Shown here: positions 1 through 64,000 of the stretch, piece after piece
How positions within the stretch are numbered: position 1 is the stretch's first letter
Layout: every line of letters starts with the position of its first letter
Source: Balanoglossus misakiensis
Lineage: Eukaryota > Animalia > Hemichordata
Assembly: GCA_040954595.2 (NCBI GenBank)
Contig: CM082584.2
Span: 5,274,110 to 5,338,109, forward strand
Length of the DNA: 64,000 nt
Direction: 5' to 3'
Position numbers and translations under genes: made by a program
Notes under the pieces: generated by a model
The model's database searches: none
Seen by the model: only the letters and a program-made list of their open reading frames with translations
What the model was told of the DNA's origin: nothing

Positions 1-576
1 CTGTCTCAGTGTTCACCGCTTTGGTGCTATCAGTAACAAGAGAAGAGTAATGAAATCTGACTGTCACAAAATAGTTAGTTAAAGTTAAAGTTTATTTATT
101 AATGTGTCCTATCTAAAGTTTGCATCAGATATTGAGTCATAATACTTGTATAACTGTTTTGACTTTGATTTTACCCTTTTACCAGAACACATGGAGATCC
201 ACCAGTATATCATTCTCTATACAACCTCTGTAAAGGGAGTCAGAAAAATCTGACATCTCCCTCCTTACAAAAAAATTCATATTACCTTCACTGAAAAGGA
301 ATCATGAAAATGGATATTTCATGAGAAATCTTGATCATTTTGACACCAAATTGTAACCAAAATGTACTTCCCAGATCTAGACAAAATCTATCAATACAGT
401 TTAGTTTTAACCATTACAAAATAATTTGTTTGTTTAACAATTTTTACTCTGTTGTGTGATTTCCATAATAATTTAGACAACAAGCTTACAGTCAGATCCC
501 ATTGAAATTAAATTTTTCAAACCTTTAAAAATCATCACTTTCTATGTACAGAAATTTGCTGTGACAAGTTGTGGTT

Positions 577-594
577 TGTGTGTGTGTGTGTGTG
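577..594 (+). repeat. (TG)n microsatellite
   Basis: Run of TG dinucleotides. Confidence 0.8.
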
Positions 595-763
595 AAAATG
601 TTACAATGTACATCATTTAAAGTTGAGTGTTGTAACAATATTTTGACCACCCCCATATTACACTACCCTTAAAAACTATTGAATGTAAGATTGAGAATAA
701 CTTTCAGAACATTCATTAAAAACTAGTCAAGCAAAAAATAGTTTCTGCATAGCAGGTAAAATG

Positions 764-2521
764 TTACTGATTTGTTGCTGTTATTGACTCTCCATCATTC
801 ATATCTGGATATTCCTCGTCCGATTCCCCTTCATCCAGAGACGTGGATTGCATTTCCGTGGGAACCATCTCTGACATACTTTCTTCTTCTATATCACTTG
901 AACTCTCCTCGCTAACCATCATCTCATCATCCGTAACACTTTCTTGGCTTTCAATAGATTCTTCGTCCATATTTTCTAGTTCTACTATCTTTGCATCCAG
1001 ATCATCTATGGTTGTTTTCATGTCATAAGCTATCATGACTGCAATTATTGTCAACGGTTTATTGTTAAGGCTATGTATACGTAAAATGTGTTGTCCGCTG
1101 GTCACAAAGTGCGAGATGTAGTGACTAGCAATCCGTGTCCATCCCCAGTGCGTGTTGATCACTTTGTCAATTTCAAGTACATTATCAATAGTAATGCGCG
1201 CTTTTCCACATGCGGGACAGGCAATGGTTGCTATGGAAACTGTCGCTAGGAAATCGCCGTATCTTTCGATGTTGAGTTTGAAGACAATTTCTTTGTTGGC
1301 TTTTCGAGTGCCCCAAGCGGTCTTGTTTAAGAACTCCACCGTTTCTTTGATTGTGTCTGAGGGATCTTCGTCGACGTAATCTTCTCTTAGATCCCAGCCG
1401 TCTATGTATATGGGTTGGAGCTGGGTGGGGGTCTTGGCCAGGGAGGTCCAACAGTGGGGATAGGAAATGCGCGTACTGTCAAACACCGGGTCTGGAATGG
1501 TATTGGAAGCCTTGGTGATGCTGTTGATGTGTTTCAGATACTCCAATTGGTTGGACGGCTCTTGTAGCAGATTGTGAACAATTTTCAACAGCGAATCACG
1601 GAACAGATTGACGAGGAACAAGGCGACCATCGTGTGAGCTCTTCGACTGGGATGGTAGTAGTCATAAGCCGTCAGATAGTGAGATCTCCCGTGCCTGATG
1701 TCTTTGCATGTAGCATTACTCAGGTTGATAGAAGGGATTTTGTAATGCTGGCTCAGAATCCGACTGCCCATGCGTTCATTAGTGACACAGCGCTTGTGCC
1801 ACAGATTAACAGCGTTGACGAAATTCACATAGACCAGTTGTGGCTTGGAGGGTTGCTGTAGAATATAGCGAGTCAGTTCCTCCTGTGGGAATGGTCGAAG
1901 TCCCACGACGTGATCGTTGACAGCCAGCTCCCAAAGTACGACGTGCACATCTTGCAGGTCGAGATGCTGGTTGATGCAGTAGGAGTAATAGGCACTGTCT
2001 GTGGCAGCTATGACACCACTGTGAATCTCGACAGTCCTGTTCATCATGAGCTGTAGATAGTCCGCCAGGATGTTGTAGTAAACGAACTGATCGCCGGCCA
2101 GAACCGTGCCCTCCGATATCGATCCCCCGATGACACCGATCTTCAGAGGCTCCCCCGTGAACAGAACTCGAAGCAACGTTGCCTCCAGCATCTCAAATCT
2201 GGCTTCCTTGTTGTAAGCCATTGCCAGCATTTCTTCGTCAATTTTGATCGGTTTGTACTGCTTCAGGAGAAACTCGTCCGCCGCCTTGATGCCTCTCAAA
2301 ACTTTACTCAGTATTTTCTGCGTCACATTCTCTTGCACTCGGACGACGGCCGGTTCATACTTCATGGCGCCAGTGTGTGCATCTAAGCTGTCTTGTAAGG
2401 GATAGTAGTTATGCTGCTTTGATTTGGACTTGTTCATTGTATAGATGGAAGTGTAGACGGCCAGTATAAGACCAACAATCAACAACACCACAAACAATTC
2501 CTTGACCTTCTTTCGTCTCAT
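764..2521 (-). CDS. Type II membrane SGNH/GDSL hydrolase-fold protein, 585 aa, single coding exon (putative carbohydrate esterase or acyltransferase)
   Basis: Uninterrupted ORF. Basic N-terminus plus signal anchor (MRRKKVKELFVVLLIVGLILAVY). SGNH blocks are in order: IGVIGGSIS (Ser codon 2120-2122), GVIAATDS, WELAVND and DYYHP (Asp 1661-1663, His 1652-1654). A beta-rich domain and an E/S/D-rich tail follow. Confidence 0.8.
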   Translation of the reverse strand: MRRKKVKELFVVLLIVGLILAVYTSIYTMNKSKSKQHNYYPLQDSLDAHTGAMKYEPAVVRVQENVTQKILSKVLRGIKAADEFLLKQYKPIKIDEEMLAMAYNKEARFEMLEATLLRVLFTGEPLKIGVIGGSISEGTVLAGDQFVYYNILADYLQLMMNRTVEIHSGVIAATDSAYYSYCINQHLDLQDVHVVLWELAVNDHVVGLRPFPQEELTRYILQQPSKPQLVYVNFVNAVNLWHKRCVTNERMGSRILSQHYKIPSINLSNATCKDIRHGRSHYLTAYDYYHPSRRAHTMVALFLVNLFRDSLLKIVHNLLQEPSNQLEYLKHINSITKASNTIPDPVFDSTRISYPHCWTSLAKTPTQLQPIYIDGWDLREDYVDEDPSDTIKETVEFLNKTAWGTRKANKEIVFKLNIERYGDFLATVSIATIACPACGKARITIDNVLEIDKVINTHWGWTRIASHYISHFVTSGQHILRIHSLNNKPLTIIAVMIAYDMKTTIDDLDAKIVELENMDEESIESQESVTDDEMMVSEESSSDIEEESMSEMVPTEMQSTSLDEGESDEEYPDMNDGESITATNQ

Positions 2522-5150
2522 TGTTCTTTTATAATAAAAAAACAGAAATCATATTTATTATTGAACTTGGCACTATATGTCCAATGTATTAGGCTTACTA
2601 ATATGCTTGAATATTGTGTATATCCCTGTTGTTGTAAAATTATTGTGAATGAATGATATATATATTCACAGCTGGCATTAATTCAAACACGCACATTTTT
2701 CTATGTATCAAATTCATGTAAAATGATATGCATTAATTTCAAATACAGATGTGTTTAGAAATCTGTTGTGTGTCGTGGATAATAATGTTACCTTTTGCAA
2801 AGCCAATATTTTAAAGTGATGATTGAGGGTTCAACACTTGCATTGGTTGCTATTCTTGGCAAGAGTCCAAATGGCGACTATGTGACTGTTCCACGTGCAA
2901 AATCCTACCAGGCCACTGTTTATAGACTTTTGGTCCTGATGTTTTTTTCTATAATAGTATTCAAAAAACTTCTCAATTGATCAATTTGCAATCAATCAAC
3001 TTTATATTTGGTAAATTTATAAAAGCGAATGACTTTTTAAATATTCTGTATCTTTTTATATCAACATATCAGGCTTTTAAATTGAATAAAATGTTAAACT
3101 ATATAATCCTCTTGTCATACACCATGATAATCCAATCGATGCTTCAAACTCTGAACGGGTATTTCATGTATTCTGAAACTTTTTTTTTAAATTCGGTGCA
3201 TAATTTTGAGGACTTCAATAATTTTCTAGTAAAGCGTGATTTAAATTAGAGCTGTACACATTTGCATATCTGTGATCTCACTGGCCAAGAGCACGAACAT
3301 TACATCTGATCAATTTGGGAGGGCCATGTGTGTTCTTTCTGTTTAAGAGGAGCCAACGAAAACTTTACATTTCTGATAAAATGGGCAACCATTTCCAAAC
3401 AAATTATCTGGTCTCAGCTGAAACACAAATTATACACTTACGAAGCACCTGATAGAAGCATGGGGCCTGTCAAAAATTAATGTAGCCATATTTGTATTCG
3501 TGTAATTATGTAGACATGGCACAGTAAATGAAATTCTGACAGTTCCTACGCGATCAAACATCAAATTATGCATTTCAAATCATTTTAAATTGCCATGTAA
3601 ATAAAATATAAAATTTGTTTCATACCTGAACATAAAGACAGCACTGGCGCAAACGTCTGCAGACAGAAAACACGTACACACAAAATATTCTATTTGTTCA
3701 TCCAATGCGATACAAAAGACTTGTGGAGTCACAGCTGCTGAACTGAAAATCTATTCCAATGACATATATGATGTTGTTTCACGACACGGAATGAGGATAA
3801 AACTCCAGACAAGCTGTGTATCGCGTTAAAATCAAGTCTTTTTAAGCGCTAGTGCGACAGCTGGTTTGTCGTATCACAGTAAATGTGGTATGTATTGTCG
3901 CAACCACTTAATCCAGATGGGACCAAATATTTTCATGAAAAAATAATGATTATGTTTCGGTCATTTAGTCAAGAATTCTATTTTTAATATTCATATCACT
4001 GTGATTCAGTATTAACTTTCACATAACAGTTGTGTGACATATAATCAAAGAACTGCAAGAATTATTTTGATATTATGCACTTGAGATTCTGGGCAAGTAA
4101 CAATATTTTCAATAGAGTCAACTTCATTGGTGGACATACATCACACTGTGTAAAACATCACCACACTTTCATATTTGCAATCATTATTCAGTATTAAATT
4201 GATCACAAAAATAGCAAGGGAGAAACCATTTGATATTAAGGGGAGTTGGATACATTGGGAAAAATAAAAGAACCCATCCAGTAAATCTTTCTTCAGCAAT
4301 GTTGTATCCCATCAGAATCTCTAACATCACTATATTCTCTCCAGGAATTGTGACATAGACACTTGACATTGATAGCAGCTTGTTTATTTTGAACACTGAA
4401 ATAAAATGCCCATCAGAGACACTGCACATCATCAGCTCTGTACAAGTCACAAATCATTGAATCTGTTGTCTTTAATTAAGGTAGCTGGTGAGGTTCACTT
4501 GGGTATTTCCCTTTGAAATTCTGAAGAAAAAAAATTTTTTTTTCTTCCAAAGTGTTCCTTTTGTCATGGTCTTTACAGGTGACCAATTGTCAATAATGCA
4601 AATGACGAAAACAAGTACCCGTCTTTGAAAACAAATTGTAAAAGGTTAAAGTAAGAGGGACACGTCTTTTTTATTTTATTTTCTCCTTTTAAAATGTTTC
4701 TTTGTCTTCTGAATCGTATAACTTTTGGTTATGGACATTTTGATTGATATAGGACTAAAATTAACAGAGCTTTCCACTGACATATAGGTTTTTGGTATAA
4801 ACACTTTATTTGGCCAAGAAGTTTGTGATTAAAACTTATCTTGTTTACACACCTATCACACAAAAATGTAAATAGTTACATCTGAGCTACATATTCACAC
4901 TGTATGGTTTTACAGGACACATCTAAATGTTTTCATGAACATGTGATGGACACTTTTTAGCATGGATCCAAATAAAAATCTGCAATGAATTGATCTCCTT
5001 TACAAATGGTGTCTGTGGCTATCCCATACAGGTGTTAACATGCAACTTATTTGATCACTTTTAAAACATACTTGATTTTCAAGTTAATATTTGTCACTCA
5101 GAAGACACGACACTGTTCACGATTCAGCAATGTGAACTCTATGACAAATA

Positions 5151-5326
5151 TACTGTAAAACAGGAAATTTTTGCGAACAATAAATTTTTGCGAACTACGC
5201 GCGAGCCCAAAAAGTCGCACAAAACGTTTTCGGAGATAATGATGCAGTGAAATCCGAGAATGAGAAAATTAATCGTAGCGTAACAGTTTCTGCTTTTGAT
5301 ATCGCAAAAATTTCCGGTTTTACAGA
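5151..5326 (+). mobile_element. MITE family A (TA-CTGTAAA...TTTACAG-TA ends), copy 1
   Basis: Terminal inverted repeats and a CpG-rich internal sequence (GCGAAAATT, GATGCAGT, TTTTGATATCGC) shared with six other copies in the window. Confidence 0.75.
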
Positions 5327-6201
5327 AGTTATATCTCACTCTTTCCAATTAATACATGATTTAATACTTTCACACATATATGCATGACTTGTATATGCGC
5401 TTAAAATCTTCGGCAAAAAGTACAAGCAAAAAACACAAAACAAAATAAAAGTTAAAGTATCCAAATAGATCTGTTAATGTGTGAATAAAATCAATCATGC
5501 AAAAAAATATAGACGCTGAAAAAAAATCTACAGCTCCAGAGGGCTCCCTATCCCTCTGAAAGTAAATATGTGTCAGTGTTGACCAAAACTGTTTATGTTG
5601 TGGGATTTTCAAACCTGATTGTTATGCACACATATATTCAAAACTGTAACCTTTGACAATACTTCATCATAATAGTGGTTTTTTATTTTCCTGGATATGT
5701 CTGATGGCTTACTTCCCTTAAACAGAGTCACGTATGTGCTGCCTGACATAGGTCCACTTTGTTGGTAGTAATTTTGGCTCTCTGGTTTAAAAGTCTTGCT
5801 TGGCTCTGTACAGCCCTCAAACCCCTTACCACTGAAAACAGTGGCTTTGGACTGAACCATGGTGGTGAAAGGGTTAATTAAGCCACACAGACTGCCCTGG
5901 ACTTTATATTATACCCTGTAATCAGTGATTTTTTTCTTGCGACAAAAAAGTTCAACAATGCCATAAATTCCATTAAAATGTTGGTCAAATCCTCAAAAAA
6001 TAAATTTCACATAAAATCCTTAAAATATTTGTAAATATTTGAAAATGCCAAAGATATCGTCAATATTTCATAATTTAACAGTTCAGCTTTACAATTTAAT
6101 AGTCATCATAATTACGGTACCATAATGAGTTACTGTTACCAGTAGTTTCACAGAAGTCATGAATTTAATGCCCTTTGTTACACTCCATGTTATCGCGTTG
6201 A

Positions 6202-6294
6202 TTAACCCTTTCACCACCATGGTTCAGTCCAAACTCATTGTTTTCTATTGTATGTTTGGACCTCAGTAGAGGGAACTAGGGGTGAAAGGGTTAA
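6202..6294. mobile_element. piggyBac-type MITE (TTAA target site)
   Basis: TTAA-CCCTTTCACC...GGTGAAAGGG-TTAA. Related copies lie near 5820-5878, 34910-34994, 55290-55380 and 63900-63992. Confidence 0.75.
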
Positions 6295-7826
6295 AAACAC
6301 ACCCAAGTTACACCACTGGATGGCGACATTCCATGTCAAAAGCACACTCTCATTTTGATTCTCTCAAGAAATATTAACTGACGCCTGAATTGGAAATCAT
6401 TCGAAGTATACATGGCCATATTTTGTGAATAATCTTTTCTATACAATGCAGCATAGGTACACCATGATGTTGATTCCTAATGTAACGTGACAAATACAGC
6501 GATGTAGGTATCAATCTTTCTTATCTTGAAGAAATCAACAAAATTATATAAAAAAAAAATTGCAAGTACTATTACAAACAGATTATGCAAATCGATTCCA
6601 CACAATAACATTTGTTACAAAGTAGAAACAAACATAGTATATAAACAAATTTGATCTGTACAACTCTATAAATCCATCATCAAATATATACACAGAATTT
6701 TATATAAATTTCTTCTTGATATCACGGCTGAACTTCATAATGCATTCTGTACAGTATTGACTGTGACAAGCATTGCGCAAACCAAAATACAGAATACTGT
6801 AACAATACCATACAAATATTTTTTTTGAAGGAATGTCACAAAAATACATCAATCTACAAACAATATATGTTGTATTTACAGCTTTTTTTGCACAGTGTTC
6901 ATACATATGGGTATTTTACATTATGTTACAAATACTACAAGTTTTGCCTGCTTCAGATATATTACCTCACTGACTTTCTCATCTCTAATAAAACTGAGGT
7001 TCTTAAAATCCTCTGTTAAAATTCATAATTTAAGTTCAATTTTTTCAGGACTGATATCTACAGAATTTGCAGTTAGCCATTGTGGAAAAATTCTATAGAA
7101 TTCAATAACCTGTAAAAGTTTCTAGAGATTTATGTAGAGTTTTGACCCATTTTTCATGAGAACTCTATACAAAAATATCTATTGAACACTTTTCTCCTGG
7201 GTCAGTTCAATTCCTTGAAGTCAATACATTTGTACTTCTGCGATCGATCGTTTCACAATGTCCTCATTTTGCCAACGTTACTAAAGCAGGTACAAAACAT
7301 ATATTAAAAGCAGTCGTTATCTGCTGATCTCGTCAGAGTATAGAACAATATCAAACACGAAAAGTCCTTGAAATATATTGATGTTACAGGTTTTTCAGAT
7401 TTCCTGATCTTTGCATATTCAATACAGATGTAGATGGGCTGGCGCTATGCAGCACTGTTCTATATGCCGGCTATCTGCTGGCAATCCTGTCATACAGTGC
7501 TAGCCCTTCCTGGCCGGTTTTGTCAGACTTTGGCACTAATGGGGATATATAATACACCACATGTCCTGTCACACAGCAAACGGATAATTCAAGTCACTGG
7601 AAAACCGCAAAATCTTGGAGCAACAAGCCGATGATTAGGGAAAGCGTACACACCAATATCAGCACACTGATGACTAGCATACACAAAACACGTCTTGTCG
7701 CGGTGTTTTGTAAGCATTGTATGTCTTGTCGCAGGGAATCGGGAGAGGCACAAACACCGTGTGTTGTCACAGCAGGCCAGGTGATTTCAGTGTGTAGGAT
7801 ACACGTAGACGGACACAATTGATGAT

Positions 7827-10800
7827 TTAGAGTAACGTGCAAACTGTACATCTTGTGACGGCGACCTGTTCGACGCCATTTTGTGGCTGCCCGGGTTGCG
7901 ACGCCGACATCGTTCTGGTGTTATTTCTGGTGTTGGGAATTGACGGCGATGATTGGTAGACGGACGACTGAAGGCTGCTCACAATTTGTTGTGATTCTGT
8001 TTGTTGTGCCGGCGGTTGTTGCTGTTGTTGTTGTTGTTGTTGTGAGGACACCGGATCATTTGGTTGGCTTGGTAACACCTCCTTGGGAGATTTCGGTTGA
8101 ACGTAACGCGTAATTTGATCCATGATTTCTTTGTACTTAGCTACCAAGTCGGCATGGATACCACCACCACCATGCCCACCGATGCCTAGCAACAAAAGAA
8201 TAATGATCATCAGCTGTATATCTTGTCAACATTTTTGGGGCGAAAACACTAAAATGAAAACCTAAAAGGGTGATGATTGTCTTATGCCCATGTGCCAAAC
8301 CAGAGACTCTGGTTACAAAAATTGTATGCAGTGAATGCCAATGGAGTGTGCTGTCCTAACAACAGACAAGATGGCGACGACCATAGTCTGTGTCAGAGAT
8401 TGGAAGGTTTGTACACACAAAATTACACACCTGTGCATAAGATGATCGTCGGCCTTTAACACTAAAGAATGACTTGAAGCCATATATAACATATTTGGCA
8501 AGGTGGTTTTTAAATCAATGTAAAATAAACTCCCAAAATGGAGTCAAAGGCTTATATGTCACTGAGATTAGACCACAGTCAACTTTTATGCAGAATATAA
8601 ATATTCACTAGAATCTCAAATACGTTGAGGGCGCTATGTACCCTCCAGTTGTATCCAACATACATGAATGGCGAGAACTGTTCTCCAAAACATACACTCA
8701 CCTCTCATTTGTACATAGATGAGTTGTGAAAAGACTAGAGACATTCCTCCCGGCGGTGGCCACGTCACTTTCTGGAACATGACTGGAATTATTGGCTTCT
8801 TCAACAAATCAGCCAGACTGATTTCACGGTTACAATTGTGCGATACGATGTACTTGGGTGTTATACAAGCTATCACCACCTGAAAAAAAACACAACATCG
8901 ATGAAATATTTAAGCAGATTGATAGTTGATGTCACGATTCAAAGTAATGCAGAACTGAACTCACTTTGAAGCTATGCTACTTAATCATTTATCCAGGAAA
9001 AGGATTTACTATACTCTGGCTAGCTGAGCTAAACTCCGGCGAGACTGGGCCAGGGACCGGGATTGCATGTTTGTTTAGTGGGAATGCATGGGTGTGGTCA
9101 TCTGGCACAATGACTGTGTAATGCTGCAAAAGGTTATTTCCATGATACCAACGTAACTTAGTAATACTAGGATGTATACTGCACAATAGGCTGTGTTGAT
9201 TGGGTATTTCCAGGGGCTTTCGTGAATTATACAAGAAATTGCAGTTTGTTTGTAAATTTAATATATTCGAAAAATAGCCAAAACTTGCAGCTAATGGAGC
9301 TTTAAACAATACGCGGTATTGGGGATGAATAACAAGCTCTATTTTAGTGTAAATCTCACAGTACCTTGCAGTTTCTGAGTCCTTCATCAATTCTCTCATA
9401 AAGCGTATCTCCTCCACCCATTTGACCAATATCCATCCAACATTGGAATCCACTTTTCTCCAATCGATCTCGCAATCTCTTCACTTCATCCTGGATGCCC
9501 CAATTGTAACTGATAAACACCGATGGTGGTGCAACTGATGACTCTAAAATACACAAATAATAAAAGAAAAACATCCTTTATTACATGGTATAAACATGCA
9601 TGAAGATTTTCTCGGGGTATGTGGCTGACTGATTTGGGCACTGCATGCTTCTTTGGGGTGGGGTGAAATTACAGACCACAATGTGATTATAAATGCATTG
9701 GAATTTACTTAGATTAGGCAAAATAGCCTTTATGTGTGTAACGACCATTGTTATTATTGACAAATGAATTATAGTCCGGACTTGAATTAAAATTTTGCAC
9801 CATAACAGTGCAGACTATATACTCATAGGTAGTGTTAATAAGCTGGATACTGGGCATATCATCATGTTTCAGGAATTTGAACAAGAAACTGCAGTAGACA
9901 CCCAAAACAAAAATACTGAAAACGTAGCAAAAAATTACAGCTAATGAAGCTTTAACCTACCTTGTCCTTTGTGGATGATATCAATGACGTCTTCTCTGTG
10001 CATTTGTTCAAGACATGTCAACATCATTTCAATCGACAAAGTGGTATTGCCACTGCTGTAGATCCAGTCGGTAATCATTTCCAATGCGGGATTCACTTCA
10101 TCGGCAAACTTCTGGATCTTGGCCTTTTTGTAACCTGTAAAGACAAAAGGGTGGTTGTTGTTAAGGGAGATTGTCTTTGACACTGTGCTTGGACGTCATG
10201 GGACCACTACAGCCTACACATGGAATATTTTTCAAAAAAATGGAGTGAGGGCAAAACTATTAAGAGTGTACAGTTTATCATGATGTACATTACAATTATT
10301 ACATTTCTCAGCTGTTTTGTTATGCTACATTAAAATATTTATAAGGAAATGTGACAGTGTTGTTCATAAACAGACAAGTTGAACAGGAACTGAGCTGCCA
10401 ACAGTCTACCTCAAAAGTGGCGTTTACTAAACACCAACGCTAAACTACATGAGTGTCATGGCAACAATACAGGGAACTGGTTACCATAGCAACTATTAAG
10501 GTCACAGTGCGCTATAACAAGAACGAATAGTGAGTTGCTGGAGTAACAATGCATAATTTTGTATTATTTGCTAATATTTTTGACATTTAGCTTGGAAATG
10601 TCACCATGAGTCAAATACAAGCTATTGCATCTCAAGTATTTTCCTCAATTGAGCCAGCAAAATAATATTAGAAAATTATATATTTACAATATGCAAAACC
10701 CAAAATATTTGTGTGTTTCCATATTCTACTGATGATATTTATGTGAAAGGGTTAAGATCACCATTACCTAATTTTTCAGCCAACGCAAGCCAATCAGATC

Positions 10801-13800
10801 CTTCTGATCCTGCATTGAGTAACTTAGCAACACCTTTCATCCATGAAGGTAATTCTTCTTCTAACATTCGGATGTTACCGTCAAGGTGATGGTTGATTGG
10901 TGGAGGTGCAACAACTGTAACATGAAAATAAAACAATTGGTAATGAGTCACTTCCAGTTTAAAACACCATTGTACAGTCAAACCTGTGTTAGTGGTCACC
11001 TCCATATATAGGAAACCTGTCTGTAGTGGCCACTTAGTTAAGGTCCCTTTGCAATTTATATGTACATTAATTGACCTGTCTATAAAGGCCACCTGTCTAT
11101 AAAGACCAGTTTAGGAAAGTCCCTTGACTGGCCACTATAGACAGGTTTGACTGTACACACAAAAACCTGTGTATAAATAGGCCCATAGAAATATGTGAAT
11201 TCCAATGAACACACTGCCTATTTAATTACCCCCGGTATTTGTATCGCTGTCACAAAATTTGTCCTGCACCTATTATCCACAGAACACTGCTGTAGTCTGT
11301 GTGCGACATTTTATTCCAGACTCGGCCTATTGCGCAACACACATATAACAGAAATACAAATTGCCCTGAAGTATAATATGTACTCAAACTCACTCTGCGT
11401 TGCTTTGGATGGGAACCACTTTTTAAAACCAGCCGTCTTGATACGTCTGTGATCGCAGAGCACCATTTTGTTGTTCAAGCACTGATCCAGATTCAGGAAG
11501 TGGACGTCTTTCTTGGAACCGCACGGACATTGGACGGAGAATTCGTACTTGACACGTTTCATCCACATTGCACGCAGATCGGCCAGAGTGGAATCCAGGA
11601 AATGGCGGACCTGGGAAGTCGATGGACAGGAATTGTTAGATGTCATGTTATTGTTTCCTCATGTATTTCTTGGCTTGAATGCTGACAAAGACTTAGTGGT
11701 GATCTGCAGATCAGGTGTGTGATATGTTGGTGCCTTTACTATAATATGCATCTCAAGATTTGCACTAAGTGCTGTAAAAGTATTAACCAATCTGCCACCC
11801 ACCGCCCCTCCCTTGCTGACAAAGACGTAGAGGTGATCTATAATTCAGTTGTGTGATGTATTGGTGCCTTTATTCTTATCATTATGCATGGCGAGAAATT
11901 GCACTACCGGTATAATGCTGTAAAAGTAACCCAATCAACAAGACATTGAACTCAGGGTTGTTCAGTTAATTCAATCAACAAGACACTGCCACCCCCTGTC
12001 CCTCCCTGCTTCAAAGTGGAACACTCCACACTACCCTTCCTCCCCCATTCCTTCCTTTCCCCTAACACCCACATTTAAATTTCCACCCACTTCTGCATCG
12101 ACATACAATGATTACCTTGGCACAAGTATTGGGATTTGGTGGAAGGTCCTTGGTGTCTTCAGCCTCGTCATCTTCACCAATACATTCCACTCTCATCACA
12201 GTGACCTATAAGTCAAGGGATACATTCAGACTTGAGCATTTAACAGACATCTACACCTTCAAAGGTTTTGCTTGCTAGCAGAGGTAATTTTTGATACACC
12301 TTAAAATATTACCATTGCCCTTACTGCACTGCTATTGCTAGTGTACACTTGGCTGAATTGACTAAACATTCATGAAATGTCCGTGGGGTTCTGCTTGGAG
12401 ATGACACCATGACTTGGAAGGGTGCCCTCTTTACGAAAAAGGTGTATTACAAAGTCAGATTTCACATAAGTTCTTTCTACCACCATGCGACTATTTTGAA
12501 CTCAGGATCAAAATTTCTTCCAGCTGCAAAAGGTACAGAATATCTGAAAAATCTTGGTGATTACCTTAATCCGTGCAAATCTTGCTGGTCCCATTTCTAA
12601 TGCAAAGTCATGATCTTCATCGAGATAAAATCTTGCCATGCGATAGTACAATTTGGGTTCATGACCTCCCTGTTCTTGTGACCACCTGACAGCACGCGTC
12701 AATATTCGATGAAATAAACCATCTGCAAAAAATAACGTAGTTAAAAATCCCCTCCTGAATTTGCCAAAGAGTCATATATCTAAGTCTTTTCTTTCATTCC
12801 ACTGAAAAATAGTCATTTGTCAGAAAATAACAATGCTGCTACACACAAGGACATCACTCAAATATTTAACACTGAATATAACAATTTGAATGCCACATTT
12901 TTATCCTATCAAAATATAGTGCTAATATATTATATTAAAATCAGTATCATCAAGTGTTTGAGAATTTAAAACGACATAAAAAGTGCTACAACATACCAGG
13001 CAGGAAGCCACCAAAGGTGATATAGAAAACAACATCAACTTTATCTGTAATCAATTCCTCTTTGTTGGGAAGGTGTCGTAATCTGGACGGAACATAGTGA
13101 CTTTTCTCAAACTTCGAACTCTCTATGGAATTCAACTGTAAACAAAAACAATGCAGTGATAATTAAAAGTATACGATCAGAAATATAGAAATATAACGAC
13201 AGTTACCATGGCAAACTAAGATCTAGCCAATCAAAAATTTTCACACGAAAGAGCACCACCATATGTTCTTAAGAGCTGTCAGATACACGGTTTTTGCCAT
13301 TTATCGGACATATGTAAATTGGAGGTGACTATGTAACTATAATAGAATGACCAAACTGATGAGACAATTTCAATCTCTTCATCGTTTATTTTCAACAGAG
13401 ACGGACTAAAGACAATAATTATTTCTTCTGTTTCTTTACGGTACATTCCAGTTCAAATTCATGTGTCCAATCTGTGTCTGGCTCATAAACTACAATGTAT
13501 ATCCTGACTCCAACCACTTACATATTTAGGAGGCACTCTCTCACACAGTAAATCAAATTTCTCCATCAAACCAAGCAGGGTATTCTTCTGATCCATGACA
13601 TCTCTCCACATATGGTTAATCAGCCTGTCTTCTAAGATTCCTGCTTGGTCTAACTTTGCCCAGGAATCGATGAAAGTTGGCCACTGTAAGATTGACAAGA
13701 AAATATTCATGTAGTAGACGATACTTCAATTCTATATGAAGCTGTATCAGACTTGTTATTACTGATCACTCTGTGAAGTCTCATATAGGATAATTTGATC

Positions 13801-16800
13801 ATCTTGTTTGATTCTCACAGGATATCCTATATCGAATAGCAACTGTACACCAACAACAAAAGATGAAAATTATACCTTGTCTATCTTAGATTTAAACATG
13901 GTTCTTAAAGCCCCACAAGATGCCACTTTTATCATATTTTTAAGAGTAAAATACTTCAATCTTCTAATATCCTTATCTGATGTACAGCACCATTTTGAAC
14001 TTGTGAAGATTCTAATACACATACTAATGTGCACTCTTGCTATAGGATGCTGAATAAAGGGGTGTGGCACCTCTTCATTATTTAACTTGTTTTATATTAA
14101 CACACGTACAGCCACAATCTGAGGTTGAAAATATGTTTGTGTATACCCATCACGTGGCTCTATGCAAAAAGAAAATGGCAGCTATTGGGGCTTTAAACCT
14201 TATTCAGTGTAACAAAAAAGGGCAAACAGCTGAGAAATGACCCAAATTTCACTGCATTTCATCATTTGATTCCTCTACTATATTGCCTTTTACCAACACT
14301 GGTGATCCAATTCCTTCAACCACTCAGTCAATATAATGTCTTGTGACAATCATAATTCTCATTTCACTTCATCAATGTTTACTTGCATGACTGAAGTCAC
14401 TTACTTGCTTGTCAATGTCTTTGACAGTAATGACTCTCTTGAAGACATCAACCAACCACTGCGGTTTCAGAATGACAGTATTCTGCAAAGAGTCGTCTAC
14501 GGCTCCACTGCCACCATAGTAGACGATGACCCCGAGGTCATGGTAGAACTGTAACATGGTTATCAGGCCTTCTCTGCTCTTAATGCCCAGCTCTTTACCT
14601 AATTCTGTGATCTGCAGAAAGAACGCACACAAGATAACATGATTTTTGGGGAAATATAGCTTTCATGCACATGTATTTGCATTTCCTTCATCATGCATGT
14701 ACGTGTGCGTCACACACACAACCACACACACACACATGGTTCAGTCCTCAACATCTGAAAGAGGTGACACTTCCACATCAGCCAGAGATCAGCATGACTT
14801 TATCTCTGTACGAGTATTTATCAATCAGCATGCAAGACTCACGTCAACCTCACATTTATCAGTCATTTCACACTGATTTCCTTCTTACAAAAGTCTTGAA
14901 TGACAATACATGACGGTTTGCATTGTATACTAAAATTTGTTTACCAATATATCTGTATGTCTTCTCTGACACCAATACATGTACACACACTCACACTCAC
15001 TTTCACACTCACATTCATGTTCACATTAACACTCACACTGGCACTCCCATTCACACATACATAATTACATACCTGGTTCAGCGACAAGTAGAAGGTATTA
15101 TTTTCAATATATTCAGCTATTTTCTGTTCAAACTTCAACCACTTGATTGGCATCTGTTCTCCCATATAGGGCTCCCCACTGGCCACTTCTTCGATGTGTT
15201 TCCTCAATTTGCCCACCTGTCAAGACAGATACATTGAAAGCATGTTATACACTATAAACACTTTATTTTCGCGAGCAATAAATTTTCGCGAAATGCACGA
15301 GAGCCAAAATAGCATGAAAATAAAAAGTCGCGTAAATTGTTTTGAAGATAACGATGCAGTGAGTGAAATAAGAGAACGCGAAAATTAATACTCGCGAAAC
15401 AGTGGCCTCTCTCGATATCGCGAAAATTTCAACTCGCGAAAATAATGTGTTTTACAGTATATCACATGTGATAAGTGTAACTGTGGATGAAACATTGTAT
15501 CATTTGTTACCATGGAGATTATTTACAGCATTGTCTCAAAGAGTTCCAACTACAGTTCCACTGGAACCAGATCAAACAAACATTCCTCTGTCTACTCACC
15601 TCTGAATCTTCGCCATCCTCAATGTTATTCTCCACAGCATAGTAATGATTCACAACATGCATGCAGTATGGCTTTCCTTTCAAATTCTCACGGATTCTGT
15701 GGAATTTTTGCTCAATCTGAAAACAAACAAGTGTGACAAGTTAATTTAAAATATCTTACAAACCAACACAATACATAGGTAACTTTGTTTATGGTATTAA
15801 CGCAAACAAGAAATAAGCCTTTCAAAATTATAATCCACCAGTGTAGTCAATATAAAATGATTCAGAAAGATGTAATAACGCTGGTTTCAATAATTTATTT
15901 AGACAAAGATCAAAGTAAGACTTGAATGGAAAATGGACAGTGTGCGAAAAGTAATTCAAAAGACATGTGGAAGTATAGGTATGTATCAGTAATAACCAGA
16001 ATTCAGAAGTTTATCAAAAAGTTTATAAAATAAATTAAGGACAATTTTTGAAGGGACAAAGGATGAGTTGTCAAGAGACACCAACCTTCTGTTTTCGGAC
16101 TTTTTCATCTGGATCAACCGAGTTTTTGTGAGTTCCGACGATAAAGATTGGTGGTGATAAAGTCATATTGTCTGGACTGTTCCTCTGATTTGTTGCAGTA
16201 TGTGCATGAATTGAACTCATCCAAAAATCCATGAAGTCCAGATTTGTCAGTTCACTGTCTTCATATATCACCTGAAATCGAGGCACACCACAGAAACATG
16301 CTTGTATTATTGCAACGTTCCAATTCTGGCTGCCTGACATATGTTTTTATGTCGCACTAGGGGGTCAAATCACATTATAACAATTGCATTCTGGGTAAAA
16401 GGTCAACAACTGTAGTATTTGAAGGAATGATATGTTGACTGTATTTCATAAATCTCTTTGAGGCACACCACAGAAACATGCTTGTATTATTGCAACGTTC
16501 CAATTCTGGCTGCCTGACATATGTTTTTATGTCGCACTAGGGGGTCAAATCACATTATAACAATTGCATTCTGGGTAAAAGGTCAACAACTGTAGTATTT
16601 GAAGGAATGATATGTTGACTGTATTTCATAAATCTCTTTGATCAAAATTTGTCTTTGTAGTTAAACTCATTCAACTTTTTTTACATTTTGTTATTTTTTC
16701 TGTTACAAATTTCCAGAATTACTCAGTATCGTTTAAGATTATGAACGTCGTAAGGTATAGTCAAAATTGATCCTTGCTAGGATGAGAAAGCATTTTTGTT

Positions 16801-19800
16801 TGGCCTAACTCTTCTCTACACCATGATGTCATTTAGGATGGCCCAATCACAGATGTCCTTCCTTACCTGTCCATCACCAATCCTCACTTGTGTTCTAGCA
16901 GGCGCATCAAGGTCATGGGTCAGATTGAACACAATAGTATACACGGCTCTTGAAGTCAGAAATACCTGTCAAAATGGCAACAAACCAGATATATTTAGGA
17001 CATGCAACTTGACAACTAATGCTGTAGTCAATTCAAGTGTCTGATAAGCTCTATGTCACAGACAGCAGAGCCAAATACTGTAAACCGGGAAATTTTAGTG
17101 AACGATAAATTTCTGTGAACTTTGCATGGGCCAGATAAAAGCAAAAAAAAATAGTCGTATAGTTAAGACTTACTTGATGTGTTGTGTAATAAACTGCTTG
17201 ACCAGCAAAATCCCAAATATTCAGAACAATATTTTTCTTGGCCGACTCTTTGATATCAGATTCTTCAACGTCCGGATTTTCAGCCTTATTCAATAGTTGA
17301 GTGACAAGTTCAGCAATCTTCTCTGGCATATCTTTCAAGAGATCATTGTCGGCCAAATTCTCATCGTCTGCGTTATCTAGTCCATCTTCTGATTCTACTG
17401 ACTGTAAAATATATGAAATAAAACATTTATTAACTTTTGACAATTAATTGGCGACGATTGTCTTAAAATGCGCATGTGCCAAACCAAAGACTCTGGTTAC
17501 AAAAATTGTATACAGGCAATGCCATAAGGCAGTGTGTTGTCCTAACAACAGACAAAATGGCCGTGACCATGTTGGAGATCGGGGAAAGACAGCAAATTGG
17601 GTGAAAAGAAGGGACAAAACTAAAGTCTACTATAGCATACGATGCATATGAAATATGGAAGGAAGCAAAGGCCATCCACTATTTGAATTAATCGAATGCA
17701 AAATTTGCAGAACATTTGGTATGGATGTTATGTTTGTACACACAAAACTATGCAAATGGTTAATGTCAAGTTATTAGGTTAAAACTGAAGAGAAATTACT
17801 AATTACTCTACCAATGTCAATGTGTTTCTGTAATCAAAGACTTGGTCAAACTCAATCTTCATTACTCTTTTCATATTAAATAGCAATTTTGTATCCAGCG
17901 CTCACAAATAATTTGGTCTTTCAATTATATAATTACAATTAATGTTCTTTGTATTTTTCTTATGCCAGCTCTATTTTTGTAGTATCGCTTTGAGTGTGTG
18001 GTCACCCCACCTATAGGGTGACACAATATAGGGCAGGTGCAAAACTAGTATGTTATGTAAATTTGTCACACTGATTCAAAATACAATGTACATGCAGTAG
18101 CGCTCATTATTCAAATATACTGCAGAATTCTGAATACAAAAATGTAGTCTAGTTTTATTCAAAAGAAATCTACCCTTGAAATGTGTTCTTCATACAAGAT
18201 AATCAACTTGCATTGTGATTCTCTAAATATCTCAAATCTGCACCTGTGGCCCCAGCAGAAAATCTACACAAGAACTCTCTTTTAAAACCTGACCTATATT
18301 CATAAACTGCAAAACCAGCGACCTAGCAGTCGATACAGCTCCGCTAAGATATTTTGCATTATAAAGTAAACGAGATATCTGCTTTAGAAATCAATGGCAC
18401 ATTTTCTTGACAGCAGACAATTTGCTAAGCCGTAAAAATGATACATGTACACATAGGACTCAACCATCGGATAAAAGCTATAGCCTATTCAGTCCATAGA
18501 AGCTAAAAATATATAAAGCATTCACAATAAACACAGAACTTACCTGTGATTTGTTAGAATCAGTGTCTATCACTGCTTTCTTTTCCGTAACATTTTCAAA
18601 GTTTGATTTTTCCATTTTCTCATTAATTTCATCACTCTTTTCCTTTCCTTTCCTCTTCTTTTCAAGTAAATCTTGGACGATGTTATTGGCTATGGCTCGC
18701 ATGTACTCTTCCTCCAATCCTTCAGAGCCATCAAGGACACCCTTATTATGGATGCCCCCACTTTCCTCCCCCTCATCACTCTTATGAATCTGCCAGGCTT
18801 CAAACTTCTCAACGTTGATCTCACATGCTGCCATGGTATCTATGCCGTCTGTACTTTCTTCACGGGAATCATATCTGCAAGAAATGAATATTTTTTTTTC
18901 ACTTGTGCCACCAACTAAAAATTTGTGATTGGCAAAATTTGAATTTTCCATGGTAAAAGTTGCATGGGTGACTATGTACCTTTAAAGGTATACAGTCACC
19001 CCCAATTTACATATGCCCATATATGGCTGAAATGGAGATTTGAGCGTTCTAAAGAACATATGGTGGCCCCTTTTTTTTTCGTGTGTGCCACCCACTGAAA
19101 ATCTGTGATTGGCTAGATCTCAATTTGCCATGGTAACTATACTTAATTATCCATAGGTGACCATACACCTGTAAGAAACAGTCTTACTAGTTACCTTTGT
19201 CCTGTTAATGATTTCTTCAGACTAGTTTTACCAACTCTGTCTTGTCCGACCAGCATAAGTCTCGTGCGGAAGATTGGTTTGCTGCCTGATTTTGAGGCTT
19301 GCAAGAAAGCTTTCATGGACTCTGGTCCTCTGGCAAGAATCTCGGTGGGGGCCGCCTCTGTAAGAATTACAAATAATCAAATAAGACTAGGAGTATGAAA
19401 TTGTCTGGTGTTATTGCAATAGTACACGCACTCCAAGAGGTTCCAAATGGTAACAGCTAAAGTCTAAAGTCTATGGATGTCATTAAGAATGTTTGTGTTG
19501 AAAAATCTGTCCTTGTTACAAAAATGCCCTGATTAGGGAGATACCCATAAGAACAGGTTTACTGAATTCAGTTTTTCAACAATAACAATGCTGATTACGA
19601 GATTTTTTTATAAAGTGATTTACAGAGTACATGTAGAACAAGAAACCCAGATGACACCCAAAACAAAAAATATTCAGAAAATATCCCAAAGTTCGAGTTA
19701 CTGTACCTTTATTTTGTCGTGCATGTTTCACTTTATAATGTATGTTTATCTGACTTTGTTCCATCCAGGATGGCATCAATAGGGGGATATGTCCCTCTTT

Positions 19801-20468
19801 GCCAGAATATTTTGGGGTGATTCCAATCTGGCAAGGGGGGGGGGGGGATGTAATATCTCCAACATGTGAGCAACATCATTTTAAGGGGCGCTTGTCCCTC
19901 CTTCACTAATTGACATTCCAACATTTCAACAGGAGGTGACTCCCCCTGGGCCCTGTCTAGATGAAACACTAAATTCTCTACAGTACAAAATACACTTACC
20001 TGGATCAACAAATCTGACTTGTTTGGTCACCCCATAGACATCTATCAACGCCCACAAAGACTTCTCCTTGGACACGTCAACTTTGCTGGCATGAATGCCT
20101 TGATATTCATTATTGACGTAATAATGAACATCGCCATTTTCATCAACATTATACGTTAACCGGTTCCCCTTGGTGGCAAACTTCTCCGGAAGAGCTTTGG
20201 CCCAGAATCCAGGTTTGTTAGTAAGATCCGGGACGGCATATTTCGGCAAATCGCCAACTTCGTTCGGATCTACACTGGTGAATCCAAAGCGTATGGCTCC
20301 GCTCCACCCAGTCACATTGTCGGTGAATTCCAGGGAAATCCTGTCACCGACCGGAATGGGAACAGCGCTAAACGCGATGCCATTGCTGAAACTGTCCGTG
20401 CGAGTCGCAGTCAGCCGATCTGAGGAGAACTCTATCAGACTACCACATTTCTCATGGAAGTAAGTCAT
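7827..20468 (-). CDS. Roco-family protein NHR-Roc-COR-Death-TIR-CaaX, 19 coding exons, 1248 aa
   Basis: Exons (all GT-AG, phases consistent, 3747 nt in total): 20000-20468, 19195-19357, 18544-18874, 17174-17401, 16867-16965, 16086-16271, 15600-15716, 15073-15216, 14405-14611, 13522-13683, 12997-13135, 12565-12722, 12116-12205, 11394-11610, 10768-10914, 9961-10134, 9365-9543, 8702-8879, 7827-8185. Motifs: NHR (FHEKCG..GWSGAIRFG..WALIDVYG); P-loop GQDRVGKTS; STDGID; WDFAGQAVYYTTHQ; VGTHKN; COR (MPIKWLKFE, LQFYHDLGVI, ILKPQWL); Death domain (DWLALAEKLG); TIR (VFISYNW, CWMDIGQMGGG, SHNCNREI, IIPV); C-terminus CTLL*. Confidence 0.88.
8100..9543 (-). other. TIR (TIR_2-type) domain exons of the Roco gene
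   Basis: VFISYNW..VKRLRDRLEKSGFQCWMDIGQMGGGDTLYERIDEGLRNCKVVIACITPKYIVSHNCNREISLA..KPIIPVMF..WPP; the conserved Glu codon is at 8823-8825. Confidence 0.85.
9961..10914 (-). other. Death domain exons of the Roco gene
   Basis: VAKLLN..SDWLALAEKLGY..KIQKF..NPALEMITDW..SIEMMLTCLEQMHREDVIDII fits the six-helix death-domain pattern. Confidence 0.8.
10973..11155. mobile_element. Tc1/mariner (pogo/Tigger-like) MITE
   Basis: TA-CAGTCAAACCTGT...ACAGGTTTGACTG-TA with internal repeated CCACCTGTCTATAAAG; a fragment lies near 59044-59117. Confidence 0.8.
11681..11936. repeat. Diverged tandem duplication of about 135 bp
   Basis: GCTGACAAAGAC.TAG.GGTGATCT..TTGGTGCCTTTA..TTGCACTA..GCTGTAAAAGTA..CCAATC occurs twice. 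Confidence 0.7.
14983..15060 (+). repeat. Degenerate CA-rich (CACACT/CACATT)n repeat
   Basis: Hexamer-like CA-rich low-complexity run next to a Roco splice donor. Confidence 0.6.
15250..15459 (+). mobile_element. MITE family A, copy 2
   Basis: Same internal motifs; ends TTTTACAGTA. Confidence 0.75.
16280..16641. repeat. Exact 180-bp tandem duplication in a Roco intron
   Basis: 16280-16459 is identical to 16460-16639 by line-by-line comparison. Confidence 0.9.
17470..17760 (+). repeat. Interspersed repeat family B (also at about 8285-8455 and 30440-30690)
   Basis: Shared GTGCCAAACC..CTCTGGTTACAAAAATTGTA, GTCCTAACAACAGACAA.ATGGC and CCACTATTTGAAT. Confidence 0.7.
18890..19173. mobile_element. 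Two head-to-tail copies of a TTAA-flanked (Kolobok-like) MITE
   Basis: The junction GGTGACTATGTACCT-TTAA-AGGTATACAGTCACC is centred at 18981-18984. Internal GTGCCACC.ACT.AAAAT.TGTGATTGGC is duplicated (about 18905 and 19085). An inverted copy lies at about 13195-13340. Confidence 0.55.
19780..19970 (-). repeat. Interspersed repeat family C, hAT-like end (also at about 26968-27163)
   Basis: Both copies share GGGGGATATGTCCC..TTTGC.AGAATATT and end GTCTAGATGAAACACT. Confidence 0.6.
20000..20468 (-). other. Neuralized homology repeat (NHR) domain exon of the Roco gene
   Basis: FHEKCGSLIEFSSDRLTATR..FSNGIAFS..GWSGAIRFGFTSVDP..WAKALP..LWALIDVYG matches the NHR consensus. The whole domain sits in the first coding exon, which has an upstream acceptor at 20575, so a non-coding exon lies further up. 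Confidence 0.85.
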
Positions 20469-20911
20469 CGCGTATCATAGTTTATGTTCAACTTCCAAAG
20501 TAAAATCCATCTTCCCATTTACTTGGACGTATCACAACGGAATGTACAGGCTGAACTCGCAAATGTGTAACTTCCTGTAAATAGACAACAAAACAAACAA
20601 ATCAATTTGAAATGAAAATTGATTGTTTACCACACTTATTTGTAAACTTGTCTCACATTCTCAGTGGCCATTTCTATTAAAATGTTACCTATCAGAGAAG
20701 ATAACCAATATTTGTTCATCCACTTATTAACCCTGATTATCAGACACCAGTGCAAACACATGCATTAGAGCAGAGCATATGCGAACATGTACTGAATGTT
20801 ATTTTCAGATCGGTTAAATTATAACTAAAAAATATGTCCATGATATTCAGCAGTGTTCATTAGGCCAATAGATACAAAGGTCAGAGTTCACACTGCATCA
20901 GCTACAAGTAT

Positions 20912-21103
20912 AACTGTAAAACGGGAAGTCTGCGAACAATACATTTTTATGAACTTTGCAAAGGTCAAAAAATCGCAAAAACAAAAAGTTGTGTAAAATG
21001 TTTTTCAGATATAATGATGTAGTTTTTAAATACGAGAATGCAAAATTTAGTCGTCGCATAACAGTTGCCTCTTTTGATATCTGAAAATTTCCTGGTTTAC
21101 AGT
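20912..21103 (+). mobile_element. MITE family A, copy 3
   Basis: ACTGTAAAAC...GTTTACAGT with the shared internal sequence. Confidence 0.7.
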
Positions 21104-24100
21104 TTTGTGTTATCATCTAAAGAGACAATCAATATTAAACCGAAGTATATTGACTTAAATATTTTAGTACTCTACCTGCATTATGGAGTTACCACTACAG
21201 TTATTTTCTTTGGGCAAATGAAGGAGACTGTGTATACACAGGAAAGATTACACTGAGTGTGTGTAACCAGGCAACAAAGTCAATGTTAGTTACATTCTGG
21301 GGAAATTAAATTAGAATAAAAGCTGCAAGCAGCATTCGTGGGCTAAAGTGATGTGGAAAGGACGGTCAGGATTATAGCAGTGGTTGTGAATGTGGGAAAT
21401 GGATGCATTTTAGTTCTATAGTGCTCCAGGTCCAACAAAAAAACTGTCTTGTGACCCTACTGGTTAGCATAAAATGAGATTTGTGCATATTTAAGGTCAA
21501 CAGTTCTCTCACATAATAAATTTACAATTAAATTTGGATCCCAACTGGTCTATTTGCATTGAACACCAAACTTCTAGCCCTATTAGTTATCCTCAAATTA
21601 CACAATATGCAAAAGAATAATAAAACTTGGTCATTTTTGCCATGCAAGAAATGTGTCAAGCGTCTTCAAAGAAAACGATAAAGTTCTATCATTGCTGTTA
21701 GAAGTTACTGGTACAAAACGTAACATGAACAGCGATACATGCGTGCATGTATGATGTAAAGTGACTGATGAAGGAACTACTCAGGGTTCTGACATGAAAG
21801 TGTCAAAGGGTCACTGTGTCCAGAAAGAGGGACTGTGGTCGGAGACACAAGCGATCTGACTTTGTATCACCATGGCTAATTATTTACACTAAAGACCAAC
21901 ATGAAAAATACTGAACAGAAACGAAAAGTAAACACAACAAAAATCTATAGACAATACATGTACTGCAGAACATTGAAACTGAAGACAACTTTGAAGAAAT
22001 TGAATGGTCGATGTGTGCAGCCACTATACTTTACGAATCATTAACCATTCACACATCGGTCTTACACAGAATTTGAGACTGAGCACCGTCTTAAGATGGA
22101 GTGTTGATGCTGCCATAAATATTCGACATTGCATCCACGTCTTCAAGTTCAACTGTTCTGACACATTTTGGACACCAATGTTTACCAATACCAAAACAAT
22201 GTTGTCAACGCCATTGAAATTGCCTACGTGAGAACGTGGGCTTCACTTAGACAGTGAAGCAAATATACAGTAGCCTGTTTGTTTATCTCACAGTAACTTA
22301 TCAACACATACTATCTGTCTGTAAGGACATTACATAAGACGCTACAATGAAAGGGTAGGGTTAAGGGCCTATACCCAGTAACTAACACACCAATCTAGTT
22401 TCTTCGTATTTTATAATTTTACTGTCTACAAATCTTTTTGTAAATATCTGTCAAATTCTGCCTATTTTACTACAGAAGTTATTCACATTTACAAATAGAT
22501 CCCACTTCACTGTGTCCATTTTCAGCATAGTGCTACAGTTGTACATTGTATATGTAAATATCTCCTTATTTTCATTCCTGTCGAAATACAGCTGAAACAA
22601 TACAAAATCACGGATTTTGTATTACTGTCATTTTCTGAGAACACTCTGTAGGAGATTGCCCATTTCTTGACTGTGTAACAGACATTTGGATATTTTTCAT
22701 TCACTGAAATACTTGGAGTCATTCATCCCATCAGTGCTAACACAATGAACAGGTGCAATGTGGAATTGGTTGATATCATCATCCACAATTTTTTTTTTAA
22801 ATATCAATACAACAGATATTTCTGTCTGAAGTGGCTGATCTATTGTGTTCTCATTTCAGACCACTTTACAATTAGCAATTCCCCAAATTCTCGTTAATTA
22901 TAACTACCGGTACCTCCTATGTTTGTTTTGTCAATTAGCAAATCCCAAAATTCTCGTGAATTTAAGTACCTTGTATTATTTCACATTTTGGAGATTTTCC
23001 ATCTAAAATGAAATCAAACTAGTCTGTGAAAAGACTTTGAGAAAGATTTCAACCGAAGAAACTAACATGCTGTGCTTGGGAAATTCAGTCAATGGACAGG
23101 TTGACACAAACACAAACAGTTAACAGTTAACTTTCAAACCACAGGTTGAATGACACAAACAGCATTGTAACAGTTCCCTTCCACAAAACAAAACGTATGT
23201 AAACAATTTAACACTGAATCAATTAGCACATTTGTGCTGGTATCTTTGTGAACCCAGAATTCTAATGACCTTATTAAAAACAAAATGCTTCAATGGACAT
23301 AGCATGACCCTCTTCAGAAAATAACTGTGTTCCACGAAAATAACAGTAGACTGCTCAACTAAAGAACTGTAGAGATAGAATTATGCAAAGGGTCCAATAA
23401 TCTGGATTCTGGAATTGTAAATTTAATTAAATGGGAATATATAACCTAACTTTATGAAAAGATGCTGCATTACTCAAGAACCGAAGAAAGGAAAACATAC
23501 TACGAAAAAACCCGGGACCTCCATGGTATCACATCAAAACTGTCCTAGACGATTGACGTACTTACAAGTTCGTTATAACATTACCTGTGTTAACCGGCTT
23601 TACAACAAATCCTTATACGGACGAAATGTGAAGCTACATCAACATGATCTAAGTACCTGTTCCGACCAACAACGTCATACCGACATGAATGACGCCGAGA
23701 CACACACATATGATCTCGAGAACAACATTGTCCGAAACAAACATCTGGAAACCAATGATCTAGACAAGCTCAGCTAACCAACCAGTATATCATGGCCCAC
23801 ACGGACCGTCACTCTGTAACGATAAGGCGATCGTGGCAGACGCGATCCAGTCTACTTCGTCCACTTGTAATGTTACACCATACGGTGGCTTCTACAGCAT
23901 TACAAGTCTGCTGAGTAGCTACGTTGACAGTTTACATGGCGACTCATTATTACACAAATTAGCGTACACATACTTACAAGTTACAGATGAGCTTCTGTAC
24001 TTCTATGGTGGCAGCTGGGCGTATCCTTGTGCAATTTTACGGTGGCAGTAAAAGAACCCAGTTTCAACCATATCAACTGGAACGGCTTATTTAACCCATA

Positions 24101-27100
24101 ATCAGATCATCAAAGGGTCGTTAAAATTTTGCTATGTGCCCACACACCTAATCGACGATATATCAGCCATCTTGAAAGGCGAGAGTGATTTGTGCGCAAA
24201 TTAATCTGCGCATTGTTAGTAACGCAACTGTCACAATTCCGACGCAGAGGGCAGCCTACTGAATGCATTCAAGCCAAGATGTCAGATGAGCGTTTGAGGC
24301 ATCAAATAAAATTGCTTTGTGACTCTGTGATGTATCGAATCAAATACACTTACCACCGTTCTCCTCTGCCTTTGTTTAAACTTTACTTGCACGTGTGTAT
24401 CATTGCTGCAATCCACTTGTCAGTTTTAATAATATAGGACAGTCAACTAGGTATAGTCTAATGCCTTAGGGACTTGTTAGTTTCTTCAGTGGGGGTCAGT
24501 TAGTTGCAATAACTGTCGCCTTGGTGGGCTGGTTGGGGGTGGATCCAGCCACCCACCAGCTCACCATGGCTACAATTATTGCAGCTAGGGGTCAGTCTGC
24601 TGTGATGCATGCTGAAAAGTCTCCCCACCACGGTAAAAGCAAAATAGGGTGACCCCTATTACATATTCCCCCATCAATGTTCTCACAATCCCACTCGTCA
24701 GAAATCTTTACGTCACAACAACATAAATGTTGATTTTCCGAGCGTTGTTCCCAATTTTGAGTGTAAAATGCCAATAAAAACATATCAATGTAAAGTGGAG
24801 AGTATTCTGCTGATTGGAGTATATACCCCTTGCAGAAAAAATTACAAAAATACCAGTGACTTGACACAAGATTAGTTTACAAAAATATTTTATTTACAAT
24901 GAAAACAACAAGTTATATCAAAGATAACTTTTCATAAAATATAACCAGCGTTAATAACTTACAGTGAAGTGAATTAGTGATAGTCAGTAATATGATTGTA
25001 CTCTGAATGTTACAGGCAATGTTTAAAGAGTTTGATAGAAAAAAATTCTTTGGTTTTACTCTTTCACAATCTGGATATAAAAAACTCAGAAGAGCTTCAG
25101 TGTCTTTGACACTTGCGTATAAGAAATGCAAAATGTTTTTTCTCTTCTAATATTTCAGTTTTTGTGTCTACTCAAGATCTTTCATTAATTCTATAGCCTA
25201 TAGTCTAGAAAACATTGTCCCCTCTCTTTATTCATCTAAACTTACTTGATGTAGAAGCAGAAATTCTATTTCATAAACCATATTGATACCATTACAGTGC
25301 CCCTTTAAACATTTGAAGATGTGTAAAAATTAATGAGGGGTTTTAAAATTGATGGGAATGTAAAATTGTAAAAGTCCATTAATTATTCAAATTTTTCATC
25401 ACAAAACTAGAAAGTCATGACATATATATTTACCAAAATTATACATGAAAACTGTACCTCTCTCTATTAATAAATATTAAATAAGGTGCATGGTTAGTTA
25501 TATGAGGGAGAACATTATTATCATACAAACAAAGGAATTCAAATCATAAAATTACAATGCTTACAATTTTCAAGCGAATATTTAACTGTTCCAGTAAGGA
25601 GTGTGGGAGTAACCAACCCCAGAGGAACCTTATATTCGAAGGTATCCAAGCATACAATGAGTCTTTTAATCAATCAGGGGATGCAATGAATACAGAACAT
25701 GCAACGTTTAACTGCAATTTACACTTGTCAACTAATGTCTTTCTAGATCTCTGAGATTCCCATCTGTTTGCATGGAGGTCACTGTTCACTTTGACAAGTT
25801 CCTCGATGCAACAAAGACTTGGATGAATAAAAACAGATGCACATTTGTGTATGGAGTGATAACAACACTTCAAACACTAATTTGGTAGTTCGCCCTGAGA
25901 TTACACTAAAAAGTCGGCTGACTTGTGCATAGTATTGGCTTGCTACTTTGGAAACTGTAGCAATGGATTTGAAGCACAGCTGTCAAACACACACTTGTAG
26001 AACATTAAAATACATGCATAGTCAGAGTTAGACTCTCACAGCGAACCTTTCACCAGTTTCACGCAGTCATTGCGGGCACATATTCAATCAGACGATAAGT
26101 CGGCGTAGGTTTGCAAGAGAGTGAGATTGTCATACTAGTAGCATTGGTCATGAAACTAAGTTGAATGTCAAACACTTACGGTCAATAACAAAATCCTTAA
26201 AAGATAAACTGATTTAGATGCACAGGAGAAACTCTAGCTAGCTGTCAAAAGAAATTGGTCTATTTCATGTTGGCACAAAAAACATAAAGACTACCAACTG
26301 GTCATAGTAGATTGTACTTAAAAACAAAGTGAAGGTTGCTGCCCAATCTGAAAGTCCCCTTGATTACATCCACAGGGGCTTGAGTGAAAATTCACATTAA
26401 ATTTTAATACTTGATAATAACTTTTTCCAAATTTTCTAGTAATTTACAACTGCTGTATGGTACATGTACTCACACAGTTGGTAGGCACACAAATATCATT
26501 AACATTGTATAAAAAAGAACAATATTCATTAACTTAATCAAACATTACAAACAAGACTTTTCGTTCATCTTTGGTATAAATCAAAAGTTGTCATTTGCCT
26601 GTAAAATTGAATGATGTTGAGTTTGGTGCAAATGCTGATACTTTTTATTATAACTTACAATTAATATCGCTATAAATTTGGATCTTTATTGCTTCTGCTT
26701 CAACGAAAGTTGTCTGAATTTCCATTTATATTAGTTGTTATGAGTAAAAAAAATATAAAAATTAATTTCCAAAATGCTGATGGAATATAAACATGTCACA
26801 TGCTGGTTCCGGCGAATGACTTTGTGGAATTTGTGGAATTCTTGCTAACTACAGAAGTCAATACACAAATCACCACTTCCAGAGAGACACAATGAATCAT
26901 GGAAAAATCAAGATGTATTTCCCATAATTCATTGTGAACATGTGATTTACTTTAAACCCTACTCATCTGGGGGATATGTCCCCCTTTGCAAGAATATTGG
27001 GGGGGGGGGGTATTCTACTCTCACAAGGGGAATGTAATATCGTCAATATGTGAGTGACATCCTTATATTAAAGGGGCACTGGTCTGCCTTTACAAATTGC

Positions 27101-27279
27101 TAGGGGGTGCCAACATGTCATCAAGGGGAGACTCCCCCATCTTCCCGTCTAGATGAAACACTGTTTCCCCACAAATGATTCCCTTCATCATCACTTTGAA
27201 CGAAATGAACAATTCAATGACTTCTCATCGGATGATCAGTGGCTTGCGTGGGCTCATCATAGCATTTCTCTCATTCATC

Positions 27280-30200
27280 TTCTGAAATGAAATTGAAGAA
27301 TATCAGTGAGGCTTTGCATGGGTACACACTGGAAAACAAACCATTGACACAAACAATCTCTTCTTCGAGTTTTCACTCAACACAACAAGGTTGACAAAAC
27401 CCAAACATGGCTGAATTTTAAAATGTTACTCACAAGGTTTGGTGGCCTTGGAAACCAATGACGTCATTGCTACGCCAACTCTCCGTGCAGCATACAGCAT
27501 CTCATCAGTATCACCATGGTAACTTGCTGATGATGAATAATTAAAATCAGTATGAAGTGAGCAGTTTATCACTGAAATGAATCATGACCATATCTTCTTT
27601 TCTTATTAAAATATGGTGCAAGTTTAACAACCAATTTCCAAGTCATGTGACCGACAATTTACAAATGCAATTTACTGTTGCACCTTAAAAAATCAAAGAT
27701 TTCTGATGCAGAAATTTGGGCTGAAAAGGACTGTCTCCTTTACACTCCAGGCTTGCATTCATGCTTGCCAAATGTGTACATAAATCAAGTGTTGCAGCAA
27801 GGATAGGGATACTATTTTGGCTGACATTTTGCATATTTTGGGGACAGCATAAAGTGTGTGTGTGCACGTGTACATACACAAGTTCATGTACAATGTACAA
27901 CGTGACACATAAAAATTTTATGATTTGATATATTCAATAAATTTGATTCACTCACCATCAGATGTATTAACTGGGTATACGGCACTTAATCTGCGTAATA
28001 AATCATCTAATTCTGCTTCCTCTGACGGAAATGCCTTCGATACATTCGTTGATGGGAAATGGATTGTGCTTTGATTGACAAGATGTGGAGGGAGGAGTCT
28101 GCTGTCAGTTGTGTCTATGCCAGCTTCTGATTGGCTCAGCCTTTGCTGCTCTCTGCTGTCAGTCATTGCTATTCCTGATGATGATTGGCTTATGTATTGT
28201 TGAGAAGGCAACAACTTGGCTGGAGCTGATTGGTCCATCATATTTCGTGGGTCTGGGGCTGGTCTGGACGTTGGCACGTACATTGATGTTGCGTGGCTGG
28301 GATGTCTCTGTCCCTAAAAAATGCAATTGAAATAATTTAACTCTTTTAGGAGCATGGTTCAGTCAAAGCCCATTGTTTTTCAGACTAAAATTCAAATATC
28401 AACAAAAACATGGCACTTCACAAGCCTACATACTTTGTTGGGAAGCTCAATACTCGGCACTGTATAATCTATGCATGTTTTAAGTGAGTAGAACAAGAAA
28501 CAGTGGTTGTTGAATAGATAAAAATAGCGACATAATCATCACTGTCCTATTAATATTTTGGTTAGATCCACTTCTTTCTCGGATTATTGAAATTTTCACA
28601 GACTGCCTCTATACCAGAGTGTGTGTGCCATTCATACCAAATCCTTTCTGAAATAACCTTTTTGACATCAGTATATTGAAAAGTTCCTGTGGTGCCTAAG
28701 GGTCATTCTCAGATTGTCACAAAAGTTCAACTAACGAAATTCATTCGTTTAGATGGAGGGGGGTTTGATCTCAATTCGTTTAGTGAATTTCACTTATTTA
28801 GATGACAACAATTTTCCTTTTTATGTTTTTATGAAAGCAAAAACCAATACCAAAGAAACAAATTTCCTCTGTTGAACTATGTGACAATCTGAGATGGTCC
28901 CTAATAGAACCTAACACTCCCAAGTACCTTGGATCAGATTTCTCACACAAGCCCCAACATGTGTGAGACAAATTATCCCCAACTCGCGTGAGAAATCTGA
29001 TCCAAGGTCCTTGGAGTGCGAGATTCTATTTCTCACACGAACAAAGATTTGCTAAATGCGCTCAGAGACATTGATTCATTGACTGGGTAACGGTTGTCAG
29101 ACACATTGTAGTTTCTGTCCATGTGTTACACATTGCGCCATTGGATAACATTTCGTGCATGTTAATTAAAGAATGTTTATCATCCAATCAGCGATCATGT
29201 GATACAACACTTTCGAGTCTGCGAGAGTGTGGGATCGATTAATCACGCCCAGTGGCCAGGATTGTGAAGAAGAAAAATACTGCAAAAAGGGATATTTTCG
29301 TGACAGGAAATTTTTGCAATATCAAAAGAGGCAACTGTCACACGACAATTAATTTTCACGTTCTCATACGTCACTAACTGCATTGTTATCACCTAAAAAC
29401 GTTTTCACGCGACGTTTTATTTTTCACGTTTTTTTTACCTGCTCTTCAGAAGTTCGCAAAAATTTATTGTTCTCGAAAATTTCCCATTTTACAGTATGCA
29501 AGTCTTATATTATAATCTTGTTAGCATTTTACCTGAGTTAACAAGTATCTGAGTCGTTGCACAACTAATTCCAATTGCTTATTATGTTCCTGAAGAATTT
29601 CTTGTCTTGCTTTCATCTCTTCACGGTCTTCTTTCCAATGTTCCACATTTATTCGACTGGCTTCACTTTCTGAAACATCCGTTCTCTTCATGATTTCCAT
29701 CTCTTTCAATAAGTCCCTGCAACAAACAAACACTTTAATGCACCCTAGACTCTACACATTCAAAGTACTTTTCAGCTATCACTTTACTGTCATTTTCGTA
29801 TCATATACATGCACTTGTTTACAATCAAGTTTTTTACAAAAATTTTTTTTTTTTTTAAAACAGCATATCATATCGTAATATGATACCTTTTTGTACTCAG
29901 AAAAATATTCTTCTAGAATTTCTCAATACTATCTTAACGTACATTTTCCTTATTTCTTGATACATGTGTATGTGTATTGTAGACAGTTTTTGAGCACATC
30001 TTTCTGCTAAATTAGTCATCTTATGTTTCTGCAAGTTATCTTATTGAACCTGTCAAATGTAGCCTTGTTACATGTATCTCATTACACTTACAACTTCAGC
30101 TAGAAAAAATATTTGAAAAATGTTCCTCTGATTTTTCAGACTTTGAATTTTTTCCCTAATTATAAAATACCAAGCACCTTTAGCAGCAATGTGTACGTCC

Positions 30201-33200
30201 TTCCCCTGGCCTTACCTATTTTCTTGTTCTAGATGAGATATCAGTTCTTTCAATTCACGGATTTCATTGGCTGCGGCTATTGAACTTCTACTGGAATATG
30301 TCTTCCATGAATCTCTCAAAGAATTCTTCAGCAAGCTGCCATCAGTTTGTTGTGGTCTGTTCACTTTATGTGGTGCTGTCACTGCTTCTACCTCAGCCAA
30401 CCTACGTGTCACAGATCACAAAACAAAAACCCTTTATTAGGTGCCATAAGGCAGTGTACTGTCCTATTACAACAGACAAGATGGCGGCGACCATAGTTTG
30501 TGTCGGAGATCAGGAAAATACAAGCATATTGGGTGAAAAGACAAGACGAAACTAAAGTCTACTTATACGGTGCACATGAAAAATGGAAGGAAGTGAAAGA
30601 AGTCCACTATTTGAATGTGTCGAACGCAAAGTTTTTCAGAAAATTGGATTGAACATTATGTCTGTATACACGAAATTATGCACATGCGCATCTATGGCTC
30701 AACAGCTCAGACAACCTCTAGTGTTCAATTTTTAAGATTCAGCCAATTGCAAGAATAATACATACCTTCTAGAAAGCTTGCCAATCTTAAGATGCATCTC
30801 TGAATCCGATCTATTCAGGTCACTATAAAGCAAAATGAAAAGCAAATCTCTAAATCTGACATCTTAATAAAACTTTATGTCACATCATGGAATATTTTTC
30901 ACCAAGGTCATGGAATACAGCTGAATGGGTCTGGAATTGCATTGATATTCAGTGCCAGAAAAATGAATGGAGATTCCCAAGTAAAATTTGAAAGGGGACC
31001 ATCCACACCAATTTCACTGTGGAAGATTAAAAAATGACAGGACAGAATGTGATTTACTTACGTTTCATAGGAGCTGTCATAATCACTGGTCGGTGGTATC
31101 GGCAAATAATTGGGTTTAAACTTTCGTCTGTGTTTCTTACTGAATCTGTTACGGACGGTCTTGGCAAAGGCTTTGGCATCATCTGTGGTTGAAGCCTGGA
31201 AGAAGATAAAGATTCCAAGGTGTTAGTGACATAGTGCTAATGGACGGTGTGTTAAATTCTCACATTCCCAGCTGCTGGGGTGTGTGTGGCATCCCAAGTG
31301 TGGGATAAATCAATACCACACTCTCAGAAATTAAAAAACGTTATATGACATGCGTGCTGATTGGATAATAAACAATCCTTGCCTAAGCACATTTAAAATC
31401 TTATCCAATGGCGTAATGGGTAGCACATGGACAAGAACTGAGGTGCCAGACGACAGTCATGTAGTCAATAATTTACTGTTTGTTACGCACATTCAACAAA
31501 TTTTGGTGTAATGTAAAAAAAAAAAAAAATTCACACCAACAAATGTGGATGTAATATTTCACACTTGTTGGGGATATTTTGTCTAACGTATACATGTACA
31601 TCAAATGTACTTTATTTTAAAAGTGCAAACATATGAGGAACATCTCTAACAGCAATGCCAAAGATTGGTACAAGATCACACTACGGTATACTTACAGCCA
31701 CTACAAATTCCCGTACAGGATGTGTGTATTTGTGACTTTTGCTGGAACGGTTGGTGAAGAAACATTCCTGACACAAGTCAAAGTTGAAACATTTGAGGCA
31801 CTTGTATCTGAATCCTATCACAGGATACGCTTTGCAGATGTTACATTTCACTTCGTGTTTCACTGAAATTAAACGAAAAATGACGGTTATACACAGCACC
31901 GTTTGCAATGTTCATTTTGTCATGCCATACTTGTTGGAAAAACAAACTGGTTGTCACTGAACTACTACAGATATTACCACAGCTTCTTGCTTAGCTGTGA
32001 AGGACTTCATATCCTCAGATGTATTTATCAGTGGTTGCAAGTCATGATGGAACACATCTGAATTTCTCAGTGGAGGTGACATTTGACTTAGAATGTCGGA
32101 CATCACTTACTTGTTTCAGCAGTAGCGAGTCGATGCATCGTTGGAAACCAGACCAGCGTTTCGGGTTCGGCCATCAACCAATTCATGAGCCGATCTTCAG
32201 TCAATGCTGACCCCATACACTGGCAGTTGAAAATCATAACCAAACAGTAAGCTCTCAATATATTCATGATGATGAAACACACATATGACCACTTGGCAAT
32301 CATTTCAAATATCAAAAACCCATGACAAATCAATACTGGTGAATTAGTTATTGATATCACCTTGAAGTCCATAATTGTCAAATACTTCCACCAGCTGTGT
32401 TGACACAAATGAGGTTGCATGTACATCTCGAACCAAAAATCAAAATTTGTAAACTACAATGTGTACTTACAGTTTCAAACACATTATTCAAAGCATGGTT
32501 CACTTCAAAACCTTGAAAAGATGCACTTTCATAAACTGCATCCACAATCTGAAAAAGAGAGAGAGAAAACAAAAAAGTGTTGGACTTTATTTTTTTTAAA
32601 TATTTGACTACTATTAAAGTACTAGGTAAAAGTAGTGTGACCTTGAGATGGTTTCAAATAATAACTTCTAACAGCTTCCATTCAGAGTGGGGTAAATGTC
32701 CCTGAAGGGTCATTCGTATTGGTAGCTCAGCTTTCTCAAAACATTTTTTTTCACTTCAATTTGATATCATGAATCAAAGGTTGCATATTAAGTTACCAGC
32801 CAGACCAGCTCTGACCTGCGGTAGACTATCTAACAGCCCACGGTCGGCTACCAGGCTCTTTTAATACATGTTGCACACAGACGTGCCCTCAACCATTTAC
32901 TAGTAAATGAGACGCACCATACTTTACTGACTCGTAGGCAGAGCTTCACTCGGCCGTTGAGGGCGCACATTCAATCAAATGCTAAGTCTGCGTAGGCCGC
33001 AGTGAGAGAGTCTATGACCCGCTCGCGGTTGCTGGGTTTCACAGCTATGGCACTTGTCAGCAGTTTTAGATCTATTATGCAAGAACACTGCTCGCTTGAT
33101 TACACTACTATCCTTTACTGCCATTGATGAATGATATTTGTGCTGGTTTCAGTATTGTTGCATATTAAATATCATGGACAAGTTCATAAGAATAAGACAG

Positions 33201-36200
33201 TTTACCAAAACTGACAATAATTGCCACCAAAAAAATTGTATTTGTAAATGGTTAATGGCAATCGACAGATACAAATGCAATCCATTTTCGTACAATTATA
33301 TTCAGCTCTGTGGCTGACAGCAAAGCTACAATATAAATTACAAGTTACATGTATAGCTATTCAAGCTTGAAAAATACAGAATGAGTCAGTCTGGCTAACA
33401 TACATCCTACAAACCATCAGCTGTATATGATATTTGTAATGTTCAGTGTTGCTCATATAAAATTACCTGAGCCATGTCTTGGAGGAATGCCGTCATCTGC
33501 TTTCTGCTCACAATGCCACTGCTATCACTGATTTGTTGAAAGAAGTCTGCAAACAATCCAAAAAGATTTCAGTGGAGCTGTCAACTGTTGATTGCAAATG
33601 TTACCGTAATCCTAAATATATTACCTGAAGTTTACCAAAGTTATATAGTGACATAGATTGAGGACATTAACCCCCACCCAATCTGATTAATATCAGTTGT
33701 AGAGATATAAGGGCTCCATGTTTCAATTGCTAGGTGAAGGACTATTGAAGGGAAATACATGAGCCTTTATTCAAGTTGGGATTTAGTAAATAGTTATTGG
33801 AGAACAAAGAAATTAAAATATGCTGGGCATACACTGTAAAACGGGTTATTTGCGCGAGCAATACATTTTTGCGAAATACGTGAGAGCAACAAAAAAAACG
33901 TGAAAATAAAAAGTCGCTTAATTAGTGAAACATGAGAATGTGAAAATTAATCCTTGCATAACAGTTGCCTCTTTTGATATCGCAAAAATTTACTTTCGCA
34001 AAAATAACCATTTTACAGTATTTCTCTTTACAGTTGATTTTTAATCACAGATTGATTCTACCCCACTCTTGCCTTTGGCACACACAGAGAAAATGCAACT
34101 TGTTGTAACATAATTTCAGAAAAGGTCAGGTTCTTAATATCTCTTCCCTACAGTCATTTAGTCATTATTAAAATGCATCCATAAATTATGCAGCCATACC
34201 TTTTCACACACACGTCACGACACATGCTGGGCACTATTGATCAATAAGCTACCCAATGCTACACAGCGTGCCCTCTAAGCCCACCTGACATGCCACTGAA
34301 CCAACAAACCCACTGGTGACTCAAGAAAATTATCCTCACACTACATTGCAAAGGTATAGGGCTGAATCAGAGAAATATTTAGAAATCCTCAAATTGACTC
34401 AAAACTTATAAAAATTGTTTGTTAGCGGGCACACTGATGCTACATATACGGTGATATCAAACGACACAAATGCCACATACGCTACAACCTCATCCTCTTA
34501 GCTGCTTAATCCTTCATGTTCATATGTGATAATCTCCTCTCAATGGGATACAACTTTTCTCATGTGTGTTGTAACATGGTATAACATACAGTTTTAATGT
34601 CAATTAATTTTTACTGGTACTCACATCTATATTTATCTGTGATTCTTGCTGAACACATTGTCACCAAAGCAATTTTTACAGACAGCACTCGGATACAACC
34701 TGCCCTTCCCCTGAAAATAAGGTATCAAATTACACATTCAAGTGAATGTAACTGGTGAGTTCAATTTCCAGTTTTATCAACTGTACATAAAATTAACCAC
34801 CTTGAAGGATGGGTTCAGATACTGAGCTTTCAGAAAATGTATCTAAAGTATGTGAGGCCCCTTTGATTATCTTTATGGTGTAGGTAACTTCTATCATCAC
34901 TTTAAGCCTTTCATCCCCCATTTCCCTCTTTAGAGGTCCAAGCTTACCATAGAAAACAATGGGTTTGGACTGAACCATGGTGGTGATAGGGTTAGCAGAG
35001 CAAAGATACTGCCATCACAACTGCAAATCATACTTTTGGTCATTATTTTACTATGATGCATAACATCCCAATTTATTTTAATGATTTTTACATTTTATCA
35101 TTTCTTATCTTCTTTCAGATAAAGAAAAGGGATTGCTGGAGTTGAGGAGAAACTGAAAAGTTTTGACTTAAAATATTAAGTTCTTTGGGAGCATGTAACT
35201 CACTGTTTGTTCCACAGAAAGACAGGCAAAGTTCATGTGAAAGAAAACACAAGCACTAATAGCATGCGTAAGTCCTCAGTGTCAAAATATACTTACATGT
35301 CAAAGAGATTCAAAATCCAATTGAGACAAAGATCTGAGTGTAAATTCACATCAATATATCTTGGCATCATTTGCTTCGTCATGAAGTATATATCTGAAAT
35401 AACAGCCTGCAGGTCCAAGACATCCATAACTGTGTCGTTGTGTTCTCGGTAGCCATGTTGTTCTAATGCACTGGTCACTGTTGTCAGATCAACCACGTGA
35501 ACTGTAATACAGTCAAGAATACAAGTTTACTATTGGGATATGACTCAATGAAGGGTTAGACAGAGGCTGAACTCGCTGGAATGCTCCTAGCTGTTGGTCC
35601 ATAGCTGTGTTGTTTTTGGACAGGATTTTCTACCTTTTTAATACTGATTTTGACTTTGATGATTTTTTACCCCCAAGTCGTAAAAAATTAGCCAAAAAGG
35701 TAGAAATTTCTGTCTGAAAACACCACAGCTATGGACTCAGAGCTAAACTGCTCCAAGGTGCGTTAGGAGTACAGGTCTGTACATTGGCCCAAATATTGTA
35801 AAACACTTTGATTTAGTAGCATGCTTTTATAGCAAATTTGGATTTTGAGTACAATTAACAGGTTTTTATTGTAGCTATAAAGGCATCTTAACCCTGGTAA
35901 CTATAGAGAAAATATTGAATAGAGGGTTTTCAAGTAAATACACACTTAGCTAGATTAGCTAAAATAACCTGCTTACATACTCAAGTCAATATGGATGACC
36001 ACCCTAATCAATGCAAACAAACAAGCTGACAAACATGAAGTTACCCTAGACTGGCCACATCCTTACTTACATTTGAGGAATTTTTGCATTATTCTCACTT
36101 TCATGGCTGCCCGATAAGCTGCATACTTGATGTTGTTCAGTGTATCTAAAGAAGTAATAAAACATACATTTGTTTTAAACTGATGCTACACCTATTCAAT

Positions 36201-37337
36201 GACTGTCAAGCAAATGATTCAAATTATTCATCAATACAAAAACAACAAATTGTACCATGCTTACTTAAAGATTCCATATTTTTGACAAAACTTGGATGAT
36301 CCCACTGAGTTCTCTCTGTATAATGACTAAATAAAGAGAAAATAGGGCAAAAGTGGTCATATATTATATCAACAGTAAAAATGAGTCAACTACATGTATG
36401 AAAAAAAACAAATATCATGATGCCCATTCAGCTGCAGTGTCTAGTGTTTGCGTTTGTAAGTGAACTTTTGCTGTAAAACTAGCACAGGTACTTACCTGAC
36501 ATAATATGGAATTCCTGTATTTGTTTCTGAACGTTCCCATCCTTCAATTCCATAATCTGGAAAATGGACAATACAAGCATCAAAGTTTGTTTCGGTGACA
36601 CAGTCCTAAAGACTTCGTGGGAAGACTGGCAGTACAATTGACATGATTCGACCTCTCTACATCCATACTCCATCCACAGGGATTTATTCAGGGAAAGTAG
36701 ATAAATGCTAGAATGATAGAAACTGATTAAGTTTTGTTGTCTGCCAGCCATTTGTTTTCTTCTTCTGCCTTTCTTACTGTCCGAAACCCTAGCTGAGCCT
36801 GGGGAGGGTTAGAATCGTACAGAAGAAGAAAATAAAGCTGGTAGACAACAAAACTTACTAGTATTTAGTTTCTCTCATAATTCGATATGATCATATATCT
36901 ACTTTCTCTGAATAAAGCCTATAGTGTAGCTGCAATGATTGTAGCGGCCGGTGCTGCTTGGTTGACTGGTGTGCAGCTACCTATAGTGCTGCACCACACC
37001 CCAAAATCAACATCGCCGCCCTCTAATGCCTATAATTTTCCTGTGGTGTACTAGAGAGTTGGACATACATGTATGAAACCAACAGTTGATACCTTCATGC
37101 GTGGAGGTAGAAGACACAGGACCGCCAGAAAAAAAGAGTCTTTCACGTTTCAAGATACAGATGTTTACTACATGTACTACTGGCACTGTACATGTACGTT
37201 ACGTATTACTATTACTGTGGTAACACCAACAGGCGGTTTAGCTCAACCGATCGGCGGATCACTGGTGGATAAGGGGGTGGTACACCAAATCATGAAAAGG
37301 TGAAGTTACCTCGGTCCTCGGCTGCTTCAGTGGCCAT
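27280..37337 (-). CDS. Dystrotelin-like / short dystrophin-family protein (WW, EF-hand region, ZZ finger, coiled coils), 17 coding exons, 654 aa
   Basis: Exons: 37310-37337, 36496-36556, 36265-36326, 36071-36145, 35297-35501, 34625-34710, 33467-33546, 32471-32548, 32111-32219, 31696-31862, 31062-31195, 30766-30822, 30216-30401, 29533-29716, 27956-28313, 27434-27526, 27280-27281 (1965 nt, phases consistent). Motifs: GWERSETNTGIPYYVSHYTERTQWDHP (WW); NNIKYAAYRAAMK; DLCLNWILNLFD; EPETLVWFPTMHRLATAE; CNIC..CLKC..CQEC..H..H (ZZ); ILQEHNKQLE. The first and last exons are the least certain. Confidence 0.82.
28697..28904. mobile_element. PIF/Harbinger (Tourist-like) MITE
   Basis: TAA-GGGTCATTCTCAGATTGTCACA...TGTGACAATCTGAGATGGTCCC-TAA; 3-bp TAA duplication. 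Confidence 0.7.
28905..29028. repeat. Palindromic core of a foldback element
   Basis: CCTTGGATCAGATTTCTCAC...GTGAGAAATCTGATCCAAGG arms; related sequence continues to about 29260 and recurs near 31230-31580. Confidence 0.65.
29278..29496 (-). mobile_element. MITE family A, copy 4 (reverse orientation)
   Basis: TACTGCAAAA...TTTTACAGTA; internal ATATCAAAAGAGGCAACTGT is the reverse complement of the other copies. Confidence 0.7.
33832..34020 (+). mobile_element. MITE family A, copy 5
   Basis: CACTGTAAAACGGGTTATTT...AAATAACCATTTTACAGTA. Confidence 0.75.
35588..35745. mobile_element. Foldback MITE
   Basis: TAGCT..GTCCATAGCTGTG..TTCTACCTTTT / AAAAGGTAGAA..CACAGCTATGGAC..AGCTA inverted arms. Confidence 0.65.
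36678..36921. mobile_element. Foldback MITE in intron 1 of the dystrotelin-like gene
   Basis: TTTATTCAGGGAAAGTAGAT..AAGTTTTGTTGTCT.CCAGC..TTTTCTTCTTCTG is mirrored by CAGAAGAAGAAAA..GCTGGTAGACAACAAAACTT..ATCTACTTTCTCTGAATAAA. Confidence 0.65.
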
Positions 37338-37339
37338 TT

Positions 37340-37600
37340 TCAAAACCCCTGCACACAAGATCAACGCTGAGAAACTGCACCGATCTCTGCACAACTACCA
37401 GTGTTTACCATCATCGGCCCAAGGACGCCATGATGCCTAACGTGTAACCTCGCGCGTTTTCACTTCTAAAACGAGAGTTGGTAATGCCTCAGCTCCAGAG
37501 GGCAGGGTCGATCACTGAGACTGGCGCGCGAAATGGGCGCGCGCAGAGAGGTCAATGGCCTCAATGGTTTTCCGTTGAAGTGCGATTTTCCCCCGGAGGT
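37340..37600. promoter_or_regulatory. CpG-rich promoter of the dystrotelin-like gene, with an E2F-type site
   Basis: CpG-dense stretch just upstream of ATG 37337; GCGCGAAA (reverse complement TTTCGCGC) at 37526-37533. Confidence 0.45.
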
Positions 37601-39063
37601 GGAGGTGGGGGTGGGGTTACTTCGCTTTCTAGATTTCGATGTGTTTCTCTTTTTTATCCGTGTGCATTACAATATTAAACAGAAGACTTTACACTCGCAC
37701 GTAAGCTTACCGACGGATTCCTTCCCCACGAAAGAAAAACAATCTATTAAACACAAGCAGAAAGGGAAAGTAAGATTATGCAATCAGCTGAAGCCATAGA
37801 GATAGGCAGCGTTTAGTCTCCCTGGACCTTTGCTTTGTCTTTCCTGTTCGCGTTCTGGCCACTATTGCTTCAAATTTGCTTTTTTGGTGGACAAAAGACA
37901 GTGCATGATTGTTATTTCCTGGTCAAACTTGTATCGCAAACATGTTAGAAGATTTAGAAAATCTCGTTAGGCTATTGATGGAAGTAAACACAATAAGCTT
38001 ATGGGTACACTATCAAGAACATACCAATAATACAAATCTCTGTTCAGATTCGAAAGACTACTTTTTTGGTAAACTGTCCCGACAAAGCTAAAAACGGCCA
38101 AATTCGGAAAGGATGATTTCGCCTCGAAACTTGATGTAACTGTCCCCGGATATCTGAAATATACGGCTCTACTTGCATTTTAGTACACCAGAAACAAAAC
38201 GGAATATGAACTTACAAATGATTCAAAGTACTAGTATTTTAGCCGCGCGTGTCAAAGGAGTTTGAGTTTTCATTAGGGGTGGATCTATTATGAATGCTTG
38301 CAATATCGATATTCCACACACAAAACGGAATGTGAACTCAAATTCGCCAATGAAATATTTTAGCCATGTCAAAGGAATTTTCATTAATAACGTACGTGTC
38401 TGCATTTAGGATATGATAGGACAGATTTCTTTGCGGGACTTATAACCATCCGGCTAAACTCCACTGCAAAAAAAATGATTGCGAAAATTGTTAATGAACT
38501 ATGTTCATATCATTAAATTTTTCTTGACCAGGCCTACACGTAAATGATCGTGCTCATTTTCATCTCTCATTTCACAAGTTTCACATTCTGGATTCCCTGC
38601 TGTTCATTTGTCTTCCCACCTTCCAATACTAAAACTTAAAAATTACCATCTCTCGACATATTTTGGATGTTTTCCCCCCATAAGTACAATTTCAGAAACT
38701 TCCCCATTCACTTATCTTCAACAGGAAATGATTGCATTTCGACTTTCATGTAAGCCTATAGAATTAGTTGGTCTACAGGTAGGCTAACTTCCCCTCTCAC
38801 TCTCACAATAGCTTATTTACAATGTCCCCCTTTTCAGACGAATGTGTTTGAAGTGAAAATCAGAAGTCCGCAATTAAAATCAGAAGTACTAGTACATGTA
38901 TGCAGTAAAAATAAGAAGTGAGCAAATTGCCATTGTAACTTTCGTAGTCCCCTCGCAGACCCCAACAATTTTCACTTCCCCCTCCCCAATCAAGCTTCCG
39001 TGTTTTACACGTACATCCCGTGCATTCCACAATACAAACGACTATCCTGTTTAGTGCAGATGG

Positions 39064-39437
39064 ATGAGTCAGCGATTTTCACGCCTATTTTTCGTACCGG
39101 TAGTAATAATAATATGTGCGCATCAACACCAGCAACCTTGACGTTCACCCCGCCCGGAAGATCTCTTTTGAATTTCGTATTCACAATAGGCCTATGGTTA
39201 TAATCGATACGCCGGTTTAACAGCGCCGCGTTTGTTTAGACAGATCTTCGGTACGTACAAACAAGGCCGCCTGTAAAAGCCTTTGTCCTTTTTGTTGTTT
39301 TACTGCTTTAACGGCCACGGTTTTAGTATTACAACCGAGTGGTCGAGGTCGACAATATCCCGAATATTTCGCTTAGTCATGTAGCGCAGTGGGCCAGCTT
39401 TGCTTAGTCATAAGTGGCAGAGACTACTTTTTAAATA
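39064..39437. promoter_or_regulatory. Putative Keap1 promoter with three ARE (CNC-sMaf) elements and a TATA-like box
   Basis: ATGAGTCAGCG (+, 39064-39074), ATGACTAAGCG (-, 39370-39380) and ATGACTAAGCA (-, 39401-39411), then TTTAAATA at 39430-39437. The region is CpG-rich, and a strong donor ATG|GTAAGT at 39792/39793 fits a non-coding first exon. Confidence 0.6.
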
Positions 39438-42358
39438 GGGGTTGCCGTGTCATGTCTAGGGTAAAAAGTTCTCATCATCGTTCTACTAACATGTTTAAAT
39501 ACCGACATTATACTGTAGTTTAATCGAATTATTCATATGGGAATGACAGGAAATTATATTTGACCACTGGATGTAATTTAACAGTAAGAATTCCCACTTA
39601 TTCACATCATAATGTTTTATGTGTATCATGATGACCGTTGACCCCGACACACAGTGTAATGGCAGAGCGAGGCGCAGGGTCTGTGATTTGGATTGCCAGC
39701 GCGACGTACAGCTGACTACTTTGGGCTTGATGGCAGTTATTGTACCGTGGTTGGACTTAATACAACAAGTTAGGCCAACGTTGTCAGAAATGGTAAGTAA
39801 CTAGATCATAGTTTTCTAGCGATTGCCGATTTTCCGAGCGGTAACCGCACGTACACAGTAAGTACTCGACCACTGACATGCGACGTAGGCCCCGGCGTAA
39901 CGTCATCGTGTAAGGATTGGACGTGTACTCGCGATTAATAGATAAATCAGACACGAAAGTTTGTGTTATGGGGTGACTTTCACGTACTTATGTCAAAATC
40001 TTCTATAGATTGGTAATAGTAGTTTATTTTACGTTGAAATGCGTACGATTTTGAATCCCACATCACTGCCCCCATGTCAATTGTCATGTCATCAGTGATT
40101 ATGAAAATGGGTCATAGCACATATCCCGGGAAGTTCGATCCAACCCGGCCTCCACCCTCTTATGAAGCGGCATAACCTCATCAGAACGAATCTGTATATG
40201 TAGACAACTTACAAACAATTCGTTTAACATGCTACGATGAGGTGTGAACGTTAGAAGGACTGCCAGTGCATTAGAACATCCGTCGCCGGCTGATCGAGCA
40301 TGATTCAGCGGTTCGGTACAAAGTTCCAGTGCGTGTACTTGTGTAGGAGGACAGACGGCTTCGTACGATTTGATTTCCTACACAGTTTATAGCCATCATT
40401 TTAGCAGAGCAGCTGGTTTAAGGTTAATATCAACCCATACTCGACTCACAAGTCGCATTGACGAGTGGCGACCAATCTAAACCTGCGTATTGGTTGTCAA
40501 TGGAACACCTGTAATACAGGTGGACAAGAACTTTTCAGCAAGTCATCATCAGACTGTTGATGTGATGACCTAGTGCGAATCGTCCCTGCACAACTACCAA
40601 AAAATCTTCACAATTAATGTCTTGGCAGTAATATACAATCTACAGAGGATGAACAACTTACAATTGTAGTTAACGTGAATGTTTCCTTTAGTTAATTAAA
40701 GGTCACCAACCATTTTGCTGAGATCGGTGAAAAGGGGTGTGCATTAGATCTGTTGTTGGCATGAAAGGTGGTTAGCTAAGTGTAAACATTGGTTTTCATT
40801 GTCTAAATCATGCTGTATATCATATCAGATTCCAGTTTGACTAACTCTATAGTCAGACATGCCAAAGTGAATCTGTATTGTCTTGAGCATTATGAATATT
40901 AAGGGAAAATAGATTTGTGGCAGTATACTAACTTGTAATTTGGCACTTCATATGGCAAAACCAGTCACAGGAGACTTCTGATTGCATTTCTGTTGATCAT
41001 TCAATCAATCATGATTATCATGGCATGCTTAAAATAGGATCACATTCCGTGACTGATTTCAAGGAGTCAAGTTACACCATATTTGTTGGTTGAGGACATA
41101 TCTTAATCCATTTTCAAATAGCCTTGAGAGGATGGCGTGAGGATAGACTAGTGATGGCATGTTGCTGTAGTGATCTTCATTTTAACCCTAACACTGCCAA
41201 GTCGGTTGAAAGTGGTTTGATTTCCTGGGTGCCTAGAATCCTGGCTCCCAGGCCTGTTAGACTGCCAAGTGCGTGTGAATCAGTAGGGCCTATACAATAC
41301 TTCAAGCCAAACCAGTGCAAGCCAGTGTGATTTGGTACATTTTATGGGGGGTTCAAACTGCCAAGTGGGTTAAAATATGTATGAGAGCCATGCCAAGACA
41401 GTCAAAATACGTTTAAGAAGAAAAATGGCACTTGACACTCTAAACAGGTATGACACCCAGTAGCATTTAAAGGTGATCTTTTGCATCTTCTTTATCAGCT
41501 TTAATAAAACAAGCAGATTAAATTGATAAATATTTCAGTGGAAAACAAAGGCTATCCACCACATAACCATTCAATGTAAACAGGAGCTAATGCAAGAACC
41601 AGGGATTAAAAATTTCCCCTTTAACTTTCACTTTAATGTATATTCATGTTGGAGTCACTGACAGTCATTTTTACACCATTATTCTGCCAGAGGACAGAAA
41701 TTTTGGTCATGTAATACAGATTTGCTATTGTTGCTGCATTTTAAAATACTTAAGATATATTGAGAAATCTATAATTAAAAAAACAGACCCACTTTGGTGT
41801 TTATAGAAAACATTTTGTGTTTTTCCAGAAATGGGCAAAGAATATGTTACTTGCCTTCTAAAAGTCGAGAGCGAGACCTTTTTTCAAGTCCTTTTTATAG
41901 AACTCTCAATATGTACAGGTATTCGGCAATATGGCAACAGTCAGTCTAAGAAATTTCTGTTTTCTGGCAGAAACGTGTGCTAAAAATTACACCCTTTTGT
42001 CAGTGACTCTACTGCGAAAGTAGAAATGAATACGAATATTAGAGTAGGAGGATAACTTCAGCAATGTTGTGATAGGTTTTGAACACCAAAAATGCTTCAA
42101 CAGGGAAAGTGACCTTCTGCTCCTCCAAGTACTTCGTCCAGAACTGACACAGAGTTTTGAAGGTGACTAGCAACTCATTTACAATGGGAACTTAGGTCTT
42201 TATGTTGTCACGTAAGCGTGCCAAGTTTTAACACTTCTGTCATGTCACGCATCATGGATGATGCATAGTGTTGCTTTCGACATGATTTCTCTTCAAAGAA
42301 TATTGTCTACTAGTAAGTACTGTGATACTCACTGGTTTCAAAGCATTGCACAAATAAC

Positions 42359-42674
42359 TACTGTTAAACGGGTTATTTTCGCAATAGAAAATTTTCGCGA
42401 TATCAAAAGAGGCAACTGTTACGCGAGGATTAATTTTCGCGTTCTCTTATTTCATTTACTGCATCATTATCTCCGAAAAACATTTTATGTGACTTTTTTC
42501 GCGAGCAATACATTTTTCGAGAAATACGCGAGCGCCAAAAAGACGTGAAAATAAAAAGTCGCATTAAATGTGTTTTCAGAGATAAACGATGCAGTTAGTC
42601 AAATATGAGAACGCGAAAATTAATCCTCGCGTAACAGCCTCTGTTTATGTCATGAAAATACTTGTTTTATAGTA
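42359..42674. mobile_element. MITE family A, composite inverted copy 6
   Basis: A reverse-oriented half is joined to a forward-oriented half (TTACGCGAGGATTAATTTTCGCGTTCTC ... GAGAACGCGAAAATTAATCCTCGCGTAA). Confidence 0.7.
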
Positions 42675-43093
42675 TCAGTGCATCATCACACAAAATATAC
42701 ATGTACAATGTTAAATACTATAATGGAAATAGTATGACTTGTACTGTACATTGAGAACATGTCAGAGCAAAGTGTTCATAAATCATACACATAACTTTTG
42801 ACTGCCTCAGGTTTTTGTCCAGGCTTGAATCCCAACTAGCTTTGGGGCAAATGCTATGTTATATTTTTCCACTATACATGCTCACATGACAGACACACAA
42901 ATGACAGAGCCCAATCGAATCCCTAGAATTATCCAACAGGACTACAACCCTCCAAAAGTAAAACTTAGGTCAGTTTGACTGTGGTACCATGACTCATCAG
43001 TTTTTGTTTGTTATCAATACAGAGGTCATGTGGTCCATTTTATGGATGTCAAACAAGATATAATCTTGTGTCTACCTTTGTATCAGTGTAGTG

Positions 43094-43106
43094 AGGTCAT
43101 AGGTCA
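43094..43106 (+). promoter_or_regulatory. Perfect nuclear-receptor DR1 element in the presumed Keap1 intron 1
   Basis: AGGTCA-T-AGGTCA. Confidence 0.4.
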
Positions 43107-46100
43107 AAAAGTCTACCTGGATTGTAAATCACCAGATATCTAGAGTATGCTTATAAAGTGACATTGGTTGATATGACATGATTTTATGCCCTTGTATGAC
43201 ATGGAGTGATATATTAAGACATGTAAATAACCAAATACATACATTGTGCCACATGTATGATATATTGTCAAAAATCACTCCCCCCACCAGAGTCCCTGGG
43301 GGAGGGTGATTTACTTCAGTACATTTGTGTACTAGGTGAGTGCATTGTAGCCCCTTTGTCTGAAACTCGACTTGCTTATAAGGATTTTATGAATTTTAAA
43401 ATACATTTGACAAAATTCTGAATAATAATGCTATACTTGTTCAATTATAATATCTGATCCCTCTTAAACAAGAAAAGATTGGTAAAAACTTGAGTTGGCT
43501 CTACTCTTATAAATGGATGTTTCATTGGCCTAATTATGTATGGTACCTTTACAACAAGGTGCATACATGTATAACATTAAAGTCAACAAACTTTTCTGGT
43601 CGATTGCATAATCTCAATTGCAGTGGAATATGGTAATATGAACAGTAAGTGTGAAGGTATGCCGGACAATTTGGAGTTTGTTACATCATCCATTATTAAT
43701 GGGGGTGGGGTGGGGGGGGGGGGTGTTTGCGGGAGACAGTTTTAACAACTGTGACTGGGTCCAATGTTCAATGAAGCCAAGTGACAGATTGCATTAATCC
43801 AAATGCCAACATTTTCAACAAGTCAAATAGCATTGACATCATCTTGTATCAAACACTATTGACCAAAAAAGTCGAGAGAGAGCAACTTTGTCCCTAGGCT
43901 GTATACGTTATACCCAGAATACAGACGGATATAAAAGACCAAATGCCAACTAAAGTTCTCCCTATATCTGTTGCTTTACAGCTGAATTTACAGCAATCCA
44001 CAGTTGTAAATCTTCCCAAATATATTGATCAGTTCTATTTAGCAGATATGTGGAAGTGAAAGTGAAACTCTAGTTTCTACCGGTATTATGAAATCACAGC
44101 TGTTAAATTTCAGAATTGTTTTTTGTTTATAATCATGGTTGTCAGACACTTTGAGGAAAACTTTGCATGATCAAATTCTGTTTCCTTTCTTCTTGTTCCA
44201 ACATTTCAGAAATTTTCCCTTTTTGAAATGTTGTATGTTCCATGGTCAGTTTGCTTTTTCTAACCTTCCTTGTCACTCAACAAGACAGCATCACACCTAT
44301 CTATAGAAATAAGTCCACAATGTACACATACAGGTACTTCCCTGTTGCTAAGCGCAGAATTAATATGTTATCAAGGAGACATGAGAAACTCAATTGTAAA
44401 GGTAAATCCAGACGATGTTTATTTTGCTATTTAAAGACATGTTTGCCTGGTAGACAACTTTTTCCTGCCTGCTGGTTGATGACCTTCTATTTTGAGGATA
44501 TGTGGTACTCTTTTGAGGTCACACTGTATCAGTCACTATGAGTCATCAAATTATGTACAGTACACTGTACTGTATTGCACTAACAGTTTATATTAATGTA
44601 TGAAAAGGCCTTAAAATCGTTTAAACCTAGTAGAATTTGATTGCTGATGAATAAATTATTTTCAAATTGGGTAACTTTTCTATATGTGTAGTGCACACCT
44701 TGAAAATCCATCTTAAAACTTTTCTGATATTTTGCTCAAGGTAGTTGTACATAATTCCCTCTGAAAATTGCAAATTGAAATTGGGGGTCACTGTGTAACA
44801 TTTTAAATGTGAGTCAAAGAGTTTAATGTTTTTTACTGTTAAAAAACTGCTAAAGTAAAATTGGCAGCTCTTGGGGCTTTAATTGTTCTGTTTCTGTTCT
44901 GCCAATTATTAATGAAACTTCAAGAAGTACGGGTACTGATATTGTAACAAAGGACTTTCGTAGATTCAGTGTGTCAGCACATATGGCTGGATAACGTACA
45001 GACTTGGCACAGACATTGGTTTCTGCTGGTTAAGTTCACTGCTCTCTTTTGATTATATCTGTAACACCCAGTTTGATAATACAGGCATTGCAAAAATACA
45101 CTAATCGAACTCTTTGAGTGCGCAACAGGCAAAGTGCCTACATATTCAGTAACAGGAGTTACCTGATTGGCTATTTGCAGGTCGTTTACAGGTGCATGAA
45201 TGATGCCACTAGCCAATCACAAGATATGTAATTTTTTATATGTATCCAGGTTCTGCCAAGGGATGTTGTGAAGAAGTGGGTCCAGTCCAAATAATAATAG
45301 CTTGCAAAGATATGTGGCGTGTACTATTGTAGTGTATTGGGTCTCTAAAACAAATGCAAATCAACTGACATCGCAGGATAATGACCTTCCAATCAGATGT
45401 TCTGGCTACCAAACAATGGATTGTCTTTTGTGTCTCCAGGAGGAAGGGGTTAATTGTTGAATCTTATGAATTACGGCTATTGTCTCTCTTGTCAATTTGT
45501 TACTAAAGCACACAACTTACACTTAGACAGTGCTGTGTACATTTGTGTTTAACAGATCTGTTGCGCGCACACTGGTAAATTTCTATTTCCTGTGTCTAGA
45601 CTAAAGAAAGTTCCATGGATTTCTCCCTGGGTGTACAGTTTGCATTGCTCTTGACCTTGTGCATGAATAAATTATGAATCAACAAAATCAGTTCATGCAG
45701 AAAGTCTGAACAATACATGTACTTCTAAACATGAAAAAAGATAATAAAATGTGCATTGTCATGCTACCATCCACCATTCTGATGCGTGAGAGCTCAATCC
45801 AGCGATGGTAAAATGCTCAATATAGCACTGCTGGAACTGGGTCCTGAACAAGTGTGCAACAGGGAATATGTGGGGTTAACCTATATTAATAAAATAGAAA
45901 AAAAAACTGTTGAATTTATGGGCGTTTTTTATAGAACTGCTCTATGGGAATATTTGGCACATTGCCATGCGCGATGCTTGTCTTTTCACTTTTTGTTGCC
46001 TGCCTCATGTTTAGTACTTCTTTCCCTGCACTTGTAATTACATTAATCGAAATGACTTCGTTCAATTCATAACTTCTTTTTCTGCTGCTATCAAGGTATT

Positions 46101-46335
46101 AGTCAACTATCTTTTGAACTGATGGTGACTGTGATTATATCTTACTCCATCTTTTTTTTTTTTTCAGATTCTATAAACCGGATTTCAATGGATCTGTTTG
46201 AAGCGTCAGAGAATGGTTGCCATATACTGATGTGTTACTTAGGTCGAGTGCATCAAAATTCGTGATCAGGAAGAAAAAAAACAATGTATCAGCTATAGTT
46301 CAGTTATCGTTTGCAAGAAAGTGGACAAAGAGAAA

Positions 46336-49300
46336 ATGGCCGAGGTGCTGCAGCCAAAATCGTACAATGGCAGCCAGTACAAATTCCAATCAACTCAGGA
46401 CGGTGCTTTTATCTTCAAAATTGAACAGCATCACAGCGAAGCGTTTCAGGTGATGAACGAACTGCGGTACAATAAGCATTTGTGCGACGTGACGATCAAA
46501 GTGGACACCAAAGAATTCTATGCACACAAAGTCGTTCTGGCGTCGTCGAGTCCCTATTTTAGAGCCATGTTTACGAGTGGTTACAGCGAGTGTCAGAAAA
46601 ACACGGTGGAACTCAAAGAAACTCGCCCGTGCGTCTTTGCGCTGCTGATAGACTTTGCGTACACGTCGACCATACTGGTCAACGAGTGGAACGTTCTCAA
46701 GCTGTTGACCACGGCCGTGATGTTCCAGATGACCCACGTGGTCAATGCGTGCTGTCAGTTCCTCGAACACCAGCTGGACCCCAGCAACTGCATCGGCATA
46801 TCGGAATTTGCCAAAGAATATTCGCTGACCGAACTCCACCAGAAGGCTATATGCTACATCTGCAAGAATTTCTGCGAAGTTTCCAAGACGGAGGAATTCA
46901 TGAACTTGAACTTGTTTCAGCTGGTCAAGTTAGCGAGTCAGGACTGCTTGGATGTGATGTGCGAGTCGGAAGTCTACGAGGCGTGTTTGCGTTGGATACG
47001 GCACGACGAGAAGAATCGTCGGCCATGTTTCGACAAACTTCTCGGGGGCGGAATCAGGTGCAGTCAGCTGACGCCGTGTTTTCTGAAGAAACAGCTGCAG
47101 GACTGCGACATCGTCAAATGCGAACCGAAGTGCAAGGACTACTTAGTCAAGATATTTCAGGATCTTACGCTGCACAAACGAATCGGCGAGAAGTGTCGAA
47201 ATCCCCCCTCCCGTTGTGTGGTGTACTCTGCTGGGGGTTACCTACGCCATTCTCTGAGCATCATGGAATGTTACTACCCGGAGTCCGATTCCTGGATACG
47301 ACTCGCCGATCTTCCGGAACCGCGGAGTGGACTGAGTGCCGTGACTGTGCTCGGCACCTTCTACGCCATTGGTGGACGGAATAACTCGCCAGATGGCAAT
47401 ATGGACTCGAATAGTGTGGATTCGTATGACGCAGTGACGAACACCTGGCAGTGCTTACAGCCAATGAATGTGCCCCGTAATAGAGTAGGGGTCGGTGTTA
47501 TCGATGGATTGCTTTATGCTGTTGGCGGATCTCAGGGATGCCTTCATCATAACACAGTGGAAAGGTAGGTTCAGATACATGTGCATGTAGTTCTAATTCT
47601 CTAAGAATATTCTGAATGTGTCATGGGCACCAATGTTTCTTGCTGACTATGTAACTTAGACTTAGAGATGTATACACTTTGGAATTTCAATACAGAAGTT
47701 TCATTTCCATGGAATTGTTACATTCTACAGCATAAGCATGATGACGATGAAAATTCACAATGGAGGAGTGTGGTTACTATTGATATTCAAGCCCCAATAG
47801 CTGCCACTTGTAGCATATTTTTAATCACTGAAATACTTCAATCTTCTTCTAATCCTTAGTAGACAAATATACTCATCAGTAAGCTTATTTAAATGGATAA
47901 TTCTAATTTTGAAAATAAAAGAATGCAAAAAATGGCAGTCATTGGGGCTTTAATAATCATAGTGAATCAAGGAAATGAAGTGGTTTTGAGATAGGATCCA
48001 ATATGGTGCAAAGGAGGGGTCCTATCAAAATCACCAGGACCAATGTCTCTTCACCATGACTTCCTGCAGTGTTTGGATCCTGCAGGGTTTCTAGTAGTGA
48101 ATGTGATGGACAATGACTTGTTAGTTCAAGTACGTCTGTGAATGCATGTTGTCATTATCTTTGGACTTTGCTGGTGGGATGTTACACGGTCCAACACCAG
48201 AACACAATGGAGGCATGACTAAGGTTTTTTGAAATCAAAGGTCATTGTTACAAGGAGTACCGTACCTGGAAATCACATCTTCAGACTAACACATTTTTGT
48301 AGTCAAGTAGATTCTATCCAGGTGGTAAGGTTTTTGTTTGACCACCCAGTTAGATTCTAGACCAAACTTAATTACTAGCTCTGAAAGGTTTTTGACTAAG
48401 ATTTTGCTTGCACAAATACAGATATTGCATCATTTAAAAAATTATCAAAAGCCCACAGAGTCATTGAAAAGAAATCTGATGCAAAGTTTCTAGTAGTGGC
48501 GTGATATTGAATGAATTTCAGCCAAAAATCCTACATCATTTTTGTAGTCTCTTTGTCTCAAAGTCATGACTATTGAGAGCAGCAAAAGGTACCAATATAC
48601 AGGTGTGGTTCTCGAACATGTTGGATTTCAGAAAGTAAACATGTTTATAGAAGGGGTTTGTTCACTCAATGCTACCGGTAGGTGAGAGTATTTGAAAGGG
48701 GTTGATCCCTGTCGTCATGGGACCTTCAAGAGACATGGAAATAAGCCAAGGAGCTGTTGATGCCAGTTATGTCTGTATTGACGACAAACACAAAACAGTT
48801 GACATCTCTAAGCACAATATAAATGTCATGTTTCTTGGGGACAGATTTTCAGAAAAAATGATAGTCCTCCAAACCTTTCAGTTCTTTGCTGTTTAAAATG
48901 TGTGAGGAGTCTTTTTGAAAACAAAGAAAACCGGGTGTTCACCATCTTGTTTTTATGAAATCACTAACTTTCTAAATTGTGTCCTTAGATTTAACACAGA
49001 AATTGGCAGCCATTTTGAATTTCACATTTGAGATGATTTTAGGCAATTTTGCTCTCTCATTTAAAATTTTACAAGGTGACCCCTAATTTTTGTTCTCAAT
49101 TATAACAGTAAATAATCTAAAGTTGGCTTGAATATTTAAAATATGAGAAAAAGTGTAAGACTTTGATTTTTTTGAGGCTCAGTCTTCTAATAATGCAATG
49201 AGATTCATCCATGCTATTTAATTTTGTCAAGACTATGTCTAGTGGCTGTGTTTCAATCAAACAGTGTCTTCTTTCAATGGGTAGGTTTAATGAAAATATA

Positions 49301-51239
49301 TTGTTTTTTAATTAAAATCATTGTAGGTACAATCCTCAACTAAACCAGTGGACATTCATATCCCCGATGCATACAAGACGAATTGGTGTTGGTTGTGCTG
49401 TTGTCAATCGTTTGTTATATGCTGTGGGCGGTTACGATGGTACTAACCGTCTCCGATGTGTGGAATGTTACTATCCTGAAACGGATGAATGGAAGTGTGT
49501 AGCAGCCATGAATACTACAAGGAGTGGAGCAGGTAATGTCTCTTGGCATGTTTTTGGGTAGTTGTGTATGAGTGACTGTTTTTGTAGTGTGCAAGATTTA
49601 TAGACAATACAATCCTGCCAGCAGAAACAATATGGGAATTTATAGAGTGTTCAATTGTCATACAAATGAAATTTAGCCATGAGTTGTTTGATTTCCTCAT
49701 GCAAGAGTAGAATGTAATATTGGTATAAACAACATACTGTATGTTAATTGACAGTTTTGTAGTAAATATTGGGCAAACAGCCAACTGGCACGACCAGTGA
49801 AATAAAACGTATAAAAATAATACCAGATGATTTACACACATCAACCATATTGGCACTATCTACCCTTTGCTATTCAGATTCAATTCAATTATGTTATTGT
49901 CAACAGTTAAAGATCCAAAGGTTTACATTTATGACAAGAGATGTATTATACAACTAAATGACAAATTGTGTAAAGAAACTGGCCACTTTTTTGCTAAAAT
50001 ACAGTCACCTATCTTTGCAACAGAATTTTGTCAACTTTCTAGCTATATCTCTGTTGAAAATATCAACGACAACCCAGGGATGAAGAAATCTTTTTTGACA
50101 AAAATAAAAGTGTAGCTCATATCAAGTAGCATTATCATTGTGTAAATGTGCCGTATTTTTCATTGCTGTAGTAATTTTCACAGCCAGCAAATTTTGGCTG
50201 ACAGCCATTTTAAGTGTCACATAGTTTCAACCTAGAATTGTTTGCTTCTCTGCTGCAGGTGTAGCCAGCATCGACAACTATGTGTACGCTGTGGGTGGCT
50301 ACGATGGAACCAGTCAATTGAGCAGCGTTGAACGTTATGATGTTGAAACCAATCAGTGGAAATATGTAGCCAACATGAATTCCAGACGCAGTGCCCTCAG
50401 CGTGGCTGTTTTAGGTGGCAAACTATATGCATTAGGTAAGAGAATGAATCTGCCTACAAAGGTTCCTTCAAGGGAGCTCGGTCTTTGATCTTTTCTCATG
50501 ATTTTACCATAGCACAATTGTGATCATAAAAAGCCAAGATGTTTAGTGTTGTCATAAGTACTGTAAAACAGGAAATTTTCGCGAACAATAAATTTTCACA
50601 AACTTCACAAGAGCCAAAAAAATGGGATAATAAATAGTCAAGAAGGAACAATCTGTACAATAAAATGTTTGAAGATAAAGAGAAAGCGAAAATTAATCGT
50701 CGCAGAATAGTCACCTCTGTTGATATCACGAAAATTTCCTGTCGCGTAAATTTCCCATTTTACAGTATCTCTGAACAATTTAACTTGCATGAATGTACCA
50801 ATAGCGAATCTGGTGACTGGAAATGTGGTATTTGAGTGATGGGTCTTGTATCATGTATGTACAACCCACAAATACTGGTTACAGTAATATGGTAAAACAT
50901 TATGCCCGGGATGTGTACTCAATAGTTTCTATGTATTGTGTATATAGTTGTCAAAAAACTAAACAGAGTTAAATTTCAGGAGCAATATTTTTAAATGCAA
51001 CACTTCCAGTACACAGTGAACATATTGCGCCTGTAAGATTTGCAATGGTTGTATTAATTATCCTGATCAAGGTTTTTCCATGGTATTTTTTTATAGGTGG
51101 GTACGACGGATCAGACTTCCTGGCCAGTGTTGAGGCGTACGACTCGGAGAAGGACACGTGGACGATTGTGACCCAGATGAGCACGGGACGCAGCGGTGCG
51201 GGCGTGGCCGTCGGAGTCGAGCCGTGTCTGAACAGGTGA
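46336..51239 (+). CDS. KEAP1: Kelch-like ECH-associated protein 1 (BTB-BACK/IVR-6xKelch), 4 coding exons, 584 aa
   Basis: Exons 46336-47564, 49327-49532, 50259-50435, 51097-51239 (1755 nt). Diagnostic KEAP1 strings: [73 protein letters not shown]. The acceptor of the first coding exon is at 46167. Confidence 0.95.
50559..50767 (+). mobile_element. MITE family A, copy 7
   Basis: TACTGTAAAACAGGAAATTT...AAATTTCCCATTTTACAGTA. Confidence 0.75.
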
Positions 51240-54042
51240 CAAAGACGATCCAAGACCCCTCCTCGAAGATCATCACGGCGCCAATCAAGATACTCGATGA
51301 TTTTCCAGTAAAAGACGGGTCTTAGAAAAATGCGATGAGCTTGTGTAACTCTGTTACTCTACCTGTACAAGGTTGATACAGGTTATCAAATATTTACTTG
51401 ATGTTGGATGGGACACATCATACTTTGGTGATACATCAACATTTTTAATTTCCCGATCAGCAGACAAGACAGCTGTACTGATTTGGCTGTCCGGTTTGAA
51501 ATTTTTTATCATCTCGTTTTATTTCATTTTTACCTAAGTTGTAGTCTTCAGCATTTGAGAAAAGTGAGATTCTTGGCCAACTGTGGCTTTTTATGTCCAA
51601 GATGGATCCTTACATAAAATGAAATGTACTGGGGTATATGTGTGACTTTTGATTGTTGTTTTTTTATTTCACCATATTTTTCAAATTACAAATTATGAGA
51701 GTATTACTAATAAGTGTATGTCACACTTATTGTCACAATTCAACATTCTGTTCTGTATATTAATATTTGCAGAGTGTCACACGTTCCATCAAGTATGTAT
51801 ATATCAGGTAATTTGTGAGGTTAATGACCGCTTTGTTCTTAATAACTTGATTTTTGCATACCACAAATCAGAGAATTTGATTTGAGTAATGCTATACTTG
51901 CCCTCGATAAAGACTGGTGAAATCTTTTTATCTTTTACATGATTCTAAATTGTAAATACAAAGCCTATCGGACTTCTTCATGGTCTGTTACGACAGATAC
52001 TGGTCTATACATAATTGTAGTCTGTCGGAATAGAGACTGGGCCAGTCACTTCTAAGGATTCCTTCTTTGCACCAAAATATCCAAGTTGGTATTCAACATG
52101 AATTTTGAAGTCATTGCCATATTATCAGGTGAATAATTTTGTAGACAGAAATACATACAGTGCCATTGCATGTATCCTGCCTGTGCAGTTGTTAAAGTCC
52201 TTGACCTTGGCCTCTGAAGATGAATAACTGCTAATTTGATTCATTATAATCCATCATTATTCTGATTAAGTCCTATCTGTCCAGCAGATGTTCGTGGTTT
52301 TCCACAATACAGATGAACCATGGTTATTTTACTTTTTTTAGGAGGATTGTGGGCAGTGTGTTTACCAAACAACACTCGTGTATGTGTGTCACCCTCTCAA
52401 AATTATGGTCCCAGGGTCCCCGTAATCCAAAGATGTTAGTTGTTTTTGCCAGTTATCCCCACTCTTATCAGTATCCTTGACTTGCACAACTTTACAGTAT
52501 TACATGCACCCGAAGTGTTGAAATGTCCATTTTTTCCCTTTTAATCCTCCAAGTTCAACACTCTCATTATTCTCGGACATCTAGGTTTTCTCCCAACTAG
52601 TTTCCGCTGTTATATACCTTAGATTAGGGAAATCCATCAGAAACAATTATTGAATTCCATGATGCATGGATTTCTCCTGAAGCAAAAATGGACAATTTCA
52701 GGATATGTTATGGTTTTCCTGTGCCAGTCCTATGCCATTACATGTTTGATTTTATGAAGTATAATCGGCATACATGGGTACATGATCACTGATTTGAATT
52801 TTCTAGATAAAAAATTAGGAATTCTGACTTTCACCTGAGAACTCTTCGTCTCAGAATTTAAACATTTACAATCTCTTGCCATTGATAGATAGTTTTATTA
52901 AGTATGTAGAGTAAGTTTAAGCCAATGATGACTGTAAACGCAGATGTTGGCCGAACTGGTCTTGATGTTAGCAACGAAGTAACCCCATTGACTAGCATTG
53001 TTGAAATTAAAGGAATGTGGTTTTTTATGAGATTATTGTGGAATACATTCATTCTATGTATGGTTAACTCAATAGAAAATGAAAGGCGCACATTTTCTTG
53101 TCATTTTAAATAAAAGTGAATTGCATAGATTTGAGAATTGAAAGACACTTTCCCCAATGAGGGGAAACTAAAAACAAAGTGTTTCTTTGGAATAAAGGAG
53201 CACTCTTGTTGCTTAGGTTCCAGTAAATGGGTTTTTGCCTTTTACAAATATGTGTCCATTGTGCAAACTGTGAGGGTAAACTTGATTGAGTTTTCAGAAA
53301 ACTTTGATTTACAATGACTCATCGGATTTCACTTTCTGAAGATCCCTTTGGCACTGTTATGAAGTGAGCTGGGACATGTTTTGTTCAAACATGTTTTATA
53401 TGCATCACCCTAGGATACTATCTCTCTCTCTGCAAATCTATCCACAAAATTGTAAAATCAAACATCAATTATTATAAACAACTTGCCATTGGTAGAAAGC
53501 CTGAATCCATTTTAGACTTGTCCATATTTACCAGTGGTGGTACAAGCATTCCTTTATCCTTGTAAGTAACAATTCTGTGAATTTAGTTTGCTAACTTAAC
53601 TCATACTGGAGTATGTGTAACAATTATGGAAATTGTCACCATGTATGTTAGAACATGCAAACTATTTCTTGTAAGGCTACTAGGCATCAGATTTGTCTAG
53701 AATTGCAAACACAATGTAGTCAAAGGGGTTCTATCGCAAAATCTCCGGTAGTAGTTTACAGATGTGATGTTTGAACAGGGTTGGTACGGGGTTGTTTGCT
53801 GAGAACAGATAATGGTGCATTGATCAATCAAAGAAATGAAATATACCTCCAGAATTTTCCGAGTTTTGAGAATGAACAACTTAAAAAACATTTTAATGTG
53901 AAAGTGATATCATTCTTAAACAGTGACCAGCTCTTCACATTAAAAGCGATAATTAGTCAAGAGAATTCTGTGCAGTGTAATTTCCTTTATACGTGATTCT
54001 GTGACCGTGTATGTGGACATGATTTATTTTTAATCTTCTGCG

Positions 54043-54053
54043 CAATAAAATAA
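54043..54053 (+). terminator. Candidate Keap1 polyadenylation signal
   Basis: Overlapping AATAAAATAAA followed by a U/GU-rich tract (about 54066-54100); this implies a 3' UTR of about 2.8 kb. Confidence 0.5.
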
Positions 54054-57000
54054 AATGTCTGATAACTTTTCTTTCTATTGAATGTGTGTTTGTGTATGCG
54101 TTTCATTTGAAGTGTAAATAGGCATTCTCTCACATATGAACTATTGCCAAAATCAGAAAATATCTTACTGATGATCTTGTTTAACTACTTCAGATTTACA
54201 GAACACATGCACTCTTACAACCACCGCAGTCTGGAAAATCAGTTGCTTTCATCAGTGCAAATATTGCCAAAAATATGCAAATTAGCTGGAACAATAATTT
54301 CTTTTGACTCACCAGTATCTGTTTTAACAGACACAGGGGGCGCCATACACAAGTTGTAGTCATTCAAAATGTTAAAAGATGACACGTGAGGGCGCCATTC
54401 TTTGGTCATTGCAAGTTCCAGTAGTGCATCTATTTGCATTTTAATACTCGCAGAATAAAATCTATTTCACTCTCTCATTGAGTCATTCTTAAATGCAAAT
54501 TGTGGTGATTGGGCTGTATAACACTTGACTAGCAAACATCCACTCTACGTTGTTAATAGTCACGGTATAAACAGCTATCTCCAATCCGCAATCTTCACTT
54601 CAAGAACATTCATGACTTGCAAGTTGCACAGCAGCCTTGCTAGGAATCTTTGTTGTAACTAATAATAATGACACACAATATATAATTAGACATAAACCAG
54701 CTATTTATTTATTTATACATATAGAATTATAGATAGTCATGTAAAAGTTTACTTATACAGGATGCAAACCAGAGAAAAAAAGTTGTCTTATTTCCCCATA
54801 TATAAGAACCTGTCTGTAGGATACTATTATAGTATACATCTACTATGTCACAGATGTGAAGAAATACACATTAAAACTACACTGTGAAGTACCATGGTGG
54901 TCTCAATAAATAAATGGCATCAAAAACAATGAAATTTGTGGCAAAATGCATTAATAAACTAACCGGTGTTACCATAACAACTGCAAGTTCTGTACAGCCA
55001 TTCATGATGTACAAGAACCCTGTTCCGAATGACAACACCTATCACATCTCGTCTTTCATTTTGAACAAAATAAGTATGTTGTAGTTTCAGTCACTTCATC
55101 ATTTCCACCAAAATTTTGCATTCAAAACAGCTATTAGCTCTTCTCTATAGCTCAAACCTCACAGTTGTCATGGTAACACACGAGTCGACACTTCTACATC
55201 AAGAATTTCATTGCCTCTTTGGTCTCAGAATTATGTCCTGTGCTGTAAGCGTTTCTTTGAGAAACCATTACATGGTTTGTTAATTCCTTTTGTCACCCTG
55301 TTCCCCCCATATTCCAGTGAATAGGACCCACTTTACCACAGAAAACAATGTGGTTGTACCAAAACATTGGTAGTGGAAGGGAATCGTCTGGCATGATATA
55401 GACCCATTTCATAGTTAACCCCAGTCTCTTTCTTATCACACTTAGTAACAGTACACTGTCGATTACTTTTACTGGAAATTGTTTTTAAGTTGTCAAGAAA
55501 ATCAGTTCTATTTTCACTTGACTTTTATGTAAAAATTATTTCCATTTTTGTCCAAATTTTCACATGATTTACTTTAGTGGACAAGTCTCCAGTAAAATTA
55601 ACTCAAAGCAAAAATTCAAGTATTTGACAGTTGGCTACAAAAAAATAGTGAAAACATTTTTTGGCTTCATGAAAGAACTTGTACAATACAGATGATAGTA
55701 ACATACCCTGTCACAAGATTTATATAACTACAAATTGTGGAGAAAAAATTAAAAGTCTCTATTAAATATTTTCTACACAGGTCTTTCAGCGTAACAATTC
55801 TGTCTTATTGGAGAATACATGTGAGAACCGTTGCAACTATTCCATTCTGTGAGTAATTCTGCTCTGAAGCTGTACCGTAGGGTACACTATTCTTTATTGC
55901 GAAGACAGTTACTTATTGCTTGACAAACACACGACCATTAAATCATGGATGCACAGTGAAGAACAAGGTTCTGTGTCTTGTAGGCAATATCAATGCCAAT
56001 GGTCTGCATTAGATAGAAATCTCACACCAATGATATCTGTTCACTGTCAGGAATCAAGGGACATATGCAAAATTTACGGCCAAAAGACCAAACAAACAAT
56101 TTTACCGTCAAATTTTCCGGTCATCATAATTTGATGAACCAATCGGAGCGGTCATGGTGCAAATTTCAAAATAACTAGAATCAAAGAATTGTTGCTTTCT
56201 GAGTTCTCTCATGTTGAAGTTTCTCACTTGACAAGCAATGTTGGAGCAATAATAGTTACCATCAAACGCAAAAACAACAGTGCCCATCAACTGAACGATG
56301 ATACATTGTAACCCGTGTGTGATTAGGCAGACTTGTACAGCTGATTCACGCACACATCAAATCGTGTGAGTACTCACAAGCAACAGATTTTTACGACTGC
56401 ACAACACAAAAATGATGATTTTTTTTTTTGCATTTGTAAAAGTGCGATAAGAATAATCAAATGAATTCATACTATTAACTGAATATGCACATGTAGAAAA
56501 TTGGGTAAAAGACAACTTAATATTTGGGGGTCTCTCGCAGCAAGGATGACTTTCGACCAGCCAGGTCAAAGGTCACTAACATGTTTACCTGCAGCAAAAA
56601 CACTGCCTTGACAGGATTTGGTCGTTACATCAAATGTTAACAAATATTTCAGTGTAAAATATTTATCAACCACACTTTGGTTCATTCAAATCTAACAGGC
56701 TCCCTACATCAATCTGATTATATATATATTTTTTCTTACTGGAAAAGTTAGAATTAAGTAGCAAAACAGACATACATAAGCAAGTAATATATTTTTTTTG
56801 TCTATTTCATATAGCCATAGGCATTGAATGCACAAAAATATAGTATTATAAGCACAAAGTCAACTTTAGGTTACAAAATATAACTATGACATCTCTCATA
56901 TATATCTTGCCTGTACTTTAGTTAAGACTATCGGTTACCATGACACTGTCGCCATGACAGTACACGTCACAACAGTAAAGCATTTTCATTAATCTCTTTC

Positions 57001-58595
57001 TTCACATTATATACTTTTTAACAGTTTCTTAAAAATAAAACAATTATTACAGAAAATACAAAAAACTTAGAATATATGTTTTTTTTTTACTTATTGCAAT
57101 AAAAAGACTGCATGCAAAGAATATTGAAAAAGAGGACAGAACAGAAAGACAGGAAGTAAAATCAATTAAAAACATTATTATATGATCGCGATCTTGTATT
57201 TTAAGAGATATTATGAAACAATCAGTTTAAATACAGAGATAATTGATGGCACTTCATAGATTCTTAATCAATCTTTTTGTAAAAGTTTCACAGATTGATT
57301 GTGTCGTATTCCAAACTCCATTTAAACACTGCTCTATATCAAAATCATCATCAAATTTCATAATATCATGTACAGGTAGTTGCAGTCTATTTCTCGTTTC
57401 ATCAACTGATCACTTCAAACTAACTTTGTTTTACAAGTGGCTTAGCCACTTTGACTCTAATTAACATATCATACTTGGCTAAAAAAAATTGGACAGTGTG
57501 TTTAACCTTATTATAACTTCCACGTGTATACACATTGCAATAAACATCATTACACTTTCATTTCAAAATTAAAGCTAGCTAGAATTAAAAACACACGGCC
57601 AATGACTGAGAAGCCAGCCCGCGCCTTACCTGCTAGTCTATTCAAATGAAATTGGACGAAATATATGAATCCCCAGGACGGATGGAGTTTTACAATTTGC
57701 ATATCAGTTTGTCCCTTAGCCCTTCTCAAAGTCCAACTACAATATGCAAACAACTTCCTACATTAAAAAAAACTGCATACAGAAATTATTCTACAACAGA
57801 CATTGATACAGCAGTTATCATCACTGTCCACATCAATAGTATATATCACTTTTCACTATTTTATTTTTTTTCAATTTGGCACAAGCATTTGAATGAATTC
57901 ACCACCTGGAACTAAACTAGGTATCAAGCAAAATGTCTGCATTATTGTGGCATGGTGTCACAATTTTTTATTTTTAAAGACCTGGACCAACTTGTTGATG
58001 ATTATTGCACAAACGTAAGAACTTGAGCACAGATCATCTGAAAAAAATGATGGGTGATCAGATTGTTGTCATGGATACCGAGTGTAAATCACCGGGAAAC
58101 AATTGCCTTGACTTGCCTACACCCCACTGCTATGAAAAGTCAAGTTACAAAAAGAGTAATAGAGTAATACTGCTTTTCTGAGTCAATAAATGGCAAACAA
58201 ACATATATCTTGTGTCACAGCTGCGAGAAAGCCAAAACGGAAAACAAGCAAAACACTTCGTCTCAAAATATTAAGTACTGCTCATACTTCATATAAAAAT
58301 TCTAAATTTATTCTGATATGCAAATAATAGCTTAATTTTGTCCGCAAGCATTTTAGAATCATTGTACATACTTTTCACATGATATCTTATATGTTATCAT
58401 ACTAAGTCATATCAAATATAATATCTAGCATTAAAATAATCTTATATATTAACTGCCCCAGCAGTTTCTTACAATTTTCACTTATCAATACTTATTATTA
58501 CAATCAATTAACATGTTAATTTGAGACAACACCCAAGTAGAATTCCAGCTATGATTGTCAGTCAGTATGGATGGCTTCAAAGTCGACCCACTGGA

Positions 58596-61500
58596 TCAGT
58601 CGGCATAGATGGCCGATAGTTGACTCGGACATCGATCCACCGCATTCAACTGTAACATCTCGTTATCCAAACGGCCGTAATCACTTGGTGTATTTGGTAA
58701 ATCACCTGTAACACACACAAAACAAAAAATAACTTAAAAATTCATCTGCATCACAGTAAAAATATTTCTTATGATTTCACAACTTTCAAACCAAAATTAG
58801 TTCACATCAATGTACTTTCTGAGGGGTGTCATGAATAAATAACACAAATAGTAAATGGATATGGCTGGTGATCTGAATTTTAATGCATAGCCCGGTCATC
58901 AACATCCATTGAGACTTTCTATGCTCTATTTTCTTTGTAATATGAAAGGTTTTTGAAAAAAGGAAATTTAAAATAAAATAAAAATTGTACATGTTATACC
59001 ATTTAATAGATCAAATTCAATGAATATCTGGAGAATTAGGAAGTACATTGAAACCTGTCATTATGAACTCCACTCTAATCAGGACACCTGTCTATTAAGG
59101 ACAGTTTTTCTGGTTCCAGCAATGATGTAACCTACCCCTGTCATTGAGTGAGTGAGCTGATAACGCTCTCTCTATGGTCACCGATCTGGCCGACAACACC
59201 CTCTCCATTTTCTCCAGCGTGTCGTACGGCACAGTGGGCGACAGCGTTTCTTCAAACGTGGGTATATTTGCAAAATGTCGTGGGCTGGGATGTCGCATGT
59301 GGTGATGAATCATGGTGTTGTTACAACGTTGGATTAGATGACGGTGTTGATGAGAGTCAATCGTCTGATAGATCCGCTGCTGATCTGGGCTGTTTTGATG
59401 ACCGGACTCGTCCATTGGTACAGGGGGCTGTGACATCACAAGACCTGCAGAGGGACCACGTGCAGAGAAAGAGTGAAATAAAAGATATGTTTCTGCCAAT
59501 TAAAGCTAAAGGGATTTCTTACTTTCTCTTTGAATACCAGTAGACCAACTGAGATTTCAGAGGTGTGATAACACACATGCACATTGTTTTCTCAAAGGAA
59601 GAAGGTCACAATATCTGATGCCATGATAATAAATACTTGCTCCAAACCAACATGATGCAACACTAAATGCAAAAGATTCTTTGACAAAAATTGTTATATT
59701 ACATGTAAGAAAACAGACAAATCTCTACCACTTGAAGTTTCAAAATATCTTAACTGCGAAAATGATGACACATAATAAACAATCTTTATTGCAGTTGTAA
59801 TCCGAAAAACATGAGCTGATGCAGCATAGTCGAACTTGCAGTGAAAATGCAAAATAAAATTGGCAGAACTGCAGGAGTGTGGCAAGTTAACTGTAAACAA
59901 GTTTCCCGCCCATTTTATTCTGACCGCTCGAAGTGGATGACTGCCCTCTAGAGTCGGACATGCGCTGAAGCCAAATGTCAAAACAGCAATATTGAAACCA
60001 TCTGCAAACAGATTATAAACTGTTTAACAAGCCCAGGGCTTTGACCTTTAAATACAAGCAACTTGTTTTCCTAACCATCTAATATGATATACCAAGGGCC
60101 AACACACCAGTGTAACTCTTAAATAACCTAAACCCACGAGAAAGCATTAAACTGGCCGACCTTAAAAATAACACACGATCAGTCTGTGACAAACAGGCTT
60201 CTACACAAGTCAATCGACAAAGTTTTCAGAGTGTGACAGGAAATAGGCATTCTTACACCATCTTGTACAAATGAAACATTTGACCCGAGAGGTCAAATAA
60301 TGTAAGGTTCTCCACCTATTTTTTTTTTCGTTCACATCGACGCGACCTGACATCCGATTGACCTTGATCTCAAACCCACATATACAGCCAACTGCAAGCA
60401 GATTTTAACTTTACAGTTGTACTCTCTGAAATTAAACAGATGTCTGCTTTCTACAAATCATTTCAGGGTCTGCCTCATAATTTTACGGGCAGAGCGAAAA
60501 CACTTGCACTGAATTTATAAAAGTTGTCAGGTTGTTCAATGTGGAATTTATCCAGTCTTTGTGGTTGTCTGTCTATTTCAAACCAGGCCCAATGTTTGTC
60601 CAGAAGTTGAAAGTAAATGTCAAACCAGTTATTTAACCAATCAAAATTTGGTAATTTATATATAACAATTCAAACCTATAACCATTCACAACTTTGGCAG
60701 TTGTCTATTCATTTGTGGAAATCATGGCAGATTAACTGTATCTTTTGAAATGTTGGTAGTTAGTTATCTAACCAAATTTTGGTAGTTTTCTAACCAAGCT
60801 TTGGTAGTTATCTAGCCAAATATTTTGTAATTACAGTTCAGTTCACACCAATGCTGGTTACCCATTGTTAGAATTGTGGTATTCTAGTCATACTTTTAAC
60901 TTTGGTATCTATCAATGCAAATCCATGGCAATAACTACATGTACTGCAAATGATTCAACGCAAGCAGCACCCATGATTAAACGGCACAAAAACATAACTT
61001 TGCTACTTTTGCTACGCACCAGGAAAAGTTAATGTAAAGTGTGTTTCAATAAAAAAAAAAGGTGCCACCACATGTCTTGGCAACACCCGTTTATTTTCGG
61101 GATGACAGGGCGTAGATGACAAACCCGAGTGACTAGTCTGGGGGAGGTGTGAAACAGCCTGTTAGACCAATGCGATGACTAGGTAAGAGGTGTGAGAAAT
61201 TCAAATGTTCGATATATAAAATCCATATGTGCTAAAATCATGACTCTAATTGGCTGAATTTACTTACATCTCAATATCAGAGTTGAAAAAATCTGTGATC
61301 AACCAGACTCAGGTACTTAGGTGTAAACCTGAGACTTGAACATCGCCAGATCGATTATGAAGACCATAATCATTAGAGGGGTCTATACAATTGGTATGCC
61401 CCACTATGGCCAATCACAGCTGAGAGTTGGTGAGCCTCGATTAGCGGTTTCCAAAATATTGTTTTGCCAAAATGACAACCACATCTTATGGTCCAAATTT

Positions 61501-61986
61501 TAGCACATCATAATAAGAACATTATCAGGGCAATGAAAATCAAAGTGTAAAGAAATACAAGTGCAGTAAGGTCAGTGAGCCCTCTAGAATCTTCAATTAT
61601 TTTTCAGCTTATTACTCTTGTCATATTCATTCCTGGTAGCAATTTTTTCATCAAGACTTTGATTGACTTTTGGCAATGTCTCAGACAGTGCAGGAAATTT
61701 CTGAGAAAGGGATTTTTGACCAAAAATGACAAAAAATGTCTCAAAATGACCCAAACTCTTGTTAGTGTGTATCTGTAGAAAGAGAAGTGTCTGTATAATA
61801 CCTTGTCCCTGTACAGATGCAGGAGGCAGCGTCGACTGTGATGTAACCACGGACGATGCCACAGGTGGTCTGACTTTCATCGCCACACTAAGCGACGGTT
61901 GAGGCTGTCTCCGTGGCAACAAGGCAGGTGGATAAGAACGTCTGGTCGGGCTCACTTGATGAGTGGTAGTAACATAGTTTCCAGTT
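58596..61986 (-). CDS. 3' terminal coding exons of an unidentified gene extending past the window end; disordered P/S/H-rich tail with tyrosine motifs
   Basis: Exons 61802-61986, 59136-59444 and 58596-58705 join in frame through phase-1 GT-AG introns and end ..CPSQLSAIYAD*. They are richer in GC and CpG than the flanks. A long AT-rich 3' UTR-like region follows, with a minus-strand AATAAA near 54704. Confidence 0.65.
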
Positions 61987-63401
61987 CTGTCAATCAAAGA
62001 AAAAACATGATTGGAATATATTTGCATGCGTGTCATGATTTTTTACCATCTCTTTCATTAAATCAGAAGAGTGAAAATTCAAACCACAGACAGAGGATAC
62101 TTGCCATCAACACATGTAATAGCCCATGTAGAAATGTACTTAGGAGTGTCATGAACGTCAGATGATGTATAAAAGAAATATTTACATGTCATTATACAGC
62201 TATTTTGACTTGCTGCAGTTAAATATTGTGAACGCAAAGTGCAACAGGTGTAGTTTTGACGGCAATGACCTGCTTTTATACCAGTTGTGTGATAAATATT
62301 TCATCCATTCATCATTCCACCATTCTCTTAGTCAATCGATTTAATCTTGTATAACACAACTATCAACTTATCAAAACCATTCTAGTTCAGAAATTGATAC
62401 AGTTATTACTCTCAGAATTGTAATTAATTTACATTTCACACAAAGACATTACGTGGGGAAAATAGCCACATGGCGAATTATTAAAAAACTAACATGATAT
62501 TGTCATCCACCAATTTTAGTTATTTGCGACAATTTTTACTTGCTATTGCCAGATTTGACTTGAAGCCCGGTTTACAAAAAAAAATGCTATTTTAATTATT
62601 TAGGACTGCAAGAATCCATATCACTCATAATGTCTAAAACTAATGGCTTTTTTCACAAACTTAATTGGAACCATGGAAACAGCCAGCATTCTTTGATAAA
62701 TTCCTGATATGGCATCTTGCTGTGAAGACAACATTTTGATTTAAGACTGCTAATTGTTACCGTGGCAACCATAGAAGGCAGAAGTGGATGTGAATGGAAT
62801 GACAGGAATTAGGTTGATTTTCTCCGAGGTCGGAGGTCATCCACACAATGGTTACACAACTCAAATTACACACTCTTATTCAAATTTTGGTCGAGAATTA
62901 AACACACAGTGACTAGTTCGGAATTCATCTCGCCTTCTCTTTCATTTTGTCTCATAAAATTTGACGATGTCCAGTTCAGCTGTATGTTTAGAATGATATT
63001 TGCAATGAAGTTTACCACGTCTGCTCACGGCCTGACCTTTTTTTCCATTAAAATCCAACACAAGAGAGTGTCTATGATTACACCGAAGAATGCATTTAAC
63101 TTTTCCTCCATTTTTCTGCTTGTTTAAACTCAAATTTAATGCTTGAATAATGTTACCATATGTAAATACTTATCCATCATTTTATTTTCTGTTACGGTGC
63201 CAACACGAATTATTCAAATTCCTCCATTTGCACAATCTCCTTACACACATGAATGTGATTGTTCGAACAAGTCAGTGTCAATGACACAGTTCCCACTTGG
63301 ATCAACCCATTGGCGATATTACAGCTTTAATTACACACAAAATGCACTGCAACTTTTTGGATAATTATCATGAAATTTGTTTTCAAACTGTAGTAACATT
63401 A

Positions 63402-63596
63402 GCCCATACACATGTATGCACTGAAGTATATACAAGTATTATAAACCCTAAATATGAGTGCATATGCAAGTTTTAACCAGATCAACAATAAAGCTTTGCC
63501 CATATACATGTATGCACTGAAGTATATACAAGTATTATAAACCCTAAATATGAGTGCATATGCAAGTTTTAACCAGATCAACAATAAAGCTTTGCC
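63402..63596. repeat. 96-bp tandem duplication
   Basis: GCCCATA(C/T)ACATGTATGCACTG...CAACAATAAAGCTTT occurs twice (starts 63402 and 63498), with one mismatch seen. Confidence 0.9.
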
Positions 63597-63899
63597 GCAA
63601 GCAAAAAATGGCCGCCAAAATAGGAAAACGCAAAATACAATGAAAACGGTGCATTCACCTCTGATGCCAGGCAACCATTTTGTTACACAATTTGTTTGGA
63701 CCTATGTCATTGAAATTTCCAGTTCTGATGTGGTTGCAGAAATAATTTTGGACCAACTAACAGTTGTCAAAATTCCTTTTGTTGAGAGAAGACCCTTTTT
63801 TACAATGGACATACTTTGGCAATTTTTCACAAGATTACAGTGAAACAGTTATGGCTGGATCAAATGTCTGTGCCTTTCAAGGACTACAAGTATTATCTT

Positions 63900-63992
63900 T
63901 TAACCCTTTCACCCCCAGTTCCCTCTATAGAGATCCTGGTTTACCGTAGAAAACAACGTATTTGGAGTAAAACATGGTGGGGAAAGGATTAA
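63900..63992. mobile_element. piggyBac-type MITE copy
   Basis: TTAACCCTTTCACCCC...GGGGAAAGGATTAA; reverse-oriented relative of 6202-6294. Confidence 0.7.
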
Positions 63993-64000
63993 AAAAAGTG

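What the first reader, a model, noticed from the sequence alone, without database searches (positions are those of the whole stretch)
7827..20468. Single-chain NHR-Roc-COR-Death-TIR-CaaX protein: candidate membrane-anchored, GTPase-gated innate-immune or cell-death system
Seen: 19 exons splice into one 1248-aa frame carrying NHR, Roc, COR, Death and TIR domains and ending in CTLL. Known: the characterised animal Roco proteins (LRRK1/2, DAPK1, MFHAS1) have LRR or ankyrin repeats and, except MFHAS1, a kinase. Roc-COR is a nucleotide-controlled dimerisation switch, Death plus TIR is the MyD88 pairing, and TIR NADases are activated by clustering. This protein has no kinase, LRR or ankyrin; a peptide-binding NHR sits in the sensor position. 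Inference: it has sensor-switch-effector logic like an NLR, built on Roc-COR and tethered to a membrane. I know of no characterised protein with this full architecture, although Roco-Death and Roco-TIR fusions do occur in invertebrates.
Basis: partly seen in the sequence, partly recalled or inferred. Interest (0 to 1): 0.9.

Follow-up and report, generated by a model that had tools for sequence, protein, structure and literature searches.

The report
Ancient membrane-tethered Roco-TIR NADase candidate
This acorn-worm-type gene belongs to an old, unstudied family found in nine invertebrate phyla that joins an LRRK2-like GTPase to a death domain, a TIR domain and a lipid-anchor tail, and it likely works as a membrane-tethered NAD+-cleaving switch akin to the axon-death enzyme SARM1.

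Summary
It is not a one-off. Orthologues occur in nine bilaterian phyla, one locus per named species, and the domain string was already listed in a 2016 supplement (centipede, oyster). I found no functional study. New here: the TIR is the most conserved domain, its catalytic-position Glu is kept in 51 of 51 members, and its closest solved relatives are NADases (SARM1, AbTir, Cat1), not MyD88. A C-terminal CaaX Cys is kept in 50 of 51. The Trp linked to ADPR cyclisation is absent in all 51. The G4 Asp is mostly lost, and the GTPase motifs have decayed in a spider, a millipede and Seison while Glu and CaaX persist, so GTPase gating is not obligatory. The Death-TIR-CaaX cassette is shared with an ARM-repeat sister family. 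Best reading: a prenylated, SARM1-like NAD+ hydrolase under NHR/Roc-COR control (0.45). Single-copy conservation argues against an NLR-like pathogen receptor. New variant of a known kind; all function is inferred.

The parts
20000..20468 (-). Coding exon 1 (aa 1-156): NHR domain of the Neuralized NHR1 type; ATG at 20468-20466
   Evidence: Pfam PF07177 1.2e-43; PDB 2yue/4kg0 2e-38; groups with NHR1, not NHR2
19195..19357 (-). Exon 2 (aa 157-210): Roc start and P-loop G1; Lys200 codon at 19229-19227
   Evidence: Lys in 45 of 45 aligned rows
18544..18874 (-). Exon 3 (aa 211-321): switch I region and first half of a ~150-aa helical/acidic insertion in Roc
   Evidence: the orthologue model shows a long helix and disordered segments
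17174..17401 (-). Exon 4 (aa 322-397): end of insertion; G3 motif (Asp385, Gly388)
   Evidence: Pfam Roc 2.3e-5
16867..16965 (-). Exon 5 (aa 398-430): Roc core
16086..16271 (-). Exon 6 (aa 431-492): Roc G4 with Asn480 (codon 16124-16122) at the usual Asp position
15600..15716 (-). Exon 7 (aa 493-531): Roc, likely G5 region
15073..15216 (-). Exon 8 (aa 532-579): end of Roc, start of COR-A
14405..14611 (-). Exon 9 (aa 580-648): COR-A
   Evidence: Pfam PF16095 4.5e-11
13522..13683 (-). Exon 10 (aa 649-702): COR-A end
   Evidence: Pfam PF16095 0.003
12997..13135 (-). Exon 11 (aa 703-748): COR-A/COR-B junction
12565..12722 (-). Exon 12 (aa 749-801): COR-B
   Evidence: model aligns over Roc-COR of LRRK1, CtRoco and LRRK2; weak Pfam COR-B hits in orthologues
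12116..12205 (-). Exon 13 (aa 802-831): COR-B
11394..11610 (-). Exon 14 (aa 832-903): COR-B end with a conserved Cys/His cluster (possible zinc site, inferred)
   Evidence: alignment
10768..10914 (-). Exon 15 (aa 904-952): linker and first half of Death domain
9961..10134 (-). Exon 16 (aa 953-1010): second half of Death domain
   Evidence: Pfam PF00531 6.9e-5; nearest solved: NRADD/p75NTR, then MyD88 DD
9365..9543 (-). Exon 17 (aa 1011-1070): TIR first half with box 1 and BB loop
   Evidence: Pfam PF13676 6.4e-12
8702..8879 (-). Exon 18 (aa 1071-1129): TIR second half; catalytic-position Glu1089 (codon 8825-8823); Asn1085 where cyclising TIRs have an aromatic residue
7827..8185 (-). Exon 19 coding part (aa 1130-1248): last TIR helix, unconserved Q/S/P-rich linker, CxxCaaL tail (7850-7830), stop 7829-7827
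20469..20574 (-). Probable 5' untranslated part of exon 1, preceded by an acceptor-like site; implies an unlocated upstream non-coding exon
   Evidence: read from sequence; not verified

Best explanation
A single-chain NHR-Roc-COR-Death-TIR protein with a conserved CaaX tail that likely sits on the inner face of a membrane as a normally silent, SARM1-like NAD+ hydrolase, predicted to fire when its TIR domains are clustered. Shown: the gene, domain order, fold, residue conservation and distribution. Inferred steps: (1) the terminal CaaL Cys is geranylgeranylated and the Cys three residues upstream is probably acylated, tethering the TIR end through a long flexible linker; (2) the NHR1-type domain binds a short peptide in a conserved host partner, so the input is probably a self signal or a guarded host protein rather than a variable pathogen pattern; (3) Roc-COR changes self-association with nucleotide load, as in CtRoco, and tunes rather than strictly gates the output; (4) the Death domain plays the part that SAM plays in SARM1 and nucleates assembly; (5) assembled TIRs cleave NAD+ with Glu1089, mainly to linear ADPR because the aromatic residue four positions upstream is missing; (6) the outcome is local NAD+ loss or an ADPR signal leading to a stress, defence or death response.
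For: The TIR is the most constrained domain: 31 of 142 columns invariant against 8 of 152 for NHR and 6 of 89 for Death, in 45 rows. The SxxCxxExxxA motif is in 51 of 51 full-length members and aligns with the SARM1 catalytic helix through the sister-family TIR. The nearest solved TIRs are SARM1 by fold and Cat1, AbTir and SARM1 by profile; MyD88 matches only via its death domain. CaaX Cys in 50 of 51, CxxCaaX in 46 of 51, after an unconserved linker; controls 1 of 117 and 0 of 50. The same Death-TIR cassette (HH probability 100, 41% identity), also with CaaX (27 of 31), sits behind ARM repeats in a sister family whose model matches SARM1 best, with high rmsd because domain positions differ. 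P-loop Lys and G3 Asp in 45 of 45. CtRoco cycles dimer-monomer with nucleotide (PMC5714945 abstract). Non-TLR animal TIRs with this Glu can be active (bioRxiv 2026.04.20.719644). Non-aromatic residues at Glu-4 go with non-cyclic products (bioRxiv 2022.05.07.491051).
Against: A Glu is not proof: only 12 of 61 Glu-bearing animal TIRs were active in the E. coli screen, and TLR2, IL-1R9 and IL-1R10 have it without activity. The Glu-4 Trp is absent in all 51 members (Tyr in 2), and its loss lowers AbTir activity and abolishes L6 and ROQ1 activity. G4 is relaxed (Asp 12, Asn 27, other or unmatched 12 of 51), and G1 is broken in 4 of 51, so the nucleotide step is uncertain. No ligand for the NHR is known. 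No activity, localisation or phenotype data exist for any member in the papers I could search.
Confidence: 0.45

Rival explanations
1. Non-catalytic, membrane-anchored signalling scaffold: Death and TIR act as interaction surfaces that recruit IRAK-like kinases or other death-domain adaptors (possibly the ARM-Death-TIR-TIR-CaaX sister proteins) to drive or dampen NF-kB or apoptosis, with Roc-COR controlling assembly.
For: Death followed by TIR is the MyD88 layout, and an Aplysia Roco-containing protein was filed as MyD88-like (PMC9334734). The death domain matches p75NTR/NRADD and MyD88. The Glu-4 Trp is missing. Most Glu-bearing animal TIRs tested were silent.
Against: No MyD88, MAL or TLR TIR is among the listed fold or profile matches. 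Pocket-motif residues (box 1 Phe/Ser/Tyr, BB-loop motif in 47 of 51, Glu in 51 of 51) are held tighter than the Death domain.
Confidence: 0.25
2. NLR-like pathogen receptor: NHR detects a microbial peptide, GTP turnover in Roc-COR is the obligatory switch, and Death-TIR executes immunity or cell death.
For: Bacterial LRR-Roc-COR proteins carry variable C-terminal effectors including TIR, and SPRY/NHR-fold domains are immune sensors (PMC8195603 passages). Echinoderm Roc-COR paralogues with varied added domains branch from this gene. A clam transcript labelled 'neuralized pats1' fell about 760-fold in parasite nodules (PMC4769524; its orthology is unverified).
Against: One locus per named species and a species-like Roc-COR tree. 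The family is more conserved than its sister family in 4 of 4 species pairs (46-52% against 35-42%), and the sister is the one with tandem copies. The NHR keeps 64-83 identities to Neuralized NHR1 over about 155 aa. GTPase motifs have decayed in Argiope, Chamberlinius and Seison with Glu and CaaX intact.
Confidence: 0.15
3. Developmental or neuronal regulator tied to the Notch pathway: the NHR1-type domain binds NxxN motifs in Delta/Serrate tails or Bearded-like proteins at the membrane and couples them to the Roc-COR/Death-TIR output, for example in cell pruning or neurite degeneration.
For: The NHR groups with Neuralized NHR1 to the exclusion of NHR2 (SH-aLRT 100) and superposes on it at 1.2 A. 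Both glycines of its WxGxxRxG motif are invariant in 45 of 45. Neur docks on the Delta NxxN motif (PMC10741450), and G167E is a loss-of-function allele (PMC4059942). That NHR1 is the binding domain is recalled, and which glycine equals G167 was not established. The N-terminal domain differs in cnidarians (kinase-SH3), so NHR arrived with bilaterians.
Against: No binding data; no RING domain; no named hit in flies, nematodes or vertebrates, where Notch is best conserved and studied; no conserved internal NxxN (best 19 of 45).
Confidence: 0.12

Closest known systems
[quoted passage not shown]
   Same: Direct orthologues: same domain order, 70% identity to Saccoglossus.
   Different: Nothing essential; they are named or listed only. 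I saw no mention of the CaaX tail, catalytic Glu, G4 change or breadth in the passages read. The UniRef label 'serine/threonine kinase' is wrong: no kinase domain.
Cnidarian 'Novel Gene 3' (kinase-SH3-Roc-COR-Death-TIR; PMC5094078)
   Same: Roc-COR-Death-TIR core, 31% identity over 81-83% of the query, TIR Glu kept.
   Different: Kinase-SH3 instead of NHR, no CaaX tail, canonical Asp in G4.
SARM1 / TIR-1 (ARM-SAM-SAM-TIR NADase)
   Same: Regulatory N-terminus, oligomerising helical domain, C-terminal TIR with catalytic Glu; typically one per genome (PMC7075850); best TIR fold match.
   Different: Not an orthologue: no ARM or SAM, different BB-loop motif, no Trp at Glu-4, C-terminal lipid anchor; sequence match is weak (E about 1e-4).
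Roco GTPases LRRK1/LRRK2, DAPK1, MFHAS1, CtRoco
   Same: Roc-COR tandem by sequence and fold; DAPK1 also has a death domain after COR (PMC6337361 legend).
   Different: No kinase, LRR or ankyrin; a ~150-aa insertion in Roc; relaxed G4; TIR and CaaX added.
MyD88
   Same: Death domain followed by TIR; death domain similarity 2e-5.
   Different: TIR is of the TIR_2/NADase type with no MyD88 TIR match; large NHR-Roc-COR N-terminus; prenyl tail.
ARM-coiled coil-Death-TIR-TIR-CaaX proteins of invertebrates (probably the ARM-containing 'MyD88-like' proteins of PMC9334734; uncharacterised)
   Same: Closest Death-TIR cassette (41% profile identity) and CaaX tail.
   Different: ARM repeats instead of NHR-Roc-COR, two TIRs, several copies per genome.

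Membership tests
Roco protein family | Roc GTPase domain directly followed by COR | tested here: met
   Pfam Roc and COR-A in order; orthologue model aligns to LRRK1, CtRoco and LRRK2, E 2e-21 to 3e-18
Roco protein family | Intact G1 and G3 motifs | tested here: met
   Window protein has GxxxxGKT and WDxxG; G1 intact in 47 of 51 and G3 in 48 of 51 members
Roco protein family | G4 Asp for guanine recognition | tested here: not met
   Asn480 in the window; Asp in 12 of 51 members; Asp in both cnidarian relatives. This bears on nucleotide specificity, not on descent.
Roco protein family | GTP binding/hydrolysis and nucleotide-dependent dimer-monomer cycle | not testable with these tools
   needs biochemistry
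LRRK/DAPK kinase Rocos | Protein kinase domain | tested here: not met
   no kinase family on three orthologues at E<=0.01
TIR NAD+ hydrolases (works-like SARM1) | Catalytic Glu in helix alphaC | tested here: met
   Glu1089; 51 of 51; register from HMMER alignment of the sister TIR to SARM1
TIR NAD+ hydrolases (works-like SARM1) | WxxxE aromatic residue four before the Glu (cyclase-associated) | tested here: not met
   Asn in the window; His 16, Leu 14, Asn 6, Ser 5, Tyr 2, Trp 0 of 51
TIR NAD+ hydrolases (works-like SARM1) | Glu-dependent NAD+ cleavage on clustering | not testable with these tools
   needs assay; whether a member was among the 154 TIRs of bioRxiv 2026.04.20.719644 is in its Table S4, which I could not see
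SARM1 orthologues (TIR group 24) | ARM and/or SAM domains and E(R/K)LEAG-type BB loop (PMC7075850) | tested here: not met
   no ARM or SAM; BB loop is WMDIGQMGGGD-type
MyD88 (TIR group 23) | N-terminal Death plus MyD88-type TIR with RDVLPG-type box 2 (PMC7075850) | tested here: not met
   box 2 differs; no MyD88 TIR among listed matches
NLR / STAND receptors | NACHT or NB-ARC ATPase with repeat sensor | tested here: not met
   the NTPase is Roc; no LRR, TPR or WD sensor
CaaX-prenylated proteins | Cys at -4, aliphatic residue at -2, Leu terminus (GGTase-I preference; established knowledge) | tested here: met
   CTLL; Cys at -4 in 50 of 51; terminal Leu in 43 of 45 and I/L/V/M at -2 in 45 of 45
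CaaX-prenylated proteins | Actual lipidation and membrane localisation | not testable with these tools
   needs labelling and imaging
Neuralized E3 ligases | Two NHR domains plus C-terminal RING | tested here: not met
   one NHR1-type domain, no RING

The most novel reading that the evidence does not exclude
A second, independently built SARM1-like death enzyme of the bilaterian ancestor, missed because flies, nematodes and vertebrates appear to have lost it: a prenylated protein that reads Notch-ligand-type peptide tails with a Neuralized NHR1 domain and, through an LRRK2-like GTPase with relaxed base specificity, unleashes a Death-nucleated TIR NADase. Its Death-TIR-CaaX cassette would define a whole class of membrane-anchored animal NADases, and it would be the first animal Roco whose shown output is NAD+ cleavage rather than phosphorylation.
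Probability: 0.12. Interest if true: 0.88.

Novelty: new variant of a known kind. Interest (0 to 1): 0.55.

Why it matters
If right, animals have a conserved, kinase-free Roco protein with a simple metabolic read-out (NAD+ loss). That would make the long-debated question of how Roc-COR nucleotide state controls an output domain directly testable, with bearing on LRRK2. It would also add an ancient, membrane-anchored class of TIR NADases beside SARM1, present in tractable animals (sea urchin, amphioxus, oyster, Macrostomum, spiders). The natural GTPase-decayed versions and the ARM-repeat sister family provide built-in controls. The limits: the domain string has been listed before, and every functional step is inferred.

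Tried and rejected
No whole genome is held, so copy number in this species and synteny were not tested. RNA runs: no RNA holder listed; this is no evidence either way. The VIA-align second look was not available. Earlier scan notes: nothing. First attempts at exon 5 and exon 19 boundaries gave frameshifts and were corrected. Artefactual fusion of neighbouring genes: rejected. Chance CaaX: rejected by controls. Kinase label: rejected. Autoinhibition by an internal NxxN motif: no conserved motif, best 19 of 45. The TIR-only tree is mostly unresolved (126 columns, 34 of 63 forks open), so the order of domain swaps is not shown. The Roc-COR tree is a quick tree (SH-aLRT only); the nesting of echinoderm paralogues has support 94, below the starred level, and no topology test was run. 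Gerdol et al. 2017 on 'ecTIR-DC' families (recalled) is not held; this family may already have a number there. PMC4729200, PMC11463336, PMC7075850 and PMC11378527 gave no passage on this architecture.
Full report
1. Observation. Joining 19 minus-strand exons between 20468 and 7827 gives a 3747-nt frame of 1248 aa with one terminal stop, ending CTLL; all 18 introns are GT-AG. Single-exon Pfam scans of 15 exon frames find Neuralized, Roc, COR-A, Death and TIR_2 in that order. The model is 83% identical end to end to Ptychodera flava XP_070564331 and 70% to Saccoglossus kowalevskii NP_001161599 'neuralized PATS1'; 17 of 18 junctions align without gaps to each, and the Ptychodera protein hits the window in 19 collinear pieces. 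The source is therefore most likely an acorn worm (inference from identity and the tree). Reads from this species were not available.

2. Family. A full-length search with the Ptychodera protein gave 141 hits, 120 listed; 48 of the 120 carry all five Pfam families on one chain, 8 of them on Logan contigs of 4-6 kb. With, named members come from hemichordates, echinoderms, amphioxus, molluscs, annelids, nemerteans, arthropods (centipede, millipede, barnacle, spiders, ticks, mites, horseshoe crab), a flatworm and rotifers: nine phyla. I saw one locus per named species (repeats were isoforms or alternative models). No named hit (120 listed) or 77 (110 listed) is a vertebrate, tunicate, insect or nematode. 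These are word-indexed searches with many unnamed rows, and I named only 20 of the 150 hits, so loss is likely but not shown. A quick Roc-COR tree of 59 rows follows the species tree. Thirteen echinoderm Roco proteins with other added domains (extra Death, Macro, Schlafen, ankyrin) fall in one branch with the echinoderm orthologues at support 94, which suggests this gene seeded a lineage-specific expansion. Cnidarians have kinase-SH3-Roc-COR-Death-TIR without CaaX.

3. What is conserved. In 45 aligned rows the TIR has 31 of 142 invariant columns, COR-B 10 of 200, NHR 8 of 152, Death 6 of 89, the Roc insertion and the C-terminal linker none. For motif counts I used 51 full-length members and left out partial models. 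SxxCxxExxxA is in 51 of 51; the BB-loop motif in 47; G3 in 48; G1 in 47 (46 by the windowed search, plus one recovered); the G4 position is Asn 27, Asp 12, other 8, unmatched 4. The residue four before the Glu is never Trp (Tyr in 2). CaaX Cys is in 50 of 51 and CxxCaaX in 46, against 1 of 117 Neuralized hits and 0 of 50 other Roco hits. In Argiope, Chamberlinius and Seison the G1 and G3 motifs have decayed while the Glu and CaaX remain. The hardest-held parts are thus the TIR pocket and the lipid tail, not the GTPase.

4. Structure. An AlphaFold2 model of residues 1-1159 of the Ptychodera orthologue (78-row alignment, pLDDT 81.5, pTM 0.66) matches LRRK1, CtRoco and LRRK2 over Roc-COR, Neuralized NHR1 at 1.2 A, and SARM1 first among TIR proteins. 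A family profile finds Cat1, AbTir and SARM1 for the TIR, NRADD/p75NTR and MyD88 for the Death domain, and no MyD88 or TLR TIR among the 60 rows shown of 293. The NHR groups with NHR1 of Neuralized E3 ligases, not NHR2. A library-wide search with Death-TIR returns, besides this family, mainly Death-TIR-TIR proteins, 31 of 38 of which end in CaaX. A model of one shows an all-helical repeat region, a long helix, Death and two TIRs, and matches SARM1 and importin-type ARM repeats (SARM1 rmsd about 30 A, so the likeness is domain-wise). This sister family has several copies in Mytilus, Ruditapes, Diadema and others and is less conserved in 4 of 4 species pairs. A Death-TIR-CaaX cassette has therefore been placed behind at least two regulators.

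5. Mechanism. Best reading (0.45): a lipid-tethered, normally silent TIR NAD+ hydrolase with SARM1-like logic, in which NHR reads a conserved host peptide, Roc-COR tunes self-association, Death nucleates assembly and Glu1089 cleaves NAD+, mostly to linear ADPR. The domains and residues are shown; lipidation, ligand, nucleotide cycle, assembly, catalysis and outcome are inferred. For: section 3 and 4 results; CtRoco is dimeric without nucleotide or with GDP and monomeric with GTP (PMC5714945, abstract); TIR active sites form between two TIRs, and non-aromatic residues at Glu-4 go with non-cyclic products (bioRxiv 2022.05.07.491051, passages). Against: only 12 of 61 Glu-bearing animal TIRs were active in a recent screen (bioRxiv 2026.04.20.719644, parts 1-3 of 6 and passages); Trp loss can abolish activity; the GTPase is dispensable in some lineages. 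Rivals: non-catalytic Death/TIR scaffold (0.25), NLR-like pathogen receptor (0.15), Notch-linked developmental regulator (0.12). The only expression hint is one clam transcript labelled 'neuralized pats1', down about 760-fold in parasite nodules (PMC4769524, one table passage); its orthology is unverified.

6. Prior knowledge. [quoted passage not shown] PMC9334734 (passages, one supplement row) notes a Roco-containing MyD88-like protein in Aplysia, names NHR in a figure legend I could not view, and suggests a 'novel GTPase TLR signalling cascade'. PMC8195603 (passages) describes bacterial LRR-Roc-COR proteins with variable effectors including TIR. PMC6321704 (passages) cites conserved invertebrate TIR families, whose source paper is not held. 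PMC6337361, PMC7075850, PMC10741450 and PMC4059942 were read as passages for background. Searches turned up no functional study and no mention of the prenyl tail; subscription journals are largely missing, and the closed bioRxiv Table S4 could show a member already assayed.

7. Verdict. A real, ancient, single-copy Roco variant: a member of the Roco family by descent and fold, working most likely like SARM1, not an orthologue of SARM1, MyD88 or an NLR. The architecture is not new to print; its breadth, enzyme-type TIR, lipid anchor, relaxed G4 and sister cassette were not in the papers I could read. Novelty: new variant of a known kind. Interest 0.55.

Noticed in passing
P0208, P0253, P0205-P0209, P0405-P0435 (related proteins): Widespread invertebrate ARM-repeat, coiled-coil, Death-TIR-TIR-CaaX family with a Glu in most TIRs and several copies per genome: a SARM1-like layout with Death in place of SAM, worth its own study.
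   Followed up: partly
P0183-P0197, P0201 (echinoderm proteins): Echinoderm Roc-COR paralogues with varied added domains (Death, Macro, Schlafen AlbA, ankyrin) branch with the echinoderm orthologues of this gene and mostly have Glu, Gln, Ala or Asn at G4.
   Followed up: partly
window 11394-11610 (exon 14): Conserved Cys/His cluster at the end of COR-B; most non-hemichordate members carry an extra Cys/His-rich insert that the hemichordate and amphioxus proteins lack. Possible zinc site.
   Followed up: no
window 17174-18874 (exons 3-4): About 150-aa insertion between switch I and G3 of Roc, with two conserved helices flanking an acidic disordered stretch.
   Followed up: partly
window 764-2548 (-): Single-exon 594-aa ORF with an N-terminal hydrophobic segment, no Pfam hit; Atlas neighbours are eukaryotic SGNH-hydrolase-type clusters at 0.94-0.95.
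   Followed up: partly
window 46243-51239 (+): BTB-BACK-Kelch gene; by eye KEAP1-like (label recalled, not tested).
   Followed up: partly
window 16280-16639: Perfect 180-bp tandem duplication in intron 5, just upstream of the exon 6 acceptor; recent duplication or assembly artefact.
   Followed up: no
window 5142-5347, 15256-15463, 20917-21090, 33823-34025, 42356-42663, 50550-50771; and 8284-8400, 17468-17758, 30469-30686: Two dispersed short repeat families (MITE-like), some copies inside introns of this gene.
   Followed up: no
window 27948-28313, 36479-36808, 59095-59499, 61593-62042 (-): Open frames that look like exons of further genes; no Pfam hit.
   Followed up: no
P0290 (Ptychodera XP_070543498): A Death-TIR-TIR-CaaX model fused to LSM14/FDF/YjeF_N (EDC3-like) domains, with Gln at the first TIR's catalytic position; may be a gene-model fusion.
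   Followed up: no
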